Of a DNA stretch of 64,000 nt, positions 1-64,000 are shown in pieces. The stretch is from Candidatus Poribacteria bacterium (lineage in GTDB: Bacteria; Poribacteria; WGA-4E; WGA-3G). Made by a program: the position numbers and the translations under genes. The notes under the pieces were generated by a model. That model had not been told where the DNA came from, made no database searches, and saw only the letters and a list, made by a program, of their open reading frames with translations. The first letter of the stretch is position 1; each line of letters starts with the position of its first letter. The DNA is taken from positions 3,375 to 67,374 of the forward strand of contig JAAXHO010000059.1 of the NCBI GenBank assembly GCA_012270795.1, in the 5' to 3' direction.

Positions 1-147
1 TGGGAAACAACACTTGACACACTAAAGACGATGGAATTTTCAGGACCCGTCAGTTTTCATAGTGAATATAGCGGTGAACCGGTGGAAAGTGTGATTGATC
101 TGGCGCGTGTTGATGTGCGATTTATTAGAAGTTTGATGAATAAATAA
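1..147 (+). CDS. 3' end of a sugar phosphate isomerase/epimerase-like gene (partial; start lies outside the window)
   Basis: Frame 1 is open from the window edge to TAA at 145-147. Its C-terminal peptide resembles that of the next gene. Confidence 0.35.
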   Translation, partial: WETTLDTLKTMEFSGPVSFHSEYSGEPVESVIDLARVDVRFIRSLMNK

Positions 148-156
148 GGAGATAGC

Positions 157-969
157 ATGGGACAATTTCAGTTTGGGTTGAATACAAGTACGATCCGTCC
201 TGCTACTTTAATGGATAAGATTCGGATTGCCGGAGAGACAGGTTATACAGCGATTGAGTTGTGGAATAACGATCTGTCTGAATATGAGGAACAGGGGGGT
301 TCACTGTCTGATGTGAAAAAAGCGTTGGATGATCATGGACTTTCAGTGCCTACCGTTATTGCCTTGCACGGATGGCTGAACGTGACTGGTGCAGAACTTG
401 AGAAAGCGATAGAGGATGCAAAAAAACGGATGGCACAAGCCGCTGTTGTCGGTGCGACCTATATCATCTCAAGTCCACCGCGTGAAGTTGCCGACCTGCA
501 ATTAGGTGGTGAAAACTACAGGAAACTGCTTGAATTAGGTCGTGAGTTTGGTGTTAAACCTGCTATGGAATTCCTTGGGTTTGTTGATGGTGTTAATCAG
601 GTGAAACATGCATGGGAAGTTATAGAGGTTGCCGATCATCCGAATAGCACAATTGTTCTTGACCCGTTCCATATTTATCGGGGTGGCGGAGAAATAACAG
701 ATATGGAGGGCATCCCTGGCGAAAAAATTGCTGTGTTCCACTTCAACGATGCGCCTGCTGAACCTGCACGTGCTGAACAGACTGATGCTGATCGGGTTTA
801 TCCGGGTGATGGTATCCTTGATCTGAAGCGGATGATCTCTATTTTGAAAGATGCTGATTATTCGGGTGTTATATCGTTAGAGTTGTTCAATCCGAGTTAT
901 TGGGAGGCAGACCCTGCAGAGGTTGCGCGGATTGGTTTGGAAAAGATGCGGGTTATTGTGGAATCGTAA
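157..969 (+). CDS. sugar phosphate isomerase/epimerase (xylose isomerase-like TIM barrel)
   Basis: 270 aa ORF whose composition is typical of AP endonuclease 2 / xylose-isomerase-like TIM barrel proteins. An RBS-like AGGAG lies upstream. Confidence 0.75.
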   Translation: MGQFQFGLNTSTIRPATLMDKIRIAGETGYTAIELWNNDLSEYEEQGGSLSDVKKALDDHGLSVPTVIALHGWLNVTGAELEKAIEDAKKRMAQAAVVGATYIISSPPREVADLQLGGENYRKLLELGREFGVKPAMEFLGFVDGVNQVKHAWEVIEVADHPNSTIVLDPFHIYRGGGEITDMEGIPGEKIAVFHFNDAPAEPARAEQTDADRVYPGDGILDLKRMISILKDADYSGVISLELFNPSYWEADPAEVARIGLEKMRVIVES

Positions 970-991
970 AAATGTAATAAGGAGGCAACAA

Positions 992-1138
992 TTGCTAGAC
1001 GGACAAAAAACGATTAAAGATTTATTTGATGGAAGTAGGATTTTTAACATCCCAAAATATCAGCGTGCTTATGCTTGGGAAAAAGAACAACTTGATGCTT
1101 TTGTTGATGATATAGAGAATCAAAAGCGAAGACAATAA
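992..1138 (+). pseudogene. N-terminal fragment of a DUF262 (ParB-like/GmrSD/SspE N-domain) protein, truncated after about 49 aa
   Basis: Peptide DGQKTIKDLF...IPKYQRAYAWEKEQLDAFVDDIE matches the DUF262 start signature. An AGGAGG RBS precedes a TTG at 992. The ORF stops after 49 codons although DUF262 proteins are normally over 300 aa. Confidence 0.5.
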
Positions 1139-1172
1139 CCTGTACATATTTACGCATAAAGAGGATTATGAA

Positions 1173-1406
1173 ATGACTAACGAACATCCCTATACTATTG
1201 AACCATTTAGAATAAACCCAAGCAATATTAATCCTGAAGATGCAGAAAACATTAGGCAGACGATATTGAAACATGCAAATGGTGTTAAAAAAGGCGAAAC
1301 TGAGATGGAAATATTCAAAGTATTCGCATCAAAGTTAGAACATGTCTTTGGAGCAAAATATCTATGTTTAATTGTCCATCGGAGGAACTCAATTATTGGA
1401 CACTAA
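1173..1406 (+). CDS. hypothetical protein (77 aa), possibly a gene remnant
   Basis: ORF preceded by GAGGA. No recognisable domain. Confidence 0.25.
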   Translation: MTNEHPYTIEPFRINPSNINPEDAENIRQTILKHANGVKKGETEMEIFKVFASKLEHVFGAKYLCLIVHRRNSIIGH

Positions 1407-1511
1407 TCCTTCCGAAAGATGGTAATTTTGATGCCACGCCTGCAAAGATTTCTGTGTCTTTTCATATCAAACGCGTTAAAAGCCTGTAATTCATCCGATT
1501 AAGGAACTATT

Positions 1512-1763
1512 ATGTATCGCTTTCTCCCTGGGATTGCTCGACCTAAAGACACGGACTTTCTACGGAGATATATGAGTTTTGAGAAATTTGTCAGTCTTTT
1601 GGGTACAAAGAGTTTATTCTTTACAAGAGCCGATAAGTTTGAAGATCCTTTTGAAGGTTTTATGCCTCCATCAGTGAAATCTATTTACGAAAGCGAAGTG
1701 GACAACAAGGTGCCATTTCAGAGTTCTAACCCCCTAAATCCCCTTATCAGGGAGACTTTTTAG
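1512..1763 (+). pseudogene. short ORF with a DUF2971-like N-terminal motif (FTRADKFEDPFEG); likely a truncated remnant
   Basis: 83 aa ORF ending inside a partial copy of repeat family E at 1728-1790. The motif resemblance is from memory only. Confidence 0.25.
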
Positions 1764-1840
1764 AGGAAATGCGTAAGTCATATTTTATGAATCAATACGT
1801 TAACAATTGTTTTGGACACAATTATTGGAGGTGCATTTCA

Positions 1841-2305
1841 ATGAAATTACACGATAGAAAACACAAAATGTGTGTATTGACTGTTTACTTTTTGGCTATC
1901 CTCGCCTTCTCTTCCTGCGCTAAATGGGAAGGTGAACCACTTTACCAAGATGATACACTTGACTTGTTTGAAACATTTTTCCGCTATAAATTTGAAAATA
2001 ATCCTTCTGGAGCGAAAAAGAATGCCGCTGCATATTTCTTACAGATTGAGAAAAAAGACCCTTCTCCAAAATTTCTTGCACGGTTTAAAGGACACACGCC
2101 ACCGATAAAAAAGGGTTCGGAATTTGTAATGGGAAAAGGGCTTCTATTCCGAATTGATGGTTATAAACAGGTTGATAAAAATAGTGTTGAAATTCGTGGG
2201 GGATACTCAGAGGGCAACCTCAGTGCCTCTTGGGCTTCCTATACTTGGGTGAGAAAAAACGGAAAATGGGTACTGAAGTCTGTTGGACCAGTAGTAGTCG
2301 CGTAG
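1841..2305 (+). CDS. hypothetical lipoprotein
   Basis: Internal Met followed by a hydrophobic segment and a lipobox-like AFSSC (signal peptide plus Cys). Confidence 0.45.
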   Translation: MKLHDRKHKMCVLTVYFLAILAFSSCAKWEGEPLYQDDTLDLFETFFRYKFENNPSGAKKNAAAYFLQIEKKDPSPKFLARFKGHTPPIKKGSEFVMGKGLLFRIDGYKQVDKNSVEIRGGYSEGNLSASWASYTWVRKNGKWVLKSVGPVVVA

Positions 2306-2370
2306 AACAGTTCAGTGAAGAGACTTATCTTGGTCATCCACTAATCCTGTGAATCCTGGTTCAGACGATA

Positions 2371-3225
2371 ATGAAAACACTACTTGCTTATGTCCAACTT
2401 TCACGACCACTAAACGGAATCATTGCCTTTATATCTGCTGGGTTGGGAGGTGTGTTTGCATGTAGTTATGTATCTGAATCTGTTCGTGATGTTAAATTGC
2501 TGTATGTGTCAATAGCTGTGCTGCTACTACTATCTGCTGGCAATGCTATAAATGACTATTTTGACTATGAAATTGATCTCATCAACAAACCTAATCGTCC
2601 GCTACCGTCCGGGCGTATACCCCGTAAAAATGCCTTAGTCTTCACAGCTATTCTTATAGCAATTGGTATTGGACTTGGGGGGCTTATCAATATATATGCT
2701 GTTGGAATTGCGATTCTTGTGTCCGTTTTACTTGTGAGCTATGCGATATGGTTGAAACAAACTCCTTTGATAGGCAATTTGGTTGTGGGTAGTCTGACTG
2801 GCATAACATTTATTTCTGGGGGTGTAGCGGTAGAAACGGTGCATGGAACGGTAGTGCCTGCAGTTTTTGCATTTCTATTCACAACTGCCAGGGAAATCGT
2901 TAAAGACATTGAAGATATTGAAGGGGATCAAAAGCAGAATATCAGGACACTGGCAATCCTCAACACCCGTCTTGCTGTTATATTTTCGTTGAGTTTCATG
3001 GTAGCGGTTATCGTATTCAGTCCAGTTCCATATATCTTTGGATGGTATAGTTGGCACTATCTGGTAGCAATTGTGGGTGGAGTTGACTTGGTATTGATTT
3101 TGTTGGTGATAAAGCTTTATAATGATGCATCAAAACCCAGTTGTGCTTTCGTCCAACGATGTATGAAATGGGACATATTTGTTGGACTATTTGCTATCTA
3201 TATCGGCATGGTTTTTAAGATCTGA
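2371..3225 (+). CDS. UbiA-family prenyltransferase (DGGGP synthase-like)
   Basis: 284 aa polytopic membrane protein carrying the UbiA motif NAINDYFDYEIDLINKP plus a second Asp-rich box. Confidence 0.85.
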   Translation: MKTLLAYVQLSRPLNGIIAFISAGLGGVFACSYVSESVRDVKLLYVSIAVLLLLSAGNAINDYFDYEIDLINKPNRPLPSGRIPRKNALVFTAILIAIGIGLGGLINIYAVGIAILVSVLLVSYAIWLKQTPLIGNLVVGSLTGITFISGGVAVETVHGTVVPAVFAFLFTTAREIVKDIEDIEGDQKQNIRTLAILNTRLAVIFSLSFMVAVIVFSPVPYIFGWYSWHYLVAIVGGVDLVLILLVIKLYNDASKPSCAFVQRCMKWDIFVGLFAIYIGMVFKI

Positions 3226-3241
3226 TGGACGAGTGGAAACA

Positions 3242-3451
3242 ATAATGATACCAATTCAAATTAATATTGTCCCATTAAGGAATTTCACTTTTATCGCTGG
3301 TTGGAGATCTCTCTTCGGTAGGAGCGACCTCCCGGTCGCGACCCGGGTATGAATGCTATAGAGCATTCATACCGTTGATTTCTTGATTTGGAGGTCGCTC
3401 CTACCAGATCTCCACAACTAATGAGGCATTATCAATTAGAAATCGTATAAG
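3242..3451. mobile_element. family A MITE-like element whose palindrome core is itself interrupted by a family C fragment (nested insertion)
   Basis: The core half GGTAGGAGCGACCTCCCGGTCGCGACCC, then GGGTATGAATGCTATAGAGCATTCATACCGTTGATTTCTTGATTTGG, then AGGTCGCTCCTACC. Termini AATAATGATACCAATTC / TCAATTAGAAATCGTATAAG. Confidence 0.75.
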
Positions 3452-3481
3452 TAATTGTTGATCTAAGGTTTAGGAAGAAAA

Positions 3482-4738
3482 TTGATAAACTACGAAAAAG
3501 TAATCTCATTTTTAGAAAAAGTTGACCCGAATTCGGAGGAAGTTAAGGACTTTCTGCAATCTCATGATACCTACAAAAGAACAGGTAATTGGCAACCAGA
3601 ATATCAGATATTTACATCGGAATGGATCAGTCTTGACGGTGTTATGTTGATGATGACAGAGAATGAGTATGATGCTGACTATCGCGTCTATGTAAATGCT
3701 ACCACAGAACGAAGTTTAAGGGAATTGCTGCTTGCTTTTCCAAGACAAGTTGTTGGCTTGTTTCGTGTTACAGATAAATGGATTGAAGAGAAAATATTTA
3801 GCATTTTTGAAACTGAATCTGTACAGTTAGAATCCAAAGTGTATATTTGTGGTATCAAAAAAGGCAGTAAAGGTAAGTTAGAGCAACGAGTAGTCTCAAA
3901 AAGAAAAGACACGATCACTGCACATTACCGCAATTTAGCAACTATGAAAGGTAAGTTTGACAATTCGGCATTTATTGTTGAAGGTGAGTTGTTGGTTGAA
4001 CGTGCAGTAAAGGATGGACAACCTGTAAATTCAGTTCTTTATACCAGTAGTCTTGTTTCTACACTTGAAGGTAAAGAATTACTCAGTGAAATAATTCAGC
4101 AGAATATATCGTGTTATATGGTGAACGATGGTGTTATGGGTTCAATAACGACAATCCGTCCCGTGCCGTCTATTGTTGCTTCAGTACATCTCAGTTATCC
4201 CGATTTCTTATCTGAATCTGGTGAAATGAATTTCCATTTTAGCCCTCAATGCGTTTTACTAATTTCTGAAAATGTGAGTAATCCTGATAATCTCGGTATG
4301 ACCTTACGTACTGCGGATGCTGCAGGTGTTTCTGCAGTGCTATTATGTGGTGAAGGGGCGAGTCCATTACATAAGAATTGTGTTCGTGCATCACGTGGGG
4401 CGGTTGGTAGGTTACCGCTGTTTCATACAAGTAATATTGTTAAGACTATTGAAGAGTTGAAAGAATATGGATGGAATGTCATTGGTGCGACTGCTGGTGC
4501 AGACACGGATCTCTATAGTTTGAAAGCAAAATTGCCAATAGCAATTGTTGTTGGTAATGAACACGCTGGGTTATCAATTGAAATGCGTGAGCTGTGTACA
4601 GAATTGGTGCGAATTCCAATGGCTGCTGGGCAATCATCCCATAATGTAGGTGTTGCAGCGGGGGTGATGCTGTATGATTTTGTAAGACAAAAGTTAGCGA
4701 CTTCTGAAACAACCACAAGAGATGTCTGTGACAATTGA
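3482..4738 (+). CDS. SpoU/TrmH-family RNA 2'-O-methyltransferase with a long uncharacterised N-terminal domain
   Basis: The C-terminal 170 aa carry SpoU motifs (NVSNPDNLGMTLRTADAAGV; VVGNEHAGLS). The ORF starts at TTG. The N-terminal roughly 230 aa have no recognisable domain. Confidence 0.75.
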   Translation: MINYEKVISFLEKVDPNSEEVKDFLQSHDTYKRTGNWQPEYQIFTSEWISLDGVMLMMTENEYDADYRVYVNATTERSLRELLLAFPRQVVGLFRVTDKWIEEKIFSIFETESVQLESKVYICGIKKGSKGKLEQRVVSKRKDTITAHYRNLATMKGKFDNSAFIVEGELLVERAVKDGQPVNSVLYTSSLVSTLEGKELLSEIIQQNISCYMVNDGVMGSITTIRPVPSIVASVHLSYPDFLSESGEMNFHFSPQCVLLISENVSNPDNLGMTLRTADAAGVSAVLLCGEGASPLHKNCVRASRGAVGRLPLFHTSNIVKTIEELKEYGWNVIGATAGADTDLYSLKAKLPIAIVVGNEHAGLSIEMRELCTELVRIPMAAGQSSHNVGVAAGVMLYDFVRQKLATSETTTRDVCDN

Positions 4739-4757
4739 ACGACTCTGTAAAATATAC

Positions 4758-4888
4758 AGAGGCATTCAATTGTTGAAATGTACTCTTGTTGGAGGGGTTT
4801 CTAACCCCGATTTCTGCTGCTGTATATCTCCAATCGGGGTTAGAAACCCCTCCAACAACAATGAAACCCGACAATTGAATGCCTCTGG
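4758..4888. repeat. MITE-like hairpin element, family B: outer inverted repeat CAGAGGCATTCAATTGT flanking the inner 26 bp inverted repeat TTGTTGGAGGGGTTTCTAACCCCGAT
   Basis: Perfect 26 bp arms at 4787-4812 and 4834-4859 with a 21 nt loop. Outer arms at 4758-4774 and 4872-4888. Confidence 0.85.
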
Positions 4889-5017
4889 TAAAATATAACA
4901 TGAATTTGACAATTGTATCTGTTGGTGTTAAAATTATTAAGTTACAAAGAAATATATAGTTAGAAAGATGGTAAATGAATTAAAGGACTGTTTACACCAG
5001 AAAAGGAAACACTGCGT

Positions 5018-5764
5018 TTGGCAAAAAGTTGTATACTCAATTATCTACATGAGGTGCTCAATAAACAGAAAGCCGGTTATCTCGTGCTAATTGACCCTGA
5101 GGAATGTGATTTAGAAGCGTGTGCAAAACTTGCATGTGAAGTTGAACGTGCGGGGGCAGATGCACTTCTGCTTGGAGGGAGCTTGTTGACAAGAGACCTT
5201 CATCCAATCGCAGCATCCCTTAAGGAACAAACGTCACTACCCATCATACTTTTTCCTGGTGATTCCATGCATCTTACTCCTCATGCGGATGCTATTCTGT
5301 ATACGAGTTTGATAAGCGGTCGTAATCCGAACTACCTGATTGGGGAACAGGTGAAGGCAGCTCCTTGGATACAACGGTATGGGTTACAACCTATTCCAAC
5401 TGGTTATATACTGATAGATGGTGGGAATAGGACTGCTGTAGAGTTTATGAGTGGAACAGTCCCGATACCCAGGGACAAACCTGATATAGCAGGTCCGCAT
5501 GCATTAGCGGCACAATACCTGGGGATGCAGTTAGTCTATTTAGAAGCTGGCAGCGGTGCGAAACTTCCCGTTTCAAACGCCATGATATCAACTGTCAACG
5601 CTCAAATAGATATTCCAATTATTGTTGGTGGTGGTATACGGACACCGGAAATCGCTGCGGAAAAGGTAAACGCAGGTGCTGATTTTATTGTAACTGGGAA
5701 CATTATAGAAAGTAGTGGTTCCTTTGAACTTATGAAGCAGTTTGCAGATACTGTTCATGGATAA
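5018..5764 (+). CDS. geranylgeranylglyceryl/heptaprenylglyceryl phosphate synthase (GGGPS/PcrB family)
   Basis: 248 aa TIM-barrel protein with PcrB/GGGPS-like motifs (LVLIDPE...GGS..., GGGIRTPE). Confidence 0.8.
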   Translation: MAKSCILNYLHEVLNKQKAGYLVLIDPEECDLEACAKLACEVERAGADALLLGGSLLTRDLHPIAASLKEQTSLPIILFPGDSMHLTPHADAILYTSLISGRNPNYLIGEQVKAAPWIQRYGLQPIPTGYILIDGGNRTAVEFMSGTVPIPRDKPDIAGPHALAAQYLGMQLVYLEAGSGAKLPVSNAMISTVNAQIDIPIIVGGGIRTPEIAAEKVNAGADFIVTGNIIESSGSFELMKQFADTVHG

Positions 5765-5809
5765 GAAAGTACTTAGATTAAATTTTGACATGAAAAGAGG
5801 TATTTCATT

Positions 5810-6535
5810 GTGTCTGATAATAATGAAGTCGTCATTGAAATTGAGACAGATAAAGAAAAAATAGAAAAACCGGAATTTCTAATTGATGATTCTGAAGTTG
5901 AATCGGAAACAACTACAGAAACAGATGAACGGACGATTGAAACCGTTGAAGCAGAACTTGAAGCACTAAAAGAAGATTTCAAAAAACAACTTGAAGAGGT
6001 CGCTGAATCGGAACGGAAACAGTATGAAGAAGAACGTGAACGTTTACTCCGTACGGCAGCAGAAGCAGAAAATACAAAGAGACGTGTTGAAAGCGAAGCA
6101 CAAAAACAGTTCAAATACGCCAATAAGAATCTCATTGAAGGACTAATACCTGTGTTGGATAGTCTTGAGGCTGCCATCAAGAGTGTTGATCAAAAAGTTG
6201 AAACAGTCGAAGTTACCTCTGACATTACTACATTTAGAGATGGTGTAAAATTGGTTCAAAAACAGTTCTTGGATGTGCTCAAAATGCAGGGGTTGAGACA
6301 AATTGAATCTTCATCCGGAATATTTGACCCTAACAAACATGAAGCGGTCTTAGCAACTGAATCCGATGATGTCCCTGATGGTGAAATAATTGAAGAGTTT
6401 AGATGCGGCTATCAATTGCATGATCAAGTCGTACGGGCGGCACAAGTCGTGGTATCAAAAGGAAAAGCCGCGAAAGAAATCCCTATTGAAATTATTGATG
6501 ATCAGAAACAGGAAGACGCTACCGAAGAAGAATAA
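5810..6535 (+). CDS. grpE: nucleotide exchange factor GrpE
   Basis: GTG start preceded by AAAGAGG. Acidic coiled-coil N-terminus and the GrpE core motif (ANKNLIEGLIPVLDSLE). Confidence 0.9.
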   Translation: MSDNNEVVIEIETDKEKIEKPEFLIDDSEVESETTTETDERTIETVEAELEALKEDFKKQLEEVAESERKQYEEERERLLRTAAEAENTKRRVESEAQKQFKYANKNLIEGLIPVLDSLEAAIKSVDQKVETVEVTSDITTFRDGVKLVQKQFLDVLKMQGLRQIESSSGIFDPNKHEAVLATESDDVPDGEIIEEFRCGYQLHDQVVRAAQVVVSKGKAAKEIPIEIIDDQKQEDATEEE

Positions 6536-6567
6536 TATAATAAACTGTTACAATGGTAGGTAAATAG

Positions 6568-7686
6568 ATGGTGCAAAAACGAGATTACTATGAAATCTTA
6601 AATGTAAACCGAGATGCAGACGATAACGATATTAAAAAAGCTTATCGGAAATTAGCGATTAAATATCATCCGGACAAAAATCCTGATGATAAAGAAGCTG
6701 AAGAAAAGTTTAAAGAAGCAACCGAGGCGTATGATGTCCTCAAAACACCAGAGAAACGACAAAGGTACGATCAATATGGACATGCTGGTCTTGAAGGTGC
6801 AACTTCAAGCGGTTATGGTTATGGTATAGATTTTGACCAAATTATCAAAGAGGTATTCGGCGATGTCTTTGGTGGTTCTCGTAGAACGCGACACCAGAGA
6901 CCTCATCAGGGACGCAATCTACAGGCAAAAATTGAGATTTCGCTTGAGGATGCATACAATGGACGTGAAGTAACACTTGAAATCCCACGTATAGAATCCT
7001 GTCCTGAGTGTAGTGGTAGTGGTGCCGAAGCAGGGACAACAGTAGATACATGTCCTCAGTGCAATGGACGTGGACAAGTGACTCAATCTCAGGGCTTTTT
7101 CATGATGACTCGCACCTGTCCGCGTTGTCGGGGTGAAGGGCAGCTTATTTTAAACCCTTGCAGGAAATGCAATGGACAAGGCAGAATAAGAGTTGAACGA
7201 GAAATAAAAATGTCTGTTGACAAGGGTGTAGATAATGGATTTGAATATCGGATGCGTGGAGAAGGAGAGACAGGAACACTCGGTGGACCCCCTGGTGATC
7301 TCCTCGTAGGAGTATTCGTGAGACCTCACGACCAGTTTAAACGCGATGGCAACGATCTGATTACTACAACAAAAATATCGTTTGTTCAAGCTGCTCTTGG
7401 GTGTTCCATAGAAATTAACGGAATTGATGGTCGTCATGAGTTATCTATACCTGCAGGTACTCAGTTTGGGGATCTGCTCCGGATTCCAGGAAAAGGGATG
7501 CCGAGATATAGAAGTTCCAGTTTTGGTGATCTTATCGTTCAAGTTGGGATTGAAACACCACGGAATCTTAATGAAGAAGAACGGAATTTATTAGAACAAT
7601 TTTCAGGTCTACGAGGAGAATCTACTAAATCGGGGCATGGAAGTTTTTGGGACAAATTGTTTAACCCAAACGATCATGAAGAATAA
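6568..7686 (+). CDS. dnaJ: chaperone DnaJ
   Basis: J domain (HPDKN), G/F region, and four CxxCxGxG zinc-finger repeats. Confidence 0.95.
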
Positions 7687-7762
7687 ATATATTATATTCT
7701 GAGTTCCAGCGCGCTTACAAAACGCGCCTACCGTTGGATGTGTAAGTCCTACCACAATTACA

Positions 7763-8647
7763 ATGCATTGGGCACGTATTACGGTAACAACTACTGATCA
7801 AGCATCAGAAGCAGTTGCGAATTTTCTTTTTGAAATAGATGCTTTTGGTGTTGAACTAATAGACACTGACGATTCAACTACCAATCTTATTGCCTATTTT
7901 CCGCTTGATGACCGGGTTAACTCTCGAGTTCAGAAAATAAGGACTTTTCTCTCTAAACTTCCATTTTGGGGAATCCAAGCACAACCTGCGATAATAGATT
8001 TAAAGCGGGTTGAAGCAGAGGAATGGACAGAAGCATGGAAGTCAACTTTCTCGCCACAGCATATCGGAAAACGCCTACTTGTTACACCGACTTGGTATGA
8101 CATACCACCAGATGAAGAAACAATTGTTATAAGACTTGATCCGGGAATGGCGTTTGGCACTGGATACCATCCTACGACACGTCTAACATTAGAAATGTTG
8201 GAAAAAACGATTAAACCAAATCAACTTGTTGCAGATATTGGAACAGGTTCTGGTATTCTTGCGATTGCTGCTGTGAAGTTAGGGGCAAAAAGAGTTGATA
8301 CAACCGAACTTGATAATACTGCAATTCCCGTCGCGCAAACTAACCTTGAAATCAATGATGTAGCAGAACAAATTACCTTGTGTCAAGGTGATGGTCTTAA
8401 ACCTCTGTCTGAGAAATACGATGTTATAGTGGGTAATATATTAACCAAAGTAGTCCTGACAATTGTTCCAGACTGTCAATCACGGTTGCTTCCTGAAGGT
8501 CATGTAATTTTTTCAGGGATATTAGAGACAGAACTTGATGTAGTGCAGCAGTCATTAACAGAACACGGATTCCATATTGTTGAAGTTATACGGGAAGCGG
8601 ATGAAGGTGTTGTATGGGTTGCTATCTTAGCGCGGGTCCTTAGCTAA
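7763..8647 (+). CDS. prmA: ribosomal protein L11 methyltransferase
   Basis: PrmA-like architecture with the SAM-binding motif DIGTGSGILAIAA. Confidence 0.9.
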   Translation: MHWARITVTTTDQASEAVANFLFEIDAFGVELIDTDDSTTNLIAYFPLDDRVNSRVQKIRTFLSKLPFWGIQAQPAIIDLKRVEAEEWTEAWKSTFSPQHIGKRLLVTPTWYDIPPDEETIVIRLDPGMAFGTGYHPTTRLTLEMLEKTIKPNQLVADIGTGSGILAIAAVKLGAKRVDTTELDNTAIPVAQTNLEINDVAEQITLCQGDGLKPLSEKYDVIVGNILTKVVLTIVPDCQSRLLPEGHVIFSGILETELDVVQQSLTEHGFHIVEVIREADEGVVWVAILARVLS

Positions 8648-8884
8648 GCCGTGGCAAAGAGTACACCTGCCTAAGTTGAGATGTGGCATCGTGGGTGATT
8701 TCTCATCCCCTTTTAGATGGCATTTTAAGCATGCAGGTGCTTCTGTAGATTGCCGATGTTCTATAATGTTTGAACGGGCGGGGGCTGCGTTGAAGAAAAG
8801 AATAACCATCACTATTGCATATATCAGGCCAATTACACAGACTATATACATTAAGGTTTTGGGACTGGCTTGTTCGGTTGGCAT
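8627..8884 (-). CDS. small membrane-anchored diheme c-type cytochrome (85 aa)
   Basis: One TM helix followed by two CXXCH haem-binding motifs (CLKCH, CTLCH). Convergent with the prmA end, overlapping it by about 20 bp. Confidence 0.45.
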   Translation of the reverse strand: MPTEQASPKTLMYIVCVIGLIYAIVMVILFFNAAPARSNIIEHRQSTEAPACLKCHLKGDEKSPTMPHLNLGRCTLCHGLAKDPR

Positions 8885-9060
8885 AAAAGTATGAAATGAC
8901 TCCTAATATGATTTGTTTATTTTCGACTAATAGAATAACTTATTTATGTCTATTCTGCAACCTTAAATGTTATTTAAACAATTTTAGCATGCTTGAAAAA
9001 TAAGAGGGATTAACATATAATAAGTAATACTGCAAAAGAATGTATTTGGAGGAAGTTTGC

Positions 9061-10071
9061 GTGATACGTGAAGTTATACAGAAAGTTGTTGGTGGTGCCT
9101 CATTAACTGAAACCGAAATGATTGAAACGATGAATGAGATTATGGAAGGAGAGACGACAGATGCACAAATAGCCTGCTTCTTGACAGCGTTGCGTTTAAA
9201 AAGGGAAACGATCGAAGAGATTATTGGTGGGGTTCGCGTGATGCGTGACAAATCAACACAAGTGCCAACAAAACAGTCGTTGGTTGTTGATACCTGCAGT
9301 ACAGGTGGCACTGGATTGCACTCGTTTAACATTTCAACGACCTCAGCGTTTGTTGTAGCCGGGGCAGACGTTCCTGTGGCTAAACATGGCAACAGAGGTG
9401 TAACTCGGCAAAGCGGAAGTGCAAATGTGTTGATGGCGTTAGGTGTGAATATTGAGATTTCAGCAGAACATATTGGGCAGTGCATTGATGAGGTCGGTAT
9501 CGGCTTTTTATTCGCGCCGATGCTGCATGGTGCTATGAAACATGCGATTGGCCCCCGGCGAGAAATTGGAATCCGCACTATTTTTAATACAATCGCTCCG
9601 CTAACCAATCCTGCTGGCGCACAAGCACAAGTACTTGGCGTATATTCAAAAGAACTTACACATACACATGCCAATGTCCTCAACAATCTTGGAACGCAGC
9701 ATGCTTTTGTGGTGCATGGTAACGATGGTTTGGACGAAATTACAACAACAACAACAACCCAAGTCTCAGAACTTGTTAATGGTGATGTGAAAACCTATAC
9801 GCTTGATCCAACAACATTAGGTATACCTAAAGCAGAACCAGAGTCTTTACTTGGTGGTACACCGGAAGAAAATGCGGAGATAACTATGAATATTCTCAAA
9901 GGGGAAAAGGGACCTAAGCGTGATATTGTGTTACTCAATGCTGCTGCAGCGATTGTTGCTGGTGGTAAAGCAGATAGTCTTGAAAAAGGATTAGAACTTG
10001 CAAATACCTCTATTGATTCAGGAAATGCTTTAGAAAAATTAGAATGCTTAAAAACTGTTTCGAATCAATGA
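9061..10071 (+). CDS. trpD: anthranilate phosphoribosyltransferase
   Basis: TrpD motifs (DTCSTGGTG, HGNRG). A GGAGG RBS sits 8 nt upstream of GTG 9061. The longest ORF starts at 9040. Confidence 0.9.
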   Translation: MIREVIQKVVGGASLTETEMIETMNEIMEGETTDAQIACFLTALRLKRETIEEIIGGVRVMRDKSTQVPTKQSLVVDTCSTGGTGLHSFNISTTSAFVVAGADVPVAKHGNRGVTRQSGSANVLMALGVNIEISAEHIGQCIDEVGIGFLFAPMLHGAMKHAIGPRREIGIRTIFNTIAPLTNPAGAQAQVLGVYSKELTHTHANVLNNLGTQHAFVVHGNDGLDEITTTTTTQVSELVNGDVKTYTLDPTTLGIPKAEPESLLGGTPEENAEITMNILKGEKGPKRDIVLLNAAAAIVAGGKADSLEKGLELANTSIDSGNALEKLECLKTVSNQ

Positions 10072-10080
10072 TCATCCTTT

Positions 10081-10854
10081 ATGATATTAGACACGATAAT
10101 TACACACAAATTGAAAGAACTTCAAAATGAAAAGGAACGGGTGCCGCTTACTACACTAAAATCGCAGTTGGTAAACCTACGACCTACTAAGGATTTTAAA
10201 CGTTCACTTGCTAATCCCGGTAGTATTAATCTCATTGCTGAGGTAAAGAAAAAATCGCCAAGTAAAGGCATTATACGTAAGGATTTTGATCCTGTTAAAA
10301 TAGCCAAAATTTATGCAGAAAATGAGGTAGCAGCCATTTCAGTTTTGACAGATGAGAACTTTTTCGCTGGAAAGTTAAAATATCTCTCTGCGATCCGGGA
10401 AACTGTTGATGTACCGTTGTTACGGAAGGACTTTACAATTGATTCCTACCATATATATCAGGCGCGAGTCGCAGGTGCAGACGCTATTTTGCTTATAGTT
10501 GCTGCTTTGACAAAGGAACAACTTCGTGAATTTATGGACATTGCATCATCAATTTCATTAGCATCTTTGGTGGAGGTTCATACAGAAGCAGAGCTAGATA
10601 TTGCGTTAGATGTTGGAGCAGAGATTATCGGTATAAACAATAGAGATTTGCGAACTTTCCATACTGATTTAGAGACTACGTTTAAACTACGCGAATCTAT
10701 TCCTGCTGGTAAGGTTGTTATTAGTGAAAGCGGCATCTATACACGTGATGATGTGCAGACATTACAGGATGCTGGTGTAAACGCAATTTTAGTAGGAGAA
10801 TCACTGATGCGTAGTCCAGATATTGGCAAGAAGGTGCAAGAATTGATCGGTTAG
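10081..10854 (+). CDS. trpC: indole-3-glycerol phosphate synthase
   Basis: TrpC motifs (EVKKKSPSKG, LRKDF, IGINNRDL). Confidence 0.9.
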   Translation: MILDTIITHKLKELQNEKERVPLTTLKSQLVNLRPTKDFKRSLANPGSINLIAEVKKKSPSKGIIRKDFDPVKIAKIYAENEVAAISVLTDENFFAGKLKYLSAIRETVDVPLLRKDFTIDSYHIYQARVAGADAILLIVAALTKEQLREFMDIASSISLASLVEVHTEAELDIALDVGAEIIGINNRDLRTFHTDLETTFKLRESIPAGKVVISESGIYTRDDVQTLQDAGVNAILVGESLMRSPDIGKKVQELIG

Positions 10855-10872
10855 TTGGATACTCAACCTTCT

Positions 10873-11325
10873 CTATACAGAAATCACCTTAATTCCGTGC
10901 CGTTTTAGTAGTGCTGTTGTAACTCCATCACCTGAGACAAGCTTCCCAGAAAATGATCCATCATAGATTTTACTACACCCGCAAGACGGACTTTTAGACT
11001 TTAGAATAGCACAAGTTGCACCTTGTGATTGCGCTAAAGCAAGCGCATGTTGTGCACCCTTCAAGAATTCTTCGGTTTTGTCAACTCCATCCGCGGTTAA
11101 CACTTTTGCGTTCCCATCTATAACATTATTTCCATCTCCACCGACAATTTCTACAGGAGGACGCGGTGTGGGAAGTCCACCTGCTTCCTCTGGACAAACA
11201 GGGACAAGTTCCTCTGTTTCGTGGTTTTTCAGTGTATCTTCATTGCGACTGTTCCCGCCATCATATCTGCAATTGACACCGAGAAGGCACGCACTGACAA
11301 GCGTTTTTTTCACTTTTCTTCCCAT
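10873..11325 (-). CDS. DUF523 (TudS-like) protein
   Basis: N-terminal CLLGxxCRYDG motif plus conserved Cys residues typical of DUF523. Confidence 0.65.
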   Translation of the reverse strand: MGRKVKKTLVSACLLGVNCRYDGGNSRNEDTLKNHETEELVPVCPEEAGGLPTPRPPVEIVGGDGNNVIDGNAKVLTADGVDKTEEFLKGAQHALALAQSQGATCAILKSKSPSCGCSKIYDGSFSGKLVSGDGVTTALLKRHGIKVISV

Positions 11326-11969
11326 ACACTCACCTGCTTTATAATTGATGCGATATTCCCAGACTTCAAGAGTAGATAGTTTCGTTCAAGATGACATAGT
11401 ATTGATTGTAGGAGTTTTATCCTGCAGATTTCTATTTCACCTGCTTTTGAAGTTGCGATCTGCAGTGAGGTTGCGGTTTGACGAAGTTCAACCGGAAATT
11501 CATGCAAACTTATATTGACATTTACACCAAAACCCAAGACAAAAAAGGGTTTACGGTGTTTGTCGTATTTCAGTTCCGTGAGGACACCGGCGACCTTCTT
11601 TTTTGCTATTCTGACATCATTTGGATGTTTTATTCGCGCATTTAGTTCAGTTATTTCGTTAATACCTTGTGAAATGGAAAGTGCACCGATTAGGTTTGGC
11701 AGATGGACATGTTCCTGCTTCAGCCGATGTCTGAAGACGATTGAAGCAAGAATGCATTTTCCAGCAGGTGCTTGCCAAGTCCTACCGTATCTACCCCGCC
11801 CAGCAGATTGATGGTCTGCTATGATGAGCGTTCCCTCTACAATTTTCGCTTCCTTGCCAAGTGCGATTGCAATATCGTTGGTTGATGAGACCTCATCGTG
11901 TACTTCTACATATTTTTTTCCAATAAAGTCTGTGTGGAGTGTATTGCCAAAGGTTTCAATATCAAACAC
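11310..11969 (-). CDS. birA: biotin--[acetyl-CoA-carboxylase] ligase (BirA catalytic domain, no HTH)
   Basis: BPL signature GRGRYGRTWQAPAG. Confidence 0.85.
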   Translation of the reverse strand: MFDIETFGNTLHTDFIGKKYVEVHDEVSSTNDIAIALGKEAKIVEGTLIIADHQSAGRGRYGRTWQAPAGKCILASIVFRHRLKQEHVHLPNLIGALSISQGINEITELNARIKHPNDVRIAKKKVAGVLTELKYDKHRKPFFVLGFGVNVNISLHEFPVELRQTATSLQIATSKAGEIEICRIKLLQSILCHLERNYLLLKSGNIASIIKQVSVWEEK

Positions 11970-11983
11970 GGTGCACCCAATTA

Positions 11984-14857
11984 CTACTTGCCGCCCAATT
12001 TGCTGAGCCGTTTTTCTGCTTCAAGTTTCCACTGTTCAGGGGGTTTTAATTCTAAGAAACGTTTCCACTGTTCCCTTGCTAACTTGTTTCGTTCGGTATA
12101 TTCGTACATCAAGGCAAGATTGTAGTTTGCGGTCATATTTCTGGGTTCCAGTTCGAGTGCGCGTTCAAACTGGTCTGCAGCTGCGCCAAGTTTATCCATG
12201 CTGTAAAGCACGTTAGCATATACGATAATCGTTGGTACATGGTTTTCATTTAATTCAAGTGCCTTATCTAACATATCCTTTGCTTTATTTAATTCTAACT
12301 GATTATTGTAATACAGGTCACCAAGACGTTGATATGCTACAGTGGCTTTTTTGTTTATAGCGATCTCTTTTTCATAGAGTCTGATTGCTTCTTTCCAGTT
12401 CTGGCTACGTTCTGCCAGTTTACCGAGTTGTGTATGAACGCCTTTATAGTTTGGATCCATCTGTATGACTTTTTTGAATGTGTCCTCTGCGAGTCTGTAT
12501 TGTTCAATCCAGAGTTGGATAGAACCGATATGGAAGTATGCATCAACGTTTTTTGGGTCTATGTCGACGACCTGCTTGAAGTCTTCCATAATTTGACTGC
12601 TACGATAGAGTGTATCACCAATTCGTTTATAGCGGTTTGTAATGAGGCCGCGATGATAATATGCGTCCACGTGGTCGGGTTTTAGGGCGATAGTGGCAGT
12701 ATATTCTTTTACAGCCAATTCCGCGTGATGGTGATAGTCTTCAAGTGTTGCAGCATGCCCATCCAACAAGAGTGCGTAGCGATAGTGCCAGTCAACATGT
12801 TCGGGATCATGTTCGTTTGCTAAACCGTAATGATGCAATGCTTGTTGAAGGTTTTCTGCTTTGTTGTCTTCAGGCCCTTTTTTGAATCGTTTCTCAAAGG
12901 TGACAGCAAGTGTATGGTGGACATTTGGATGGGCAGGATCAAGTATTAATGCTGGTTGATAGACACGTATCATGTTATCTTCATCTTTCCGCTGTTCATA
13001 GATACCGCCAAGTCGGAAAAAGGGTTCTGCGTTTTCAGGATCAAGTTCAATAGTTTTCTCAAAATATACAATGGCATTGTCAATATCGTCCTTCTTTTGA
13101 TATAAAATTCCGGTCTGATATTGTGCATCAACATTGTCAGGTTGTAACCGAATGGTCTCTAAGAAAGCGGAGAGAGCTTCGTCGTCCTTTTCAAGTGCTA
13201 CATAAGAAAGGGCGGAGAGATAGTGTGCTTGTGCATCGGTTGCGTCAATTGCTATTATCCTTTTCAGTGTATCAATTGCATTTTGATGGGAAGCATCACC
13301 ACGATAGATATGAACCATTTTGTAAAGCACATCTGGTCTCTTTGCATCTAACTGCAATGTTTTTTCATAATAGACAAGGGCGTTGGTATTGTCTTCATTT
13401 GCTTCGTAACTCTGTCCTAACAGATATGTCGCATCAATATCTTTAGGATATAGAATTATATGCATGTTTAACGATTCAACGGCATCAGTGTAGTTCTCAT
13501 TTTCATAAGCAGATTTGCCTTGCGTCCAATATTTTGTCGCAAGTGTAGGATTGAATTCAATTGCCTTTCTGAGGTTTACGGCTGCCTCTTCTAATTTGCC
13601 TTGCTTGAAATAGAGTTCCCCCAGATACATATATGAGTCATTGAAGTGTCCAAAAGTTGGTGTTTTCTCAAGATAACTTGGATCTGCTTCAATAATCTCA
13701 ATAGTTTTTTTGTAGAGAGTGATGGCTTGTTCGACATTCTTATCATTTGCTTCAATACTTGCGAGATAAAAATAGGAGCGTGGGTCTTCGGGGAGAATAA
13801 GCATCGTTTTCTCTAAAATCTTACGTGCGTCTGCTGCATCCATTTCACTTACAAAAAAGGGTTTTAATGGTTCAAATAGGGCATCTTTTAGTGTTGGGTC
13901 ATCGTCTATTGCTTGTTGGTAATGTGTTTTTGCGGTCTCAACATCGCCTTGTGAATATAGGACTTCTGCTATAGCAAGGTGTGCTGGACCATACGCTGGA
14001 TCAATCTCAAGTGCGCGACGATACAACTGAACTGCCCCATCTGCGTTGTCACCTTCAGCGAAGATCACACCCAAATCATAGACATCTTTCGCAGTGTAGG
14101 GTTGATATTCTGCAGATTTTTGATATTCCAACAGTGCCTCATCATAAAACTTTTCCTTTGCAAGCACTTGACCTAATTTGATATATGCAGGTGCAAATTT
14201 GCGGTTGTTTTGAATAGCGCGTTCAAATGTCTCTCGCGCTTGATTCAGATTACCTTGGCCAAGGTAAACTAACCCTCTACCATAAACTGGGTATTCCCAT
14301 TTCGGGTTTAGCGTTTGTGCAACTTCAAAGGATTGGAGGGCTTCGGCATGTTTGCCCTGTTTGAGGTAGATTTCGCCTATGTAGTAGTGTGTAGGATAGA
14401 ACTCTGGATTTATGGTGAGACAGGTTTGGAATTTGATGAGTGCTTGTTCGTAATTTTCCATTTTTTTGTGGGCTGCACCGAGACTGTAATGTGCCCAAAA
14501 CATTGAGGGGTCAAGTTGAAGAGCGGTTTCATAGTTCATGATCGCCATCGCATCTGTGGTTGTATTTTGCTTTGTGTCAGACAATGCGTAGGCATAACCT
14601 AATCCGTAGAAGAACGCTGCATCATTTGCTTTGTTTGCTTTTTCGGTTTCATAGAGTTGTATGAGTTCTGTAAGAAGTTCCTGCTTTCGCCATTCAACAA
14701 CCAGTTCACGATGTTTTTCTGGTGCGTCTTTTTTTGCATTCAGAACCTTCGTGAAGTCTTTTTGCATTTTTTGTAATAAGTCATCTTGTGAGTGTGTATT
14801 TACTGCAATCGTAAAAAATGTGAATAAAAATATGAGCGAGAATACGATGCTTTTCAT
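11984..14857 (-). CDS. tetratricopeptide-repeat protein with signal peptide (957 aa)
   Basis: N-terminal signal peptide followed by more than 20 TPR-like repeats. Confidence 0.85.
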   Translation of the reverse strand: MKSIVFSLIFLFTFFTIAVNTHSQDDLLQKMQKDFTKVLNAKKDAPEKHRELVVEWRKQELLTELIQLYETEKANKANDAAFFYGLGYAYALSDTKQNTTTDAMAIMNYETALQLDPSMFWAHYSLGAAHKKMENYEQALIKFQTCLTINPEFYPTHYYIGEIYLKQGKHAEALQSFEVAQTLNPKWEYPVYGRGLVYLGQGNLNQARETFERAIQNNRKFAPAYIKLGQVLAKEKFYDEALLEYQKSAEYQPYTAKDVYDLGVIFAEGDNADGAVQLYRRALEIDPAYGPAHLAIAEVLYSQGDVETAKTHYQQAIDDDPTLKDALFEPLKPFFVSEMDAADARKILEKTMLILPEDPRSYFYLASIEANDKNVEQAITLYKKTIEIIEADPSYLEKTPTFGHFNDSYMYLGELYFKQGKLEEAAVNLRKAIEFNPTLATKYWTQGKSAYENENYTDAVESLNMHIILYPKDIDATYLLGQSYEANEDNTNALVYYEKTLQLDAKRPDVLYKMVHIYRGDASHQNAIDTLKRIIAIDATDAQAHYLSALSYVALEKDDEALSAFLETIRLQPDNVDAQYQTGILYQKKDDIDNAIVYFEKTIELDPENAEPFFRLGGIYEQRKDEDNMIRVYQPALILDPAHPNVHHTLAVTFEKRFKKGPEDNKAENLQQALHHYGLANEHDPEHVDWHYRYALLLDGHAATLEDYHHHAELAVKEYTATIALKPDHVDAYYHRGLITNRYKRIGDTLYRSSQIMEDFKQVVDIDPKNVDAYFHIGSIQLWIEQYRLAEDTFKKVIQMDPNYKGVHTQLGKLAERSQNWKEAIRLYEKEIAINKKATVAYQRLGDLYYNNQLELNKAKDMLDKALELNENHVPTIIVYANVLYSMDKLGAAADQFERALELEPRNMTANYNLALMYEYTERNKLAREQWKRFLELKPPEQWKLEAEKRLSKLGGK

Positions 14858-14913
14858 TTTTTAATTCCTCCCTACGTCGTTATACCCAATTAACGTGTTC
14901 TGTATTGCTAAGA

Positions 14914-14933
14914 GTGCGGTTAGGAAACCGCAC
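14914..14933. terminator. 8 bp stem hairpin GTGCGGTT-AGGA-AACCGCAC between ribokinase and the TPR gene
   Basis: Perfect short hairpin with no clear T-tract on either strand. Confidence 0.25.
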
Positions 14934-14979
14934 CTACCGGGAAAAGGAAATCCCGTTAATTTGGTATTTTATTAAGTTT

Positions 14980-15915
14980 TTATTTTCCTAAAAGGATTGA
15001 TTTAATTTTTTCTTGTGTTGGCATTGATGGTGTTGCACCAAGTACCGTGGTTGCTGCTGCGCCTGCAGCTGCGGCATATTTCACTGCATCCATCAGTTCG
15101 CTACCTTTTGCGAGTGCTGTTGCCAATGCCCCACTAAACGCATCTCCTGCCCCTGTTGTATCCACAACATCAACCGAAATCGCTGGGATGTGTGTGCATT
15201 CTTTATGTGTGCAGAGCAAAACCCCTTGTTCTCCAAGTGTTATCACTACTGCTGAAAGTCTATCAGGAGCAATCTTTGCACGTAATGCTTTTGCAGCTGT
15301 GATAGCAGTTTCTGGTGATGTCACTTCAACCCCTGATAAAACCGTTGCTTCTATTTCGTTGGGTTTCAGGATATTTACATGTGACAATATACTTGATGGT
15401 AGTTGTCGCGCTGGTGCAGGATCCAAAACCACGTTTGTATTATTTATTCTTGCAATCTCTATTGCTTTTTGCGATGCATCTATCGGTGTTTCTAATTGTA
15501 GCAGCAAAACATCTGCTTTTGCAATGCTTTCTGCTGCGTCTTCAATATCCTTGGGGGTTAGTCGCATATTCGCACGGGGGATAACGATGATACTGTTTTC
15601 ACCATCTGGTTGGACAACTATCGTGGCGATTCCGGTTCCGCTCTCTGCATCGGTTTTGACATATTGGCTGTTGATGTTTTCTGCGTCTATTGCGGTTCGG
15701 AGTATGTCTGCGAAAGGGTCGTCACCTATTCTACCGATAAGCGTGACTTGTGCGCCTAATCGGGCTGCGGCTGTGGCTTGATTGAAACCTTTGCCACCTG
15801 TGAAGATGTCAAACGTTTCTCCGATGAGGGTTTCGCCTCTGTTTGGCATCCGTTCTGCGCGAATGACAAGGTCAACGTTTGCACTGCCGAGGACGGTGAC
15901 TTTGGGAGGCTGCAT
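14980..15915 (-). CDS. rbsK: ribokinase (PfkB family)
   Basis: N-terminal GG motif region and the anion-hole motif DTTGAGDAF. Confidence 0.9.
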   Translation of the reverse strand: MQPPKVTVLGSANVDLVIRAERMPNRGETLIGETFDIFTGGKGFNQATAAARLGAQVTLIGRIGDDPFADILRTAIDAENINSQYVKTDAESGTGIATIVVQPDGENSIIVIPRANMRLTPKDIEDAAESIAKADVLLLQLETPIDASQKAIEIARINNTNVVLDPAPARQLPSSILSHVNILKPNEIEATVLSGVEVTSPETAITAAKALRAKIAPDRLSAVVITLGEQGVLLCTHKECTHIPAISVDVVDTTGAGDAFSGALATALAKGSELMDAVKYAAAAGAAATTVLGATPSMPTQEKIKSILLGK

Positions 15916-15919
15916 CGGT

Positions 15920-16855
15920 TTACACTTCCGATCCGTTCAATGCTTGTAAGAATGCCTCAACACCGGGTGTCTTGACTGCTGTGCGGTGAAGCTCTGTCAA
16001 ACGCTCAAGGTCTTGAATAGAATCAAGAGCAGGCTCTAGGCGTTGCACATCGCTTTGCGGAAAGCGTTCGGTTAGCACAGAATATATATTCTTGATTGCC
16101 ATTTCACGTGCAGCTTGTTGCTTAAGGTGTTCAATAAATGGAAATTCTTGCATCATGTCCTCCGATATGAGTCTTTGTAAAAAAGTTAGGTCATGCACTA
16201 AACTACTCAACGTTGTCATCGCAAACAACAGTGTGCCACGCGTCTGTGAATCAACAGGCGCGGCAACTGTCTTCTCAACACATTTTTCCAACCATGTTTC
16301 CGCGTCCATACCTTCTGGCGGTCTCATCAAAGGTGTGAAAGGTAACAATCCAACCGATGCTGCCTCCAAAAACGATTCATCTTCCAAATTCGCCAACCGA
16401 ATTACGTGATACTTATGCTGCAAACCAAAATCATCTTTTCCATAACTATAACCGCCTGGGTCGGTTTTCCCCGCATTTGGACTGAGATATATCACCACTG
16501 AATACACAGGAAGTTCATGACGTAACAGGAGTTCACTTGTGTATGAGAGCATCCGCAACGGCATCGGTTTATCTCTGCTATCCTCGGTTTGCACCTCTAT
16601 GTGAAGTAGGACTTCCTCATTGTGCCAAAGCACCTTAAATGTCATGTCATTGCGTTGCACCTTTATGTGAAGTAGGACTTCCTCATTGTGCCAAAGCACC
16701 TTAAATGTCATGTCATTGCGTTGCACCTTAACCCGTTGTTGTTCGATGTCAAGTGTTTCTAATACTTGGATATCGGGTGTGCCAAAGGATAGCATGGCGA
16801 ACTCATCGGCGTACTGGTGCATCAGATGCTTCACGATCTCATCATATTGTGCCAT
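15920..16855 (-). CDS. Rpn-family recombination-promoting nuclease / putative transposase (PDDEXK_7 + DUF4351-like C-terminus) carrying an in-frame 22 aa tandem duplication
   Basis: Motifs DMTFKVLW, HIEVQ and PLRMLSY are typical of the YhgA/Rpn family. The C-terminal helical region is DUF4351-like. A 66 bp tandem repeat is visible in the DNA. Confidence 0.65.
   Translation of the reverse strand: MAQYDEIVKHLMHQYADEFAMLSFGTPDIQVLETLDIEQQRVKVQRNDMTFKVLWHNEEVLLHIKVQRNDMTFKVLWHNEEVLLHIEVQTEDSRDKPMPLRMLSYTSELLLRHELPVYSVVIYLSPNAGKTDPGGYSYGKDDFGLQHKYHVIRLANLEDESFLEAASVGLLPFTPLMRPPEGMDAETWLEKCVEKTVAAPVDSQTRGTLLFAMTTLSSLVHDLTFLQRLISEDMMQEFPFIEHLKQQAAREMAIKNIYSVLTERFPQSDVQRLEPALDSIQDLERLTELHRTAVKTPGVEAFLQALNGSEV
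16591..16722. repeat. 66 bp x 2 direct tandem duplication (one mismatch) inside the Rpn-family gene
   Basis: Units at 16591-16656 and 16657-16722 encode the duplicated peptide KVQRNDMTFKVLWHNEEVLLHI. Confidence 0.9.
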
Positions 16856-16968
16856 GTTCAGTCGTATGCCTTTCCTAAAAGTCTTTTATTGATTATACTT
16901 GACGGGGTGGTGGTTTGTCAAGGGAAGTTTTTTTGGTGGGTGTTGGAGAGGAAAAGGCAGATGGTAGG

Positions 16969-19437
16969 TTATTCTTCTATTAGTTGCATGATTTCATCAG
17001 CACCGAAATTTAAAATAAATTCAGCATAATGGCTCGAAAACACATCTTTTAGGTAGGTCTTCAATTCAACATCTAATTTCGATCCGTTTTCGCTTTCCTG
17101 CACAACTTGATATTTATGTGCTTTTGTAATTGAGTACAAAAACAGTGTGTGGGCATACACAGAAGCAATATATTTCCGTTTACTGAATTCATTTTGTTCC
17201 TCGCTTGGATTTCTATTTTTTCTATGAAAATTTAGCCAAACTGTACTGTCCATGTTGATGTAAACGCGCTCTAATTTCTCACCGTTTACCATAGGATACA
17301 TTACAGTTGAGAAGTTCATCTCCTCTCCGATTGCTTCTTCAACTTGTTTCCAAGTTAATCCACCGTTTCTCTCAGGTCTTTCTTTTTCGTAAACGAGTGT
17401 TAGGCCGGGTAACCCTAAAGTTGGAATTTCTCTTTCTTCGGGTTTTGGTGCAGGCTCGGTAGGGGCTTTAGGTTCGCTAATTTTTACCCAAAATAGTTCT
17501 TTCAATTCTTCAGTAGCACCAGTCAAACTGACTTTAATTCTCACTTCGTCCCCGACATTAACAGTCTCTTTTGGGTTAAGATGAATCTTGATTGTCCCTT
17601 CTTGTGGACTGCTCTTGCTCGCATTGAATACCTCGTCAATTCTGTCAACTTGTCCAGGGGCATTTCCACCCTCTGTTTCATTTACTTTATAATCAAGAAT
17701 AGCAATCTTCAGTTCTCCAGGTTCTTCTATACGATCAAGGTAATTATTCTCCACATCCGTGTCAAATAGAATTGCTTTTTCTCCATCCTTGGGTATTGTT
17801 ACTGCCTCTTGTTCTGATTTTCCATTGGTCCTGCGTTTAAAGATTGCGGGAAATCGTTGTGGATTAAAAGGTTCAGGTTCCTTTTTCCTGCGTTTTTTCT
17901 TGGTTGAGCCATTGGCATTTTTATTCCAATTGCCTTTAGACTTCAAATCCAAATTTAATGTTTGGTCCAACAATTTCAGCAGGTCTTCGTTCCGAACGAT
18001 ATTTTTTGCAAAAGTTTTTATCAGTTCTTTTATATCTTCACTCTCAACAGTTATTGAATCTTTGCGTTGTCTGTGGATTTGTGCTAAACGTCCATTTCTG
18101 TCACCAAGTTTTTCTGCTAAATATTTTCGTAATGTCCTTGTTTCCTCACCATCTTTTAATCGGTCTCGAGATGCCATAAATAACTCTTTTCGGAAATCGT
18201 AGTTCATGTTTGTACAATCAACATGAATTAGAAGATGTTCCTTAAGTAGATTCAATTTGAGAGATCGGGTTATGAATTCCGATGTGTAATGACCATGTGT
18301 TTGCCCATTGACCGAAAATAGCACAGACATATTATTTTTGAAAAACTCTTTCCGAATTGTAGTTTTGGTCTCTTTGACGGATTTCTCATCAAGCTTTGTC
18401 TTAAAAACATAACATGTCACTTTCATTTTACCAAACAGTGCATCATCAAAATCTTCAGAAAAGCGTTTGTCAACGTATTTATAATCTTCTTGTTCTAATC
18501 TGCGTTTTAATCCATATAATCCTGTTCGTAGGGGACTCTTAGGATAACGTTTTTCATTTTCAATCGTATATACTGGTAATACAGGTTCAAATAGGTACTC
18601 ATTAATGCTCAGGTTTAAATCCCTTGAAATATCGGAGATTCCAGGTATATCGTAAGAGTATAGTTTTATGATTGACCCTGTAGTAAATTTCCTCTTGAAG
18701 AGACCTAAATCCAATTTAGCAATATCAAAAGCTGGAATTTTTTCGCCAATTTTCAAATATTCGTACCATGTATTCTTTTTTGTACTTTCCTCTGCTTCGC
18801 TTAGTGGATGCTCCCTGATAAGTGTAAAACCGAATTGTCCTGAATTGTCGAAACGTTTTGATGCGATTAATTGGTAACGTTTCTTGCCACAAAACACAAT
18901 AGCACCACTACCACCCATATTGTATTTTCCTTGCACAAAGTGAATTTCATTTTTATTTCCTCGCAATAACGACAAGAAGGTGTCTTCGAACTTTTCGGGA
19001 TGTTGTCCTTCACCATCATCATAAATAATAAGTGAGGTGTATTTTTTTGGACCATCGGCAAGAATTTGGATACTCTCTGCTTGTTCGTTTCTTGCTCCTG
19101 CCAAATCCCAATGTTTATGATTTGGAAAGAATTTCGTTCTGGCTTCTTCCATAGATTTAGGTGCTTGTGAGGATTTTGGATCAATGCCAACTTCCAGACA
19201 TTTTTTCATTAAAACAGCATCAATTGAGTTGGTGATTTTTTCAATCAGAGCGGCTATTGGAGCAGACTGTTGGTTTTCAATGACACCAAAATTATTGTCG
19301 TTGTCGCCAAGTGGATGCCAATTTTCAGGTTTGAAAATGTCCGGATAAGTATTTATGATTTTATCAAGTTCTTGCTCGGTTTGGGCAAAATATAGCTCGT
19401 TAAAAAGTTTTTTCATGTCCATTTGTAAGAAATCCAT
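16969..19437 (-). CDS. GHKL (Hsp90/MutL/MORC-like) ATPase-domain protein, 822 aa; candidate effector partner of the adjacent Ssp-like module
   Basis: GHKL N-box EKITNSIDA, G1 box DDGEG and G2 box GKYNMGGSGAI lie in the first 180 aa. A lysine/arginine-rich stretch (KKKRRKK) sits mid-protein. The gene begins 34 bp downstream of the PAPS-reductase gene on the same strand. Confidence 0.7.
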   Translation of the reverse strand: MDFLQMDMKKLFNELYFAQTEQELDKIINTYPDIFKPENWHPLGDNDNNFGVIENQQSAPIAALIEKITNSIDAVLMKKCLEVGIDPKSSQAPKSMEEARTKFFPNHKHWDLAGARNEQAESIQILADGPKKYTSLIIYDDGEGQHPEKFEDTFLSLLRGNKNEIHFVQGKYNMGGSGAIVFCGKKRYQLIASKRFDNSGQFGFTLIREHPLSEAEESTKKNTWYEYLKIGEKIPAFDIAKLDLGLFKRKFTTGSIIKLYSYDIPGISDISRDLNLSINEYLFEPVLPVYTIENEKRYPKSPLRTGLYGLKRRLEQEDYKYVDKRFSEDFDDALFGKMKVTCYVFKTKLDEKSVKETKTTIRKEFFKNNMSVLFSVNGQTHGHYTSEFITRSLKLNLLKEHLLIHVDCTNMNYDFRKELFMASRDRLKDGEETRTLRKYLAEKLGDRNGRLAQIHRQRKDSITVESEDIKELIKTFAKNIVRNEDLLKLLDQTLNLDLKSKGNWNKNANGSTKKKRRKKEPEPFNPQRFPAIFKRRTNGKSEQEAVTIPKDGEKAILFDTDVENNYLDRIEEPGELKIAILDYKVNETEGGNAPGQVDRIDEVFNASKSSPQEGTIKIHLNPKETVNVGDEVRIKVSLTGATEELKELFWVKISEPKAPTEPAPKPEEREIPTLGLPGLTLVYEKERPERNGGLTWKQVEEAIGEEMNFSTVMYPMVNGEKLERVYINMDSTVWLNFHRKNRNPSEEQNEFSKRKYIASVYAHTLFLYSITKAHKYQVVQESENGSKLDVELKTYLKDVFSSHYAEFILNFGADEIMQLIEE

Positions 19438-19471
19438 TCTATCAATTCAATCAAAATGTAATGTCAACATG

Positions 19472-20290
19472 TTACTTATGACAAATCAGACAAGGTTCCT
19501 CGTCATCCTCGTCATCGTGAACATCCGTAAGAATTTCTATCAGTCGACGATTCGGTTTTTCCTTTTTCTTGGATGCCTTCGCCTTCTCAGTCCTTGCCTT
19601 GATTTGTGCTATCCGTTCAGGTTCTGCCAATTCCTCTAAACTTTCCCCTTGACTCCACGTGAACCGTTCACCTGTCTCTGTGTTGAATTTCTCATATCCT
19701 TTTGCCAGTTCAAAGAGATCTGGATGTTGCTCTAAGAGGCCCACCCATTCAGATTTGCGTTGGAAAAAGCAGAAGTAGCAACCAGAACGCGTACGCCATT
19801 TGTAATAGTCAGGCAAACCGAGTCCGCTCTCCTCAAGGATACGGTAAACGTCCTCTTTGGTGATGCCGTCATCTTTGAATGGGTATTTAGGGAAAATGTT
19901 TTGAAGGGAGCTTATTTTAGGTGGTTTGTACCCGACACGATCCTCGTCTGCACGGATAGCGATGTAGTGATACACTTGGTCATCACCGACATATTCCTCA
20001 AAAGGTTTGATTTTGAGTTTGATGGTGCACCAACGAACTTGAGAGGATGGCAATAATCCACCGTGTAGTGTTAACCAGTGATCAAAGTCACGATCCATGT
20101 TGAGTCGTGCAATCGGTTTGCCGAGGAATGCTTCAAGCCGGTCCAAAAACTCGTATGTCTCTGGCAGTTCTTTACCGGTATCTGTGAAAAAGTATTCCAT
20201 TTCTGGTACTTTGTCGCGCATGTAGACAGCAAGTGCTGAGCTGTCTTTTCCGCCTGAAAGACCAAGTAGGTGTCGTATTTTTTGTGGCAT
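19472..20290 (-). CDS. PAPS reductase-family protein (DndC/SspD/BrxP-like ATP pyrophosphatase)
   Basis: PP-loop motif LSGGKDSS and the C-terminal CYFC cysteine pair. An AGGAG RBS lies 7 nt upstream of ATG 20290. The longest ORF extends to 20335. Confidence 0.8.
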   Translation of the reverse strand: MPQKIRHLLGLSGGKDSSALAVYMRDKVPEMEYFFTDTGKELPETYEFLDRLEAFLGKPIARLNMDRDFDHWLTLHGGLLPSSQVRWCTIKLKIKPFEEYVGDDQVYHYIAIRADEDRVGYKPPKISSLQNIFPKYPFKDDGITKEDVYRILEESGLGLPDYYKWRTRSGCYFCFFQRKSEWVGLLEQHPDLFELAKGYEKFNTETGERFTWSQGESLEELAEPERIAQIKARTEKAKASKKKEKPNRRLIEILTDVHDDEDDEEPCLICHK

Positions 20291-20325
20291 GTTGTCTCCT
20301 TTCAAATAAATTTTTATATCACAGG

Positions 20326-20754
20326 ACTTACGCATTTTCTCTTAAAGTCCCACTGATAAGGGGATTTAGAGGGTTATAGTAAAATCTATAATTAATGGGA
20401 CACTTCTGTAGCGCAAACTTTAGTTTGCGTCTCATCGGCACAAACTAAAGTTTGTGCTACAATCTCTGTTGTCCGTTATGTTTCCAAAATAGGTTTATCA
20501 AAGTGTCCTAATAATTTCAAAGTTCACTATAAATTAACCTAATTGCCACCTATGTAGCACAAACTTCAGTTTGTGCATCTGTGGAACGCAAACTAAAGTT
20601 TACGCTACAAAATATTGGCTAATTATCAGCATTTTTCACGAAAGACGGTGTTTCCATGTCTAAAACTTATAGGTAGCAACTTGGGTTATAAATAACTGAA
20701 ATAACGCCTTTTTAACCCCCTACCCCTTTATCATGGGGGAATGCGTAAGTCATG
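20326..20754. mobile_element. MITE-like element, family E: terminal inverted repeats GGACTTACGCATT / AATGCGTAAGTC with four internal 22-25 bp palindromic units (GCAAACTTTAGTTTGC type)
   Basis: Terminal inverted repeats at 20326-20341 and 20739-20754. Subterminal CTGATAAGGGGATTTAG(A/G)GGGTTA motifs. A partial copy lies at 1728-1790. Units are at about 20398-20419, 20427-20451, 20566-20588 and 20594-20620. Confidence 0.7.
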
Positions 20755-20760
20755 AAAATT

Positions 20761-23700
20761 TCACATCCTATTTTCAGATTGCTCCATCAATTTTTTTGAA
20801 ATTCGCGCCAAAATAGCAAGACGAAATTCGGAGTTTTTGTCTACATCAAGCTCATCAAAAATCTTTGTAATTGCTCGTTCTATTTTATCGGCATGTTCCT
20901 CATCAGTTAAATTAACAACTCGTTCCTGTTCGTGCTCGTTTGGTGTTGTAATGCCTATCCGAATTGTCTCACCAGATGATTTGGTGTGTTGCAGTTTTTC
21001 AAAAGAAACTGCTTCAAAATGTTGAAATTTTCTTGCAAGTTGCGAAAGGTTGATCTCAAATTGTGCTTTATCTGTGTCTATCCACGATGCAGGCGGTTTT
21101 TTGGCAAGAAAAGTGCCGATTGATTCAATCCAACCTGTGAAATCATGCCCTTCACTATAAAGATGGATTAAAAATCCTTTAAGTTGTGTCTCAATTGCCA
21201 CCTCTAACAAGGGTTCTGCTCTTGCGGCTAATTCTGCGCGGAGTTCTTCCGCTGTGGACTCCAACGTGAACGCATCTGCAAGCATCCGTTCAAGTGAGTT
21301 TAGCAGTCCTTCGTAAGCACTGCCGAGTTCAGACAATGCGTCTTGCAGTGTGTTAAAAAAGTCTGAAAGCATTTTTGAGTCTGTTGTTTCTGGACCAAAA
21401 CTTGGGAATCCGAATGCTTCGGGCAACTGTTTAAAAAGGAGTTCGTCAGGTTCACTTGCATTTTGAACAACTTTACGTAGATTTTTTGCTGCGTCACTCA
21501 ACTCCTGTGTTGTTAAAGTATATTTCGGTAGTTGCGCGATAAAACGCATCAATGGGGTGACAATTGTCAACAGGTCCGGGTTTTCAGTTTCCACAGGTTG
21601 ATTGAGCATCTTCAGAAATCGTGCAAATAGATCGGCACGGATTCCCGCCATTCGAAATCGCTTCAGTTCAAATTGTTCTGGTGCTTTAAGCAGACGTTCG
21701 AAAACTGGCGTTGACAGGTCAGCAATAAAGGAACCGTTCTCATAGAGTGCGATTTCTGTTCTGTAATGGAGGATCGCAGCACACAACAGAATAGGGAGTG
21801 GACCGCCACGGACGCCGAGTGGTGGTTGCATGAGAAATTTATAGAGATTTTCAACAGGCTGTCGCGTATCTTCACACTTGCTAAGAAACGTTTCAATTGC
21901 ATTCCAGGTGTGTTCTATTCCGTTTTTATCCTCTGCTTTTGGTGGATGGAACCCCCAAACACCTGAGGCATGACGGTGTATCCCCGTATCTAATAAGAGG
22001 GATCGGTAGATACTCATTTCAGGTGGAAACTTTTTGATACCGAGATTCTCTTTGTCCCCATTCTCAAGCATGGCTTGAATTAATTTTCTGCGTGCGTTTG
22101 TCGCAGCACCAGATATTTTGCGACGATTGATAAGTTCATTTCGTATGAGAGGCGTTTTGTGGAAAACCTTATCACATATTTTTGACAAGTATGCGTTTCG
22201 GGCACGTTGCGAGTTAATATTTACCGTTTCACCGTTGCAATACCATGAACAAGCATCTCCATTGTTTCCACTAAAAATTGTTGTTAACTGGTGAGATATA
22301 TTTCGCTCTGCTGCAATCTGATGCATTGAGAGTTCACGTCTTGCGACCGCATCACCTTCAAGTTCAAGCGTGTTGTCCGCAATCCACTGTAAGTGGACGA
22401 GTTGCATAACTGCATCGTCCAGAAAACCGGTGGAATGCGGAATCGCAATTAATACCTTTTTGCGATTTTCAGTATCAATGTTACTTGCCTTTTTAACGAG
22501 CTGCTTAACCTCATATTCGTTTGCAGGCAAAGTATAGAGGATAAGTCCGTCTGCATCATCAAGTGGGGCTGTGAGGGCTACATCAAAGTTTTCTAAATCA
22601 GTGTAGCGAATAGTGAAGTAACGTAGGGTACCGGTTTGGTATAAATGTCGCTTTGCAACAAGCGGGGGGGGCACGTTACGTGATAGATCTATAACGAGTG
22701 ATACTTTTGTGCCAACGTGCGCTGCTGCCTCACGGAGTTTTGCCGCAATGTCAATGTCGCTGCCTTCCCACAGCGCGTAAGTTTTGTTATATGTACGGTA
22801 GATAACAATTGAACGGTTTTTCAGTGTCCCAAGTGCATCTTCAAATTCGGTGGCAAATCCTGCTGTGTTATCGTCAAGTGCGTAACGTAGCAATTGCTCT
22901 GAGGCTTTCAGGTTAGGAATTGGTTCGCTAACAATGCTGAGTAGCCCGATGGTTTTTATCAGTTTAACCGTCATTTCGGAAGGGTCTGGTAGTTGCGTTA
23001 TTGCGGTTTCAATCTCTATCCATTTTTTGCTGTTGCTTGAAATATAGAGTTTATTGCCCTGCGTGGTACCAAGGTAGTCGTATAGGTCAGCGAGCGAAAA
23101 CATCGGTAGACTGTCACCGTCATAATGTTGGTTTGCAAGGAAGTCTTGTAACCCGTTCGGTGCACTTGAGCTGAGAAAAGCGAAGAGGGAACGTTCATTT
23201 TGTCCGAATCGGCGGAAAAGCGGGCCGATGAGGAGTGCTACTGTCGGATGCAGCGGCAGACAATCTTTCAAGAGTTGGATAAATTCATGATTGTCAAGTT
23301 GACGCGGTTTAAGTCCTAATTCGGTAGCGGTGTTAAGGTTTTCCCTGCAAACAATCTCTGCAGGTTTTTCAAGTGCAGCACCGACTAAACGGAGTACCTG
23401 TTCGGTAGGTTCTGCAAATGCCACATCTTCAAATCTTCCTTGCACCTTTGCCCACTCTTCGCGTTGTGATTGCGCGGTACGCTGTGCATACACCTCAAAA
23501 GCTTGGTGGAGGATAGTCATGAGAAATAGGGGCGTTTGCTTGCTTCTGTCTGCTAATTCCGCAAGGTTCTGTAGGATAAACATATCCCCTTGTGTTGGGT
23601 GTTGCGTAGCGTATTCCAGAAACTTACCGAGTTCGTCAATCACGAGCAGCAGTCCCGCACCTCCCGAATCACAAATTTCGTGCGTTGCTAATTCAAACAC

Positions 23701-24246
23701 ACGCGCAACTTCAGAGGCAGGTGGTAAGGTGTCATTTTCTGCTTTTTCCAACAAATTATTGAGTTCTTGAAGGAGAGAAATAGAGAGTTGTGTACTGTTG
23801 GCAGCGGTGAGTCCGCGTTCTAAACCGCGCAAAAGTGCAAGCGAAAGAGGGGCGCGTTCGCCAGAGATAAGCACGGGACAGAATCCAGAGGGTGTGTGCT
23901 TTTCGTTACCGTTTGTGCTGATGAATCGCTCATATAACGAAGCATCTCCACGTTTGAGTATTTCTAAGGCGTGTTGTGTTGTCGGGGCATTAGGTTTGCC
24001 AAGCAATTTTGCAGCGAAAAGTGCGAACGCTGATTTTCCTGACCCATAGGGGCCGGTGAGTGTCCATGCTTTAGATGTTGCTTCATTTTCAAACGTTGAA
24101 ATAACACGCGATAACATTTCCCGCGCGGTGGCGGTTAAAATGTATCCATCAAGCACGTTTTCTGTGTAAAAGTCGCGTTCAAGATGTACTGAACGCCGAA
24201 AACGTCCTTGGACATGGAAAATATCTGAAAGCGGAATGTCATCCAT
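20761..24246 (-). CDS. large P-loop ATPase (1161 aa), SspC/BrxC(PglY)-like
   Basis: Walker A TLTGPYGSGKSAF at about residue 60 and Walker B LLLVIDELGKF at about residue 200, followed by a long alpha-helical C-terminal region. Its ATG overlaps the stop codon of the upstream DUF4007 gene (ATGGATGA). Confidence 0.7.
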   Translation of the reverse strand: MDDIPLSDIFHVQGRFRRSVHLERDFYTENVLDGYILTATAREMLSRVISTFENEATSKAWTLTGPYGSGKSAFALFAAKLLGKPNAPTTQHALEILKRGDASLYERFISTNGNEKHTPSGFCPVLISGERAPLSLALLRGLERGLTAANSTQLSISLLQELNNLLEKAENDTLPPASEVARVFELATHEICDSGGAGLLLVIDELGKFLEYATQHPTQGDMFILQNLAELADRSKQTPLFLMTILHQAFEVYAQRTAQSQREEWAKVQGRFEDVAFAEPTEQVLRLVGAALEKPAEIVCRENLNTATELGLKPRQLDNHEFIQLLKDCLPLHPTVALLIGPLFRRFGQNERSLFAFLSSSAPNGLQDFLANQHYDGDSLPMFSLADLYDYLGTTQGNKLYISSNSKKWIEIETAITQLPDPSEMTVKLIKTIGLLSIVSEPIPNLKASEQLLRYALDDNTAGFATEFEDALGTLKNRSIVIYRTYNKTYALWEGSDIDIAAKLREAAAHVGTKVSLVIDLSRNVPPPLVAKRHLYQTGTLRYFTIRYTDLENFDVALTAPLDDADGLILYTLPANEYEVKQLVKKASNIDTENRKKVLIAIPHSTGFLDDAVMQLVHLQWIADNTLELEGDAVARRELSMHQIAAERNISHQLTTIFSGNNGDACSWYCNGETVNINSQRARNAYLSKICDKVFHKTPLIRNELINRRKISGAATNARRKLIQAMLENGDKENLGIKKFPPEMSIYRSLLLDTGIHRHASGVWGFHPPKAEDKNGIEHTWNAIETFLSKCEDTRQPVENLYKFLMQPPLGVRGGPLPILLCAAILHYRTEIALYENGSFIADLSTPVFERLLKAPEQFELKRFRMAGIRADLFARFLKMLNQPVETENPDLLTIVTPLMRFIAQLPKYTLTTQELSDAAKNLRKVVQNASEPDELLFKQLPEAFGFPSFGPETTDSKMLSDFFNTLQDALSELGSAYEGLLNSLERMLADAFTLESTAEELRAELAARAEPLLEVAIETQLKGFLIHLYSEGHDFTGWIESIGTFLAKKPPASWIDTDKAQFEINLSQLARKFQHFEAVSFEKLQHTKSSGETIRIGITTPNEHEQERVVNLTDEEHADKIERAITKIFDELDVDKNSEFRLAILARISKKLMEQSENRM

Positions 24247-25246
24247 AATATCTCTCTAAAGGTAGCATCGGATTATAATCTCTATAGCGATAGACCTGCT
24301 TTAAGTCAGCGGTTTCGTCGTACTGCAACGCACCATCGGTGAGTTGTTCAAGCTTTTCAAGATATATCGTCATCGTGTCTTCGTCTAATTTAAAAATGCG
24401 TCCGGGACTTAATGGGGCGTACATCAGTTCTGTAAAAGGTAGTGCGTCTTTTTCGGAGAAACGCGCATCCCAAAAGGCGATGAGTGTTGCTGTCACAACC
24501 TCAATTGGCAACGTCTCTTTTTCGCCGCGCTGGAATTCATACATGCCGCTATCTGGCAATTCGGTGATGAGGTTAAGTTCAACGAGTGGACAGTCAAACG
24601 TATCTTCCACTACGTCAGCGTTATGGCGTGATTGGCAGTAGGTTCGGATAAAGCAATTGACATCTCGCTGCATCGTATTCTCAGAAAAAGTACGCATAGA
24701 TTTTTTCTGCTGTTTTGCCCATTCGTACAATTCTTCCGTGAATGCTGTACGAACAAATTGATTTTTCTTTAAGATATTAAATGCCCAATACCATGCTGTT
24801 GCCTGATTGATGTTCGTTGCGATCTGCCAATGGATTAACCACAAAGTGGCAGGATCATCCAAGTATGGGTCAAATCCGTTTTTGTCGTTAAAAATGGCGT
24901 TACCGAGTGTAGTTGGAACGAATCGCCCCTGTTGATAACCATCTACCTTGATGAGTCTTGCTACACGACACCAATGCCGAATAGAATCCACCATATTTTT
25001 TCCGACACCTAAAATTACAGACGCGTACTCTGAGGAAAAGATCGTTGAATCATCTGTTACAGCATCAACCCCCTTTTTTAGCCATGTATACCGAAACGGA
25101 AAGGTTTGGTGACCAGAAAAGGACGGATTGATTATATACGGAGTAGCTGTATGTTCTGCAAGTAGTAGGTTTTCCATACAAATTATTATACCATACGCGC
25201 AACAAAAATGGCAATACATCTTAACAAAAAGTGCAGATGAATTCAA
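24239..25246 (-). CDS. DUF4007-like protein (SspB-like)
   Basis: Near-N-terminal motif FSGHQTFPFRYTWLKKG is characteristic of DUF4007 (recalled from memory). The true start is probably the internal Met at about 25177 (MENLLLAEH...). There is an 8 bp overlap with the ATPase gene. Confidence 0.55.
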   Translation of the reverse strand: MNSSALFVKMYCHFCCAYGIIICMENLLLAEHTATPYIINPSFSGHQTFPFRYTWLKKGVDAVTDDSTIFSSEYASVILGVGKNMVDSIRHWCRVARLIKVDGYQQGRFVPTTLGNAIFNDKNGFDPYLDDPATLWLIHWQIATNINQATAWYWAFNILKKNQFVRTAFTEELYEWAKQQKKSMRTFSENTMQRDVNCFIRTYCQSRHNADVVEDTFDCPLVELNLITELPDSGMYEFQRGEKETLPIEVVTATLIAFWDARFSEKDALPFTELMYAPLSPGRIFKLDEDTMTIYLEKLEQLTDGALQYDETADLKQVYRYRDYNPMLPLERYYG

Positions 25247-25451
25247 TTTTCAAAATGTACTCTTGTAGTAGGAATTTTCAATCTCAATTTTCCCTTCTTC
25301 TACAAGCGAGGAGGACTTCAATTTGTGAACCATGTCCCAATTGTGGAATTTTTTAGTTGTTTTTTTTGGGAATTTTGCATTTTTTTGAGATGTGTTCTCG
25401 ATCGTGTCACGGTATGGGTTTATGGTGGTTTATTAAATTTGCGAAATTTTG

Positions 25452-25486
25452 AAAAAAACAACTAAATGGGTTTTGGTTGTTTTTTT
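25452..25486. promoter_or_regulatory. 11 bp stem hairpin AAAAAAACAAC-N13-GTTGTTTTTTT in the AT-rich region upstream of the DUF4007-ATPase operon
   Basis: Inverted repeat with flanking T/A runs. The GTTGTTTTTTTT motif is repeated at about 25357. Confidence 0.35.
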
Positions 25487-25653
25487 GTCTGTGCTTTTTA
25501 GTTGATTCATTATTGCCTTTTTTATCGTAAAATTATATTAGATGGTCGTAATTTTCTGTAAGGAAACTGGTATCGGAAACAATATATATCCAATAAATAT
25601 CCAATAAATTTGGTTAGATTTCTATGGTTGAAATGTTGTTATATTCAATCAGA

Positions 25654-26670
25654 TTATTTTTCTGCATCTACAGGCATTGCGCGTTGAGGGATGTCCACGC
25701 CTTGTTCCTTCCAAAACTTATATGCCCCCCGATGTAGCGGAATGAGAAAAGCCTTTGACGCATTCTCAATCGTCATATCCGATGCGGCTTGATTTGTTTG
25801 GAGCATGATATTGTGTCCTTCCTCTGTATAAGCATGCTTGAGGATATTATAGATAATCTCCTCAGAAACAGCTTTGTTCGCAACGAGGACGGTTGGCATC
25901 GCGATAGTCTTTACGGGTTCAACTTTACCCTCATAGCAACCATCAGGGAGTTTCCCAGAGAAATAATAGGGGTATTTTTCATAGAGACCGAACTTTTTAG
26001 CGGGTGTGTCAAGGTCAAGCATTCGGATAGATTTTGTCGTAGTTAAGTAAATAATCGCATCATTCGGTACACTGACAAGCCAGAAAAACCCTTTAGCATT
26101 TCCATCTTGGAGTTCTTGTGCGCCGTTAGTGCCACCCCTATAAATCGGCGTAAACTTGTTCCAGATACCAGCAACCTCAGCCAGCCGTTCTAAGGTTTGA
26201 GCAGTCCCTGAACCAGACGCACCACAAGCGATCTTTTTGCCAACAATGTCTTCCAATGTGTGGACATCGCTATTCTCAAGTGTTGAGAATTGACCGTAGG
26301 CATAGTAAAGTAAGGTAACCATACGGATGTTCGTTTTTGGTTCTTCATTAGCGAATGCCTCCTGACCGTGATATCCGAGAGAACTTTCAGAAGCGAAAAC
26401 TACCGCAAGGGCATTTTGATCTTCGTTAACTCTGCGTGTATTTTCAATTGAACCTGAGGAGGACACAACAGAAATTTTGACATCAGTGGCATGTTGTTTC
26501 GCAATCTGCTTGATTCCACCGGCAAATTGCGAAAAACTTCCACCGATGACACCTCCATAAATTGACAGCCATTCTTTGTTTTTATTATCACCGCAGCCAA
26601 TAAAGAGAGTCAATAAAACCAGAATAAGACTACAAAAAACCGCAAAAATTTGATTTAACTTTTTCATCAT
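25654..26670 (-). CDS. TRAP transporter solute receptor, TAXI family (lipoprotein)
   Basis: Signal peptide with lipobox LFIGC. TAXI-like sequence throughout. Confidence 0.75.
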   Translation of the reverse strand: MMKKLNQIFAVFCSLILVLLTLFIGCGDNKNKEWLSIYGGVIGGSFSQFAGGIKQIAKQHATDVKISVVSSSGSIENTRRVNEDQNALAVVFASESSLGYHGQEAFANEEPKTNIRMVTLLYYAYGQFSTLENSDVHTLEDIVGKKIACGASGSGTAQTLERLAEVAGIWNKFTPIYRGGTNGAQELQDGNAKGFFWLVSVPNDAIIYLTTTKSIRMLDLDTPAKKFGLYEKYPYYFSGKLPDGCYEGKVEPVKTIAMPTVLVANKAVSEEIIYNILKHAYTEEGHNIMLQTNQAASDMTIENASKAFLIPLHRGAYKFWKEQGVDIPQRAMPVDAEK

Positions 26671-26704
26671 AAGTTTTCCTTTTTATCTATTTAGAATCAA
26701 ATAC

Positions 26705-26882
26705 AGAATCTTATACCATTTCTAAAATTTAATTTCTCATTAGCTGCGAAGATTTGGTAGGAGCGACCTCCCGGTCGCGACCGGGAGGTCGCTCCTACCG
26801 AAGAGAGGCACCCCAACCAGCAATAACAGTGAAATTCCTTAATGAGACAATATTTTTTAGAATTGGTATTACTTTTTACTTC
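26705..26882. mobile_element. MITE-like element, family A (terminal ...ATACCATTTCTAA... / ...TTAGAATTGGTATTAC), with a 44 bp perfect palindrome core GGTAGGAGCGACCTCCCGGTCGCGACCGGGAGGTCGCTCCTACC
   Basis: The core at 26756-26799 is a perfect palindrome. Related copies are listed below. Confidence 0.8.
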
Positions 26883-27261
26883 TATTGTAATAGAGATAAA
26901 CACCTAAAACGCCTGCGATTGAACCGATGACATCCGCGACCCAATCTGCCAGGGTAGCATACCTGCCGGGAACAAACTTTTGATGCAATTCATCACTTGC
27001 ACCATAGAGGATTGAAATGAGTGCGGCTGTTATCCATATCCATTTTGTTGGGAAACGTTTTGGAGGGGCTTTAACAAGTGCTATTGATAGCAACACGCTG
27101 AGGATGCCATATTCTATGAAATGATAGAGTTTGTCTATTGTCAACCACTCGAACTTTGGCATTGGGAGCGGTGGTTGCTCCAAAGACGAGATGACAAATA
27201 TGAGTGTCATGTAGAGAACTGGGAGTGCCCAGTATTTAAGATAGCGCATCCAGTATTGCAT
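26869..27261 (-). CDS. VanZ-like family membrane protein
   Basis: VanZ motifs [15 protein letters not shown] and DWVADVIG. The start was chosen at an internal Met to avoid overlapping the upstream gene. Confidence 0.6.
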
Positions 27262-29203
27262 CCACGTCGTAGACACATCCTCCCCAAGTCCCACCCCCGA
27301 CAGCCTGTAACGCAGCCCATAGACGTGTATCGTCAGGTATCTGGTCATCTGGCGAGAGGTCGGGACGTGGTTTCCTTTGTGCCAATACATTCTCTCCAGT
27401 AGCAGTACCGAATAGGTCATCGCCATGCCCTACTAAGTCAATACTCCCGACCAATTTTCGCGTATCAATCTCTATTTGGATAATATCACCGTCAAGGATT
27501 TTTCCGATTGGTCCTCCAGCAAGTGCTTCTGGACCAACATGTCCGATACACGCACCCGTTGATACCCCCGAAAAGCGAGCATCTGTAATCAACGCGATAT
27601 GCTTCCCAAATGATAGATGTTTGAGTGCCGCAGTGAGTTGATAGACCTCCTCCATGCCAGTACCTTGTGGACCACGGCAGCACAGCACCATGATGTCTCC
27701 CGGTTTGATGTTGTTTTCTCCTTGTCCTTTGAGTGATTGGATTGCATCAACTTCCCGAACAAAAACACGTGCTGGGCCTGCCCTCCGATATACGCCATCG
27801 GAATCAACAACACTCGGATCAATTGCAGTGCTTTTGATAACAGACCCCTCTGGTGCAAGGTTGCCTCGTGGAAATGTAACCGTGCTTGTCAATCCTGCCG
27901 CTTGCGCAGCATCTGGATTCAAAATAACTTCATCAGGAGCGATATTGTCAAGTCTTTCAAGTAGTTCACGGACACGTTGTCTTCGTTCAGATTTCTCCCA
28001 CCAATCAAGGTTTTTTCCGAGTGGTTCACCCGTCACTGTTAGGACATCTTCGTTGAGTAATCCACTCAATTCCCGTAAATGTAACATCACCTCTGGCACG
28101 CCACCCGCAAGGAACACATGTATTGTTGGATGTCCTACTGGTCCATTCGGAAGCACATCTACAAGCCGCGGTACTTGTTGATTCACTTCTGTCCAATCAT
28201 CTACGGTGGGGCGTTCAAGTCCTGCAGCATGTGCAATTGCGGGGATATGTAGTAGCAAGTTCGTTGAGCCGCCGAATGCAGCATGCACCACCATTGCATT
28301 CTGAATTGCTTCAGGTGTGACAATATCCTTCATTGCCATCCCTTTTGCTGCCAAATTGACGACTGCTCGCGCAGATCGCAAACCCATGTCTGACCATATT
28401 TTTTGTCCAGACGGTGCTAACGCTGTGTGTGTCAAACTCATACCCAATGCTTCTCCTACAACTTGTGAAGTTGCGGCAGTACCCAAGAATTGACATCCCC
28501 CTCCAGGTGTCGCACACGCACGACATCCCATGTCTGCTGCATCTTGCAGACTAATCTCACCGTGTGCGAAACGTGCTCCGATTGTTTGTATTTTCCCTGC
28601 ATCTTCACCTGTGGTCGGGGGTAAAGTTACGCCTCCGGGCACAAGGACTGCTGGTAATTCACGCATAGATGCAAGTGCCATCATCATGGCAGGCAAACCT
28701 TTATCGCAAGTTGCTACCCCGACAACACCTTTGCGTGTGGGTAGAGAACGGATAAGACGGCGAAATATCTGTGCTGCATCGTTGCGATATGCGAGGCTAT
28801 CCATCATACCGACTGTGCCTTGTGTGCGTCCATCACACGGATCGGAACAGTAGCCTGCAAACGGAATGGCAGCCAGTTCCTTGAGTTCTTTAGCAACCGC
28901 TTGCATCAGGAGGCCTACCTCCCAATGTCCTGTATGATATCCAAGTGCAATTGGACTGCCATCAGGTGCGCGGATGCCGCCTTGTGTGCTGAGTATCAGA
29001 AACTCCTCACGCCGCAGTTCTGTCGGTGCCCACCCCATTGCAGTGTTGTGACTCAAACCGAATATATCGCCACTGGGACGGTTGAGCAGCATCTCTTCGG
29101 TAAGTGGTAGGCTGCCTTCTGGTCCAGCAGCATGCGTCTGTATGTCGTAAATGTTGGTGTCACCCGTTTCTAATATGTCAGTGTAGTTTATCGGTTTTGG
29201 CAT
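27236..29203 (-). CDS. IlvD/EDD-family dehydratase (YjhG/YagF-like sugar-acid dehydratase)
   Basis: 655 aa. Fe-S cluster motif CDKGLPA plus the conserved CDG(R)T and GGS segments. Confidence 0.85.
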
Positions 29204-29261
29204 TTATTATAGTCCTATGGATATAAACAAAATGGTTCTCTTGTCGTTTTACTTTTAGATA

Positions 29262-29475
29262 CTATTCAAAGAGTTGTGTCACAGGACACGAAAATCCTTC
29301 AACGACATCCTCACCTGTCAACGTGTCTTGGTAGTTTAGCAACGTAATATCTGTCTCAGAACGATAGACTGTTACTGTTTTTGCAATTGGTTCAATCACC
29401 CAAATCAGACGAGTTCCAGCCAGCAAATAAGCTGATACCTTTAATGAAATTGCATTGATAGTGGAATACCTAACG
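29262..29475 (-). pseudogene. C-terminal remnant of a Uma2-family (DUF820, PD-(D/E)XK) endonuclease gene with no start codon
   Basis: Minus-strand translation ...AYLLAGTRLIWVIEPIAKTVTVYRSETDITLLNYQDTLTGEDVVEGFSCPVTQLFE* matches the Uma2 C-terminus. It abuts the stop codon of the CotH gene. Confidence 0.4.
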
Positions 29476-29476
29476 T

Positions 29477-32155
29477 CTATTTATTCTGTTTTGAAAGAAG
29501 TTTTGCGACTTCGTCCCTGCCAGTTTTTACTTTTTTCTCGTCTATTTTCAACTTTAACAGTCCCACAACAAACTCTGTTATTCCCCAGTCGATTTTGGTA
29601 ACGCTCAAGGGTGTCATACCATCATTTTTTTTGAGGCTAATATCTGCCCCTTTCTCAAGTAGTAGTTTTGCTGTTTCAGTACGTCCAAGGAATGCTGCAG
29701 CATGCAACGCTGTAGAACCGTCCCTATGTCGGTTATTGATTTTTGCCCCTTTTTCAAGTAGCAATTTCGCTGCTTCTGTCTGCCCATTTAGTGCTGCCCA
29801 ACCTAAAGGATCTATTCCAAATTGTGGGTCAAGTGCTTCAATATCTGAACCGTTTTCTAAAGCAGTCTTGATAGCAGGCAGATCACCATCCGCAGCTGCT
29901 TTCCACAAATTTTGGGATTGTGAAGGATTATTCTTCTCATAAGCAGCGATTAGTTTTGCAATTTCTGCTCTGCCCGTTTCCACTTCTTTTCTATCAACTT
30001 CAATTTGGATAACATTGAGAATAGCTTGTGTAATTCCCCAGTCAAGTGTTGTATTATCCATAGCAGATCCACCTGAGTGATTACGCACATGAACATCTAC
30101 ACCATGTTTCAAAAGCAATTTCGCCGCTTCCGTACGTCCTAAAAATGCTGCAGCATGTAAGGTTGTGTTACCATCCCTATTTACACCATTAACATCTGCC
30201 CCTTTCTTCAATAAGAATTCCATGATGTCTGTATGTCCCATCAACGAAGCAATAAATAGCAAGGGATCTCCCGACTGTGGATTCCGCGAATTCACATCCA
30301 ACCCATCAGCGATTGCCTTTTCTACTTTCTTTAAATCACCGGTAAAAGCGGCTTCCCAAACCTCGTTTGCAGCACCTTGTGGTTCTGTAGAATTTGTGTT
30401 TCTGAGTAGCTCAGCAACTTCCTTTCTACCTGCTTCTACCTCCTCCTGTTTCAAATCTATATCAAACATGCTTGTCATGAACCTAAGCATACCCCACGGC
30501 AGATATAAACCGCTTGCGGGTGTAGCACCACCATGATTTTTGGCATTAACATCTGCCCCGTTATCAAGAAGAAGTTCAGTAAGTTCAACACGACCTAAAG
30601 TAACAGCAACATGTAAGGGAGTTCCCCCATCCTCTTGTCGGACATTGACATCCGCACCGAGTTTGATAAGCAATTCTGCAGCTTCTGTGTGTCCCATCAT
30701 CGTTGCCCAGGTTAACGGAGATAAATGTGTATCGTCTGAAAGTGCATCAATCTCTGCGCCTTCGGCAATGTAACGCTTGATACCATCAAGGTCACCGAGA
30801 CGGGCAGCCCCCCACAAATTGTCTTCCGGTAATTCAATAAATTGTTTCATAAACTTTCCATCAAAACCATCAGGTCCCATCACGATTGGCGGGTGTGGTC
30901 GTCTTCTCCATTCAGGCATACCATCACTTATCTCTTCTAAAATCTTACTCTTACGAGTTCTGATAAATTCCCGCACTTCATCTAACTTCTCTTCAAAAGC
31001 AATCGTTTCGCCTCTACCCCATCCCTCATTTTCTTTAATGGTTCGTTGTGAGGGTATCATATGCGGTTGAATCATCGTAGAAATTCTATCTAATTCAGCA
31101 AAGAGCTTAACTTCGTTCCAATGGTTTTCAAGTATATCTATCATCGTCTTTGCATACCGTTCTTTACCAGCATCAAGTTGATAAAGTCTATAAGCAATTA
31201 AGCCTTGTGTCTTTACCGAAATTGGCGCGTTAGTTTTTCTCCCCATATTCTTCATATCAAAGTTTGAGAACAACGCATCTGCACCCCAAGGCAAGAAGTG
31301 AAACTTGTCTGTTTCAGGATTTAGATAGACAAAGAAATTATTGTTGTTCCCAGAATAACCATCCCAGAAACCGAGTAATCCTTCTATTACCCAAAATCGG
31401 TAGAAACTATCTAAATCAACAAACTGACCGATGGTCTTTTCACTTACTTCATCAGCCGCTAACACATTAATTAACCCTTTTATTTTTTCTCTCCCGTGTT
31501 TATCTTTACCTCTCTTGTGTTCAAAACTGTTCTCCCAATCCTTATAGAAATCTACCACTGAACCTTCATATAAGGTGCCGTCGTCATCACCAAAAGCACG
31601 CTTGAGTATAGGTTTTCGCATAGTCTCCACATGCGAATATATACCTAAGTTCTTACCATTCACTGTAACCTTCGCATAACCACAACGTGGTGCAGGAGAA
31701 CCGATTGCGTTGAACAACGCATATCCCAAAAACTGACTGACATGCGTTACATCTTGTTGATTGTTATTCAGTGTTAGGTTGGTCAATCCTTCTATTCCGC
31801 CTTTTTTGTCTACATGGTTCAACTTGATCTTGAGGGATGGACGCGATATACTCTGTGAACCGATGAAACCTTTCTTGCGGATTCCGACTTTCGGGAACTC
31901 TACCCCGTCAATACTTACACTTGCATCAACGTAGGTATACGGATGCTCTGGTGGTGCAAACTGACGGGACTCGTTCAGTACATCCATAAAACCCCGTGAC
32001 TGAATCCGTATCTTGTTCCAATCCCGTTGTGAAACAGTTATCTGTATATCTAAAACCCGGTCGCTTGGGAATATATCGTCCAAAGTCAATTCCTTTGCAT
32101 CAATGTTTCCGACACAAAGTATCGTTGCAAAACCTACTATCCATTTGATCATCAT
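29477..32155 (-). CDS. secreted CotH-kinase-like protein with C-terminal ankyrin repeats (892 aa)
   Basis: Signal peptide, then a CotH domain (first roughly 400 aa), then at least 9 ankyrin repeats (TPLHxAxxxGxxExxxLLLxxGADVN). Confidence 0.8.
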   Translation of the reverse strand: MMIKWIVGFATILCVGNIDAKELTLDDIFPSDRVLDIQITVSQRDWNKIRIQSRGFMDVLNESRQFAPPEHPYTYVDASVSIDGVEFPKVGIRKKGFIGSQSISRPSLKIKLNHVDKKGGIEGLTNLTLNNNQQDVTHVSQFLGYALFNAIGSPAPRCGYAKVTVNGKNLGIYSHVETMRKPILKRAFGDDDGTLYEGSVVDFYKDWENSFEHKRGKDKHGREKIKGLINVLAADEVSEKTIGQFVDLDSFYRFWVIEGLLGFWDGYSGNNNNFFVYLNPETDKFHFLPWGADALFSNFDMKNMGRKTNAPISVKTQGLIAYRLYQLDAGKERYAKTMIDILENHWNEVKLFAELDRISTMIQPHMIPSQRTIKENEGWGRGETIAFEEKLDEVREFIRTRKSKILEEISDGMPEWRRRPHPPIVMGPDGFDGKFMKQFIELPEDNLWGAARLGDLDGIKRYIAEGAEIDALSDDTHLSPLTWATMMGHTEAAELLIKLGADVNVRQEDGGTPLHVAVTLGRVELTELLLDNGADVNAKNHGGATPASGLYLPWGMLRFMTSMFDIDLKQEEVEAGRKEVAELLRNTNSTEPQGAANEVWEAAFTGDLKKVEKAIADGLDVNSRNPQSGDPLLFIASLMGHTDIMEFLLKKGADVNGVNRDGNTTLHAAAFLGRTEAAKLLLKHGVDVHVRNHSGGSAMDNTTLDWGITQAILNVIQIEVDRKEVETGRAEIAKLIAAYEKNNPSQSQNLWKAAADGDLPAIKTALENGSDIEALDPQFGIDPLGWAALNGQTEAAKLLLEKGAKINNRHRDGSTALHAAAFLGRTETAKLLLEKGADISLKKNDGMTPLSVTKIDWGITEFVVGLLKLKIDEKKVKTGRDEVAKLLSKQNK

Positions 32156-32460
32156 TTTCTCCTATTATTTGGTATTCTGATATTGCAAATTTATCCGTAT
32201 TCTGAATATTGCAATTAGTGTAGCATATTTTGGGATTTTATGCTTGTCAAAATTGTTGAAGCTTGGTAATATAAATATCTGGTTAGTTTGAATTCAAATT
32301 GTTATTCAGCAAATGCACATCTACTCAAAGCATTTTTAAAGAAAGTACTATGTCTAATAACTCCCACATTCGCGACAATAAATGGTATGGCACGGTTGCC
32401 GATTTTCTTTGAAATTAGTCCTAACTTCTAAACCTACTCACTCTAACACTGACACGGGTG

Positions 32461-32744
32461 TGTAAAGTTATTTTCACTTGTCTGAACCAGGATTTTCAGG
32501 ATTATCAGATTTACAGGATTAGCGTCTGATGCTGTAGAGTTCCATTCCAAATAGAGACTGCCTTGGCTGTGAACAAAAGACGTTTCGCCTAGGTGTGGAA
32601 CTTGATGATCAAACTCAAATCCCGGGGAATGCCAAAAGGCATTCATACCCGGGGAATGCCAAAAGGCATTCATACCGTTGATTTCTTGATTTGAAAATCT
32701 GATAATCCTGAAAATCCTGGTTCAGACAAGTGAAAATAACTTTA
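32461..32744. mobile_element. MITE-like element, family C: 48 bp terminal inverted repeats (GTAAAGTTATTTTCACTTGTCTGAACCAGGATTTTCAGGATTATCAGATT) with an internal tandem repeat (GGCATTCATACCCGGGGAATGCCAAAA x2)
   Basis: Arms at 32461-32508 and 32697-32744. Internal units at about 32625-32680. Fragments of the same family occur at 2340-2370, 3349-3400, 41826-41856 and 42462-42530. Confidence 0.8.
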
Positions 32745-32792
32745 CTCATAATTCATGCCAAAAACTTTACACACCCCACTGACACTTCCTCC

Positions 32793-32873
32793 CTTGAAAA
32801 TGAGATTGATAAACTGGTATATGAATTGTATAATTTAACGGAAGATGAAATTGCGTTAATTGAGCAAATATAG
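32793..32873 (+). pseudogene. C-terminal remnant (LENEIDKLVYELYNLTEDEIALIEQI*) of a type IIG restriction-modification / N6-adenine methyltransferase (PglX/Eco57I-like) gene
   Basis: The peptide matches the conserved C-terminal tail of this enzyme class. It lies immediately after the family C MITE, with no upstream gene body. Confidence 0.35.
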
Positions 32874-32985
32874 CGGGAAGTTGGCATGTCAGTGTGACGG
32901 TTTCACTCCCCTTAACAGATTTATTTTATAGATAATCATGATTTTTCAAAAACTTATAGAATATGTACTTTGAGAGGTAATATTC

Positions 32986-33630
32986 GTGCGAATTCCATTT
33001 AGTCTTTATGATTTTCTAGGATACGCGGGGCCTGGTTTTATTGCGATTGTAATAATTGTTATTTTAGTATACCCGACCCTGCTGGTAAACTTTCCTAATG
33101 AATTAAAAGACGAGAAGAGTGTCTTATCAAAGATCCTTACTCCTAACGTGGTCCAGGGCGTTTTTTATCTCTTTGCTTGTCATTTCGTTGGTGTTGCAAG
33201 TCATGGGGTAACTGAATGGACTCTGAGATTATTTACAAAAAGATTTAGGTGGGCCAAAAGACTTTATTCAGACCAGGGAATGTTTGAGGAAGAACTATTC
33301 AAATCTCGTAAATCTAGGCGTTATTTTAAAGATATTGGACCGTATTCAGATCAATTTGTAAGCAGATTGAAAGAACAAGTTGAAAAAGTTTTTAATATCA
33401 AAGTAGATGAGATGGAAACGGGTGTAGAGTATACAGAGATTTTCCATCTCTGTCGTAACACTGTTATCAAGCATAATCCAACTCTCTATTCAGGAGCTTT
33501 TGTATTTTTAGTTCGATACAGTTCTACTAAACTATTAGGATGTATCTTTTTTCTTGGCGGAATAGGTTTTTTGATGAGAGCTTTTCTCTTTCGTCCACCG
33601 AGCTTGGAATATTGGTTTTTATTGTCCTAG
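32986..33630 (+). CDS. hypothetical membrane protein (214 aa)
   Basis: ORF with an N-terminal TM helix. Its last 90 bp overlap a 78 aa ORF in another frame (33540-33776) that has a further TM helix. This may be a frameshifted single gene. Confidence 0.4.
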   Translation: MRIPFSLYDFLGYAGPGFIAIVIIVILVYPTLLVNFPNELKDEKSVLSKILTPNVVQGVFYLFACHFVGVASHGVTEWTLRLFTKRFRWAKRLYSDQGMFEEELFKSRKSRRYFKDIGPYSDQFVSRLKEQVEKVFNIKVDEMETGVEYTEIFHLCRNTVIKHNPTLYSGAFVFLVRYSSTKLLGCIFFLGGIGFLMRAFLFRPPSLEYWFLLS

Positions 33631-33776
33631 CTGTAGTTAGTATAAGCTTATGGGGCATATTTCTCCACTTACATCACGTATTTTTTAAGTATTATCGTAG
33701 CCGCATCCTTTACGGGTTTTATGAGTATGCAATGGAAATTGAACGTACAGAAGAATCGACGAAACAAGTAATATAA
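33540..33776 (+). CDS. hypothetical small membrane protein or the frameshifted 3' part of the preceding gene
   Basis: 78 aa ORF with a TM helix, overlapping the previous ORF in a different frame. Confidence 0.25.
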   Translation: MYLFSWRNRFFDESFSLSSTELGILVFIVLAVVSISLWGIFLHLHHVFFKYYRSRILYGFYEYAMEIERTEESTKQVI

Positions 33777-34146
33777 CAACGTTAGCAAAACGAAAATGTC
33801 TTGAAGTTGCATCTGAATGTCGTAACGAAATTAATTCGGATTACTTAACTTATACCATTTTTATTATACTAACCCAAGTTGCTACCTAACAAGATTTTAA
33901 ATGATTTTAAATATGTAAACACCGTTTTTAACAGAGTATGACTCATTTTCGTCCGATTTTGTAGCAATCCAGTTTGCGCCCTTATGACACAATCTGGCAG
34001 ATTGTGCATCTTATGTAGCAACTTAGGTTATAATAGGCTAATTGCCGAAATCCGAATACGCTGCTCTGTTAAAAAAACTTGACACCACCTCTTAAATCTG
34101 CTATAATTCTTTAATTGAATCCCATTGATAGTAAGGATATATCGTC

Positions 34147-35535
34147 ATGTTTGAGAGTTTGAGTGACCGATTACAAAGCACCTTCAAAAAGATAAAAGGT
34201 CAGGGAAAACTGACAGAGAAAAACATCTCTGATTCTCTGCGCGAGGTGCGACGCGCGCTATTAGAAGCGGATGTCAACTACACGGTCACGCGCGATTTCA
34301 TTGAAAAGATCAAGGAACGCGCACTCGGTCAGGAGGTGATGGGAAGCCTCACACCTGAACTCCAAATTGCGAAGATTATCAAAGAAGAACTGACTACATT
34401 GATGGGAACAGAATCTGCTAAGATACAGATTGCTCCCAGCGGACCAACGGTTGTGATGTTAGCAGGGTTGCAAGGTGCTGGGAAAACGACAGTCGCAGCA
34501 AAATTAGCACTTAAATTCCGTAAGGATGGTCGGAATCCGATGTTAGTCGCTGCCGATGTCTATCGTCCTGCTGCAATCAAACAGCTGCAAGTTCTTGGCG
34601 AACAGATACAAGCACCCGTTTTTTCACTTGGAACAGATGTTTCACCTGTCAAAATCGCAAAAGACTCGGTACAAGATGCATTACAACGTGGATACGATTG
34701 CGTGATTATAGACACAGCGGGACGTTTACACATTGATGCAACTTTAATGGATGAGTTAAAAGGCATCAAGAATGCTGTGAACCCCTCTGAAATACTGCTC
34801 GTCGTAGATGCAATGACAGGACAAGACGCTGTTAATGTTGCTGAAAACTTCAACAACGATTTGGAAATTAACGGTGTCATCCTAACAAAAATGGATGGTG
34901 ATGCGCGAGGGGGGGCAGCATTGTCAATACGCTCTGTAACTAATAAACCCATAAAATTCATCGGTGTAGGCGAAAAAATTGACGCAGCAACGTTAGAGGA
35001 ATTTCATCCTGAACGGATGGCATCCCGTATCATCGGACAAGGTGATTTCCAAACTCTCATGGAAAAAGCCGAAGCCGTCTTTAACGAAGACCAAGCAAAA
35101 GAATTAGAACGCAAACTTACTGAAAAGAAAGGATTAAATTTTAACGACTTTCTTACACAACTCGAACAAATTAAAAACATGGGACCCCTTGACCAATTGC
35201 TGGACCTTGTGCCATTCAAAAATCAATTGCCCATCAAAGACATACAACCTGATGAGAGCCATCTCAAATATGCGAGAGCGATGATACAATCCATGACTCC
35301 AGCAGAACGACAGAACCCACAATTACTGGATAGAAGCCGTAAACTTCGTATTTCTAAAGGCAGTGGGACATCGGTAAATCAGGTCAATCAGCTGGTGAAC
35401 CAACTACGTATGATGAATAACATGTTGAGCCAGCAGACAGCGATGGGATTGCCGAAAATGGCAGGTAAAATGGGAGGCATCTCAAGAAACCAACGTAAAC
35501 CAGGAAAACGACGAAAACGCAGACGACGAAAATAG
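34147..35535 (+). CDS. ffh: signal recognition particle protein Ffh
   Basis: SRP54 N, G and M domains: GLQGAGKTT, DTAGR, a Met-rich M domain and a basic tail. Confidence 0.95.
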   Translation: MFESLSDRLQSTFKKIKGQGKLTEKNISDSLREVRRALLEADVNYTVTRDFIEKIKERALGQEVMGSLTPELQIAKIIKEELTTLMGTESAKIQIAPSGPTVVMLAGLQGAGKTTVAAKLALKFRKDGRNPMLVAADVYRPAAIKQLQVLGEQIQAPVFSLGTDVSPVKIAKDSVQDALQRGYDCVIIDTAGRLHIDATLMDELKGIKNAVNPSEILLVVDAMTGQDAVNVAENFNNDLEINGVILTKMDGDARGGAALSIRSVTNKPIKFIGVGEKIDAATLEEFHPERMASRIIGQGDFQTLMEKAEAVFNEDQAKELERKLTEKKGLNFNDFLTQLEQIKNMGPLDQLLDLVPFKNQLPIKDIQPDESHLKYARAMIQSMTPAERQNPQLLDRSRKLRISKGSGTSVNQVNQLVNQLRMMNNMLSQQTAMGLPKMAGKMGGISRNQRKPGKRRKRRRRK

Positions 35536-35621
35536 CAAAAATGCAACTTATTTATCTTACAATGTAAAAAACGAAACAGTATCACATTGACGGTTAAATT
35601 ACATTTACCAGGAGGAATTTT

Positions 35622-36017
35622 TTGGCAGTTAGAATTAGATTACAACGACACGGCAGAAAGAAACGCCCGTTTTATCGGCTCGTAGCAGCTGATGCACGCG
35701 CCCAACGCGACGGTGTGTTTTTGGAACGACTCGGACATTACAATCCGATAGATGAACCAGCAGATGTCGTTATTGATGAAGAGAAAGCTTTGAAATGGTT
35801 GAGACGGGGGGCACAACCCACCGATACAGCAAAAAGATTGCTTTCACAAAAAGGTATCTGGAAAAAATTTACTTACGAAAAACTCGGTAAACCGCTCCCT
35901 GAAAGCGATGGAACTGAAACAGTAGAAACACACGAAGATGTTGAAACGCCTCAACCCGTTGAGGAACAGGAAGCAGCTACTTCAGAAGAAATATCAGAAC
36001 CTTCCGAAGAAGAATAG
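35622..36017 (+). CDS. rpsP: 30S ribosomal protein S16 with an acidic C-terminal extension
   Basis: TTG start after [26 protein letters not shown] is the canonical S16 N-terminus. Confidence 0.9.
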
Positions 36018-36080
36018 TTTATATTTTCCTGTCGTTTTTACCTGTTCATTTTTACGCTTGATAACCATAAAAAGTTAGTT

Positions 36081-36350
36081 ATGTTCAAAGAACTTATAGA
36101 ATACATCGTAAAAGCACTTGTTGATTATCCAGATGATGTACTCGTCCGAGAAGTGACTGGCGAAAAAGTGGTTATCATTGAACTGAATGTCAGTGAAGCG
36201 GATTTAGGTAAAATTATCGGGCGATACGGACGAACCCTAAAAGCTATTAGAACACTGCTCTATACAGCAGGTTTGAAAGCAAACAAAAAGGTCATTCTTG
36301 AACTAATTGAGGAGCCGAGAACAGAAGAAGAAAATAGCGATCACCAATAG
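36081..36350 (+). CDS. KH-domain RNA-binding protein (YlqC/UPF0109)
   Basis: [12 protein letters not shown] motif, in the conserved position after rpsP. Confidence 0.8.
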
Positions 36351-36358
36351 ACATCAAA

Positions 36359-37081
36359 ATGAAAATGGATGTGCTCGCGCTGTTTCCAGAAATAATCACA
36401 CCCTCCCTACATACAGGAATCCTAAAACGAATCCAAGATGCAGGTGGACTCTCAATCAACCTTTACAACCTGCGAGATTGGGCAACAGATAAACATAAAT
36501 CTGTTGACGATTATCCCTATGGTGGTGGGGCTGGGATGATTCTGAAACCCGAACCGATCTTTGCAGCAGTTGCTGATTTAAATGTAGAATCTAATACGCA
36601 AATCGTGTATTTGACACCACAAGGAACACCGTTGACGCAACGACTCATTGAGGCATTGTCGTTAGAGGAGCATTTAATCCTAATTTGTGGGCGATATAAA
36701 GGCATTGATGAGCGCGTACGTACAAAAATCGTTACTACTGAAATCTCTATAGGTGATTATGTGCTAAGTGGAGGTGAAATCGCAGCTTTGGTGCTAATTG
36801 ATGCAATCGCCCGTGTGTTACCAGGAGCATTAGGTGATTTTGAATCTGCACATGAGGACTCTTTCAGTCAAGACTTACTTGACCACCCGCATTACACACG
36901 TCCCGCAGAATTTGAAGGCATGAAAGTTCCTGATGTACTCTTGAGTGGACATCACGAAAACATAAAAAAATGGCGAAATATACAAGCACTAAAACGGACT
37001 GCACGCTACCGTCCCGATCTACTACAAAAGCTTGAACTGACAGACGAGGAACGTGCTATCCTCAAAGCAGACGAAGAATAA
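36359..37081 (+). CDS. trmD: tRNA (guanine37-N1)-methyltransferase
   Basis: TrmD motifs ([28 protein letters not shown]). Confidence 0.95.
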
Positions 37082-37164
37082 CTCAAATATTATCCATATT
37101 CTCTTATGTGCGAAATTTGAAATCGCGCTACATAGTAATAGATATTGTGGAAAGGAGGAAAACA

Positions 37165-37509
37165 ATGAACTTGATTGAATCTGTAGAAAGTCAATATAAG
37201 AAGGAAGATATTCCAGAGTTTGGTCCTGGAGATATTGTTAGAGTGAACACGCGTATCCGTGAGGGACAGAAGGAACGAATACAGGCTTATGAAGGCACCG
37301 TAATTCGACGAGCCCATGGCGGCACCCGTGCTTCCTTTACTGTCAGACGCGTTGCATTCGGAACCGGTAGTGAACGGACATTCCCACTACATTCACCAAA
37401 TATCGAAAGCATCAAAGTCGTAAGATATGGTGCCGTTAGACGGGCAAAATTATATTATTTGAGAAACCGTACTGGAAAATCTGCGCGTGTCAAAGAACGC
37501 CGAAGATAA
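37165..37509 (+). CDS. rplS: 50S ribosomal protein L19
   Basis: AGGAGG RBS 5 nt upstream of ATG 37165. L19 motifs are present. Confidence 0.9.
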
Positions 37510-37513
37510 CATA

Positions 37514-38104
37514 ATGTACGCTTATGAGCGCGCATGCATTGAAAAGGGATACACTCTAATTGCCGGAATTGATGAAGCAGGAAGAGGGGCATTAGCGGGC
37601 CCCGTCGTTGCTGCTGCTGTTATCCTGCCAATTAACTGCAAAATTGATGGACTCAAGGACTCAAAGAAATTAACACCGGGTCAACGTTCATCGCTTTTTG
37701 ATGAAATCTACCAAATTGCTATTTCAGTCGGTGTCGGTTCAGTGGATAATCGGCAAATAGAACGTGTGAATATCTTTCAAGCAACGTTATTGGCAATGGA
37801 GCAGGCAATTGAACAACTTATACCTAAGCCAGATTTTCTGCTTGTTGACGGTTCAAAAATGCCAAACGTTAATACACCAGGACAGGCAATCCCAAAAGGG
37901 GATAACCTGAGTCTGTCTATTGCTGCAGCATCAGTAATCGCAAAAACAACGCGTGACCGACTCATGATTGCGTTTGATGAGATATATCCAAATTATGGCT
38001 TTGAGCAACACAAAGGGTATCCAACAAAGCAACATCGGCAGGCAATCGCAAAGTTCGGTGTATCAGACATCCACAGGAACACCTTCAAATTACTTGCGGA
38101 TTAA
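37514..38104 (+). CDS. rnhB: ribonuclease HII
   Basis: GIDEAGRGALAGPVV catalytic motif. An alternative start at 37487 overlaps rplS. Confidence 0.85.
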   Translation: MYAYERACIEKGYTLIAGIDEAGRGALAGPVVAAAVILPINCKIDGLKDSKKLTPGQRSSLFDEIYQIAISVGVGSVDNRQIERVNIFQATLLAMEQAIEQLIPKPDFLLVDGSKMPNVNTPGQAIPKGDNLSLSIAAASVIAKTTRDRLMIAFDEIYPNYGFEQHKGYPTKQHRQAIAKFGVSDIHRNTFKLLAD

Positions 38105-38139
38105 CCTAAGCCAATGGTGTACAGATTTGAGGAATATCC

Positions 38140-38514
38140 ATGCAACGTTCATCACCAAACATTGCAAAAATCGGAGAAAACATCGCTGCTAAACATCTAA
38201 AAGCACACGGATATCAAATACTTGCACAAAATTACCGTTTCCAACGTGGAGAAATTGACCTTATTGCCCTGCAAGGAAAAAGAATCGTATTTGTTGAAGT
38301 AAAGACACGACGAAGTTTAAAGTTCGGTTTACCGCAATACGCGGTTACGCAACAAAAACAGAAACAGATCTCAAAGATTGCATTAGCATATTTACAAGCA
38401 GAAAACATGCTTGATGTGCCTTGTCGTTTTGATGTGATCGCAATTCATCTGTCACCCCAGTTTGAAGTCTTACGACTTGAACAGATTGAAAATGCTTTTG
38501 ATTTTCTACGGTGA
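38140..38514 (+). CDS. YraN-family (UPF0102) endonuclease
   Basis: 124 aa with conserved GEIDLIA and EVKTR motifs. Confidence 0.8.
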   Translation: MQRSSPNIAKIGENIAAKHLKAHGYQILAQNYRFQRGEIDLIALQGKRIVFVEVKTRRSLKFGLPQYAVTQQKQKQISKIALAYLQAENMLDVPCRFDVIAIHLSPQFEVLRLEQIENAFDFLR

Positions 38515-38542
38515 TACAGATTCCTTTTAAGGTGATGATTTC

Positions 38543-39223
38543 ATGCAAGCGATTATTCTTTGTGGAGGACTTTCAACCAGACTCGGTAAGACAACTGAAA
38601 AACTTCCGAAAATCCTACTAAAAATCGGTGATTACACAGTATTGGAATGGCAGCTGAAACTGCTTTCTACTGCAGGGGTTAATGAAGTCATTCTCGCGTC
38701 AGGGCATCTGCATGACGTTTTGTACGCTCATGTTGGTGAGACTTTGGCAGGTATAAAAATCCGATATGCAAAGGAGGATAAACCCCTCGGCACTGGCGGT
38801 GCAATAAAAAACGCATTTCGTTTTGTCCGAGATTTTCCTGTCTTTGTCTTACACGGTGATATATTGCTAAAGGATATGTCGTTAGATGGAATGTTATCCG
38901 GTTTGCGCCCAGAAATGGATGGAGTGTTACTCGGTATCTCGGTTGAGGATTTGACATCTTATGGAGAAATTGTCGTTGATACACAAGGACGTATCATTGA
39001 ATTCAGGGAAAAACAACAGTCGGCTCGGGGAGGTTGTGCAAATGGGGCAGTTTTTCTTTTTAATCGCTCAATAATTGACGCATTTCCTAATACGGAAGTC
39101 TTTTCTATTGAACGCGATGTCTTCCCCAACCTAACCAATCTCTATGTCCACAAAGTCAAAACAGATTGGATAGACATCGGTGTTCCAGAACGACTTGATT
39201 ATGCACGCAAACACTTTGCTTAA
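38543..39223 (+). CDS. sugar-phosphate nucleotidyltransferase
   Basis: NTP_transferase N-terminal motif AIILCGGLSTRLG. Confidence 0.75.
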   Translation: MQAIILCGGLSTRLGKTTEKLPKILLKIGDYTVLEWQLKLLSTAGVNEVILASGHLHDVLYAHVGETLAGIKIRYAKEDKPLGTGGAIKNAFRFVRDFPVFVLHGDILLKDMSLDGMLSGLRPEMDGVLLGISVEDLTSYGEIVVDTQGRIIEFREKQQSARGGCANGAVFLFNRSIIDAFPNTEVFSIERDVFPNLTNLYVHKVKTDWIDIGVPERLDYARKHFA

Positions 39224-39236
39224 TGAGGAGTTCCTT

Positions 39237-40064
39237 ATGCCTGTATTTACTAAAGAAGACTTAGAATTTTGGGATGAACACGGTTATGTGATTGTCCCTG
39301 AAGCAGTTCCTATTGAAAATTGCCGTGCCGCAGAAAAAGCTGTATGGGACTTTCTTGAAATGGACAGTGAGAACCCAGAAAGTTGGTACCCTACGGACCC
39401 ACCACGCCGTGGCATTATGGTGGAGATTTATCAACACCAAGCCTTATGGGATAACAGACAGTATCCACGCTTACATCAAGCCTTTTCTGAAATCTGGGGT
39501 ACCGAGAAACTATGGGTCAGTTTTGATCGCGCCAGCATGAACCCGCCAGAACGGGATGATTGGAAGTTCCCTGGACCTCATTTACATTGGGATATGTCGT
39601 TAGAGATGCCTGTACGGTTGAAAGTACAGGGTGTACTGTATCTTGCGGATACTCCCGGCAATCAGGGGGCTTTTACATGTATCCCCGGTTTTCATAAAAA
39701 GTTGGAGGAGTGGTTAAAGGATCTTCCATCTGATAAGGATCCGCGGCGGGTGATACGTGAAGAACATCAGTCTGAAGGTGTACCAATTCCTGGAAAGGCA
39801 GGAGATTTGATCATCTGGCATAGTGCATTACCACACGGCAGCAGTCCGAATTCTGCTGAACGTCCACGCCTTGCCCAATATATTACTATGAATCCTGCTC
39901 CTAATGATGGGAAAAATACCAATGAACATAGAGTTACAGGCTGGCGTGAACGACTTACCGGTCTTGGCAAAAACCAGAAAGAAAAGGAACATCACCAAGG
40001 CAAAACCGCTGAGTTAACTCCTTTAGGGAAGAAACTGCTTGGGCTTGAACCCTGGGTAGCATAA
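39237..40064 (+). CDS. phytanoyl-CoA dioxygenase (PhyH) family Fe(II)/2OG oxygenase
   Basis: HxD...H facial triad context (HWDM; IWHSALPHGSSPN). Start at the Met just after an AGGAG RBS. Confidence 0.7.
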   Translation: MPVFTKEDLEFWDEHGYVIVPEAVPIENCRAAEKAVWDFLEMDSENPESWYPTDPPRRGIMVEIYQHQALWDNRQYPRLHQAFSEIWGTEKLWVSFDRASMNPPERDDWKFPGPHLHWDMSLEMPVRLKVQGVLYLADTPGNQGAFTCIPGFHKKLEEWLKDLPSDKDPRRVIREEHQSEGVPIPGKAGDLIIWHSALPHGSSPNSAERPRLAQYITMNPAPNDGKNTNEHRVTGWRERLTGLGKNQKEKEHHQGKTAELTPLGKKLLGLEPWVA

Positions 40065-40118
40065 TTCCTAATACTGCACTTTGGCGGGTTCACTACCCGC
40101 CTATTTTTTTAGTATGTT

Positions 40119-40278
40119 ATACCAATTCTAAAAAATATTGTCTCATTAAGGAATTCCACTGTTATTGCTGGTTGGGATACCTCTCTTCGGTAGGAGCGAC
40201 CTCCCGGTCGCGACCGGGAGGTCGCTCCTACCAGATCTCCGCAGCTAATGAGAAATTATATATTAGAAATGGTATTAT
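40119..40278. mobile_element. MITE-like element, family A copy (intact 44 bp palindrome core at 40189-40232)
   Basis: Terminal ATACCAATTCTAAAAAATATTG / TTAGAAATGGTATTAT. Its core is identical to the 26756-26799 copy. Confidence 0.8.
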
Positions 40279-40305
40279 CACTAACCTTGTATCAGGTATA
40301 AACAC

Positions 40306-41592
40306 ATGGAAGACCTGTTAGCAGCTCGTTCTCAGATGGCGATGTCACTCGCTTTTCATATTATCTTCGCATCCGTTGGCATAGCCATGCCCCTACTGAT
40401 GGTAATTGCAGAAGGACTATGGCTAAAAACAAAGGATGATACATATCTTACTCTTGCCAAACGTTGGTCTAAAGACACAGCGATCATGTTTGCTGTCGGT
40501 GCTGTCTCTGGGACTGTCTTATCTTTTGAACTTGGGTTGCTGTGGCCCGGTTTCATGGCTTACGCCGGTCCAATCATCGGAATGCCGTTTTCATTAGAAG
40601 GATTAGCATTTTTCATAGAAGCAATCTTCCTCGGTATATACCTTTATGGATGGGAACGTGTACCAAAGAAGGTTCATTTGCTCTCTGGAGTCATGGTACT
40701 CCTTGGTGGGATGATGTCGGGTATCTTTGTCGTGACTGCAAATGCATGGATGAACACACCCACAGGATTTTCAATCGTTGATGGTCAAGTTACAAACATT
40801 GACCCTATCGCTGCAATGCTAAACCCATCTTCCTTTAGTCAAGCACTACACATGACCCTCGCTGCTTTCATCGCTGTAGGATTTGGGGCTGCGGGGATAC
40901 ATGCATACTGTCTCAGACGTGACCCAAATAATACTTTACATCGTAAAGCCTTTGCAATTGCACTGAGTGTGGGAGGTGTTTTTGCACTATTACAACCGAT
41001 TTCTGGTGACATCAGCGCAAAACGCGTCGCAGAATGGCAACCGATCAAACTCGCTGCCATGGAAGGACAATGGGAAACAGAAAAAGGTGCCCCATTGCGA
41101 ATTGGCGGCATACCGGACGAAGATGCTGAAGTAACACGATACGCCTTAGAAATACCGAAAGCTCTCAGTTTTCTTGCTAAATTCGATTTCAATGCTGAGA
41201 TACAAGGGCTCAAAGAGGTAAAACCAGAGGATCGCCCCCCAGTCACAATCGTTCATATCGCTTTTCAGATTATGGTCGCGTGTGGTATAGTCATGATTGT
41301 TGCTGCTATTATTGGCGGATGGTTGGCATGGAAAAAGAAAGGTATACCTACGAATAGATGGTATCTCAAGTTAATTACATGCTGCACCCCCCTTGGATTT
41401 ATCGCAATAGAAGCAGGGTGGACGGTAACAGAAGTTGGAAGACAACCGTGGGTTATCTACGGCTTTATGCGTACATCAGAGGCAGTGACACCCATGCCCC
41501 ATCTTGTTATTCCGTTTATCGGCTTTACCGTGCTATATATATTCCTTTCAATTATTGTTGTTATCTTGATGCGACGTCAAATATTCCAGTGA
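40306..41592 (+). CDS. cydA: cytochrome bd-type quinol oxidase subunit I (CydA-like), with no cydB detected downstream
   Basis: N-terminal CydA motifs (SLAFHIIFASVGIAMPLL, WxxxxGEQPW-like GRQPWVIYG). Followed by 1 kb of repeats. Confidence 0.8.
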   Translation: MEDLLAARSQMAMSLAFHIIFASVGIAMPLLMVIAEGLWLKTKDDTYLTLAKRWSKDTAIMFAVGAVSGTVLSFELGLLWPGFMAYAGPIIGMPFSLEGLAFFIEAIFLGIYLYGWERVPKKVHLLSGVMVLLGGMMSGIFVVTANAWMNTPTGFSIVDGQVTNIDPIAAMLNPSSFSQALHMTLAAFIAVGFGAAGIHAYCLRRDPNNTLHRKAFAIALSVGGVFALLQPISGDISAKRVAEWQPIKLAAMEGQWETEKGAPLRIGGIPDEDAEVTRYALEIPKALSFLAKFDFNAEIQGLKEVKPEDRPPVTIVHIAFQIMVACGIVMIVAAIIGGWLAWKKKGIPTNRWYLKLITCCTPLGFIAIEAGWTVTEVGRQPWVIYGFMRTSEAVTPMPHLVIPFIGFTVLYIFLSIIVVILMRRQIFQ

Positions 41593-41794
41593 ATCAATCA
41601 GTGGCATTCCCCGGGCGTAAAATTAGGGGAAATAACATAAATTTTGGATGTATTTCAGCACCAGCGGTGCGACAGGTATATTACAACACACCTGTTATAT
41701 ACCTGTCACCCCGCTGGGGTTCAGGTCAATGTTGGACAATGTTTCTATACACATTCCGCCCCTCTGGGGCTATTGCTGTGTCAACACCTAACTT

Positions 41795-42060
41795 GTAGGT
41801 CGGGTAGAGCGCAGCGAAACCCATAAATCAACGGTATGAATGCTCTATAGCATTCCCCGGGTGTCAATTTAGTGATTACCCAACCCCATTTTCCTATTGT
41901 TGGAGGGGTTTCTAACCCCGATAGCAGAGAGCCACGGTATAAAATCGGGGTTAGAAACCCCTCCAACAATAACGAATATTCTTAAATTGACACTTATGGG
42001 TAGAGCGCAGCGAAACCCGACATTTTGTAGGGGCGACCTCGGGTCGTTCCTACAGAAGAA
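41795..42060. repeat. cluster of nested repeat fragments: family D palindrome (GTAGGTCGGGTAGAGCGCAGCGAAACCC) twice, a family C fragment, and a family B hairpin at 41897-41969
   Basis: Family B arms at 41897-41922 and 41944-41969. D motifs at about 41795-41826 and 41998-42025. Confidence 0.75.
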
Positions 42061-42072
42061 ACCCTAAACGAA

Positions 42073-42282
42073 TTACCGACCATCTTTGAGTGTTCCCCAG
42101 GTTGTTATACGTTTGCTGGTCGGAGTGATAACACCACGTAACCGATACGTAGTAAGGATGCCGCGCGTGCCTGAGAGGTCTATGTCCTCAAGTCTGTAAA
42201 AATACGCGACATCGGGTTTAGCGGTTTTGTCAATGAATTGATATGTGTTTCGTTCACCCGTAGTACCAGCACCTTGGATCAA
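42073..42282 (-). pseudogene. C-terminal remnant of a T9SS C-terminal sorting-domain (CTD) protein
   Basis: The C-terminal peptide ...DVAYFYRLEDIDLSGTRGILTTYRLRG resembles the T9SS C-terminal sorting-domain signature. The ORF is cut off upstream by a family B hairpin. Confidence 0.3.
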
Positions 42283-42308
42283 CTTGGTATTGATGCTTTG
42301 GAAGTTCT

Positions 42309-42438
42309 TTGTTGGAGGGGTTTCTAACCCCGATTTCTGCTGCTGTATATCTCAAATCGGGGTTGGAAACCCCTCCAACAAAGAATCGGGGTTAGAAACC
42401 CTCCAACAATGATGCTTTGAGACAATTGAATGCCTCTG
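42309..42438. mobile_element. family B MITE-like element with one forward and two reverse-complement copies of the 26 bp arm, plus the outer inverted repeat ACAATTGAATGCCTCTG
   Basis: Arms at 42309-42334, 42356-42381 and a degenerate copy at 42385-42409. The loop TTCTGCTGCTGTATATCTCAA is nearly identical to the loop at 4813-4833. Confidence 0.85.
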
Positions 42439-42612
42439 TTAAATTATGGTTGTGTAAAGTTTGGGTTTCTTGTCTGAACCAGGATTACCAGATTTTCAAA
42501 TCAACGGTATGAATGCCTTAGCTTTACACACCCGATTTGGTGTTTAATTTGCAATTGGGCAAAAGTTATAGTATAATATAAGCACGGTTTAGTTTATGAA
42601 AGGTTTTATTAT

Positions 42613-42688
<76 letters not shown>

Positions 42689-42695
42689 TTCGGAT

Positions 42696-42769
<74 letters not shown>

Positions 42770-42779
42770 TATTGCTGTT

Positions 42780-42852
42780 GGTGGATGTAGCTCAGGGGTA
42801 GAGTGCCTGACTGTGGATCAGGAGGTCGTGGGTTCAAATCCCATCATCCACC
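42780..42852 (+). tRNA. tRNA-His (anticodon GTG) with G-1
   Basis: Manual fold: extra 5' G pairing with discriminator C, anticodon loop CTGTGGA. Confidence 0.8.
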
Positions 42853-42862
42853 TTTTTAGGAT

Positions 42863-42935
42863 GCGTCCGTAGTTCAATGGATAGAGCAATAGCCTTCGGA
42901 GCTATAAGTTGGGGGTTCGAATCCCTCCGGACGCT
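42863..42935 (+). tRNA. tRNA-Arg (anticodon TCG)
   Basis: Manual fold: acceptor GCGTCCG/CGGACGC, anticodon arm ATAGC-CTTCGGA-GCTAT. Confidence 0.7.
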
Positions 42936-42936
42936 T

Positions 42937-43009
42937 GCGCTGTTAGCTCAATTGGCAGAGCATCTGACTCTTAATCAGAGGGTTGAAGGTTCGATTCCTT
43001 CACGGCGCA
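42937..43009 (+). tRNA. tRNA-Lys (anticodon CTT)
   Basis: Manual fold: acceptor GCGCTGT/ACGGCGC, anticodon loop CTCTTAA. Confidence 0.8.
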
Positions 43010-43079
43010 TCGGTTCTTATGTTACAGAACGGATGCGGAATTTGCCTTCTTTTTATACGGCATCTGTGTTGAGGAACAG

Positions 43080-43165
43080 GGGCGGGTGCTGGAATTTGGT
43101 AGACAGGATAGACTTAGGATCTATTGGGGTTATGCCTCGTGAGGGTTCAAGTCCCTCCTCGCCCA
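43080..43165 (+). tRNA. tRNA-Leu (anticodon TAG), type II with long variable arm
   Basis: Manual fold: acceptor GGGCGGG/CTCGCCC with one G-U pair, anticodon loop CTTAGGA, 16 nt variable arm, T-loop TTCAAGT. Confidence 0.7.
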
Positions 43166-43199
43166 TTTACATTTTGAGTTGATATAGGGAGATTCTAAC

Positions 43200-44507
43200 T
43201 TGAGAGTTGAAGTTGAAACACTTGATAGTACACAGGTCAGATTAGAGATTGAAATTCCCGCTGAAGATGTTGACAATGCCATACGAGAAGCGATTGAGGG
43301 CTTGCGTGGTTATGTGTCTTTTCCGGGGTTCAGGAAAGGCAAAGTGCCTTTAGCAATTCTGAAGTCTCGTTTCCCAGAACATATTAATAGTGAAGTTGTA
43401 AGACAGTTGGTCGTCCCAGCTTATGAAGATGCGGTATATGAGAAACAACTTATTCCCCTTGCCCAACCAGATTTTGACCCACCTCTGGAGCAGCTGAAAG
43501 CTGTAGAAAACGAACCGCTTGTTTTCGCTGTTCATGTCAATATAAAACCGGAAATATCACTTCCGGATTTTGATGAAATAGAAATTGATAAGACTGCAGT
43601 CAATGTGCCGCGTGAGGATGTAGAAGCACACATTAAACGTTTGCAGTTACAATCTGCGACTTTTGAACCGATTGAAGAGGATCGTCCGGTAGAAGTTTCT
43701 GATTGTGTGCGGTTAGATTGGGAATGTTCATTAGATGGTCGAGTCCTTGAAACTGAATCTGTTCAGGACATTGATGTTGATCTGACAACCACCGAATTAC
43801 ATGCTGACCTTAAAGATGGATTGATAGGCATAAAAATTGGTGAAACAAAAGAGATTTCAGTCGGTTTTGAAGAATCATATTCCGTAGCGGCTCTTGCGGG
43901 AAAACAGGTGATATATGAAGTTTCATTACATGCGATCACTCGAAAGTACTTACCTGAGTTGGATGATGAGTTTGCCAAGGACCTCGGGTATGAAACATAT
44001 AATCAAATGCATGGTGTAATATGGAACACTTTGGTTGAAAATGAGCGGTTTGCGCAGATTGAAAAGCAGAAAACTGAAATACTTGAGCAGCTAATTGATA
44101 GGATAGAAATATCCATACCGGATGAATTAGTTGACCAATATGTGCAACAAACATTAGAGAAAGTGCAAAAACAGTTAAGTTCACAACAACAGACTCCTGA
44201 GGAAGCTGGAATAAATCTTGAAACATTGCCTATAGAATTACGTGCAGATGTTATTAAACAGACGAAACAGAATTGGATTTTTGATGAAATAGCCGTTCAG
44301 GAAGGCATTGGCGTAAGCGATGATGAATTGGAGTTAGCGATACGGCGTGCGGCCGAACAATCGAATCGGGATACCTTTAAATATGCTGATTTGCTCAAAG
44401 CAAGCAACCAATTAGAGGATTTCAGATTGCAGCTGCAGCATGAAAAGATATACCAGTTTTTGATTGAGGAAGTTGCAGAAAAACAATCATTGATAATTAC
44501 TGGATAG
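43200..44507 (+). CDS. tig: trigger factor
   Basis: TTG start. Ribosome-binding N-domain motif GFRKGKVP, then PPIase and C-terminal domains. Confidence 0.9.
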   Translation: MRVEVETLDSTQVRLEIEIPAEDVDNAIREAIEGLRGYVSFPGFRKGKVPLAILKSRFPEHINSEVVRQLVVPAYEDAVYEKQLIPLAQPDFDPPLEQLKAVENEPLVFAVHVNIKPEISLPDFDEIEIDKTAVNVPREDVEAHIKRLQLQSATFEPIEEDRPVEVSDCVRLDWECSLDGRVLETESVQDIDVDLTTTELHADLKDGLIGIKIGETKEISVGFEESYSVAALAGKQVIYEVSLHAITRKYLPELDDEFAKDLGYETYNQMHGVIWNTLVENERFAQIEKQKTEILEQLIDRIEISIPDELVDQYVQQTLEKVQKQLSSQQQTPEEAGINLETLPIELRADVIKQTKQNWIFDEIAVQEGIGVSDDELELAIRRAAEQSNRDTFKYADLLKASNQLEDFRLQLQHEKIYQFLIEEVAEKQSLIITG

Positions 44508-44599
44508 CCAAAACTAACACGGTCATTACTAATTTAATCATTTTACTTTTATCATTTTAAATTTCCCATTAACACAAACCACTTAACAACGGACACCGA

Positions 44600-45196
44600 A
44601 TGAATCTTGTACCCTTTGTTGTTGAACAAACGAATCGAGGCGAGCGGTCTTATGACATCTATTCTCGGTTGCTTGAAGATCGAATTATCATGATCGGTTC
44701 ACCGATTGAAGATGATACTGTAGCGAATTTGGTTACTGCCCAGATGCTGTTTCTTGAAGGGAAAGACCCTGATGCCGATATCATCCTATATTTGAATACA
44801 CCTGGTGGATCGGTTTCAGCGGGTTTAGCGATTTACGATACGATGCAGTATATTAGGGCGGATGTGCAGACGTGGTGTTTAGGGAGAGCCTATAGTATGG
44901 GTGCGGTCTTGTTGGCAGCAGGTACACCGGGTAAGAGATATGCGTTACCTCATGCAAAGGCGTTGATACATCAACCTATGGCAGGGGGGATCGGTGGACA
45001 AGCAGCGGACATTAGTATCCATGCAAACGAGATCTTGCGTGAAAGGGAACGTTTGTATACGATTTTATCGCAACATACTGGACAAAGTTTAGAAAAGATA
45101 GAAACAGATGCCGACAGAGACTTTTATATGACAGCTCAGGAGGCACTTGAGTACGGTATTGTTGATACTGTTGTTACGCATCGTCAAGAAAAATAG
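44600..45196 (+). CDS. clpP: ATP-dependent Clp protease proteolytic subunit
   Basis: Ser-His-Asp catalytic context ([14 protein letters not shown]). Confidence 0.95.
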
Positions 45197-45214
45197 CTGA
45201 ATTTTGGAAAGAAG

Positions 45215-46516
45215 TTGGAGGAAAGAATGTCAGAATCAATTGAAGGTAGAATGTTTTGTTCTTTCTGTAATAGAGAGCGCAGCCAAGTAGGTGAACTACT
45301 TCAGGGTAACGATGCGATGATTTGCAATATATGTGTGGATCAATGCAATAGGTTGCTTTCAAAAGGAAATCCGTCTTTAGATTTACCAGAATCACCACCT
45401 GAAGTTGAAGAACAGCAGGAGGAAGAACTTGAACCACCTGTGTTACTCCTTGAACCATCGGAAATTAAGGCAAAACTTGATGAATATGTGATCGGACAAG
45501 AACATGCGAAAAAAATCCTTTCAGTCGCTGTTTACACACACTATAAACGCTTGCAACATGAAAACATTGACGAAATTGAATTAGATAAAAGCAACATTCT
45601 ACTGATTGGTCCGACAGGTACAGGAAAAACACTGCTTGCAGAAACACTTGCTAAAGTGTTGAACGTTCCTTTTGCTATAGCAGATGCGACGACAGTAACG
45701 GAAGCGGGTTATGTTGGTGAAGACGTAGAAAACATTATCCTTAAACTTGTTCAAGCAGCGGATGGTAACATTAAACGTGCACAAACTGGCATAATCTATA
45801 TAGATGAGATTGACAAGATCACGCGTAAATCTGAAAATCCATCTATTACACGCGATGTCTCTGGTGAAGGTGTTCAGCAGGCATTGTTGAAGATTTTGGA
45901 GGGAACGCTTGCCAATGTGCCACCGCGAGGTGGCAGAAAACACCCCCATCAAGAAATGCTTCAAGTGGATACTAAAGATGTTTTATTCATCTGCGGTGGT
46001 ACCTTTATCGGTTTAGAAAACCTTGTGAAGAATCGGATGGGTAGACAGAGTATCGGTTTTGGGTCAGAAATTAAAACTAAGAACAATAAGAAGGTCCACG
46101 AAATTTTGGAGCATGTAACTGCTAAGGACTTAACAAGGTATGGATTTATTCCTGAACTCATCGGCAGATTACCCGTTGTAGCTAATTTGCATGAATTGGA
46201 TGAATCTGCGCTTGTTAGGATTCTTACAGAACCGAAGAATGCGCTTGTTAAACAGTATCGGCAACTTTTAGCGTATGAAGGTGTGCAATTTGATGTAACA
46301 GATAGTGCCCTTTCTGCTATTGCGCATCAAGTCATTGAACGCGAAACAGGTGCACGTGGATTACGAGCAGTTATGGAAAGAATAATGTTGGAAACCATGT
46401 ATAAGATTCCATCACTTACCGAAGTGCAAACGTGTCAGATCACTGAGGATGCTGTCTTAGGAAAAAGTCCACCGGAACTGATAAACAAGACATCTGAAGT
46501 CCTCAAAACTGCGTAA
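45215..46516 (+). CDS. clpX: ATP-dependent Clp protease ATP-binding subunit ClpX
   Basis: N-terminal C4 zinc finger (CSFCN...CNIC), Walker A GPTGTGKT, and IGF-like loop. Confidence 0.95.
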
Positions 46517-46527
46517 AGGAGCAAACC

Positions 46528-49032
46528 ATGAACCAAGAATCTGGTAGAATAGCCAATGTAACGGAAATGTTTTTGCCTGTTATTGCATTACCAACAGAAT
46601 TTGATATTTTTTATCCAAGGACGAAAGTTATTTTTGATAACAATTTAGTAGATTGGGCACCGTTGTATATCAAGCGTAAAATGGGTATACTTGCTGCGCG
46701 CGCGGCACTTGAATCAGATTCTAAAATTTTGCTCCTCCACCAAATAAGGGAACTTGAGGAAGAAGTTGAACCGACTGCAGAAGATCTGCATTCTGTTGGA
46801 GTAGTTGCGAACATTATCCAAGACGTTGATCCGAAGAATGGAACACTTCGGATTGCAATTGAGACGGTAGCAAGAGCAAATGTTGTCAACTGTGTACAAG
46901 TTGATGGTTACTTAAAGGCAGAAGTCAAAATCGTTCCTGAACATCGGGGTGTCTCTGAGGCTGCTGCAAGACTTGTTAGTTCAACCAAAGGTGCATTCCG
47001 TAATCTGATAAAAATAATACCCAATTATAGTTTTCCGGATGTTGAAAAATCCAGGCGGTTGATTCCTGATATAGAGAGACACATTCGTGAAATCGTAGAA
47101 CCCGGTGTTCTTGCAGACAATATTGCCCGTTTTGTCAAGTTTCCTGCTGATAGACGTTTAGAGATACTTACAGAACTCAACCCTATCAAACGTCTAAATT
47201 TAGTCAAGGTACTTCTTGAAGCAGAGCTTGAGTTACTTGATCTTGATGAAGAAATTCAGAGTGAGGTAAGTAACTCTGTGAAGAAAGCGCATCAAGAATT
47301 CCGTCTACAGGAAGAGATGAAGGTTATTCAAAGAAAACTTGGACGTGGTGATGAGGTTGATGAAATAGATGACCTGCGTGAACAGGTCAAAAATGCTGGT
47401 ATGACAGAGGAAGCAGAGAAAAAAGCCTTGAAAGAGCTTGACAGACTCGCGCAAATACCACCGATGTCGGCAGAATCGGGAGTAATTCGCAATTATGTTG
47501 ACTGGTTGCTCGCTGTGCCGTGGAAAGAACGCACCGAAAATACGATTGAACTTGAAGAAGCTGAGAAGATTTTAGACGAAGATCATTACGGGTTAGATAA
47601 ACCGAAAACAAATGTATTAGAATACCTTGCAGTACTAAAACTGGTTGAACAGGTCAAAGGTCCTATTCTGTGTTTAGTCGGTCCACCGGGTGTTGGTAAG
47701 ACCTCATTAGGTAAATCTATCGCGCGGGCTACAGGTAGAAAGTTTGTTCGTATGTCTCTCGGTGGTGTGCGTGATGAAGCGGAGATACGTGGACATCGTC
47801 GTACGTATATCGGTGCAATACCCGGACGTATCATTCAAGGTTTGCGTGATGTGCAAACGAAAAACCCGCTTTTCCTGCTTGATGAAATTGACAAACTCAG
47901 TTCCGATTGGCGTGGTGACCCCGCCTCTGCCCTTCTTGAAGTGCTTGACCCCGAACAGAACGAAACGTTCCGAGACCACTATTTGGATGTTGAGTTTGAT
48001 CTTTCGGACGTTATGTTCGTTACGACTGCAAATACGCGTATTACGATTCCGCCTGCCCTTGAAGACCGTATGGAAGTAATAGAAATTCCAGGTTATACCG
48101 ATTTTGAGAAACACAAAATCGCGACATTTCATCCGAACGGTTTGATTCCAAAGCAGCTGAAAAGCCATGGGCTCAAAGAAGATAATATAATATTTGATGA
48201 TTCAGCTATATATGACATCGTGAATAAATACACACGTGAAGCTGGTGTAAGAAGTTTGGAACGGAGCATTACGGGGGTTTGCAGGAAAATTGCAAAACAG
48301 ATTGTCTCTGAAGATACGCCAGATATGAAGGTTAAGGTTACGCCGCTGAACTTAAGTGATTATCTCGGACCGCCTAAATGGACTCGCACAAAAGCACAGG
48401 AACGCGATGAGGTCGGTGTTTCAACAGGAATGGTCTGGACGCAGGTCGGTGGGGATATCGTCTCTGTTGAAGCCACCCTGATGCCCGGTGAAGGTAAGTT
48501 GGATATGACAGGACAACTCAAAGAGGTGATGCGTGAATCTGTGCAGACTGCCGTAGCATACCTGCGTTCACGTGCATCACACTATGACATCTCTAAAGAC
48601 ATTTTTGAGAAAAATGACATTCATATCCATATTCCTGAAGGGGCAGTACCTAAGGATGGTCCTTCTGCGGGTATCACTGTAGCAACGGCTATTCTCAGCG
48701 CGATAACAGGGAAAAAGGTCCGTAAGGATGTGGCGATGACTGGTGAAATTACGTTACGGGGACATGTGCTTCCAATTGGTGGGCTCAAAGAAAAAGCACT
48801 TGCAGCCTATCGGAATGGGATCGTTGACATCATCATGCCAGACGAAAATGAAAAAGACCTCGCAGATGTCCCGAATGAAATCCGAGAGAACATTAACTGG
48901 CATCAGGTTACAGATATAACAGAGGTATTGGAATTAGCATTAAAAACTGATGATGAGCCTGAAGTTATCACGCCAGCCACTGAAGATGTCGCCTTACAGA
49001 ATCCTGATGTTTTGGGGCAGACAGGAAACTAA
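46528..49032 (+). CDS. lon: Lon protease
   Basis: LAN domain, AAA+ domain (GPPGVGKTS), and the protease Ser-Lys dyad (DGPSAGIT ... K). Confidence 0.95.
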
Positions 49033-49156
49033 CGCATGATTATTAAAGGAGTGTTTGTGTGAAGTAAATTCCAGAAAAACGCGGTTTCTGACTCAACCAA
49101 GGGCAACTCAATTTTTAATGGTGAGACTCAGCAAACCAAGTTAATAGAAAAAAACA

Positions 49157-49884
49157 ATGAAAATTTGTATTGAAAACCTTGCGACTTTATTTTTAAAAGC
49201 ATCTATTCTACTCAATGGTTGTTTCTACTCAATGGTTGTTCAGGTTGTGAAGAAAGAGAAAAAGAAACAGCGCAAGGTGAACGCTTTCACAACGACCTGT
49301 TACATCAAGATCATGATCACCATAGTAATGTGAAAACTAAGGTACCCGAAGCCCGGAAGGCGATACCTTTTTCAAGTCGATCGTTTTTCCTAAAACACCC
49401 CGCTATCGACCGCATGGACATTTCAGATACCGAAAAGACCCATTTCCAGTGCCAGAATTTGTTCAAGAATATCCAGACCACTTTACTGTAGATGAGAAAG
49501 GTTTCTGGCATGTTAGACTTCCTGCCGAAAAATCCGATAAATTAAATCATATTCCCGGAGAACTTACTAGTGAAACCTTTGACAGCAACACCTGTACAAC
49601 CGATCGTAATATCACTACCTCCCGCCCCTGTTTGGAGTGATATACCGGATCCATACAACCTGACTGTTGGTGATAGTTTTAGTTTAGATTTGAGTAGTTA
49701 TGTGACAGGGAGGCCGACGATAACCAGAAATGGTGGTATCCTGCCAGCAGGATTGCCCTTTATTAATGGCATTTTGAGCGGCAAAGTGACAACAGTTGAG
49801 ACTCGTGGTATACGATTTACAGCAACTAATGCAGCAGGCGCCACACTAAGCGAATGGGTGAATTTCACCATTCAGTCTGATTAA
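49157..49884 (+). pseudogene. degraded lipoprotein gene with a C-terminal putative-Ig (dystroglycan/cadherin-like) domain, disrupted by a 17 bp tandem duplication and further frameshifts
   Basis: ATG 49157 encodes MKICIENLATLFLKASILLNGC (signal peptide plus lipobox). A 17 bp direct duplication (TCTACTCAATGGTTGTT x2 at about 49207-49240) breaks the frame. Three successive overlapping ORFs then follow in different frames. The last carries the motif DLSSYVTG...GILPAGL...FTATNAAGAT. Confidence 0.35.
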
Positions 49885-49967
49885 CGATTTGACATTACTT
49901 ATAGCAGCTTTAGCTATTATGCACAATCAAACTTTTAGTTCAGATTTGAAGTTTCAATTCTTACTTT

Positions 49968-50030
49968 TTGTGAATTATTGAAATAATTATAAACTATTTC
50001 TAGTAGGAATGATCTCCGAATCGTGACTAA
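49968..50030. repeat. degenerate family A-like repeat terminus (TTGTGAATTATTGAAATAATTATA...TAGTAGGAATGATCTCCGAATCGTGAC) upstream of pstS
   Basis: Shares a 21-mer with 56381-56404 and, in reverse complement, with 59777-59797. Confidence 0.6.
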
Positions 50031-50049
50031 ACATAATTGAGGAAAATTC

Positions 50050-50973
50050 ATGATAAGAAGTCAACTAAAGAGTCTTGGTGTTATCATTATTCTTGCTATA
50101 GTTTTATACGGTTTTACCGTCTTCAGCGGCACATCGAATAAAAATTCGGGGAACGATGTGACTATTGGAGATGCACACACAAAAATAAAAAACAAGGGTT
50201 CTGACACGATGGTAAATTTGGCGCAGGCTTGGGCAGAAGCATATAGAGGTGTATCCGATACTGTGTCAGTTGAAGTATCCGGTGGTGGTTCAGGGACAGG
50301 TGTCGCTGCGTTGATCAATGGAACGGTTGATATTGCTAACTGCAGCCGTCAAGTGAAAGCAGAGGAAAAACAGAAAGCATTAGAAAACACAGGTAAAGAA
50401 CCCAAAGAATTTATCGTTGGGTACGATGCACTTGCAGTTTATGTCCACAAAGATAACCCCTTGAGTAATATTACCATTCCGCAACTTGCAGAAATATATG
50501 GTGAGTCAGGGACTATAAACAAATGGGATCAACTCGGTATAGCAAATTCTGGATGTCAGAGTGACAAAATTATCCGCATTAGTCGTCAATCAAACTCGGG
50601 TACTTACTTCTATTTTAGAGAAGCACTACTCGGCAAAGAACGTGACTTTGAACTCGGTTCCTTAGATTTACACGGTTCTAAAGATGTTGTGAAAGTTATT
50701 GGTCGCACCCCTTGCGCGATCGGTTATAGTGGTATGGGATATGCAACGGATCATGTCAAAATGGTAAAGGTGGCTAAAGGACAAGGTGAACCTTACTACG
50801 CACCGAACCTTGAGAATGTCATTGCCAAGACATATCCAATTGCACGTCCTTTGTATATGTATTCTCTCGGAGAACCTACAGGGGAAGCGAAAGAATATCT
50901 TGACTGGATTTTCTCTGCAGAGGGACAGAAGATCGTTGAAGAACTTGGATTTGTGCCTTTATCTTCCAACTAA
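50050..50973 (+). CDS. pstS: phosphate ABC transporter substrate-binding protein
   Basis: Signal/TM segment followed by a PstS-like PBP fold (SGGGSGTG). Confidence 0.9.
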   Translation: MIRSQLKSLGVIIILAIVLYGFTVFSGTSNKNSGNDVTIGDAHTKIKNKGSDTMVNLAQAWAEAYRGVSDTVSVEVSGGGSGTGVAALINGTVDIANCSRQVKAEEKQKALENTGKEPKEFIVGYDALAVYVHKDNPLSNITIPQLAEIYGESGTINKWDQLGIANSGCQSDKIIRISRQSNSGTYFYFREALLGKERDFELGSLDLHGSKDVVKVIGRTPCAIGYSGMGYATDHVKMVKVAKGQGEPYYAPNLENVIAKTYPIARPLYMYSLGEPTGEAKEYLDWIFSAEGQKIVEELGFVPLSSN

Positions 50974-50991
50974 AGGAATTTACAGTAAAAT

Positions 50992-52269
50992 ATGAAATTT
51001 TTACGTATCTGTTTTTCGTTCAAAGGTAGAATCAACAGAGCAGCTTGGTGGTTGCTGAATTTACCAATATGTGTTATCTTTGCAGTATCCATTTTTATAT
51101 TTGATTCTCACACCCAAATAACAATTGGAACTATTCCATTATTAATTCTTGTTTGGATACATTTAGCAGTATCTGCAAAACGTTGGCATGACAAAAATAT
51201 ACCTACTTTTTGGGTACTATTTCACTTTGTCCCACTCATTATTACAATAATTCTTTTTGCATCACCTTTATTTGCTGGTTCTTGGATATTTTTCCATCTG
51301 ATTAACATTGTTTTATTGATAAATGTGTTTTGGCTAATCTATGAATTGGGTTTTGTTAAAGGGGCTGAAGGTAGCAACCAGTTTGGACCGGATTCAGAAA
51401 CCTCCTCTGAATCTGTAATTGATGTATACATCAGTTTATGTGGCATTAGTTCTATTATTTTTGTATTCGGTATCTTCTTTTTCGTGTTTAAAGAGGGGGC
51501 AGGTTTCCTCTTTAGTGGATTAGATATTTGGGAGTTCCTAACAAGTGAAGAGTGGTATCCGACATCTCTTAACAATAAGAGATACGGCACTTTTGCATTA
51601 ATTCTGGGCACATTCAGTGTAACCGCATTAGCCATGTTAATCGCTGTTCCATTTGGACTCGGTGCAGCGATCTTTGTTTCAGAATTCTGCAGTCCTAAGT
51701 TGAAAGAAGTCTTCAAAATCGTAATTGAATTTCTGGCTGCGATACCCTCAGTCGTATGGGGTTTTATCGGTTTAACGTTGATGAATCAGATGATCATTAA
51801 AGTATTTAACGCACCTATTGGTCTAACGATGCTAAACGGGGGTATAATGCTGGCATTGATGAGCGTACCAATCATCGTCTCTATTGCAGAAGATGCGCTC
51901 AAGGCGGTTCCAGATTCCTACCGTGAAGCGGCGGAGGCACTCGGTGCTACCCGGTGGCAGGTAATTTATCGCGTGCTTTTACCTGCAGCGAAAAATGGGT
52001 TGTTGGCAGCGGTTTTACTCGGTGCTGCACGATCCATAGGTGAAACAATGGCGGTACTGATGGCAACAGGACACTCAGTTAACATACCATTAGGACCGCT
52101 TAATTGGATACGCACGCTTACGGCGACTATCGCAGCAGAATTGGGTGAAGTCGCCAGAGGTGATGAGCATTACCAAGTCCTGTTTATTATCGGAGTTCTT
52201 CTTTTTACAATTACCTTTATTGTGAACCTTATTGCTGACTTAGTTATTAAGGGGATTCGACAAAGTTAA
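50992..52269 (+). CDS. pstC: phosphate ABC transporter permease PstC fused to an N-terminal DUF805-like membrane domain
   Basis: The N-terminal roughly 160 aa carry the DUF805-type motif FSFKGRINRAAWW plus TM helices. The C-terminal 265 aa form a PstC core (EAA loop region present). Confidence 0.85.
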   Translation: MKFLRICFSFKGRINRAAWWLLNLPICVIFAVSIFIFDSHTQITIGTIPLLILVWIHLAVSAKRWHDKNIPTFWVLFHFVPLIITIILFASPLFAGSWIFFHLINIVLLINVFWLIYELGFVKGAEGSNQFGPDSETSSESVIDVYISLCGISSIIFVFGIFFFVFKEGAGFLFSGLDIWEFLTSEEWYPTSLNNKRYGTFALILGTFSVTALAMLIAVPFGLGAAIFVSEFCSPKLKEVFKIVIEFLAAIPSVVWGFIGLTLMNQMIIKVFNAPIGLTMLNGGIMLALMSVPIIVSIAEDALKAVPDSYREAAEALGATRWQVIYRVLLPAAKNGLLAAVLLGAARSIGETMAVLMATGHSVNIPLGPLNWIRTLTATIAAELGEVARGDEHYQVLFIIGVLLFTITFIVNLIADLVIKGIRQS

Positions 52270-52290
52270 CACTTGCTATTATAGGAAAAT

Positions 52291-53208
52291 ATGAATAACA
52301 ACACAGAGATTACAGCAGAGAAAATGTTTACGGAAACAGACATCGGACGCAGGAACCGTTTAATAGAAAACGTATTTAAAGTATTCTTTTTTATAATGAC
52401 CTGCTTGATGATTCTACCGTTACTATTAATCATCGGCTACCTTTTCTACAAAGCACTGCCTGTTCTGTCCTTAGACTTTCTATTTAAAAATCCTGAAGAC
52501 AACATGCGGGCTGGCGGGTTATGGGCTCCCTTCCTTGGAACAATCTATCTGGTTGTCGTTTCGTTGTTGGTAGCAGCACCGATAGGGGTTTTCTCTGCAG
52601 TGTATCTCAACGAATATGCGCGTGAAAACTGGTTCACACGTATCGTCAACTTAGCTGTCGTGAACCTTGCAGGTGTGCCAAGTATTGTGCATGCCCTATT
52701 CGGGGTAGGTGCATTTGTGTTGTTTGCGGGTTTAGGGGAGTCAATTCTGGCTGCGTCTCTCACATTAGCAATTATGACGTTGCCCGTTATTATCGCAAGT
52801 ACAACCGAAGCACTCAAAGCAGTACCGATGTCTTTCCGTGAGGCATGTTGGAATCTTGGGGCGACGCGTTGGCAAACAATCAGACGCATCGTGTTACCCA
52901 ATTCAATTAGTGGTATTTTAACAGGGGTTATCTTACAAGTATCACGCGCAGCAGGTGAAACTGCACCGATAATGTTCACAGGGGCAGTTTTCTATAAAGC
53001 TATTGCGGAAGGAGACATTTTTGCATATAATATAATAGACCAGTGTATGGCACTATCATTACATCTCTATACGATATCTACACAGGTGCCTGATGTGACA
53101 GAAGGCATACCCTACGGAACAGCTATTGTGCTTGTAGGAAGTGTGCTGCTTGTGAACGCAGCGGCAATTGTATTACGGGTATATCTTAGAACGCGCAAGA
53201 GGTGGTAA
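52291..53208 (+). CDS. pstA: phosphate ABC transporter permease PstA
   Basis: Six TM helices and the PstA-like EAA loop (EACWNLGATRWQ). Confidence 0.9.
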   Translation: MNNNTEITAEKMFTETDIGRRNRLIENVFKVFFFIMTCLMILPLLLIIGYLFYKALPVLSLDFLFKNPEDNMRAGGLWAPFLGTIYLVVVSLLVAAPIGVFSAVYLNEYARENWFTRIVNLAVVNLAGVPSIVHALFGVGAFVLFAGLGESILAASLTLAIMTLPVIIASTTEALKAVPMSFREACWNLGATRWQTIRRIVLPNSISGILTGVILQVSRAAGETAPIMFTGAVFYKAIAEGDIFAYNIIDQCMALSLHLYTISTQVPDVTEGIPYGTAIVLVGSVLLVNAAAIVLRVYLRTRKRW

Positions 53209-53300
53209 CCTTTCGGTTATAGGTTAGATGGGGTGCAAATGCCTGGCATCCTCTAATTCCTACAGAGAATATATATCCCACCGAAACGGTGTAAAATAGG

Positions 53301-54059
53301 ATGATACCCATGTTGAATGATGTAAATGAAAGACAATCTAACCTGCAGAAAAAATTAGGAGAAATAATTGAAGGACCTGTCTTTAGTGGGATCATACAAT
53401 TTCTGATCCTTGCTTCAGCAGTTGCTTTCGTACTGGAAACCGAAGAAGTTCTTAGAAATAAATATAGAATTTATTTTACAATTGTTGATTGGACGTTTTT
53501 TGCACTTTTTACAGTAGAATATATACTACGTATTTACGCCGCACCGGTTAAAAGAGAATTCATATTTAGTTTCTTTGGGATTATTGATCTACTTGCAATT
53601 TTACCATCTCTCGTGCTGATACCTGGGTTTCGTGTGCTTCGTGTTCTCAGATTCTTACGGATCTTCAGAATCTTTAAAGCCACACGATTCATCTTAGCAG
53701 TGGATAGAATGATTGAGGCATTAGCTGAAGTCAAAAGGGAACTCCTGGCACTTGTAATTTTATCCTCCTTATTTGTTTACTTAGCTGCTTGTGGTATTTG
53801 GTACTTTGAGAGAGAAAAACAGCCAATAGAGTTTGGTTCTATACCAGATGCAATGTGGTGGGCAATTGTAACGTTAACAACAATAGGTTATGGTGATGTT
53901 TATCCGAAAACTCCTGGTGGCAAAATTTTCACTGCTATAGTTGCATTAGTCGGTGTCGGACTTATCGCAATTCCATCTGGGTTGTTAGCATCTGTTTTGA
54001 CTGAAGCACGGGTGGAAGAAGAACTACAAGAAGATGAGGAGGAAGAAGATGAAAAATAA
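53301..54059 (+). CDS. voltage-gated K+ channel (6TM, Kv-like)
   Basis: S4 voltage sensor RVLRVLRFLRIFRIFKATRF and selectivity filter TTIGYGDV. Confidence 0.8.
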   Translation: MIPMLNDVNERQSNLQKKLGEIIEGPVFSGIIQFLILASAVAFVLETEEVLRNKYRIYFTIVDWTFFALFTVEYILRIYAAPVKREFIFSFFGIIDLLAILPSLVLIPGFRVLRVLRFLRIFRIFKATRFILAVDRMIEALAEVKRELLALVILSSLFVYLAACGIWYFEREKQPIEFGSIPDAMWWAIVTLTTIGYGDVYPKTPGGKIFTAIVALVGVGLIAIPSGLLASVLTEARVEEELQEDEEEEDEK

Positions 54060-54369
54060 TACTGGAATAATGCGAAAATGCTTAGTAGTTATAGTCCTAC
54101 TGTTAGTATTAGTTTTCTTTTTAGCTGCGGGTCTTTACTTTTCTGAAATAAATAGTGAACCTGAGACATTCAGTTCATTTTTTGATGCGTTGTATTTTAG
54201 CTTCCTTTCACTATTTACAGTCGGTTATTCAGATATGGGATATATGACGACGGGTGGACAACTCTTTACAATGTTAACTGCTGGAGTTGGCTACATAATT
54301 GGAATAGCATGCTTAATCTGGATAGTATTAGGAACAATAAGATTAGGATCATATTTGAGAAAAACATAG
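54049..54369 (+). CDS. small 2TM K+ channel pore-like protein
   Basis: AGGAGG RBS 6 nt upstream of ATG 54049, overlapping the end of the Kv gene. Two TM helices flank a pore-like TVGYSD motif. Confidence 0.5.
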   Translation: MKNNTGIMRKCLVVIVLLLVLVFFLAAGLYFSEINSEPETFSSFFDALYFSFLSLFTVGYSDMGYMTTGGQLFTMLTAGVGYIIGIACLIWIVLGTIRLGSYLRKT

Positions 54370-54395
54370 GTGAAATTTAGAGAAGCGAGGCTTAT

Positions 54396-55151
54396 GTGAA
54401 AAACAAAATTGAGATTTCCGATCTGAAGGTCTATTATGGAGAAAAACCCGCACTCAATGGAATTTCCTTTGATGTCCACGAAAACGAAATCCTTGGCATC
54501 ATCGGTCCAGCGCAGTCGGGGAAAACGACGTTATTAAAAGTCATCAATCGAACGTTGGAATTTACTCAAGACATTTCCGTTCAGGGATCGGTAATGTTAG
54601 ATGGTGTTGACATCTATTCAATTGGTGATGTATATGCGTTACGAAAACAAATAGGAATGGTGCTGCCTTTGCCTGTGGGGTTGCCTTTGTCTATCTATGA
54701 TAATGTTGCATTTGCTCCGAGAACGTCAGGACTTCGAGATAAAGTTGAATTAGATGAAATCGTTGAACGCTGTTTAACACAAGCAGCATTATGGGATGAA
54801 GTCAAAGATCGGTTGGATAGCCTTGGAACAAAACTGTCTGGGGGACAGCAGCAACGTTTGACCATCGCCAGAGCATTGTCACACCAACCAGAAATACTTT
54901 GTCTTGACGAGTTTTCTATCGCTGTTGACCCTATAACTACAATGCGTATTGAGGATGTCCTCAAGGACCTAAAAAACGAGATGACAATTCTACTTGTTAC
55001 GAATTTGGTTCAGCAAGCAAAACGTTTGGCAAATCGTACCGCTTTTATGCTAAACGGTGATCTGATTGAAATAGACGAAACAGATGTAATTTTTTCTGAT
55101 AATCCAGGACAAGAATCTACCTATGACTATGTAAATGGAAACTTCGGATAG
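54396..55151 (+). CDS. PstB-like ABC ATPase paralog 1 with a degenerate H-loop
   Basis: Walker A GPAQSGKT, signature LSGGQQQR, Walker B LCLDEFS, and an H-loop with Asn in place of His (VTNLVQQAKR). Confidence 0.8.
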   Translation: MKNKIEISDLKVYYGEKPALNGISFDVHENEILGIIGPAQSGKTTLLKVINRTLEFTQDISVQGSVMLDGVDIYSIGDVYALRKQIGMVLPLPVGLPLSIYDNVAFAPRTSGLRDKVELDEIVERCLTQAALWDEVKDRLDSLGTKLSGGQQQRLTIARALSHQPEILCLDEFSIAVDPITTMRIEDVLKDLKNEMTILLVTNLVQQAKRLANRTAFMLNGDLIEIDETDVIFSDNPGQESTYDYVNGNFG

Positions 55152-55185
55152 TGCGAGTGAATTTTAAAGTGAATCTTATACCATT

Positions 55186-55324
55186 TCTATATAATAATCT
55201 TACATTATATCGTAGGTCGGGTAGAGTTTGCGAAACCCGACAGGAACGAAACGTGTCGGGTTTCGCAAACTCTACCCGACCTACAATATGTAATGGCAAT
55301 TTGTCAATTAGAAATGGTATTATT
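55186..55324. mobile_element. MITE-like element with family A termini and a family D palindromic core (CGTAGGTCGGGTAGAGTTTGCGAAACCCGAC...GTCGGGTTTCGCAAACTCTACCCGACCTAC)
   Basis: Termini TTATACCATTTCTA / TCAATTAGAAATGGTATTATT. Core 55212-55284. Confidence 0.8.
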
Positions 55325-55360
55325 AACTATTGAACCTTAACCAACAAAAGGAAGGAAACA

Positions 55361-56326
55361 GTGAAACTTTGCATAAAGAACCTAACATTTTTACTGATAT
55401 TTTCAATACCTATTTTTGGTGGGTGTTTAGGATATGGACAGAAGACAATTACAGATAAACCTATAATCTCTGACGAAAAGCAAAATAAGACAAATCCCAA
55501 ACAACGCGGAAAGACGGCAAAGTTATCTCCCGAGCAGTTTACAGATTTGGAATACCGTGCCACGCTCAAAGGGGTCGAATATATTGAAATCTCACGCGAA
55601 GATGTAGTGGGTGTCCCTTATCCGTGGAACCCAATCGTTGTTCCTCTTGAGTGGTGGGAAAAGCACGTGGAAAAATTAGATGAATTGCGTATAGCCCGAA
55701 GACAAAAGACGATAACGGATGAAGAATATGAGGCGAAAATCCTTCAAATTCTTCGTGAATATGGTCTTGTTGCATACGCGCAGTTAGGCATTGAACTCAA
55801 TGGTGGATCCGTTCGTCGCACAGATAGGTATTTAGTGAACCTTGCGTATGCTGAGGATCCTGATGATTTCAACATCTTGCTAATGTGGGTGGTTGCAGGT
55901 GGGGATTCTTATGATCCTACTTATGGCATAGAAAGGACCGCAGCAACGCGGCGTTTATATGAAATGAACCCGGATCACCCGTGGGTTCTGCACTACCTTG
56001 CCAAATGTCTTTTGGGATGTAATCCACAAGAGGCACTCGGTTATGCACAAAAGGCACAAGAATTAGACCCAATTTATCTGCTTTACGGTGTAGAGGGTTT
56101 GTGTTACTTCCAAATGGGTGATTTCGATAAGGCATTAGAAGCGTTTAAACGCTCACAGAAGGCAGCGGTTGCAACCTCAAATCTTTGCATAGCTTGCATA
56201 GCAAGAGCTATCTCTGAATGGAAAGGTAAAGCCATTAGCCGTGTTAACAGTGATCTCTTTGATAGCTATAGAAAGGCAGGAAAACCGATACTCGGTCCTG
56301 ACTTACCAATGCCACTAAGACATTAG
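55361..56326 (+). CDS. hypothetical lipoprotein with TPR-like helical repeats
   Basis: Signal peptide plus lipobox IFGGC. The C-terminal half is helical-repeat-like. Confidence 0.55.
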   Translation: MKLCIKNLTFLLIFSIPIFGGCLGYGQKTITDKPIISDEKQNKTNPKQRGKTAKLSPEQFTDLEYRATLKGVEYIEISREDVVGVPYPWNPIVVPLEWWEKHVEKLDELRIARRQKTITDEEYEAKILQILREYGLVAYAQLGIELNGGSVRRTDRYLVNLAYAEDPDDFNILLMWVVAGGDSYDPTYGIERTAATRRLYEMNPDHPWVLHYLAKCLLGCNPQEALGYAQKAQELDPIYLLYGVEGLCYFQMGDFDKALEAFKRSQKAAVATSNLCIACIARAISEWKGKAISRVNSDLFDSYRKAGKPILGPDLPMPLRH

Positions 56327-56380
56327 ATTCAGTTAGTCTTATATTTTCTACGAATTATTCTACAAGATTAGGGTTATTTA

Positions 56381-56450
56381 TGGTGAATTATTGAAATAAT
56401 TATACACCTCTTCTGTAGGAGCGACCTTTGGTCGTGACCGTTCGGTATGG
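56381..56450. repeat. family A-like repeat fragment (TGGTGAATTATTGAAATAATTATACACCTCTTCTGTAGGAGCGACCTTTGGTCGTGACCG)
   Basis: Same terminus type as 49968-50030 and 59760-59800. The palindrome half is GTAGGAGCGACC. Confidence 0.7.
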
Positions 56451-56547
56451 TAAATTGTAGAAATGTGAACTAATTTCGAACTTCACCATAATGATTAAAT
56501 AGACACATCACAAAACGGTATGGGTAGAGAAAAGAGGAGTACATTAC

Positions 56548-57321
56548 TTGGAAACGAACAACCACAGCATTGAAACAAAGAATCTTAACCTTTGGTATGG
56601 TGATTTTCAAGCACTCATGGATGTGAGTGTGAATATACCGGCTGGGAAAATAACAGCACTTATAGGACCTTCTGGATGCGGGAAAACGACACTTCTACGC
56701 TGTTTTAACCGAGTGAATGAACGTTACGGAAACGTCACGACAAAAGGTGAGATAAAGATATTAGGGAAGAATATCTATGATCCCGATGTCTCATTGCTGG
56801 AATTACGAAAAACTGTGGGTATGGTGTTTCAACGACCAAACCCATTACCGATTTCAGTCTACGAGAACATCCTATTTGGTCTACGGATACACTCACCATT
56901 TGGGAGTTTAACGCGAAACCAAGCAGATGAGATCGTAGAAGAAGCACTCACCTCCGTTTTTCTTTGGGACGACTTAAAAGATAAACTAAAAGTACGTGCA
57001 ACTTCATTGCAGCTGGAGCAACAACAGAAACTCTGTATCGCACGTTTGCTACCACTAAAACCGCAGATCATCTTGATGGATGAACCGTGTTCTGCCCTTG
57101 ACGCAAAAGGCACTTTGGCAGTTGAAGAATTAATGGGAATACTTGCTGGGAAATATACATTCTTGATAGTGACCCATAATATGGCACAAGCGCGTCGCGT
57201 AAGTACTGAGTGTATTTACATGTTTCTTGGCGAACTGATAGAACATAGGGAGACACAAGCCCTCTTTGAAACCCCTGACCATCCAAAAACTGCAGACTAT
57301 GTGCAGATGCGTTACGGTTAG
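56548..57321 (+). CDS. pstB: phosphate ABC transporter ATP-binding protein PstB (canonical copy)
   Basis: TTG start. Walker A GPSGCGKTT, Walker B ILMDEPCSALD and H-loop VTHNMAQARR. Confidence 0.9.
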   Translation: METNNHSIETKNLNLWYGDFQALMDVSVNIPAGKITALIGPSGCGKTTLLRCFNRVNERYGNVTTKGEIKILGKNIYDPDVSLLELRKTVGMVFQRPNPLPISVYENILFGLRIHSPFGSLTRNQADEIVEEALTSVFLWDDLKDKLKVRATSLQLEQQQKLCIARLLPLKPQIILMDEPCSALDAKGTLAVEELMGILAGKYTFLIVTHNMAQARRVSTECIYMFLGELIEHRETQALFETPDHPKTADYVQMRYG

Positions 57322-57418
57322 ATTGTTAGAACAGCGCGTTTCAAGGTGTTCGATTCAGTAGACTACATAAGAAAGCCTGTCGGGAGATAGGCATTTCTCA
57401 TAAAGGAATGCTCAAACC

Positions 57419-58135
57419 ATGAACAGGTCAGAACTGATTATTCAAATCATAGCATTAGCAACATTGATAATTGCATGCGTTCTTGTATGGATTTTAACAA
57501 CGGAAGTGTTTCATGTTGAAGGGGATATACTGTCCGTACCGATGGACTTAGATTCTGAATCTGATCTAATTGATCGTCTCTACAGAATGATTCCGCTTTT
57601 ATGTGTGGCAATGTTGTTAAGCATTGCTTTTGCATTTTACATAGAAGAATGGTTATCAGAAACGACTTGGTATTACCGCATAATTAATCAGCATATCTCA
57701 ATCTTGGCGAACATACCTTCCCTAATATACGGGATATTAGTGGTTTGTATTTTCTTGTTTCAGGTTGGGAAATTTTCGAATTTCACACTTGTTTTGGCAA
57801 TCGTTTTCCTTGTTGTCCCCGTTACAATTCAAACTACACAGAGTGCAATTCGAGGTGTAGATTTATCTGTTCGGGAAGCGGCGTATGCACTGGGTGCTAA
57901 CAGATGGCAAGTGATTACCGACCACGTTTTTCCACGTGCATTTCCTAAAATTACTGGAGGTGTTTTCACTGTAATATCACGTGTTCTCGCGATCGCTGTT
58001 TTACTCATCATTGTTTGCGAATTAAGGACTTCAATTATACAAGATGTTGGTTCTTATGAGATTTCAAGTAACGTTTTCGTTCTAATATCGTTAGCACTGT
58101 TATCATGTGTTCTTTCAAGTTTTCTTCAAAAATAG
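57419..58135 (+). CDS. short PstA/PstC-family ABC permease (238 aa)
   Basis: EAA-type loop SAIRGVDLSVREAAYALGANRWQ with about 5 TM helices. Confidence 0.7.
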   Translation: MNRSELIIQIIALATLIIACVLVWILTTEVFHVEGDILSVPMDLDSESDLIDRLYRMIPLLCVAMLLSIAFAFYIEEWLSETTWYYRIINQHISILANIPSLIYGILVVCIFLFQVGKFSNFTLVLAIVFLVVPVTIQTTQSAIRGVDLSVREAAYALGANRWQVITDHVFPRAFPKITGGVFTVISRVLAIAVLLIIVCELRTSIIQDVGSYEISSNVFVLISLALLSCVLSSFLQK

Positions 58136-58196
58136 GAATAGTTAGCGGTTTAAAATCCATTTCTAAACATTAAATAATACCTGAGATCGGTGAAAT

Positions 58197-58967
58197 ATGA
58201 AGACGCAAAAAAAGGCACCAACATTACAGATAAGTGGTTTAAATGTTTGGTATGGGGAGAATCATATTTTAAAGGATCTGACTTTTGATGTCTTACCCAG
58301 ACAAGTTACAGCATTTATCGGACCTTCAAACAGTGGTAAGACTGCTTTAGTGAGATGTTTCAACCGATTAAATGATTTTACATCCAACTTCAAACTTACC
58401 GGTGAGATTATATTTAATAGTAAGGATATTTATTCACCGAAAACAAAAGGTTCTGATATAGCGAAACAGATTGGGATGGTATTTCAACACCCAATTTTGT
58501 TCAGAAAATCTATTTATGAAAACGTTGCTTATGGTGCAAGACTTCAAAGTATAAGACCGTCCGTAGAACAATATACCATCGTTGAAGAATGTCTAAAAAA
58601 GGCACAACTTTGGCATGAGGTATGTGACGATCTACAATCTTCGCCTGATATTCTGTCTAACGGTCAGAAACAAAGGCTCTGTGTTGCACGAGCTTTAGCA
58701 GCAGATCCGGAACTTTTGATATTTGACGAACCTTGCGATCAATTAGATGCTACAGAAACTCCGAAATTAGAGGCAATAGTTCTATCTCTTAAACGGCAAT
58801 ATCCTATTATCTTTGTAACCAACAAGAGACGGCAAGCTGCTCGCGTCTCTGATGTCGCAGGCTTCCTCTATTGTGGTGAATTGGTCGAATTTGGACAAAC
58901 TGAACAGATATTTACTAACCCAAAAGACAAACGCACTGAGGACTATGTAACTGGTAGATTAGGATAA
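58197..58967 (+). CDS. PstB-like ABC ATPase paralog 3 with degenerate signature and H-loop
   Basis: Walker A GPSNSGKT, signature LSNGQKQR, Walker B LIFDEPCDQLD and H-loop VTNKRRQAARV. Confidence 0.8.
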   Translation: MKTQKKAPTLQISGLNVWYGENHILKDLTFDVLPRQVTAFIGPSNSGKTALVRCFNRLNDFTSNFKLTGEIIFNSKDIYSPKTKGSDIAKQIGMVFQHPILFRKSIYENVAYGARLQSIRPSVEQYTIVEECLKKAQLWHEVCDDLQSSPDILSNGQKQRLCVARALAADPELLIFDEPCDQLDATETPKLEAIVLSLKRQYPIIFVTNKRRQAARVSDVAGFLYCGELVEFGQTEQIFTNPKDKRTEDYVTGRLG

Positions 58968-58988
58968 CCAAGGTTTTTACCGGTCAGA

Positions 58989-59654
58989 ATGATGCAACAT
59001 TATCTTGAAACAGAACTCAAAGCACTTCAACACCAACTATTAAAAATGGGGGGTATTGCTGAAACTATGTTCCGTGATGCTGTTCAATCGGTGTTAAATC
59101 GCGACGAAGAACTTGCACGACGCGTTATTGCTGTTGATGATACAGTTGATAAACTTGAAAATGATATTGAAGCGAGATGCATTCAACTCATTGCCCGTCA
59201 CCAACCCGTTGCTTTTGAATTGCGATATTTGGTGATGGCACAAAAGGTAAACAGGAATATAGAAAGGTTGGCAGATAAATGCGTTTCAATTGCCAGACGT
59301 AGTATAGAACTGATTTCATACCCTCCAATGCCATCCATAGTTGATCTTCCGTCTGCAACACAATTAATTCAAGAAATGGTCAATGATGCCTTTGATGCGC
59401 TGGTAAATCGAAATGCAGAACTTGCAAAAAAACTCAGAGAACGCGATATCAAAGTCAACGAAACATATCAACAGATGGTAGATGAACTTTATCTGCTATT
59501 GTCCGATCAACCGCAACTCATACAACCGGGTTTTAGTCTGCTTATACTATTTAGACATTTGGAACGTATAGGTGACCTCGCTGCGAATATCGGAGAAGAG
59601 GTGTATTATCTTGTCAAAGGTGAGGTAATTAGACATACTATCATTGAACAATAA
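58989..59654 (+). CDS. phoU: phosphate signalling complex protein PhoU
   Basis: Two PhoU repeats (E..D..VD and RIGD motifs). Confidence 0.9.
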   Translation: MMQHYLETELKALQHQLLKMGGIAETMFRDAVQSVLNRDEELARRVIAVDDTVDKLENDIEARCIQLIARHQPVAFELRYLVMAQKVNRNIERLADKCVSIARRSIELISYPPMPSIVDLPSATQLIQEMVNDAFDALVNRNAELAKKLRERDIKVNETYQQMVDELYLLLSDQPQLIQPGFSLLILFRHLERIGDLAANIGEEVYYLVKGEVIRHTIIEQ

Positions 59655-59800
59655 ATAATACCATTTCTAATTGATAATTTCTCATAAGTTGTGAGGAACT
59701 GGTAGGAGCGACCTGCTGGTCGCTCCTACTGAAGATGCCGCACGATCGCGACCAGAGGTCGCTCCTACTGAGGAGAGGTATAATTATTTCAATAATCCAC
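59654..59800. mobile_element. family A MITE-like element variant (left terminus AATAATACCATTTCTAATTGA, split palindrome core 59701-59769, right terminus ...GGTATAATTATTTCAATAATCCACC)
   Basis: The core repeats GGTAGGAGCGACC...GGTCGCTCCTAC twice. Its right end is the reverse complement of the 49968 and 56381 termini. Confidence 0.75.
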
Positions 59801-59811
59801 CATATATGTAA

Positions 59812-61017
59812 TTAGTTTTCTGTTGGGAAGAAATGCACATCTCTTTGTGGGAATGGGATTTTGATGCCGTATTCCTTAAATTTATCCCATATCATAAAGT
59901 GAAGGTCACTTGCTACGTCGAAACGCATAAAAGAATCCGGGATCCACGCTAACAATTCAAAATCTAAGGACGATTCCCCAAAGTTAATAAACCGAACCAA
60001 CGGGGGTGCGACAAACTCCATCTCTGATGTTGGTTCTTTAATAACTTCAGGGTGTGCATGTGCTACCTCAAGCAGTATTTCTTTGACACGTTGTACGTCC
60101 GAACCATACGACACCCCTACTTGAACGCGAACCCGGAAACGAGCGTTATAATGCGTCAGGTTATGAACCGGTTCTGTAATCAATTGAGAATTCGGGACAA
60201 TAATCTCCTTTTCATCAAGTGCCATAATCACTGTTGAACGCAGATTGATGCTGGTTACTCTACCAAAAATGTTCACGTCTATGATTTCTACCAAATCCCC
60301 GATTTTGATGGGGCGTTCAAAAATTAGAATAAGTCCCGAAATTAGATTTGATACCACATTTTGTAACCCGAACCCGATACCGATACTCAAACCACCGAAA
60401 ATCAACGCCATGCTTGTGAGACTGATACCAAGTGTACTGAGACTTATTAACACCCCAATTGTAATTAAACTGAAATGAATGACCCGCAGAATGATGAATT
60501 GGGTATGTCTTTCAATTTGAAAAGCTTGTAAAACTTGTCGCCTAAGTATAAACTGGACGTACTTTGACAGGATAAATATACCAAAGATAATGACAAATCC
60601 GTAAAAGAGTTTAGCAATTGTTAATTTGCCACCTTCTTCTGGGACCTTCGTATCGGTGGCTCCTTCACCAGTATCAGATTCAACGGGTGTTTTTGTGGTT
60701 TGGAATAAGTCTGTGAGTGGATAATGAAAAATAGTGTCAAATAATTCCGAACTTATGTTAGCAACGTTGAACCCGACCCCGATACCTATTACCATAACAA
60801 TCAGGAACATAATCGCAAGTATACGATTTTGAATATGGTCCTGTAATCTTAAGCGATTAAAGAGTTTGCGTAACCAGCGGCGCAGGAATTCTGCAACAAA
60901 AAAGGAAATGACCAATACTCCGATAAGTTTAAGTATTTGCCCGTAAGTAACATCCTTTTCCAACCGTATTGCAGTTTTTTTAAGAAACTCTTCTATTTGT
61001 TCAAATAAATCATTCAT
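59812..61017 (-). CDS. mechanosensitive ion channel (MscS family)
   Basis: TM region followed by a conserved MscS beta domain (GDLVEIIDVNIFGRVTSINLRSTVI). Confidence 0.85.
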   Translation of the reverse strand: MNDLFEQIEEFLKKTAIRLEKDVTYGQILKLIGVLVISFFVAEFLRRWLRKLFNRLRLQDHIQNRILAIMFLIVMVIGIGVGFNVANISSELFDTIFHYPLTDLFQTTKTPVESDTGEGATDTKVPEEGGKLTIAKLFYGFVIIFGIFILSKYVQFILRRQVLQAFQIERHTQFIILRVIHFSLITIGVLISLSTLGISLTSMALIFGGLSIGIGFGLQNVVSNLISGLILIFERPIKIGDLVEIIDVNIFGRVTSINLRSTVIMALDEKEIIVPNSQLITEPVHNLTHYNARFRVRVQVGVSYGSDVQRVKEILLEVAHAHPEVIKEPTSEMEFVAPPLVRFINFGESSLDFELLAWIPDSFMRFDVASDLHFMIWDKFKEYGIKIPFPQRDVHFFPTEN

Positions 61018-61173
61018 ATAATGTTATTCAATGGTTTGTGGATTGAGAATATGTTGACTATGCAGGAATTGAGGTGGAGGAATTTGGCTTTTATCTGATA
61101 CTAATTCGGTTTCTTCCTTGATATATGCAAACTGGATATTGTCCTCTCACCTAACTTTTCTTTTTAAAATTAT

Positions 61174-63459
61174 TTAATCTATTGAGATCTGTTCAATTGA
61201 GTGGACAAATAAAACATCGTTTACGCCTTGGTACCGCTGTAACTCTTGTTCTAAGTTTCCTGAAGTAATATCTTCTGCTGTTAACCCAACGATAACCAAA
61301 TCTGCTTGTGCGGATCTCTGTGTAACTTCTTGTTCCAATGTTTCATAGTTGTCGTAAGAAACCGATGTTACATTTTGCATTGAGATAGGGAGTCTACCTC
61401 CTTTGATGACTGTTGCCAGTTTATCTGCATCAAGTTCGGTTTCCCAAGAGTCTGAACAAGCAAACAGACGAATTTTGGCACGTTTCCACTCTGGGTGACC
61501 AACTAATATATAAGCGAGTAACAACATCATAGGTACATTGCTAATGTTAGGATCATTTACCCAAACATGAATTGATGAACGATAACCAAAACGGTATTTT
61601 GTGGAACGTAGAATCAAAACGTTAAATAATGATTCTACAGCAAGCAGCGTGCCCTGTTTCACCTCCCCAATTTCTTCAGGATGGTTTTTGTCAAATTCCA
61701 GTAGGATCGAGTTGTTAGGTAAACCAGAGATTCCTGGCATCTGGAGTACGTGTGATAAAGCAAGTTGGAAAGATGGACAGATAAGTGAATCTACAAAAAT
61801 TCCTGCTTTACTTGCTTCAGTTTGCTGGATGAGTGCATCAACATGAATACGTGCGGATATTTCCTCTGGAAAGGAGTAATCTCCTGGGAAAAACTGAATG
61901 AAGTGTCCAAATCCGTGTCTGTGGCATAACCACCGTAGCAAATCAAAATGTCCCAGACGGCATTCTCCAAATTGTGTAATTGCAACAATTGAAGGTCGCC
62001 ACCCACTTTCTGATAGATTAACCCTGTTTTTCTGCAAAGTTGTTTGCAACCATCGGGTTAATTGAAACATTGCTCCTTGAAAAATTGCTGACATCCCCCG
62101 CTGTTCGCTGCTTCCCTGCCGAAGACCGATATAAACTGCTATCATAAGAACTATGGAGACTATTGCAAAAAATAGGTGTATCTGAATCATCATCAAACCA
62201 CACATGACGGTACCTAACAGTGATACATACCAGCGGGAATGGAAGGTTGGTCGGTACGATGGGTTTCCAGCGAAATGCTCAAGAAAGGAGACAACACAGA
62301 GTGCACCATAAGTTACTAAGAAGAACATTGTAAGAATTTGCGCGATAAAGTTGAGTTCGCCAATTGCAACAAATACGACCGCAATTATACCAGAGACAAA
62401 CGTTGCTGGAATTGGCTCCTGACTTTTTCCAACACCTGTCTGCATCAGACGGTTCAAAGCAGGTATCGGTAGGACATTGTCCTTTGCAAGAGCTTGAAGT
62501 GTTCTCGGTGCTACCATGATGGAACCGAGTGCCGATGAAAAAGACGCAGCACCCAACCCTATATAAATTGCTGAAGGCCATATTGAGATCTTTGCCATAA
62601 TGATTTCATCCACATTTGCAAGTTGTTCAGGGGGTGCGCTTTGAAACAGTTTGACCGCAACAAGGAGGTATATAACCAGACCGGCAAGTGTTGCACCGAT
62701 GGTACCAAGTGGTATACTGCGTTGAGGGTTCCTCAAATCACCAGATAGGCCTAAACCTGCAATCATACCGGTAAATGCAGGAAAACATATAGCAAAGACT
62801 TTACCGAAAGAATCACCATCAGCTATGCCTTGGGTAATTCGCATGCTGTCAGGGTCCATTACACCAGTCGGTTTTCCCATAAAAAAAGTCGCGAGTGACA
62901 CAGCAAGTAATCCACAGATTAACCACAACAATGAAACCCCCATATCTGCGCCCTTGGTTAACATGATTAAAATAAGTATAATAGTGCCTGGAACACTTAA
63001 CCATCGGAGATCAATGGGACCTTCAATTCTATCATAATAGGCAACAATCCATTCAAATACAGGCCCAAACGCTTGAGCAAATGCCACCATATAGAATGCT
63101 ATAGATATTGCTTGAGAAATATATAGGGCGATTCCGATTGTCCCCCCGATGCTGGTGCCGAAGGACCGACTAACAATATAATATGCTCCTCCGCCTGCAA
63201 CACGGCGGTTTGTCGCAACTTCTGAGACAGCCAAAACTGTTGGGATTGTTACGAGATGTCCGATCAAAACAATGGCGATACTTTTCAGTAATCCCACATG
63301 CCCAACGGCATATCCGAAACGTAGGAAAAGAATCGCGCCAAGTATAGTACTTATAGATGCAAGAAATACAGGGGCGGTGCCAAAACCGTGTCCATGTTGT
63401 TGAACAATATTATTGTCCTCGAATCTTGATCTGTTTCGTTGTCCAAAGTTAAAACGCAT
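61174..63459 (-). CDS. APC-superfamily permease of the SLC12 (cation-chloride cotransporter)-like type with a C-terminal cytoplasmic domain
   Basis: Twelve TM helices with SLC12/AA_permease-like motifs, plus a roughly 300 aa C-terminal domain. Confidence 0.75.
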   Translation of the reverse strand: MRFNFGQRNRSRFEDNNIVQQHGHGFGTAPVFLASISTILGAILFLRFGYAVGHVGLLKSIAIVLIGHLVTIPTVLAVSEVATNRRVAGGGAYYIVSRSFGTSIGGTIGIALYISQAISIAFYMVAFAQAFGPVFEWIVAYYDRIEGPIDLRWLSVPGTIILILIMLTKGADMGVSLLWLICGLLAVSLATFFMGKPTGVMDPDSMRITQGIADGDSFGKVFAICFPAFTGMIAGLGLSGDLRNPQRSIPLGTIGATLAGLVIYLLVAVKLFQSAPPEQLANVDEIIMAKISIWPSAIYIGLGAASFSSALGSIMVAPRTLQALAKDNVLPIPALNRLMQTGVGKSQEPIPATFVSGIIAVVFVAIGELNFIAQILTMFFLVTYGALCVVSFLEHFAGNPSYRPTFHSRWYVSLLGTVMCGLMMIQIHLFFAIVSIVLMIAVYIGLRQGSSEQRGMSAIFQGAMFQLTRWLQTTLQKNRVNLSESGWRPSIVAITQFGECRLGHFDLLRWLCHRHGFGHFIQFFPGDYSFPEEISARIHVDALIQQTEASKAGIFVDSLICPSFQLALSHVLQMPGISGLPNNSILLEFDKNHPEEIGEVKQGTLLAVESLFNVLILRSTKYRFGYRSSIHVWVNDPNISNVPMMLLLAYILVGHPEWKRAKIRLFACSDSWETELDADKLATVIKGGRLPISMQNVTSVSYDNYETLEQEVTQRSAQADLVIVGLTAEDITSGNLEQELQRYQGVNDVLFVHSIEQISID

Positions 63460-63571
63460 TGATTGATTCCTTCATGTATGAGAGTAAATTCAAGATATAT
63501 TTGCTTTGAATATTTTACATTTTATAGAATTGAAAACTGCCACAATACCGTTTTATAGTGTGTGTGTATTA

Positions 63572-63727
63572 TAACCTAAGTTGCCACCTACTTTAGAATA
63601 CTCTTGTTGGAGGGGTTTCTAATCCCGATTTATGACAAGTCACATCAAAATTTGTTGTTTTTCTATTTTCTGTTATTAATCGGGGTTAGAAACCCCTCCA
63701 ACAAATAATAGGTAGCAACTTAGGTTA
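63572..63727. mobile_element. family B MITE-like element with terminal inverted repeats TAACCTAAGTTGCCACCTA / TAGGTAGCAACTTAGGTTA around the 26 bp hairpin arms
   Basis: Arms at 63604-63629 (one mismatch) and 63679-63704, with a 49 nt loop. Solo copies of this terminal repeat occur at about 34008-34025 and 20673-20690. Confidence 0.85.
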
Positions 63728-63748
63728 TATTATACTCCAGAAAAAATG

Positions 63749-64000
63749 CTATAACGTTATGCGTAATATAGATAAATATTTATAGTGTAAATTATCTGTT
63801 AATGGCGCACTATTATATGTCAAAGAACCACTTAGCCGCAATCCGAGTCTGGCGGTAATACCAATAGTCAGTGCGGGTTCAGCAGAAAAACGGTAGTTCT
63901 TGAAACCGACTTCAGGTGTAAATTTTAGTAAAGTATTCAGTTTTTTCCAACCTATAGAAGAAAAGGCTAACCATCTAAAAGTAGTCGGATCAAACTTGCG
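63749..64000 (-). CDS. 3' end of a hypothetical gene (partial; continues beyond the window)
   Basis: Open minus-strand frame from the window edge to TAG (complement of 63749-63751). Confidence 0.3.
   Translation of the reverse strand, partial: RKFDPTTFRWLAFSSIGWKKLNTLLKFTPEVGFKNYRFSAEPALTIGITARLGLRLSGSLTYNSAPLTDNLHYKYLSILRITL

Follow-up and report, generated by a model that had tools for sequence, protein, structure and literature searches.

Bacterial MITEs, among them the Correia elements of Neisseria, Nezha and RUP, are intergenic, multi-copy elements that can alter the ends of genes. Insertion sequences of the IS1397 and ISPpu9/10 type, which target REP sequences, are autonomous and generate short duplications or none. 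The small dispersed repeats (SDRs) of Nostoc and its relatives, which Elhai et al. are said to have described in Genome Research in 2008, are reportedly very small hairpin-containing modules nested in one another and in MITEs. REPs, BIMEs and REPINs are short extragenic palindromes present in high copy number (PMC3116915, PMC3337134, PMC2817692, PMC3333891). They form inverted doublets with a fixed short spacer, which give rise to a long hairpin, they occur as singlets and in arrays as well (PMC3333891, PMC3337134), and they carry a compensated stem beside a conserved tail. In E. coli, RAYT cleaves the CTAC tag of the REP at C|TAC (PMC3333891). Here we compare with these systems a family of hairpins, designated B, which is present in four copies in a 64-kb window, the whole stretch of DNA analysed in this study.

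Hairpin copies in the window and their setting

The window covers a housekeeping region of a chromosome from Candidatus Poribacteria, the homologs of its PcrB and trigger-factor genes being 64-87% identical and belonging to Poribacteria, and contigs identical to it occur in sponge-type metagenome assemblies. A cyanobacterial origin, to which the G+C content and the style of the motifs had pointed, was rejected in view of these homologs. With up to three mismatches allowed, the 26-mer TTGTTGGAGGGGTTTCTAACCCCGAT is found in the window as eight arms that make up four inverted pairs, compared to 0.00 expected from 100 shuffles, and the long inverted-repeat hairpins that a preliminary description had placed at four loci are thereby borne out. 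Copy 1 occupies 4786-4858, with arms at 4786-4811 (forward strand) and 4833-4858 (reverse strand) around a loop at 4812-4832; its earlier span of 4787-4859 was off by one position, the hairpin itself being present. In this copy and in copy 2, at 41897-41969 (arms 41897-41922 and 41944-41969), both arms are free of mismatches. Copy 3, at 42309-42381 (arms 42309-42334 and 42356-42381), has one mismatch in the right arm, and copy 4, at 63604-63704, has one mismatch in the left of its arms (63604-63629 and 63679-63704) and a loop of 49 nt. The extra degenerate arm noticed beside copy 3, at 42385-42409 on the reverse strand, is real, carries a 1-nt deletion and appears to be the right arm of that copy duplicated in tandem.

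Copies 1 and 3 have loops (4812-4832 and 42335-42355) that are the same at 20 of 21 positions, so their near-identity stands, while the recent transposition that had been read from it does not follow. The same loop recurs at 20/21, in reverse orientation, at position 4059 of locus L009 (OZ242381), which derives from a Poribacteria species with a PcrB only 75% identical, and is therefore a long-lived subfamily marker and not necessarily the trace of a recent event.

Other classes of repeats were considered for these hairpins as well. A CRISPR array was ruled out, as the arms are inverted, the loops measure 21 nt and the copies are dispersed, and so was an integron attC site, for which the order of the GTT/AAC ends does not fit. 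Rfam 15 gave no match at the gathering score, only generic long-hairpin matches below threshold.

None of the four hairpins lies within a gene. Copy 1 is placed between the genes for a SpoU-like methylase and PcrB, 19 nt past a stop codon; copies 2 and 3 are located between the gene for cytochrome bd subunit I and a cluster of six tRNA genes, and copy 4 upstream of an amino-acid permease gene. The repeat-rich block at 41600-42519, which holds copies 2 and 3, is a synteny breakpoint. In the relatives, DUF58/VWA genes are found upstream of the tRNA-tig region instead, and in the window (40306-42519) no subunit II gene follows the cytochrome bd subunit I gene. On the reverse strand at 42040-42300, an open frame of about 90 aa that resembles the C-terminal fragment of a protein ends beside hairpin copy 3. 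The tRNA genes (Pro-TGG, Arg-TCT, His-GTG, Arg-TCG, Lys-CTT and Leu-TAG; 42612-43165) are situated directly 5' of the trigger factor gene, and a promoter-like site is present near the cluster at 42548-42577.

The window also contains other repeat families, at 3248-3450, 26706-26873, 40116-40278 and 55172-55322, each of about 150-200 nt and with 73-89% identity to Poribacteria loci; within the first three of these, GTAG-type palindromes TGTAGGGGCGACC are accompanied by an inverted partner. Among the genes of the window, those on the reverse strand at 16969-25246 encode a DUF4007 protein, a BrxC/PglY-like ATPase of 1161 aa (a faint Pfam match), a PAPS-reductase-family protein and a pair of large proteins that gave no Pfam match, a cluster that presumably resembles the Ssp/Dnd-type phosphorothioate defence systems. 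A further protein of 892 aa (29477-32155, reverse strand) combines a CotH domain with many ankyrin repeats, and we take it to be of the eukaryote-like type typical of sponge symbionts.

The arm family in Poribacteria

The 23-nt core of the arm was found at at least 47 further loci, all of them in Poribacteria MAGs among the matches listed (one genome per species), so that B is a dispersed repeat family and the 26-mer is not restricted to the four sites of the window. No match was obtained in viral contigs, in JGI metagenome contigs (two scans) or in plasmids. About 100 arms were counted in 0.54 Mb of non-redundant Poribacteria DNA, a sample that is biased because the 47 loci were selected for containing an arm. 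The arms are predominantly extragenic, with 95 of 103 located outside ORFs of at least 150 aa.

Each arm is composed of a conserved 5' tail, TTGTTGGAG, followed by a 6-bp/3-nt mini-hairpin (GGGGTT-TCT-AACCCC), to which a lone arm is predicted to fold, and then by GAT. For 39 of 92 arms (~42%) a partner arm is present within about 60 nt on the GAT side, compared to none on the TTG side, which served as a control. In most of the 27 pairs listed, the two arms start 47-49 nt apart, corresponding to a loop of 21-22 nt, and the loop sequences fall into several subfamilies. Arms occur also as singlets. At 775-930 of locus L026, six 27-nt units form a tandem array, each unit being a variant of the B arm, TTGTTGGAGTGGTTTTCAACCACGAT, with a compensated mini-stem.

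Two levels of pairing emerged when 20 doublets were aligned. The long hairpin is 89.2% paired, and arm position 5 covaries within it, as U-A in 12, G-C in six and A-U in one of the doublets. Both mini-hairpins are 97.9% paired in the same alignment, with compensations from G-C to C-G and from G-C to U-A. Changed mini-stems (GGGCTT..AAGCCC or GTGGTT..AACCAC) keep their own hairpin and lose the pairing with the other arm; where the long hairpin and the mini-hairpin are in conflict, it is the mini-hairpin that is retained. Some of these covarying cells are inherited within one subfamily and so represent fewer events than cells, yet several independent variants are still seen. In addition, sequence conservation is much higher in the arms than in the loops and the spacers. 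In all these respects the arm resembles a REP module, and the inverted doublet a REPIN-like palindrome.

Composite elements

More than half of the arms (58/103) lie within 140 nt of the end of an outer repeat pair, which we refer to as a shell, while the remaining 45 have no shell nearby. The preliminary description had proposed that some copies lie within, or are combined with, outer inverted repeats, and this holds: CAGAGGCATTCAATTGT surrounds copy 1, TAACCTAAGTTGCCACCTA surrounds copy 4, and copy 3 is accompanied only by the right-hand CAGAGGCATTCAATTGT. Folded as single strands, the composites of the window reach -35 to -48 kcal/mol (z = -9 to -14). Three types of shell, C, E and D, were distinguished, each with an architecture that recurs in different genomes.

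The C-shell has the architecture C>-29-B>-47-<B-38-<C, in which C stands for CAGAGGCATTCAATTGTC, a length of 131 nt and TIRs of 17-18 nt; this arrangement is repeated in L009 and, in part, in L022, L034 and L046. In the window it is represented by copy 1, as a composite of 131 nt at 4757-4887 that consists of a TIR, a 12-nt spacer, a B arm, the 21-nt loop, the second B arm, another 12-nt spacer and a TIR, and that folds at -48.2 kcal/mol (z = -14.4). Its left TIR, CAGAGGCATTCAATTGT, is found at 4757-4773 on the forward strand, and its right TIR, inverted, at 4871-4887. A 10-bp direct repeat, GTAAAATATA, is present on the forward strand at 4747-4756 and again at 4888-4897 (10/10), as a putative target-site duplication of the C-shell. 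A second C-shell element, at 301-423 of L046, is flanked by GACGATCATA at 10/10 and the one of L034 at 8/10, the 10-bp duplication thus being represented by only two to three cases. Copy 3 is a rearranged C-type copy with the additional arm: a lone C-shell TIR, without a left partner, lies to its right at 42423-42439 on the reverse strand, and a 10-nt direct repeat, TGATGCTTTG, at 42291-42300 (forward strand) and again at 42410-42419, flanks the copy together with the third arm.

Next to copy 1, the SpoU-like methylase gene (3482-4738) encodes a C-terminal tail of 12 aa that is absent from its orthologs and is specified by repeat-derived DNA (window 4700-4747). A remnant of an older C-shell right end, ACAATTGAACGACTCTG, is situated at 4731-4747 on the forward strand and overlaps the stop codon of this gene.

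The E-shell, to which window copy 2 belongs, is arranged as E>-35-B>-47/48-<B-35-<E, with CATAGGCGTCAATTTAAGG as E, and in its canonical form it measures 129-141 nt with TIRs of 19 nt. The composite of copy 2 spans 41823-41997; its left TIR is split by a 35-nt module, designated H (41825-41859), and its right TIR is at 41980-41997. It is bordered by a 21-nt direct repeat, GGGTAGAGCGCAGCGAAACCC, at 41802-41822 on the forward strand and again at 41998-42018 (21/21), a target duplication inside a GTAG-type REP. When the insert and one copy of the repeat are removed, the rebuilt site reads GTAGGTCGGGTAGAGCGCAGCGAAACCCGAC, a sequence that is intact in L037 (31/31) and present three times in L044 with two to three mismatches each; judged by their sequence, these are paralogous empty sites of window copy 2.

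Elements with CATAGGCGTCAATTTAAGG ends and flanking repeats were identified in the window and in L003, L019, L022, L026, L031, L036, L044, L045, L046 and L055. The repeats measure 20 bp, or 22 bp if the flanking G and C are included, and among the 13 elements tabulated they are identical at 20/20 in five and at 19/20 in four, each copy having a duplication of its own sequence. The targets are often GTAG-type REP hairpins, in which case the duplicated 20 nt are exactly the stretch between GTAG and CTAC. In L022, two E-shell elements share three copies of the repeat (X-E-X-E-X). Longer E-shell elements hold remnants of the right B arm beside their right end and have their centres filled by other small repeats, which indicates that the B doublet is the ancestral core of the E-shell and was disrupted later.

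The H module, of 35-36 nt and of the form AAATCAACGGTATGAATGC-N6-GCATTCCCCG, is not confined to the left end of the E-shell of the window (41825-41859). It is also present inside a B loop in L034 (about 7175-7205) and in L003 at 3944, 4216 and 4911, while at 15579-17476 of L051 it belongs to 134-nt tandem arrays occupying a 3.9-kb block missing from the window. At 1201-1275 and 4059-4131, L009 has chimeric copies in which the B doublet is bordered by a C-shell end on one side and by the E-shell spacer, gaagatatatcc, on the opposite side, which suggests recombination through the shared core.

The D-shell, with TAACCTAAGTTGCCACCTA as D, contains a single arm (D>-23-B>-104-<D), has a size of 145-160 nt and TIRs of 19 nt. 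Window copy 4 has the architecture D>-32-B>-75-<B-30-<D and forms a composite of 156 nt at 63572-63727, with the TIR TAACCTAAGTTGCCACCTA at 63572-63590 and its inverted partner, with one mismatch, at 63709-63727. Flanking repeats of 3 bp were found in 11 of 14 D-shell copies, the copy of the window being ambiguous, and the internal sequences that D-shell elements carry are unrelated.

Mobility, related loci and candidate transposases

The preliminary description had regarded the hairpins as MITEs. The composites do look like non-autonomous mobile elements, as they are small and non-coding, bounded by TIRs and flanked by target-site duplications (10 bp for C, 20 bp for E and 3 bp for D), but the unit bounded by the duplications is the outer shell and not the hairpin with 26-bp arms.

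Insertion differences between relatives are consistent with mobility. The spacer between the SpoU-like and PcrB genes is 279 nt long in the window and 115-121 nt in relatives with 83-87% PcrB identity, which lack the C-shell element and in which further changes obscure its borders. In a closer relative (94% PcrB identity) the upstream region is different and contains a truncated C-arm together with the start of a B arm. In L061, an insertion with a degenerate B arm is present between tig and clpP; it is absent from the window, L059 and L062, and is not clean. No clean orthologous pair of filled and empty sites was thus obtained for a B-containing element at the SpoU-PcrB, tig-upstream and tig-clpP sites, which are rearranged or blurred. 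Indels between close loci were also considered as empty sites and set aside, as other repeats are involved in them.

A cognate transposase of the IS200/IS605 TnpA type, which had been suggested for the hairpins, did not emerge. No transposase is encoded in the 64-kb window, an IS200/IS605-type TnpA or a RAYT included, and about 0.58 Mb of sampled Poribacteria DNA gave nothing significant for Y1/RAYT by tblastn with two probe sequences and one motif scan, searches that are weak because RAYT is usually single-copy. Weak RAYT/TnpA matches in L004 proved to be ordinary ORFs, and recurrent ORFs near the arms encode sulfatases, GFO/IDH oxidoreductases, enolase-family, laminin-G and WD40 proteins instead of transposases. 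Likewise, no autonomous element, in the sense of a matching TIR pair that encloses a transposase ORF, was detected in the window or in the sampled Poribacteria DNA. An IS630-family insertion is present at 5325-6232 of L054 (an HTH_Tnp_IS630 ORF with a TA duplication), in one of three contigs that are 99.8% identical, and is absent from L052. It represents a recent transposition unrelated to the B family, and it was rejected as a parent element, its ends being unrelated.

Discussion

The B family is confined to Poribacteria among the matches listed, its composites have fixed architectures and shell-specific flanking duplications, its arms are biased towards extragenic DNA, and compensatory changes are observed at two levels. 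The presence of one core in three shells with different TIRs is odd, and none of the explanations considered below is proven. We regard it as probable, with considerable reservation, that the B arm is a REP-like unit and that its doublet is the core shared by at least three families of MITE-like non-autonomous elements, spread in trans via transposases encoded elsewhere. According to this model, two arms placed head to head with a spacer of 21-22 nt would give a REPIN-like palindrome, and this palindrome would be the common core of small non-coding elements that differ in their TIRs and in their duplications, of 10 bp for C, 20 bp for E, often in GTAG-type REP hairpins, and 3 bp for D. The four copies of the window would then be old composite insertions into intergenic DNA. 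Transposases encoded elsewhere would have moved such composites in trans, presumably by cut-or-copy and paste, and the hairpin may have been retained as a folded single-stranded structure required in cis by the transposition machinery.

A different possibility, to which we attach clearly less weight and which we consider unlikely, is that B doublets are true REPINs, that a single-copy RAYT (Y1 HUH) located elsewhere recognises the mini-hairpin and its 5' tail on single-stranded DNA and copies the doublets, and that the shells are secondary, the REPINs having landed in the centres of other palindromic elements. Much about the arm is consistent with this: it is REP-like, its covariation retains the mini-hairpin even at the expense of the long hairpin, the inverted doublets have a fixed spacing, singlets and a tandem arm array occur as in BIMEs, the arms are extragenic, and no target duplication is evident immediately around the hairpin. 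GTAG-type REPs of similar build (a tag, then ..GGTT-loop-AACC..) are moreover present in the same genomes. However, the tag of B is GTTG and not GTAG or CGTC, the tblastn probes and the motif scan, weak as they are, found no Y1/RAYT in the sampled DNA, and more than half of the arms are in shells with TIRs and duplications of their own. The E-shell data, in addition, point to a B core that is ancestral to the shell and not inserted into it.

The conservation of the arm could also be ascribed to the host, with the hairpin acting as a bidirectional weak terminator, an RNase III or RNA-stability site or a protein-binding site, and its mobility being incidental. The 26-nt identity of arms across genomes with only 75% PcrB identity is compatible with such a function, and so are the position of copy 1, 19 nt past a stop codon, and the terminator-like appearance of the mini-hairpin with GATTT on the inward-reading strand of several arms. 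The mini-hairpin together with GATTTCTGCT passes a lenient terminator scan, and no T-run follows the long hairpin. For the roles put forward in the preliminary description, as terminators, RNA stability elements or small-RNA sources, the sequence offers only lenient terminator-like matches to the mini-hairpin. These terminator matches are nevertheless lenient, with a 6-bp stem and a broken T-run, the positions of the copies are not conserved between relatives, copies lie in pseudogene or rearrangement junk and in arrays, and the covariation favours a folded strand over a fixed double-stranded binding site, for which reasons we consider a host function improbable to a marked degree. Least likely of all, and hardly credible in our view, is that B is a passive filler, which was captured once by one element, then passed between the shells through recombination or gene conversion, and does not contribute to transposition. 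The chimeric copies of L009 (1201 and 4059), with their C-end and E-spacer, and the unrelated internal sequences of the D-shell would agree with it; a passenger of this kind would be expected to decay, whereas the conservation of the arms far exceeds that of the loops and spacers, and compensatory changes maintain both levels of pairing.

The junctions of the E-shell in REP targets lie one base from the position cut by the RAYT of E. coli, a proximity that, by analogy, may serve as a lead and is not taken as a result. We tentatively suggest, as a doubtful but possible scenario, that the E-shell integrates by an undescribed route with strand cuts 20 bp apart, which in REP targets would fall exactly at the GTAG|N20|CTAC borders, and with the B hairpin as a required cis element. 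If so, either a ruler-type integrase or insertion at breaks made by a REP-specific nuclease could be involved, and such a cis requirement would explain both the sharing of the hairpin by several shells and its conservation across species.

In Poribacteria, sponge symbionts that have not been cultured, the intergenic DNA consists of nested palindromic modules, which alter the ends of genes, as in the 12-aa tail of the methylase, occupy synteny breakpoints and form kilobase-long blocks of repeats. Repeats of this kind influence the assembly of MAGs and can be used as strain markers. The strongly conserved core common to three elements with different ends offers, moreover, a way to study how mobile DNAs of very small size are recognised. 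If confirmed, the 20-bp duplications that flank E-shell elements at REP hairpins would represent a new mode of insertion.

In regard to known systems, we found no account in the open literature of small repeats, REPINs, MITEs or RAYTs from Poribacteria. B shares with REPs, BIMEs and REPINs the short extragenic palindromes in high copy number (PMC3116915, PMC3337134, PMC2817692, PMC3333891), the inverted doublets with a fixed short spacer that form a long hairpin, next to singlets and arrays (PMC3333891, PMC3337134), and the compensated stem beside a conserved tail. It differs from REPs in the tail at the foot of the hairpin, which is GTTG instead of GTAG or CGTC, GTAG being found only in other co-resident repeat families. 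It differs from REPINs in that no RAYT was found in the window or, with weak probes, in a sample of about 0.58 Mb, and in that the doublet lies mostly within larger elements with their own TIRs and target duplications, neither of which appears in the cited descriptions of REPINs. The composites, on the other hand, are similar to bacterial MITEs (reviewed in PMC3184786, PMC10969869) in being non-coding, 130-160 nt long, bounded by TIRs of 17-19 nt and flanked by target duplications; they differ in having three shells, with different TIRs and duplication lengths, around one internal palindrome, and no parent insertion sequence was found in the sample.

The H module, compared by description only, is similar to the SDRs of Nostoc in its nesting, while the phylum and the sequences are different. 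A 20-bp duplication such as the one found with the E-shell is not known to us from any MITE or IS family. With the REP-targeting insertion sequences IS1397 and ISPpu9/10 (PMC1525189), the E-shell shares the preference for REP hairpins, but it has no coding sequence, and the 20 nt that it duplicates are the entire hairpin between GTAG and CTAC. Both kinds of element, REP/REPIN and MITE, are thus known, while there seems to be no earlier description of the B family or of one of its carrier elements. What appears to be new is the B family itself, the presence of one core in three shells that differ in duplication length, and the duplication of 20 bp by the E-shell at REP hairpins.

Follow-up and report, generated by a model that had tools for sequence, protein, structure and literature searches.

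The window, by which we mean the whole 64-kb stretch of DNA analysed, carries four co-directional genes on the minus strand, as determined by ORF analysis: sspB, sspC, sspD and a gene for a GHKL ATPase. The open reading frames lie at the positions where a preliminary description of this DNA had placed them. The features of the cluster, in the direction of transcription, are as follows.

25185..25214, minus strand: promoter-like site immediately 5' of the shorter sspB start (TTGCCA, 18 nt, TG-TATAAT)
24239..25246, minus strand: sspB; longest ORF 335 aa from TTG, likely real start at 25177 (312 aa)
20761..24246, minus strand: sspC; 1161 aa, ORC/Cdc6-type AAA+ ATPase, BrxC-like
20336..20760, no strand assigned: sspC-sspD spacer; 22-nt palindrome GTAGCRCAAACTTNAGTTTGYG present four times, as two inverted pairs
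19472..20335, minus strand: sspD; PAPS-reductase-type ATP pyrophosphatase, likely start at 20290 (272 aa)
16969..19437, minus strand: Ssp-associated MORC/MutL-like GHKL ATPase gene; 822 aa, conserved fourth gene

The sspB gene overlaps sspC by 8 bp, and 34 bp separate the sspD stop from the GHKL ATPase gene. The sspD start at 20290, chosen already in the preliminary description, agrees with the start annotated in the identical contig at ENA, where sspB is called as 312 aa. The promoter-like site is a consensus match only (11/12), such sites being no more numerous in the region than in shuffled sequence.

The first three genes had been read as an SspBCD module on the basis of DUF4007, a giant ATPase and a PAPS reductase, and profile searches bear this out for all three. 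SspB matches Pfam DUF4007 over the entire model (E = 9.9e-87, positions 1-288 of 288) and PADLOC SspB with E = 2.9e-99. The DUF4007 protein SspB is the DNA-binding (three HTH/wHTH modules) and, by homology, putative nicking subunit. SspC matches PADLOC SspC with 1126 bits over residues 13-1079, compared to 647 bits for the best BrxC model, and its sequence contains the Walker A motif GPYGSGKS and the Walker B motif LLLVIDELGK. Both the 335-aa and the 1161-aa proteins thus give very strong matches to the SspB and SspC models, respectively. SspD matches PADLOC SspD over the full model (E = 1.8e-119) and Pfam PAPS_reduct (PF01507) with E = 2.7e-10, while PADLOC BrxP reaches only E = 1.2e-08; the SGGxDS loop expected of SspD is present as SGGKDS.

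The preliminary description had also reported that no desulfurase is encoded in the 64 kb, and none was found there by tblastn with SspA sequences from relatives. IscS alone serves published SspBCD systems for DNA modification (PMC8092258; PMC13251355), and in E. coli 3234/A the desulfurase is supplied in trans by IscS (PMC13251355). Because an IscS encoded elsewhere substitutes in known systems, the missing SspA does not exclude membership in the Ssp family.

The gap of 425 bp between sspC and sspD (20336..20760) contains a repeat-rich insertion that was absent from the preliminary description, and it is unusually long, the spacer in most relatives measuring 10-90 bp. A 15-nt inverted repeat (20322-20336 and 20740-20754) marks both ends of the insertion, inverted repeats I1-I4 were detected in the spacer, and the palindrome has 5 matches against 0.02 expected. 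The spacer repeats are absent from the 82 other loci compared. The spacer is probably a MITE-like insertion. A CRISPR array and a known regulatory site were considered for these repeats and rejected; among the loci compared, the repeats are present only in the window.

The cluster is flanked by housekeeping genes and not by a defence island. A housekeeping Lon beside tig and clpX is the sole Lon-type protein in the window, and the PADLOC matches of a CotH-ankyrin protein near the cluster are ankyrin-driven. Genes for Rpn, a ribokinase, a TPR protein and BirA form a conserved downstream flank in three syntenic Poribacteria (the window/L001, L012 and L022), whatever nuclease-type cassettes these carry; in L027, an Rpn/YhgA-like gene also lies downstream of the cluster, and the genes further on differ. 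The Rpn/YhgA-like gene of the window (15920-16855) was considered as a nuclease partner and rejected, given its own perfect sigma-70-type promoter (predicted) and its place in the conserved downstream flank. This gene contains a 66-bp internal duplication.

The protein encoded by the fourth gene contains an N box (E66-x3-N70-x2-D73), a G1 box (D140-x-G142-E-G144) and a G2 box (G170...G175-G176-x-G178). These boxes had been described as clean, and their residues (E66, N70, D73, D140, G142, G144, G170, G175, G176 and G178) are in fact invariant across 60 homologues. Pfam HATPase_c_3 (PF13589) scores 21.7 bits for the window protein, below the 25-bit cut-off, and a precomputed PF13589 match is found in many close homologues. 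There is no P-loop, and the polypeptide is a single GHKL-fold protein, composed of the following parts.

18148..19320, minus strand: GHKL ATP-binding and S5-type transducer domain; residues ~40-430, ending in the invariant FMASRDRLK (420-428)
17848..18147, minus strand: helical linker and low-confidence Lys/Arg-rich stretch; residues ~431-530, containing KKKRRKKEPEP
17473..17847, minus strand: Ig-like beta-sandwich domain; residues ~530-655
16972..17412, minus strand: C-terminal alpha/beta domain, a fold without match; residues ~676-822, with conserved N728, D730, S731, Y761 and H763

The structure of the full-length protein was modelled with moderate quality (pLDDT 70), and the linker falls below pLDDT 50 at residues 462-483 and 493-522. 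In this predicted structure, the N-terminal ~430 residues match the folds of MORC3, MutL and SMCHD1, with MORC3 as the best structural match, and the similarity covers the GHKL domain together with the transducer (S5) domain. The C-terminal half gave structural matches to Ig-like folds only. No match to the protein was found in PADLOC, NCBIfam or PHROGs, or among PDB sequences, whether a single sequence or a 60-sequence profile was used. Because the structure comparisons revealed neither a nuclease domain nor a known PT-binding domain, any sensing of phosphorothioation (PT) by this ATPase is purely something that we infer. All four genes of the window are full length, and every family-invariant residue is retained.

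The ATPase has 2,623 homologues (~2,600 clusters at 90% identity), the best 120 of the 2,623 being 73-100% identical; at 50% identity and E < 1e-30 there are 565 clusters. Members of the family are annotated only as 'hypothetical' or 'ATP-binding protein'. The preliminary description had proposed that linkage of the GHKL gene to PAPS-reductase modules be checked in other genomes. The comparison was made with 80 genome loci selected by similarity to the window ATPase, a selection that inflates the apparent conservation, and Ssp genes were found within 10 kb of the ATPase gene in 53/53 loci with at least 9 kb of flank on both sides; the unlinked loci (10/10) are truncated contigs. Linked loci span more than 10 phyla, among them Poribacteria, Bacteroidota, Chloroflexota, Pseudomonadota, Myxococcota, Verrucomicrobiota and Ignavibacteriota. 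The ATPase gene is also laid out with Ssp genes in this way on the Ensifer and Devosia plasmids, where the ATPase is 47% and 43.5% identical, respectively. In 10 Bacteroidota-type loci, it follows the desulfurase gene sspA at a distance of 9-77 bp and in the same orientation. Co-inheritance of the ATPase with SspBCD is significant (Mantel rho 0.48-0.59, p = 0.001); SspB, SspC and SspD are coupled more tightly among themselves (rho 0.79-0.86). The ATPase family is an obligate neighbour of SspBCD in many phyla, among them Bacteroidota associated with gut and soil and Poribacteria that are sponge symbionts.

Relatives at 25-40% identity adjoin DNA methyltransferases on three haloarchaeal plasmids, and others in this range adjoin a DndB gene, an NgoFVII-type restriction endonuclease or a PLD-helicase-DUF3427 enzyme. 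Such methyltransferase and nuclease neighbours correspond to the restriction-modification (R-M) context that has been described for paraMORC ATPases (Iyer, Abhiman and Aravind 2008, PMC2292703). Haloarchaeal and actinobacterial relatives of 25-29% identity had no match in PADLOC, and this holds also for one that takes the place of DrmE in a DISARM-like cluster. Divergent members are also found on their own or beside unrelated partners (Pontibacillus, Haladaptatus, L096 and L100), which, together with the general tendency of defence genes to cluster, would suit a paraMORC-type gene that acts independently and singly in defence or repair and has come to lie with Ssp genes in defence islands. However, the 53/53 linkage in more than 10 phyla, the operon-like spacing to sspD or sspA, the significant co-inheritance with SspBCD and the housekeeping flanks in the window all contradict such independence, which is already disfavoured and, in our estimation, highly improbable.

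Variable nuclease-type cassettes, such as SspE, DUF262-HNH, DUF262 with a kinase, GIY-YIG with DGQHR, or Mrr-like, lie beside or between SspD and the ATPase in 99 of 107 related loci (93%), and SspE occurs together with the ATPase in some relatives (L002, L020 and L027). The cassettes do not need the ATPase, since at least one of them, GIY-YIG with DGQHR, is also found with SspABCD in its absence. The preliminary description had presented the ATPase as the only candidate effector. As a candidate PT partner distinct from the described SspE and SspFGH it stands, but with cassettes in 99/107 relatives, naming it 'the effector' over-reads the data; its pattern is more that of a conserved core component.

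No cassette was found in the window by tblastn with the SspE and DUF262 sequences of relatives, and the four genes must therefore account for any defence by themselves. Three Poribacteria carry three arrangements at one shared chromosomal site: B-C-D-ATPase in the window, B-C-D-[DUF262-HNH]-ATPase in L012 and B-C-D-ATPase-[GIY-YIG][DGQHR] in L022. The syntenic cassettes of L012 and L022, and the presence of at least one recognised cassette in 99/107 related loci, raise the question of whether the window locus is a remnant that has lost its nuclease cassette, leaving an orphan epigenetic PT module and a leftover ATPase with no defence. The repeat-rich insertion that splits sspC from sspD is in keeping with such decay, and the duplication in the neighbouring Rpn-like gene hints at a locus in flux. 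Against this, all four genes are intact down to their invariant residues, and the same bare set of four genes, again with housekeeping neighbours, is found independently in two further, unrelated lineages, L106 (52% identity) and L154 (46% identity; sspB undetected), which argues that the unit is maintained. Loss of function at this locus is accordingly considered improbable.

The rate of evolution points in a different direction. Mean pairwise identity is 59% for the ATPase and 56% for SspD, which indicates similarly slow evolution; SspB and SspC, subunits of the specificity type, are far less conserved than the ATPase, which also evolves much more slowly than typical defence effectors. It might then be an accessory of the modification side, a MutL/topoisomerase-like clamp that aids loading or scanning by SspBCD, handling of the SspB nick or control of PT density. 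The ATPase is as conserved as the catalytic SspD, its gene directly follows sspA on the same strand in 10 loci and sspD in the window, it has no nuclease domain, and it is constant where the cassettes vary. However, characterised SspBCD systems write PT without it (PMC8092258; PMC13251355), and of the 68 plasmids with SspC homologues only 3 carry the ATPase and 65 do not. Because of these 65 plasmids, and because published SspBCD systems use IscS alone, the ATPase is not needed for PT writing in general. Moreover, distant relatives pair with methyltransferases and restriction nucleases, not with sulfur-insertion genes, and the ATPase is inherited more loosely with SspBCD than these three are with one another. 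On balance, a role on the modification side appears unlikely.

We propose, with a probability of about one half, that the four genes form the bare core of an undescribed Ssp subtype with a wide distribution, in which the ATPase is a restriction-side MORC/MutL-like clamp or matchmaker. The suggestion of an undescribed PT-based variant with a GHKL/MORC-like ATPase, made in the preliminary description, is supported by the SspBCD model matches and the 53/53 linkage. By homology, SspB, SspC and SspD would write single-strand PT marks on the host chromosome, with SspD as the putative sulfur-inserting enzyme, SspC as the AAA+ ATPase and SspB as the DNA-binding and nicking subunit, and the sulfur would be supplied by a housekeeping IscS-type desulfurase encoded elsewhere. 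The GHKL ATPase, dedicated to this subtype, would work on the restriction side as a DNA clamp whose dimerisation is driven by ATP and which reacts to whether DNA carries PT, and it may either block unmodified invading DNA itself or license the interchangeable nuclease cassettes as a MutL-like matchmaker. The slow evolution of the ATPase speaks against this reading, and co-transcription with sspA would suit a modification-side role just as well.

A more specific form of this proposal is that the ATPase is a nuclease-free executor, which would read the PT mark and, with ATP, entrap or compact unmarked DNA or license an adjoining cassette. We regard this form as tentative and rather doubtful. If true, prokaryotes would have a counterpart of epigenetic silencing by MORC proteins that is linked to PT instead of methylation, and the Ssp partners SspE and SspFGH would be joined by a third major class.

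To our knowledge, no epigenetic defence that acts on the DNA backbone is known other than phosphorothioation systems. The laboratory in which Ssp was discovered recognises only SspE and SspFGH as Ssp effectors in a paper of 2026 (PMC13251355), and the GHKL ATPase probably adds a new partner to this anti-phage system. If functional, it would bring a MORC/MutL-type ATPase into PT immunity, account for many SspBCD loci reported without SspE, and offer a natural system of a core and swappable cassettes for coupling a modification mark to different nucleases. The four-gene locus of the window is the simplest natural version, and current detection tools would miss it or call it incomplete.

The window shares with SspABCD-SspE of Vibrio cyclitrophicus FF75 and E. 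coli 3234/A the order of SspB, SspC and SspD and their overlapping or adjacent genes, whereas SspE (DUF262 GTPase and HNH/DUF1524 nuclease) is absent and the GHKL ATPase follows sspD instead. In SspABCD-SspFGH, an alternative restriction module is paired with the same SspBCD writer; SspFGH-type modules are combinable with SspE, a Walker A motif is present in SspF, and SspH is similar to translocases of the FtsK type (PMC8092258). Identity of the GHKL ATPase with SspF, SspG or SspH was rejected, since Walker A and FtsK-like features are absent and the published descriptions set it apart. PADLOC on the ten ORFs around the cluster returned only SspB, SspC, SspD and ankyrin-driven hits, and no SspE. 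The ATPase had been noted as no described PT-restriction partner, which agrees with these results and with its absence from PADLOC and NCBIfam; in the literature searched, no link between Ssp and a GHKL/MORC ATPase was found.

The resemblance to BREX type 4 noted earlier holds in part. Its BrxC-like ATPase, PAPS reductase and DUF4007 are homologous to SspC, SspD and SspB (PMC12839542), and neither core has an obvious nuclease. However, DUF4007 and PAPS reductase are separate genes in the window and usually fused in BrxP, and assignment to BREX type 4 was rejected because PglZ and BrxL were not found among 20 window ORFs (ten around the cluster and ten other large ones). MutL proper differs in its C-terminal dimerisation/endonuclease domain, which the window ATPase lacks, as it lacks a link to MutS and, even with the family profile, sequence similarity to any PDB chain. 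Among the prokaryotic MORC and paraMORC proteins of R-M systems (PMC2292703), the ATPase could not be assigned to any named family from paraMORC1 to paraMORC5, and its C-terminal half, with the Ig-like and unmatched domains, is unlike theirs. They are alike in the GHKL and S5 module with intact catalytic motifs, and both are genomically tied to a DNA-modification system; the partner of the window ATPase is the phosphorothioation machinery and not a methylase or SF2 helicase.

The four open reading frames (ORFs) of the preliminary description were all recovered on the minus strand of the window, at the following positions.

Genes of the four-gene locus
24239-25246, minus strand: sspB (335 aa); full-length DUF4007 match, E = 9.9e-87; PADLOC SspB match, E = 2.9e-99
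20761-24246, minus strand: sspC (1161 aa); matched by 13 PADLOC SspC models, the best at 1126 bits versus 647 for BrxC; Walker A and B motifs
19472-20290, minus strand: sspD (272/287 aa); PADLOC SspD match end to end, E = 1.8e-119; SGGKDS loop
16969-19437, minus strand: fourth gene (822 aa), encoding a predicted MORC/MutL-like ATPase

The earlier naming of the first three products as SspB, SspC and SspD was correct, as shown by DUF4007, the PADLOC Ssp models, and the Walker and SGGKDS motifs. The first and second ORFs share 8 bp (24239-24246), the gap between the second and third is approximately 425-470 bp, and 34 bp lie between the stop of the third and the start of the fourth, whose nearest relatives were found in Candidatus Poribacteria genomes, which makes a sponge-associated poribacterium the most likely source of the window. 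A search of the whole window found no desulfurase, as had been stated, and no DUF262, GIY-YIG, DGQHR (DndB-like) or other Ssp-associated gene was found elsewhere in the 64 kb. That SspA is missing is normal: IscS takes its place in characterised SspBCD systems (PMC8092258, PMC13251355). The rest of the window, which includes ilvD, a TAXI-TRAP binding protein, ribokinase, birA, trpCD, dnaJ, ffh, cytochrome bd, tig, clpX and lon, is ordinary chromosome and not a defence island.

Three further features of the window were observed. The sspC-sspD spacer (20336-20760) is approximately 425 bp long, compared to 10-90 bp in most relatives, and the 22-nt palindrome GTAGCRCAAACTTNAGTTTGYG occurs in it four times, arranged as two inverted pairs flanked by a 15-nt inverted repeat. 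This element was found neither elsewhere in the window nor in the 82 other loci compared; it looks like a MITE-type insertion, which may split the operon. A Rpn/YhgA-like putative PD-(D/E)XK gene (15920-16855, minus strand), which has no match in Pfam, NCBIfam, PADLOC or PHROGs and is preceded by a promoter matching the consensus perfectly (TTGACA-18-TATAAT), carries a 66-bp tandem duplication at 16589-16729 (2.1 copies, 98% identical) that repeats 22 aa including the putative D...E-x-Q core. The copy in L001, the 84-kb ENA metagenome contig matching the window, lacks the duplication and is otherwise identical across the aligned stretch. An 892-aa protein (29477-32155, minus strand) has a CotH kinase domain and, after it, many ankyrin repeats, from which its PADLOC matches (PDC-M72A, Ankyrin) stem; proteins rich in ankyrin repeats are typical of sponge symbionts.

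Searches of PADLOC, NCBIfam, PHROGs and PDB sequences gave no match for the fourth protein, its Pfam HATPase_c_3 match was sub-threshold, and its homologues are publicly labelled 'hypothetical protein' or 'ATP-binding protein'. The N, G1 and G2 GHKL boxes are invariant across the family. In structure models of moderate confidence, the fold matches were MORC3 (13.3), the MutL N-terminal domain (11.8), SMCHD1 (11.7), MORC2 (10.8) and Topo VI-B (9.9); as modelled, the matched part is the GHKL plus S5 module found in ATPases that manipulate DNA. In a separate model of residues 520-822 (pLDDT 78), residues ~530-655 matched only Ig-like beta-sandwiches and the final ~150 residues had no fold match. 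No nuclease fold or motif was found in the protein.

The ATPase family comprises 2,623 clusters at 90% identity, and a 50%-identity library contains 1,823 representatives at E < 1e-3 and 565 at E < 1e-30. The 80 genome loci compared are the best 80 matches to the ATPase in a genome collection and not a census; their genes are simple longest-ORF calls, and neighbours were annotated using phmmer and clustering. SspB, SspC or SspD lies within 10 kb in all 53 loci with at least 9 kb on both sides, and each of the 10 loci without Ssp genes is cut by a contig end. The GHKL gene is thus conserved in its linkage to Ssp/PAPS-reductase genes, as the proposal of a common system implied. The linkage extends over Poribacteria, Bacteroidota, Gammaproteobacteria, Alphaproteobacteria, Chloroflexota, Myxococcota, Verrucomicrobiota, Ignavibacteriota, Gemmatimonadota, Latescibacterota and Balneolales, and the core family is likewise Ssp-linked in an independent set of metagenome loci. 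Two layouts occur. In the first, found in Poribacteria, including the window, and others, sspB-sspC-sspD is followed co-directionally by zero to three genes and the ATPase gene. In the second, found in Bacteroidota and others, the ATPase gene, with or without sspA, is convergent with sspD-sspC-sspB, with one to five genes between. At two loci (L046, L043), an opposite-strand GHKL gene lies between sspD and sspC, breaking the usual sspB-sspC-sspD order.

Which genes lie between sspD and the ATPase gene, or next to them, varies by locus, and at least one of the following cassettes is present in 99 of the 107 loci with the ATPase, SspC and SspD.

Accessory cassettes (families set by clustering; only representatives checked against Pfam and PADLOC)
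SspE
short DUF262-HNH protein
DUF262 protein and Ser/Thr kinase
~165-aa GIY-YIG-like protein (label from sequence motifs read by eye; no Pfam or PADLOC match) and DGQHR (DndB-like) protein
AAA ATPase triad
double-HATPase histidine-kinase-like protein and two partners
second, shorter MORC-like protein
large DGQHR protein
Mrr-like protein

The DUF262/kinase cassette is the commonest: the kinase occurs in 19/107 loci and the DUF262 family (c4) in 35/107, a count that pools ~370-aa DUF262-only and ~435-aa DUF262-HNH forms. The segment between sspD and the GHKL gene encodes, at L034, L042, L048 and many loci of the Bacteroidota type, a ~370-aa DUF262-only protein resembling NsnA and PD-T4-2_A, paired with a ~316-aa Ser/Thr protein kinase resembling PD-T4-6 and mad6.

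The window/L001 and two other Poribacteria loci, L012 and L022, share a downstream flank of the Rpn-like gene, ribokinase, a 957-aa TPR protein and BirA, and differ in content.

Gene content at the shared Poribacteria site
window: sspB-sspC-sspD-ATPase
L012: sspB-sspC-sspD-[DUF262-HNH]-ATPase
L022: sspB-sspC-sspD-ATPase-[GIY-YIG][DGQHR]

The shared flank with differing content indicates that the four genes are a constant core and that the cassettes are exchanged; the window holds the bare core. The window locus might instead be a remnant that lost its nuclease cassette, which we consider improbable. The bare core is not unique to the window: at L106 the four core genes (ATPase 52% identical) are followed immediately by gyrB-recF-dnaN-dnaA, and at L154 sspA, sspC, sspD and the ATPase gene (46% identical), with no sspB detected, are followed by metabolic genes. 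The upstream flanks of L001, L012 and L022 differ, SspB and SspC are 49-77% identical among them and SspD ~90%, and the site resembles a hotspot of recombination at which the specificity subunits diversify.

For the ATPase, pairwise distances correlate with the SspC and SspD distances (Mantel rho = 0.59 and 0.48, respectively; p = 0.001), less strongly than the distances of SspB, SspC and SspD do with one another (0.79-0.86). Its mean pairwise identity of 59% (minimum 47%) is about equal to that of SspD (56%) and far above those of SspB (37%) and SspC (34%), although part of this conservation is selection bias because the loci were chosen by ATPase similarity. Slow, SspD-like evolution that is only weakly coupled to SspB and SspC, both of which evolve fast, fits a sequence-independent role on DNA. 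The high conservation also supports the main alternative, a helper of phosphorothioate (PT) modification, as do the operons at 10 loci of the second layout, where the ATPase gene follows a same-strand sspA at a distance of 9-77 bp. We regard this alternative as unlikely: the ATPase is probably dispensable for PT modification in general, as IscS is all that the SspBCD systems described in the literature use beside themselves to write PT (PMC8092258, PMC13251355). SspC homologues occur on 68 plasmids, only three of which carry the core ATPase, and the nearest plasmid SspC relatives are cyanobacterial, with other partners. The GIY-YIG and DGQHR pair accompanies SspABCD without the ATPase, alone on Roseobacter pROLI83 and with an SspFGH-like trio on Rhizobium pTiK1_93, which indicates that the cassettes are Ssp partners in their own right. 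SspBCD without the GHKL gene also occurs at L171 (Trichormus plasmid) and L173 (pROLI83), with a recurrent trio that may be another uncharacterised Ssp partner module and comprises a DEAD-box helicase, an ATP-binding protein of ~610 aa and a PLD-family protein; L171 additionally encodes a 'DNA phosphorothioation-associated putative methyltransferase'.

Relatives more distant from the ATPase (25-40% identity) show no linkage to Ssp genes. Some are solitary; others neighbour DNA methyltransferases (Halogeometricum, Natronobeatus, Halarchaeum), a DndB gene (Rhodococcus), an NgoFVII-type restriction endonuclease (L092) or a PLD-helicase-DUF3427 enzyme (L097). These neighbours of restriction-modification (R-M) type favour a restriction-side role for the ATPase, and Iyer et al. 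(PMC2292703) described such contexts for MORC and paraMORC ATPases belonging to R-M systems. On Halarchaeum plasmid pCBA1220-03 (L090, 5260-17451), a 910-aa GHKL relative (25% identical, no PADLOC match) is the first member of a cluster that continues with helicase-related (1270 aa), hypothetical (651 aa) and PLD-like proteins; a gene for a DNA cytosine methyltransferase points away from the cluster in the divergent direction. This layout is like that of DISARM, with the GHKL protein in the DrmE position.

No link between Ssp/PT systems and a GHKL, MORC or HATPase_c_3 protein was found in the literature searched, the original 2020 Ssp paper lying outside it, in agreement with the earlier remark that the GHKL ATPase was not recognised as a described PT-restriction partner. 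PT/BREX comparative-genomics reappraisals (PMC10853773, PMC12839542) and a gut-microbiome PT survey (PMC12914056) contain no GHKL/MORC-Ssp link, and the laboratory that discovered Ssp named only SspE and SspFGH in 2026 (PMC13251355). That MORC-like ATPases work for R-M systems was already proposed in general form in 2008 (PMC2292703). We give a probability of roughly 50% to the reading that the locus is an Ssp subtype whose core includes a MORC/MutL-like component dedicated to it. In such a subtype, SspBCD would, by homology, mark host DNA with PT, and the ATPase, by analogy with MORC and MutL, would dimerise upon ATP binding and clamp DNA depending on its PT status. It may then immobilise unmarked DNA on its own, or it may recruit the nuclease cassettes next to it and license them in the way that MutL licenses MutH and UvrD.

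Follow-up and report, generated by a model that had tools for sequence, protein, structure and literature searches.

A MORC/MutL-type ATPase closing a poribacterial ssp operon: a probable, previously undescribed core partner of Ssp DNA-marking defence

In E. coli, IscS-SspBCD together with SspE or SspFGH forms a working PT-based defence without any ATPase of the kind described here; SspE is a DUF262+DUF1524/HNH protein, SspF carries a Walker A motif, SspH is FtsK/SpoIIIE-like C-terminally, and SspFGH can co-occur with SspE-type proteins (PMC8092258). SspE accompanies 7.4% of sspBCD loci and SspFGH 7.3%; the 83.9% without a known restriction partner (PMC8092258) may be cases of orphan modification or may have undiscovered partners. 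From a different direction, Iyer, Abhiman & Aravind (2008) proposed that GHKL+S5 “paraMORCs” act in a MutL-like manner in R-M systems and respond to epigenetic marks (PMC2292703). The ATPase family considered below is large and highly conserved, its close clade is strictly Ssp-linked, and neither PADLOC 2.0 nor NCBIfam lists it. It offers a concrete candidate with which to fill part of the gap in sspBCD partners, and would extend MORC/MutL-like reading of epigenetic marks in R-M, an idea framed for base methylation, to a mark of backbone sulfur. The searched literature on Ssp and Dnd mentions no link to a GHKL ATPase, in agreement with an earlier sequence-only reading of this locus, which had judged the combination to be new.

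The window (the whole 64,000-nucleotide stretch analysed, from contig JAAXHO010000059.1 of a Candidatus Poribacteria bacterium) contains a one-strand gene string, sspB-sspC-sspD-ghkl, in which the ATPase gene is last; these genes, and the promoter matches and protein parts given below with coordinates, are on the minus strand. The first, sspB (24239..25246; Pfam DUF4007, E 9.9e-87; PADLOC SspB, E 2.9e-99), is listed with a TTG start; as the DUF4007 domain begins only at residue 43, the true start probably lies further downstream. SspB is the DNA-binding/nicking subunit in characterised Ssp systems. It is followed, with an 8-bp overlap, by sspC (20761..24246), encoding a BrxC/PglY-like ATPase (PADLOC SspC, E 0, 1126 bits), and then, beyond a 425-bp spacer, by sspD (19472..20335), encoding a sulfur-transfer enzyme of PAPS-reductase fold (Pfam PAPS_reduct, E 2.7e-10; PADLOC SspD, E 1.8e-119, full length). 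The earlier reading knew this neighbour as a PAPS reductase: the fold is right, but the gene does not stand alone, being SspD after SspB and SspC. The window holds SspBCD and the ATPase alone, with neither a nuclease cassette nor a local SspA, and resembles a reduced form of the arrangement at related locus L019; with SspA missing, the sulfur would need to be supplied by a housekeeping cysteine desulfurase encoded at another place in the genome.

The ATPase gene (16969..19437) is an unbroken ORF of 822 codons, the end coordinate including the stop codon. Its start could be M1, M6 or M8: conservation begins near residue 8, and an identical database protein (P0001) has 817 aa, which fits M6. The 34-bp spacing from the sspD stop that had been reported holds if M1 is the start, and reaches 55 bp over the three candidates. 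A promoter consensus scan found TTGCCA-18-TATAAT (25185..25214, 11/12 plus a TG extension) within the over-long 5′ end of sspB, a candidate ssp promoter by pattern only, matches of this kind not being enriched over shuffled sequence; weak matches of 9/12 near the sspD/ATPase junction; and a perfect sigma-70 consensus, TTGACA-18-TATAAT (16892..16921), downstream of the ATPase stop codon and ahead of the next ORF, which likely marks the end of the ssp transcription unit. With one strand, a gap of 34-55 bp, weak junction matches and a perfect consensus only past the ATPase stop, the proposed co-transcription with sspD is plausible. The genes that follow (orf311, PfkB, TPR) also flank loci L009, L019 and L024 and are chromosomal; orf311 does not count as part of the system, since it has its own perfect promoter consensus and in those loci travels with PfkB and TPR whatever the cassette.

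That the protein is a GHKL ATPase of MORC/MutL type with an intact ATP site, as the sequence-only reading had it, is clear. In an alignment of 150 sequences (51-85% identity), all three motifs named there are invariant: motif I (E66-K-I-T-N70-S-I-D73-A, with E66, N70 and D73 invariant), motif II (Y139-D140-D-G142-E-G144, the DxGxG signature) and the ATP lid or motif III (G170-K-Y-N-M-G175-G176-S-G178-A). So is a motif IV not named there (G203-F-T205), so that motif I, DxGxG, the Gly-rich lid, the motif IV Thr and the Bergerat alpha/beta sandwich that characterise the GHKL superfamily are all present, as is the layout of the GHL subgroup, a GHKL domain followed by an S5-fold transducer.

The structural model predicts five parts. 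A Bergerat (GHKL) ATP-binding domain (residues 1-265; 18643..19437) carries the invariant E66, N70, D73, D140, G142, G144, G170, G175, G176, G178 and T205. The S5-like transducer domain (residues 270-460; 18058..18630) contains invariant N377-G-Q379 and F420-M-x-S-R-D-R426, near-invariant H381 and H383, and, in the same alignment, invariant K339, K367, R424 and R426 as candidate gamma-phosphate-contacting residues. Next come a Lys/Arg-rich linker predicted to be disordered (residues 463-521; 17875..18051; pLDDT 24-40), the least conserved stretch of the protein; an Ig-like beta-sandwich (residues 525-655; 17473..17865); and a family-specific alpha/beta end domain (residues 677-822; 16972..17409) with invariant W696, N728, D730, Y761, H763 and Y768. 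The basic patch KKKRRKK, which had been put forward as possibly DNA-binding, does exist (residues 513-519), but it lies inside the predicted-disordered region (pLDDT < 50); the linker is Lys-rich family-wide with its sequence unconserved, and the patch is a non-conserved piece of it, no defined DNA-binding motif. The earlier reading had proposed to look in the C-terminal part for a nuclease or PT-binding (SBD-like) fold, and neither was found by structure comparison of the predicted model or by Pfam: among the best matches listed, the C-terminal model resembles Ig-like folds only, and the end domain has no solved-structure counterpart. A Pfam scan of 77 C-terminal fragments from the family (E <= 1) gave nothing consistent, and longer family members contain no informative domain fusions. 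Searches of the PDB by sequence (phmmer) and by profile (hmmsearch) gave no meaningful match and none to MutL; the nearest structural matches are MORC3 and SMCHD1.

Set against described systems, the protein resembles the paraMORCs in general definition (GHKL+S5, intact ATP motifs, R-M context), in having a family-specific C-terminal extension, and in a patchy, laterally mobile distribution in R-M or defence contexts, with distant relatives near methyltransferases and endonucleases. It differs in that its partner is a backbone-sulfur (PT) module, absent from PMC2292703, in that neither a nuclease nor a TIR domain is fused to it, and in that an SF-II helicase is not obligatory; an HxH pair (H381, H383) is present, but located in the transducer region. 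MutL is the matchmaker of methyl-directed mismatch repair. The ATPase is only ~9-12% identical to it in structural alignment, matches neither Pfam MutL_C nor DNA_mis_repair, has no MutS-like partner, and ends instead in the Ig-like sandwich and orphan alpha/beta domain, placing it outside MutL. Identity to eukaryotic MORC3/MORC2 and SMCHD1 is 11-14%; CW, coiled-coil, SMC-hinge and other eukaryotic reader domains are lacking and the MORC-specific S5 Pfam family is unmatched, so that it falls outside MORC proper as well. Like SspE and SspFGH, it takes the gene position after sspD and accompanies a minority of sspBCD loci, and, as with SspFGH, it can co-occur with SspE-type proteins, true SspE proteins being separate genes in 7 related loci. 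It is nonetheless unrelated to them in sequence, with a Bergerat fold and no recognisable nuclease: there is no match to PADLOC SspE or Pfam GmrSD, none to Pfam FtsK, and no GxxxxGK[ST] P-loop seen by eye. Some Ssp islands also carry other GHKL proteins, MORC568 (PADLOC MzaB, E 1.3e-19) and HEF_HK proteins of 746-791 aa; these MzaB/HEF_HK-type paraMORCs are separate families that come and go with the cassettes. The 822-aa family, by contrast, is constant and unmatched to them by PADLOC or Pfam.

The tie to a DNA-sulfur modification module, first proposed from a single adjacency, extends far beyond it. In 80 genome loci from about ten phyla, picked by similarity to the query so that the figures cover the close clade only (at least about 50% identity), SspC is present in 67, SspD in 64 and SspB in 61. 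Where at least 8 kb of flank is available on both sides, every locus (56/56) carries SspC or SspD within 10 kb, and 46 of the 56 carry SspB, SspC and SspD together under strict clustering. Linked loci span Poribacteria, Bacteroidota, Chloroflexota, Pseudomonadota, Myxococcota and other groups, and the linkage persists through heavy cassette turnover. The ATPase gene usually lies at the far end of a variable stretch of defence cassettes: it stays while the nuclease cassettes beside it change, these being in most genomes of DUF262/DndB-type, HNH, Mrr or PLD-helicase kinds (locus L009, for example, has a short GmrSD_N-HNH gene). The exchangeable modules are of kinds typical of stand-alone defence, such as PLD-helicase, STAND NTPases and AAA_21 ATPases. 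In 11 loci its direct upstream neighbour is SspA, on the same strand and 9-24 bp away in all but one; with SspD it is co-operonic in four loci, the window included. No other protein of the island is as conserved (median pairwise identity 56%; SspD 52%, SspB 33%, SspC 27%). Its divergence follows that of SspB, SspC and SspD loosely (Spearman 0.43-0.53, against 0.78-0.87 among those three), because of which it may make no contact with the specificity subunits. In four loci a further protein, GHKL637, shows translational coupling to the family; it is no detectable paralogue.

The family as a whole is large (> 2,600 sequences), unnamed, and without a match in PADLOC (2.0) or NCBIfam profiles. The earlier reading would have counted occurrence elsewhere without modification genes against its proposal: close homologues with enough flank to judge were never found without Ssp genes, while distant relatives (about 25-37% identity) can lack PT genes nearby, 6 of 14 examined adjoining a DNA methyltransferase gene (three of the 6 at one shared site) and some being solitary or in other gene contexts. 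Full-length relatives at 31-37% have as neighbours single methyltransferases, type II methyltransferase-endonuclease pairs or, at a distance of 15 bp, type I R-M genes; in the loci examined they were never adjacent to PT genes. In one distant clade the ATPase is fixed at a single chromosomal site around which R-M cassettes change; two neighbours there (x941-973 and x454-487) were considered as components and set aside, having no PADLOC match and looking like chromosomal flank.

Taken together, the data make the ATPase a probable core partner of Ssp DNA-marking defence that had not been described before. What it does there is harder to say. The reading that we prefer, and regard as about equally likely to be right or wrong, is that it is a conserved core component of a distinct Ssp PT-defence subtype, working as a clamp or matchmaker on the restriction or sensing side. 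By analogy with MutL and MORC, it would be a dimer whose N-terminal gate shuts around DNA on ATP binding, its C-terminal domains keeping the dimer together or docking partner proteins; such an ATP-driven clamp could link the PT status written by SspBCD to a downstream action, supplied by the exchangeable nuclease cassettes alongside or by DNA entrapment alone. Several points sit awkwardly with it: the window has no nuclease cassette, leaving a pure matchmaker nothing local to recruit; the protein has no detected nuclease or PT-binding fold; its divergence tracks SspB/C/D only loosely; and the dimer and clamp are drawn from the fold family.

The main alternative, unlikely in our judgement, is that it is an accessory of the modification side, aiding or regulating PT synthesis (through SspBCD loading or recycling, handling of SspB nicks, or PT density). 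The operon coupling to SspA and SspD, the constant presence among changing nuclease cassettes and an enzyme-like conservation above that of SspD fit this as well as they fit the clamp, and the window, holding the ATPase yet no restriction-like gene, also speaks for it. Four observations argue against it and point to the restriction or accessory side instead. Of 71 plasmids with an SspD homologue, 3 have the ATPase gene and 68 do not; SspBCD defence works in E. coli in its absence (PMC8092258); the 31-37% relatives go with methyltransferase-based R-M genes, never with PT enzymes; and, in plasmid loci of like order, an Ensifer plasmid has XRE-SspA-B-C-D followed by a paraMORC cassette and the ATPase gene where an Agrobacterium plasmid has a different gene set, an SspFGH-like trio.

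Eukaryotic MORCs entrap or compact DNA in silencing. As a self-contained, nuclease-free effector of that kind, the ATPase would by itself entrap or compact PT-free DNA and block replication or transcription of the invader, the neighbouring cassettes being independent systems within the island. This is distinctly unlikely. It would suit the resemblance to MORC3 and SMCHD1, the stand-alone nature of the cassettes, the distant-clade ATPase that stays at one site while R-M cassettes turn over, and the minimal SspBCD-GHKL layout of the window and locus L042, in which there is no nuclease at all. Such minimal loci are, however, uncommon, and the one in the window has the look of an L019 arrangement that has been reduced; no PT-reading domain was found in the protein, and no bacterial precedent in the searched literature. 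Its boldest form, more improbable again, would have a nuclease-free, MORC-like, ATP-gated clamp define a new Ssp type, silencing PT-free invader DNA by entrapment or compaction while sparing PT-marked self, with the broader family acting likewise for methylation systems; if true, eukaryotic MORC epigenetic silencing would have a prokaryotic equivalent, and possibly its forerunner, in a system that reads a backbone modification.

Defence genes cluster in islands, and the ATPase could belong to defence or housekeeping of another kind, lying in one island with Ssp but uncoupled from it in function, as distant relatives found alone or in other contexts and the weak co-variation with SspBCD might suggest; linkage in 56/56 loci across many phyla despite cassette turnover, and shared operons with SspD or SspA, make this very improbable. 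A histidine-kinase-type signalling role might be suggested by a weak Pfam HATPase_c_3 match, by the HEF_HK-type kinase-like proteins of some islands and by generic labels (“histidine kinase-like ATPase”, “ATP-binding protein”). It is rejected as next to impossible, since Pfam finds no HisKA/DHp, receiver or sensor domain (a C-terminal kinase sensor being one outcome that the earlier reading had named as fatal to its proposal) and the nearest structures are MORC3 and SMCHD1.

The genes sspB, sspC and sspD with the ATPase make a simple four-gene unit, and the recurrent layout of Ssp genes plus ATPase around swappable cassettes may aid annotators in searching for new defence cassettes. Within the operon itself, the sspC-sspD spacer (20336..20760) contains four ~24-nt palindromic units, in two pairs. 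The unit has no copy elsewhere in the window or in the related loci searched, Rfam returned no result, and the number of matches expected by chance is zero. These palindromes are candidates for a MITE/REP-like insertion or for operator sites.

The GHL ATPase, an 822-aa MORC/MutL-like protein, is encoded by an uninterrupted 822-codon ORF (16969..19437, minus strand), as the sequence-only reading had it, and the neighbor described there as a PAPS reductase is indeed a sulfur-modification gene: specifically, it is sspD (19472..20335; PADLOC E = 1.8e-119, full length), and it does not stand alone, being preceded on the same strand as the ATPase by sspC (20761..24246; PADLOC E = 0) and sspB (DUF4007; 24239..25246; PADLOC E = 2.9e-99, Pfam E = 9.9e-87). 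The GHL ATPase thus closes a four-gene string, sspB-sspC-sspD-X. The 34-bp spacing to the sspD stop codon noted earlier holds for a start at M1, but M6 and M8 are also candidates, so the gap is better given as 34-55 bp: no strong ribosome-binding site distinguishes the three starts in the sequence, an identical database protein (P0001) of 817 aa is consistent with M6, and the first conserved positions lie near residue 8.

A word-indexed search returned 2,623 homologues, every one named “hypothetical” or “ATP-binding protein”, and an exhaustive search of 50%-identity representatives gave 1,823 clusters with E<1e-3, of which 565 had E<1e-30. Scanning one genome per species confirmed 144 loci, of which 80 (51-83% identity) were kept, spanning Poribacteria, Bacteroidota, Chloroflexota, Alpha-, Gamma- and other Pseudomonadota, Myxococcota, Gemmatimonadota, Ignavibacteria and others. 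SspC lies within 10 kb of the ATPase in 67 of these 80 loci, SspD in 64 and SspB in 61, the remainder being truncated contigs. The DNA-sulfur modification link proposed earlier is a strong one and seems to be new: where 8 kb or more of sequence is available on either side, all 56 loci have SspC or SspD, so that among them no close homologue lacks Ssp genes nearby, though distant relatives, which are not PT-linked, do. SspB-C-D typically form one boundary of the island and the GHL ATPase the other, with a variable block between or just beyond them; in 11 loci SspA (a class-V aminotransferase) is the direct same-strand upstream neighbor of the ATPase, with a spacing of 9-24 bp in 10 of them.

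In E. coli, IscS-SspBCD coupled to SspE or SspFGH acts as a PT-based defense, and 83.9% of sspBCD loci lack both partners; undiscovered ones are suggested by the authors (PMC8092258). Searches of openly accessible full text yielded no paper linking Ssp or phosphorothioation to GHKL, MORC, HATPase or MutL-like proteins, and three comparative studies that treat PT and BREX systems in detail are silent on an ATPase partner of this kind (PMC10853773, PMC12839542, PMC12914056). As far as openly searchable full text goes, a known PT defense system here has a conserved ATPase component that has gone undescribed.

The Bergerat motifs of the sequence-only reading are all in place, and invariant in an alignment of 150 sequences (51-85% identity to the window protein): motif I (E66-K-I-T-N70-S-I-D73-A), motif II (Y139-D140-D-G142-E-G144), the ATP lid (G170-K-Y-N-M-G175-G176-S-G178-A) and motif IV (G203-F-T205). 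Pfam gave HATPase_c_3 alone, below threshold (E = 2e-4; 21.7 bits, where the cut-off is 25), and PADLOC and NCBIfam scans no match. An AlphaFold2 model built from the same alignment (mean pLDDT 73) divides the protein into five parts: residues 1 to about 265 form a GHKL domain, 270-460 another alpha/beta domain, 463-521 a disordered linker, 525-655 a beta-rich domain and 677-822 a terminal alpha/beta domain. Its structural matches were led by MORC3 (17.9, alignment length 283), SMCHD1 (15.9, 312), E. coli MutL (15.6, 274), B. subtilis MutL (14.7, 268), TRAP1 (14.4, 318) and MORC2 (14.3, 311), followed by topoisomerase ATPase modules; because these alignments take in both ATPase and transducer domains, the N-terminal half is a GHL-type (MutL/MORC/topoisomerase-like) ATPase module.

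Conservation is highest over residues 40-440, with invariant blocks including N377-G-Q, H381/H383 and F420-M-x-S-R-D-R426, and weaker, though genuine, across the C-terminal domains (W696, N728, D730, Y761, H763, Y768). The terminal domain had no counterpart among the solved-structure matches listed, Pfam at E up to 1 found no family in 77 homologous C-terminal fragments, and searching the PDB by sequence and by profile returned nothing. The ATP site is intact and there is no recognizable nuclease domain: the protein gave no PD-(D/E)xK, HNH, PLD or sulfur-binding-domain signal. The KKKRRKK patch exists (residues 513-519); it falls in a stretch with predicted disorder, where conservation is at its lowest. 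Domain order follows the MutL plan. The protein falls outside MORC proper, the MutL family, the histidine kinases, SspE and SspFGH.

The most likely mechanism, given about even credence, is that the GHL ATPase acts as a dimer on the restriction or sensing side of a distinct Ssp subtype, serving as an ATP-gated DNA clamp or matchmaker. Dimerization and DNA clamping would be expected from the fold family; the clamp would couple the PT status of DNA to a downstream action, carried out by cassette nucleases in islands that have them or through entrapment of DNA by the ATPase itself. Its mode of working may be likened to that of paraMORC and MutL-type ATPases: the GHKL+S5 ATPases of restriction-modification systems have been viewed as MutL-like proteins coupling an epigenetic mark to nucleases via ATP-driven rearrangements (Iyer et al., 2008, PMC2292703).

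A helper or regulator on the modification side seems unlikely, although the ATPase shows tight coupling to SspA or SspD, remains constant while nucleases vary, is the best conserved island protein (its median pairwise identity is 56%, that of SspD 52%, of SspB 33% and of SspC 27%) and would find no nuclease to recruit in the window. A part in PT synthesis sits poorly with the E. coli systems, which work without such an ATPase (PMC8092258), and with plasmids, where only 3 of 71 with an SspD homologue carry a close GHL-ATPase homologue, a minority of Ssp loci. Alphaproteobacterial plasmids point the same way: on one from Agrobacterium sp. T29, XRE-SspA-SspB-SspC-SspD is followed by an SspFGH-like trio including a 1,750-aa FtsK/SpoIIIE protein, whereas on an Ensifer adhaerens plasmid the same order is followed by a paraMORC cassette and the GHL ATPase.

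Distant full-length relatives also argue against PT synthesis, as they lie off PT systems and many adjoin methylation systems. A homologue in Methanobacterium, which is 31% identical over residues 6-736 and has the FMxSRD and YINMD blocks in common, stops 15 bp ahead of hsdM-hsdS-hsdR; elsewhere a methyltransferase ends 1 bp upstream of the ATPase relative, and on a Halogeometricum plasmid one is divergently oriented. At one chromosomal site (L091-L094) the ATPase is followed in three loci by differing methyltransferase-HNH or methyltransferase-BsaWI pairs and in the fourth stands alone; the ATPase is constant at this orthologous site while the type II pairs come and go, and the 941-973-aa and 454-487-aa proteins next in order have no Pfam or PADLOC match. 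A DNA methyltransferase gene is adjacent in 6 of 14 distant loci, three of the six being related loci at this one site; the distant loci without one are solitary ATPases or mobile-element contexts. The methyltransferase-linked relatives fit the paraMORC framework (PMC2292703). Two distant relatives (L087, L090) are preceded at ~10 bp by homologous genes for 350-368-aa proteins (7938-8990 and 7882-8988; 35% identity) without a family match, one adjoining an integrase and Prim-Pol; these pairs may constitute a two-gene system of their own, carried by mobile elements.

A self-sufficient, nuclease-free silencer, which overlaps the clamp model, is rather improbable. The variable block of the islands includes short GmrSD_N-HNH proteins (24 loci, a Ser/Thr kinase accompanying them in 11), a 165-aa protein with a DndB-like protein (17-20), larger DndB-like proteins, full SspE (7), Mrr-type nucleases (7), an AAA_22-containing triplet (10-12), HEF_HK-type paraMORC triplets (7), MzaB-like MORCs, a PLD-helicase, SMC-like and STAND NTPases and AAA_21 ATPases. 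Neither SspA (cysteine desulfurase) nor these cassette genes are encoded anywhere in the 64-kb window. Poribacteria loci sharing its downstream flank differ in the cassette alone, with GmrSD_N-HNH (L009), SspE (L024) or the 165-aa and DndB-like pair (L019), so the window represents a minimal island form.

ATPase divergence correlates with that of SspB, SspC and SspD at Spearman 0.43-0.53, against 0.78-0.87 among those three, and this moderate tracking suggests that the ATPase is exchanged somewhat independently, with no co-evolution with the specificity subunits; an unrelated neighbor is nevertheless improbable beside the unbroken Ssp linkage of close homologues. A kinase-type signaling protein is very improbable, the histidine kinase reading being rejected on the GHL-type matches of the N-terminal half.

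Within 12 loci a 159-178-aa protein without a family match and a ~420-aa DndB-like protein follow the GHL ATPase by 19-25 bp (for example L027 12474-14248, L001 12492-14242), and in six Poribacteria or gammaproteobacterial loci DndB-like proteins of 628-774 aa, each with a ~200-aa partner, lie between SspD and the ATPase; such pairs may be SspE analogues. Four loci (L003, 8091-10004; L007; L008; L020) have a 4-bp overlap between the ATPase gene start and the gene of a 637-aa protein that matches HATPase_c weakly, which suggests translational coupling of two different GHKL proteins; the two have no detectable sequence similarity. The Ssp island of a Trichormus variabilis plasmid (L097, 4232-20724) has a ‘PT-associated putative methyltransferase’, DndB, a DEAD helicase, a PLD nuclease, SspA and a different, 608-aa MORC-like ATPase: a classic MORC-helicase-nuclease cassette embedded in a PT system. 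Since further GHKL families (MzaB-like, HEF_HK-type, the 637-aa protein, and the Trichormus MORC with its helicase and PLD nuclease) live in Ssp islands, the PT-MORC connection may be broader than this family.

Downstream of the ATPase stop codon is a perfect sigma-70 consensus (TTGACA-18-TATAAT, 16921..16892, minus strand), its -35 box within one arm of a CTTGAC...GTCAAG inverted repeat spanning the spacer. Directly beyond it lies orf311 (15920..16855; 311 aa), which has no match in Pfam, NCBIfam or PADLOC and recurs beside PfkB in Poribacteria. The orf311, PfkB kinase and long TPR protein were rejected as system parts: the block recurs beside L009, L019 and L024 whatever the island content, and is therefore chromosomal flank.

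In the 425-bp sspC-sspD spacer (20336-20760) a ~24-nt palindromic unit (TGTAGCRCAAACTWWAGTTTGYGC) occurs four times (20407-20430, 20438-20461, 20553-20576, 20586-20605), in two pairs about 90 nt apart, where none would be expected by chance; it is absent elsewhere in the window and in 84 related loci searched. The palindromes might represent either a MITE/REP-like insertion or operator sites, and expression of sspD and the ATPase might be affected by them. The same spacer in another Poribacteria locus (L010, 6187-6367) has different inverted repeats, in four copies of 30-38 nt; the position seems to collect repeat elements.

The loci closest to the window are from Candidatus Poribacteria metagenome-assembled genomes (82-83% identity, flank in common), and its host is probably sponge-associated. 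Ankyrin-repeat and TPR proteins are typical of sponge symbionts; the window encodes an 892-aa ankyrin-repeat protein (29477-32155, minus strand) and a 957-aa TPR protein (11984-14857, minus strand), as well as six closely clustered tRNA genes (Pro, Arg, His, Arg, Lys, Leu; 42612-43165, plus strand).

Follow-up and report, generated by a model that had tools for sequence, protein, structure and literature searches.

In Ssp-type single-strand DNA phosphorothioation (PT) systems, IscS frequently takes the place of SspA, and the majority of sspBCD clusters contain neither sspE nor sspFGH (PMC12914056, PMC8092258); in a 2021 survey a known restriction partner (sspE or sspFGH) was located near only ~15% of 2678 sspBCD clusters (PMC8092258). 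The ATPase of these systems, SspC, is homologous to BrxC of BREX type 4, both containing DUF6079, and BREX type 4 BrxC likewise makes PT in conjunction with modules of the PAPS-reductase and DUF4007 types (PMC12914056). BrxC-type ATPases are built from wHTH, alpha+beta, wHTH and coiled-coil modules, and DUF499 is now held apart from BrxC/SspC (PMC12839542).

Judged from profile matches and gene neighbours, the 1161-aa ATPase encoded in the stretch of DNA analysed here (64,000 nucleotides, referred to as the window) is, with a probability of about 90%, SspC, the ATPase of an SspBCD single-strand PT module that would sit on a small chromosomal island within a Candidatus Poribacteria-like genome (Table 1). 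The PADLOC SspC model PDLC02779 is matched from position 2 to 1053 of its 1054 positions by residues 13-1079 of the protein (E = 0, 1126 bits), and altogether 13 PADLOC SspC models match, mostly near full length, the next best with 994 and 901 bits. A sequence-only reading had described the protein as BrxC/PglY- or SspC-like rather than SMC/DndD-like; this is supported and can be narrowed to SspC by the PADLOC matches and the flanking SspB and SspD genes. Its assignment to the DUF499 class has to be abandoned, as no DUF499 (PF04465) match was found for the protein (Pfam, E <= 0.01) or for 41 relatives, DUF499 not being among the 25 families that the 42 relatives match most often (E <= 0.1). 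Going by the profile matches, the protein is related to the Pfam family DUF6079 (BrxC-PglY_N, PF19557), which scores 14.6 bits in local Pfam, below the cut-off of 23, matches five of the 42 relatives (E <= 0.1), and is precomputed, marked "faint", for many of the 5238 SspC homologues. No NCBIfam model was found for SspC, SspB or the 822-aa GHKL protein encoded downstream, and single-sequence searches of the PDB with SspC and with the GHKL protein were both empty. As there are thousands of SspC homologues, the closest of them in Candidatus Poribacteria, the 1161-aa ATPase is an ordinary member of an already known family.

Table 1. Positions, strand and supporting evidence of the features of the ssp locus in the window
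Feature	Position	Strand	Evidence
sspB (DUF4007), probable start ATG 25177, 312 aa	24239..25177	(-)	Pfam DUF4007 291 bits, PADLOC SspB 330 bits
sspC, 1161 aa, probable ORC/Cdc6-like AAA+ ATPase of the Ssp module	20761..24246	(-)	ORF, translation, PADLOC SspC
Walker A / P-loop G65-P-Y-G-S-G-K71-S72 (GPYGSGKS)	24031..24054	(-)	residues 65-72
Walker B L199-L-L-V-I-D204-E205, then invariant G207-K208	23632..23652	(-)	residues 199-205
Arg271 in invariant W265-x-K267-x-x-G270-R271-F, candidate arginine finger	23434..23436	(-)	alignment, BrxC comparison
Arg352 in invariant Q349-N-E-R352-S-L-F355, candidate sensor-2 / lid arginine	23191..23193	(-)	alignment
Nested-hairpin repeat element, inserted in sspC-sspD spacer, ~210 bp	20400..20620	(-)	repeats, fold
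sspD (PAPS-reductase / PP-loop SGGKDS), probable start ATG 20290, 272 aa	19472..20290	(-)	PADLOC SspD 396 bits, Pfam PAPS_reduct
822-aa GHKL-type ATPase, 35 bp downstream of sspD	16969..19437	(-)	HATPase_c_3, Bergerat motifs

The reading frame of sspC is intact and starts with ATG, confirming the ORF of the sequence-only reading, and the motifs named there are present close to where they had been placed: Walker A, expected at about residue 60, was found at 65-72, Walker B (LLLVIDELGKF), expected at about 200, begins at 199, and the spacing, estimated as about 140 residues, is 134. Both motifs are contiguous, intact, N-terminal and invariant in an alignment of 42 SspC homologues with 19-80% identity, in Walker A specifically G65, G68, G70, K71 and S72. 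Arg271 and Arg352 are equally invariant in these homologues, even in those with only 19-28% identity. A profile of diverse SspC homologues matches the BrxC-BrxB structure 9zn5_A within the ATPase domain only (E = 1.9e-4), and the GRF motif containing R271 aligns with the GRF of this solved BrxC. R271 is thus a candidate arginine finger, a role read from the description of BrxC (PMC12839542), and R352, by virtue of its invariance, a candidate sensor-2 or lid arginine. The search for arginine finger and sensor motifs therefore yields candidate residues, their structural position not being readable from an AlphaFold2 model with a pLDDT of ~30 in the ATPase domain.

This model is poor as a whole (mean pLDDT 54.6) and too weak to bear out the AAA+ fold, and equally poor is that of the GHKL protein (mean pLDDT 45.8), since the input alignments, 37 sequences of 66-87% identity in each case, were too shallow. 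According to DSSP, the low-confidence SspC model contains 59% helix and 5% strand past residue 260, the strand-bearing segments being located at ~543-602, 665-674, 756-765 and 1079-1098. Of the ~900 helical residues described earlier, the predominance of helix is thus retained, but the C-terminal ~900 residues are, as far as such a model can tell, probably not purely helical. Foldseek with the SspC model returned nothing at E <= 0.001. Foldseek matches of the GHKL protein (~residues 530-655) were to a generic Ig-like beta-sandwich and were dropped as uninformative, the model being of low confidence.

The genes sspB, sspC and sspD lie on one strand in that order, which gene-by-gene reading also showed in eight related loci (including L001, L085-L088, L082 and L091). 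The overlap of the sspC start with the stop of the DUF4007 gene, observed before, is borne out and comprises 8 bp, ATGGATGA, within TATTATGGATGACATT. The mechanical ORF of sspB reaches further upstream to a TTG (24239..25246), the Pfam and PADLOC matches beginning at ORF residue 42-43, and the ATG at 25177 is preceded, at a distance of 7 nt, by a promoter-like TTGCCA-18-TATAAT, which is a consensus match only, promoter and terminator scans being at background level overall. Similarly, the mechanical ORF of sspD reaches 20335, and SspD homologues have 272-278 residues. The spacer between sspC and sspD has ~425 bp in the window vs ~70 bp in locus L001, which is 80% identical. The hairpin element inserted there contains five copies of a 22-nt unit, which is found nowhere else in the window and in none of the 84 loci fetched, and its fold has -92 kcal/mol (z = -10.5); being located between sspC and sspD, it could affect their co-expression. 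Rfam gave nothing within 14000-27000. SspA-like sequences were not detected in the window (tblastn, E > 2), nor did PADLOC match any neighbour to SspE, SspF, SspG, SspH or SBD-HNH. As SspA is commonly replaced by IscS and most clusters do without sspE and sspFGH, the membership of SspC is not affected by these missing partners.

By analogy with the characterised Ssp family, from which the roles of SspB, SspC and SspD are taken (PMC12707154, PMC10853773, PMC12914056, PMC9646914), a mechanism may be proposed. Given that the window contains no sspA, persulfide sulfur would be supplied by a housekeeping cysteine desulfurase assumed to be encoded elsewhere, and SspD, a protein of the PP-loop/PAPS-reductase type, would carry and activate it. 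SspB, with its DUF4007 and multiple wHTH domains, would recognise a short target motif and nick one strand. SspC would bind and hydrolyse ATP via K71 of Walker A and D204/E205 of Walker B, R271 probably acting in trans as arginine finger within an SspC oligomer of the ring-type AAA+ kind, and the energy of ATP would serve to load or move the complex on DNA and to drive sulfur insertion. The resulting PT marks would label the chromosome as self, and the sole candidate at this locus for reading the mark or acting on it would be the GHKL ATPase encoded after sspD.

This 822-aa protein is more interesting than SspC itself. Its Bergerat motifs are intact (E66/N70/D73, D140-x-G-x-G144, G170..G175-G-S-G178), with motifs I-IV being nearly invariant in the family, and HATPase_c_3 matches all 40 family members searched, the window protein scoring 21.7 bits, below the cut-off of 25. 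It has no match in PADLOC, the MzaB model included, in NCBIfam or in the PDB, where a profile search with the family remained empty even with 100 diverse members, and neither a nuclease motif nor a helicase domain was identified, nor, with a model of such low confidence, an S5 domain. For 51 relatives, which come from several phyla, the 10-kb flanks are complete; sspC and sspD lie within 10 kb of the GHKL gene in every one of these loci, and sspB, sspC and sspD are all detected in 48 of them (tblastn). The linkage spans Poribacteria, Bacteroidota, Pseudomonadota, Oligoflexales and others, comes in three different gene orders and orientations, and is also found on alphaproteobacterial plasmids. 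Across phyla the GHKL proteins are 55-64% identical; the SspC proteins accompanying them are 23-30% identical to the window SspC. In other genomes variable effectors adjoin the GHKL gene, i.e. SspE, DndB-like proteins, DUF262 plus a kinase, or GHKL plus GIY-YIG. A search of open-access text gave no relevant paper in which GHKL, HATPase or MORC is connected with sspBCD or with phosphorothioation.

Based on this linkage we regard the GHKL ATPase as a candidate for an as yet unnamed Ssp-associated partner. More tentatively, and with the odds somewhat against us, we speculate that it might be an accessory Ssp component that works as a MORC/MutL-like ATP-driven clamp, reading the PT status and either restricting unmodified DNA or licensing the variable effectors. 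If so, the window would contain a minimal defence system of four genes, sspBCD plus the GHKL gene, which as a type is represented in neither PADLOC nor NCBIfam. The locus might instead be a restriction-less "orphan" PT-modification system with epigenetic or redox roles, next to which the GHKL gene is an unrelated neighbour. Such a view would be in line with the small fraction of sspBCD clusters that have sspE or sspFGH nearby, with the lack of a detected nuclease motif in the GHKL protein, and with SspBCD loci closely related to that of the window in which the GHKL gene is missing. Nevertheless, we consider it unlikely, as a chance neighbourhood does not explain a linkage that holds in 51 of 51 loci across phyla, in three gene orders and on plasmids.

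Far less probable is that the 1161-aa protein is not SspC but BrxC of BREX type 4, the phosphorothioation-based BREX system. In favour of BrxC, the two ATPases are homologous and the PADLOC BrxC model PDLC02478 matches near full length with 647 bits, but the top SspC models score far higher. Moreover, the PAPS-reductase and DUF4007 proteins are encoded by separate genes, and neither PglZ, BrxL nor a fused BrxP was found among the large ORFs of the window, which argues for an Ssp module rather than BREX type 4; the sole Lon in the window (46528-49032) is a housekeeping protein, having an N-terminal substrate-binding domain and adjoining trigger factor and ClpX. That the protein has no relation to Ssp and is a STAND/NACHT signalling NTPase or an SMC/ABC ATPase like DndD can practically be dismissed. 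In Pfam, members of the SspC family do match AAA_16, AAA_22 and nSTAND1 weakly, but these matches span the P-loop domain only, as ORC/Cdc6-STAND-like AAA+ proteins would be expected to show. Matches over the full length go to SspC, none of the PADLOC matches is a DndD model, and Walker A and Walker B, spaced by 134 residues, have no coiled coil between them. The outcome named in the sequence-only reading as refuting it, best hits to unrelated clades such as NACHT/STAND and no similarity to BrxC/SspC, thus did not occur.

Taken together, the window ATPase by itself is one more SspC in a family of thousands, and the lead worth following is the GHKL ATPase, unannotated and highly conserved, which occurs with sspC and sspD in all of the 51 full-flank loci. 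In sponge-associated Poribacteria, phosphorothioation modules occupy a hot spot of the chromosome where partner genes are swapped between strains. As few sspBCD clusters have a known partner, a new partner family could help to explain how many "orphan" Ssp modules defend cells, and, should the GHKL protein be such a partner, MORC-like ATPases would be tied to a modification of the DNA backbone instead of the bases.

Among known systems, the closest to the window locus are the SspABCD-SspE and SspFGH systems, e.g. from Vibrio cyclitrophicus FF75, E. coli 3234/A and V. anguillarum FF-93, the SspC proteins of which share the full-length profile match and the N-terminal P-loop ATPase, and which likewise have the order sspB-sspC-sspD with translational overlap. 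The window locus differs in having no sspA, sspE or sspFGH nearby, and the identity of its SspC clade to the sampled SspC proteins of Bacteroidota and Pseudomonadota amounts to only 19-28%. BrxC of BREX type 4 (brxP-brxC-pglZ-brxL) is a homologous ATPase of similar length that has DUF6079 in common with SspC, whereas the window encodes separate SspB and SspD proteins and no PglZ or BrxL, and the BrxC model reaches about half the SspC score. BrxC/PglY of BREX type 1 (BrxC-BrxB, PDB 9zn5) has the ORC/Cdc6-like AAA+ core in common, with Walker A, Walker B and GRF aligning, but the similarity is weak and confined to the ATPase domain, BrxC has a far longer insert separating Walker A from Walker B, and its partner is a methyltransferase rather than a sulfur-inserting machinery. 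DndD of the double-strand phosphorothioation system DndABCDE is a functional analogue, as it is the ATPase that PT installation requires (PMC12707154), but belongs to another superfamily, i.e. the ABC/SMC type with a coiled coil between Walker A and Walker B, and gives no profile match to the window protein. Finally, the 822-aa protein resembles prokaryotic MORC and paraMORC proteins, GHKL ATPases encoded in restriction-modification loci (Iyer et al. 2008, PMC2292703), in its N-terminal GHKL ATPase, the ATP-binding motifs of which are intact, its long C-terminal extension and its tight linkage to a DNA-modification module, which is a phosphorothioation module here and a methylase in the case of MORC and paraMORC.

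The 1161-aa ATPase ORF singled out in the sequence-only reading is intact, starts with ATG and very probably (about 90%) encodes a functional-type SspC. Thirteen SspC models of PADLOC match it, mostly almost end to end, and PDLC02779 scores best (E = 0, 1126 bits, residues 13-1079 versus positions 2-1053 of the 1054-position model); one BrxC model also matches (647 bits). Kinship to DndD is rejected as no DndD model of PADLOC matches; the earlier proposal of a BrxC/PglY- or SspC-like rather than DndD-like protein is thus supported and sharpened to SspC. The neighboring genes encode SspB upstream (PADLOC, 330 bits; Pfam DUF4007, 291 bits) and SspD downstream (PADLOC, 396 bits; Pfam PAPS_reduct; PP-loop SGGKDS), and within ATGGATGA the DUF4007 gene ends in overlap with the sspC start codon, just as had been read.

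The assignment to the DUF499/BrxC class held for BrxC, but not for DUF499: Pfam finds no DUF499 in the ORF, which is related to BrxC through DUF6079. The ORF matches DUF6079 below threshold (14.6 bits vs a cut-off of 23), and so far as 42 diverse relatives are concerned, five match DUF6079 and the P-loop domain gives weak matches to AAA_16, AAA_22 and nSTAND1. Moreover, the SspC family profile (42 homologues, 19-80% identity) matches the ATPase domain of the BrxC-BrxB structure 9zn5_A (E = 1.9e-4), aligning Walker A, Walker B and a GRF motif. In BrxC the two Walker motifs are separated by a much longer insert, located in the region where SspC is least conserved (residues 81-200). SspC is an ordinary member of a large known family with 5238 database homologues (E <= 1e-5). 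PF19557 (BrxC-PglY_N) is precomputed for most of the best 120, and the few named proteins among the best homologues listed stem from metagenome-assembled genomes of Candidatus Poribacteria. NCBI/ENA already contains an identical protein without a name.

Walker A (GPYGSGKS, residues 65-72) and Walker B (LLLVIDE followed by LGKF, residues 199-209) are 134 residues apart, in agreement with the approximate values read before (60, 200 and 140). For the arginine finger and sensors, which the same reading wanted checked, R271, R352 and H247 are candidates, all invariant in the 42 homologues. As part of the GRF motif aligned with BrxC, R271 is the best arginine-finger candidate, and R352, within QNERSLF, may be the lid or sensor-2 arginine; these roles are inferred, as the structure model cannot be used for the ATPase domain. 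The remainder of the protein had been described as roughly 900 helical residues; beyond residue 260, the low-confidence AlphaFold2 model (mean pLDDT 54.6) has 59% helix, 5% strand and several segments that contain strands, and the homologous BrxC has been divided in published domain analyses into wHTH, alpha+beta, wHTH and coiled-coil modules and not described as one uniform helical region (PMC12839542).

Features of the window and conserved residues of the two ATPases
Feature	Position	Remarks
Ssp island	~16.9 to 25.2 kb	
Promoter-like TTGCCA-18-TATAAT	25177-25214 (-)	near-consensus match; ends 7 nt before ATG 25177
sspB, probable start	ATG 25177 (-)	312 aa vs 335-aa mechanical ORF
sspC	20761..24246 (-)	1161 aa
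sspC-sspD spacer	20336-20760	~425 bp
MITE/REP-like nested hairpin	20400-20620	in the spacer; built of 22-nt unit GTAGCRYAAACTNNAGTTTGYG
sspD, probable start	20290 (-)	
G822 (GHKL-type ATPase)	16969..19437 (-)	822 aa; 35 bp after sspD
311-aa ORF	15920-16855 (-)	
Tandem duplication (66 bp)	16589-16729	in the 311-aa ORF; 2.1 copies, 98% identical
SspC Walker A	G65, G68, G70, K71, S72	invariant, 42/42 homologues
SspC Walker B and following	D204, E205; G207, K208, L210	invariant, 42/42
SspC, further residues	Q226, E230, Y253	invariant, 42/42
SspC H247	end of predicted strand after Walker B	invariant, 42/42; candidate sensor 1
SspC, around GRF	E264, W265, K267, G270, R271	invariant, 42/42
SspC, around QNERSLF	Q349, R352, F355	invariant, 42/42
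G822 Bergerat motifs	E66-x3-N70-x2-D73-A74; D140-x-G142-E-G144; G170-x4-G175-G-S-G178; T205	

BREX type 4 consists of brxP, a PAPS-reductase-DUF4007 fusion, brxC, pglZ and brxL (PMC12914056, PMC12839542). In contrast, separate genes encode the PAPS-reductase and the DUF4007 part here, and neither PglZ nor BrxL is found in the window; thus, BREX type 4 is rejected and the locus is an sspB-sspC-sspD module. The remainder of the window is housekeeping (NMT1-type binding protein, PfkB kinase, TPR protein, trigger factor, ClpX, canonical Lon with substrate-binding domain, Ffh, cytochrome bd, DnaJ). It contains no sspA-like cysteine desulfurase, which is commonly missing because IscS-type enzymes substitute for SspA (PMC12914056; PMC12707154). 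By analogy to the Ssp family (PMC12707154, PMC10853773, PMC9646914, PMC12914056), a cysteine desulfurase would deliver sulfur to SspD, SspB would recognize the site and nick one strand, and SspC, probably as an oligomeric ring, would provide ATP-driven loading or translocation, which would finally result in a phosphorothioate mark on a single strand.

The TATAAT element leaves no room for a Shine-Dalgarno sequence before the probable sspB start, suggesting that the sspB transcript is leaderless or nearly so and that the real SspB is the shorter product. The sspC-sspD spacer measures only ~70 bp in L001, an 80%-identical Poribacteria locus; here the hairpin element expands it to ~425 bp. All five matches of the hairpin unit in the window lie within the spacer (0 expected by chance), and the hairpin RNA folds with -92 kcal/mol (z = -10.5); it has no Rfam match and is absent from 84 fetched loci. 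The 311-aa ORF has no family match, and its duplication repeats 22 residues (KVQRNDMTFKVLWHNEEVLLHI); in other Poribacteria, homologues beside the same PfkB gene have 289-293 aa.

G822 has no match in PADLOC, NCBIfam or PDB and only a sub-threshold one to Pfam HATPase_c_3, which is matched by 40/40 sampled family members; 59 diverse members show no other Pfam domain, and the family profile matches no PDB sequence. Its Bergerat motifs are preserved, with hardly any variation even in a 100-member alignment (24% mean column identity). The family comprises 1823 clusters (50% identity level) at E <= 1e-3 and 565 at E <= 1e-30, many distant relatives matching residues ~8-580 only. A one-genome-per-species scan yielded 464 relatives, and the best 80 loci (55-83% identical to G822) span Poribacteria, many Bacteroidota, Gamma-, Beta- and Alphaproteobacteria, Oligoflexales, Latescibacterota and others. 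Wherever the full 10 kb is available on both sides, sspC and sspD are present (51/51; sspB in 48/51), and the loci without them are contigs ending early. The linkage also occurs on two alphaproteobacterial plasmids, where G822 is annotated 'hypothetical protein'. G822 lies on the same strand after sspD, before sspB or convergent, depending on the lineage, and retains 55-64% identity in loci whose SspC shares only 23-30% identity with that of the window, i.e. it is about twice as conserved.

Conversely, five loci whose SspC is a close relative (72-80% identity) lack G822; three of these loci occupy the same chromosomal site. Their position after sspD holds either a ScoMcrA-type sulfur-binding-domain (SBD)-HNH protein, alone or accompanied by AAA_15, or SspE together with DndB, or a DndB-like pair, and looks like a swap-in effector slot. 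The site shared by different Poribacteria (L001, L085, L086, L010 and L022 compared with window positions 14980-25246) adjoins a PfkB kinase, a 957-aa TPR protein and a lipoyl/biotin ligase, and carries sspBCD followed by these varying genes or the GHKL protein. In another Poribacteria locus, L087, sspB (DUF4007) is split into ORFs of 146 and 154 aa (9066-10008) with adjoining transposase genes, and two tandem SBD-HNH genes follow sspD; this module may be decaying.

Often a variable cassette adjoins G822: SspE, a DndB-like protein with a 170-aa protein, a DUF262/NsnA-like protein with a Ser/Thr kinase, an MzaB-like GHKL protein with GIY-YIG, or SspA. As G822 occurs with ssp in every full-flank locus, ssp also occurs without G822 and such cassettes lie alongside, G822 is an accessory element strictly associated with Ssp, outside the core modification machinery. 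It is no simple alternative to SspE, which stands beside it in seven loci. Beside the GHKL gene of the two alphaproteobacterial loci L082 (Ensifer plasmid pC, 5333-9708) and L091 (Devosia plasmid, 12542-17044) lie two genes that may be another recurrent accessory pair: one is annotated as 'sensor histidine kinase' (~780 aa), the other encodes a hypothetical protein of ~640-680 aa. We found no paper, in open-access text, that pairs a G822-type ATPase with sspBCD. With somewhat less than even probability, the minimal sspBCD-GHKL four-gene unit may be an undescribed type of Ssp-linked defence.

Among distant homologues, L083 (Pontibacillus) and L089 (Haladaptatus) have no annotated modification gene nearby, and two of the three haloarchaeal ones examined lie next to or near DNA methyltransferase rather than ssp genes (25-29% identity; L084, Halogeometricum pHBOR02, 1789-5963; L090, Natronobeatus plasmid, 2459-8664), which echoes the known link between prokaryotic MORC/paraMORC GHKL ATPases and restriction-modification loci (PMC2292703).
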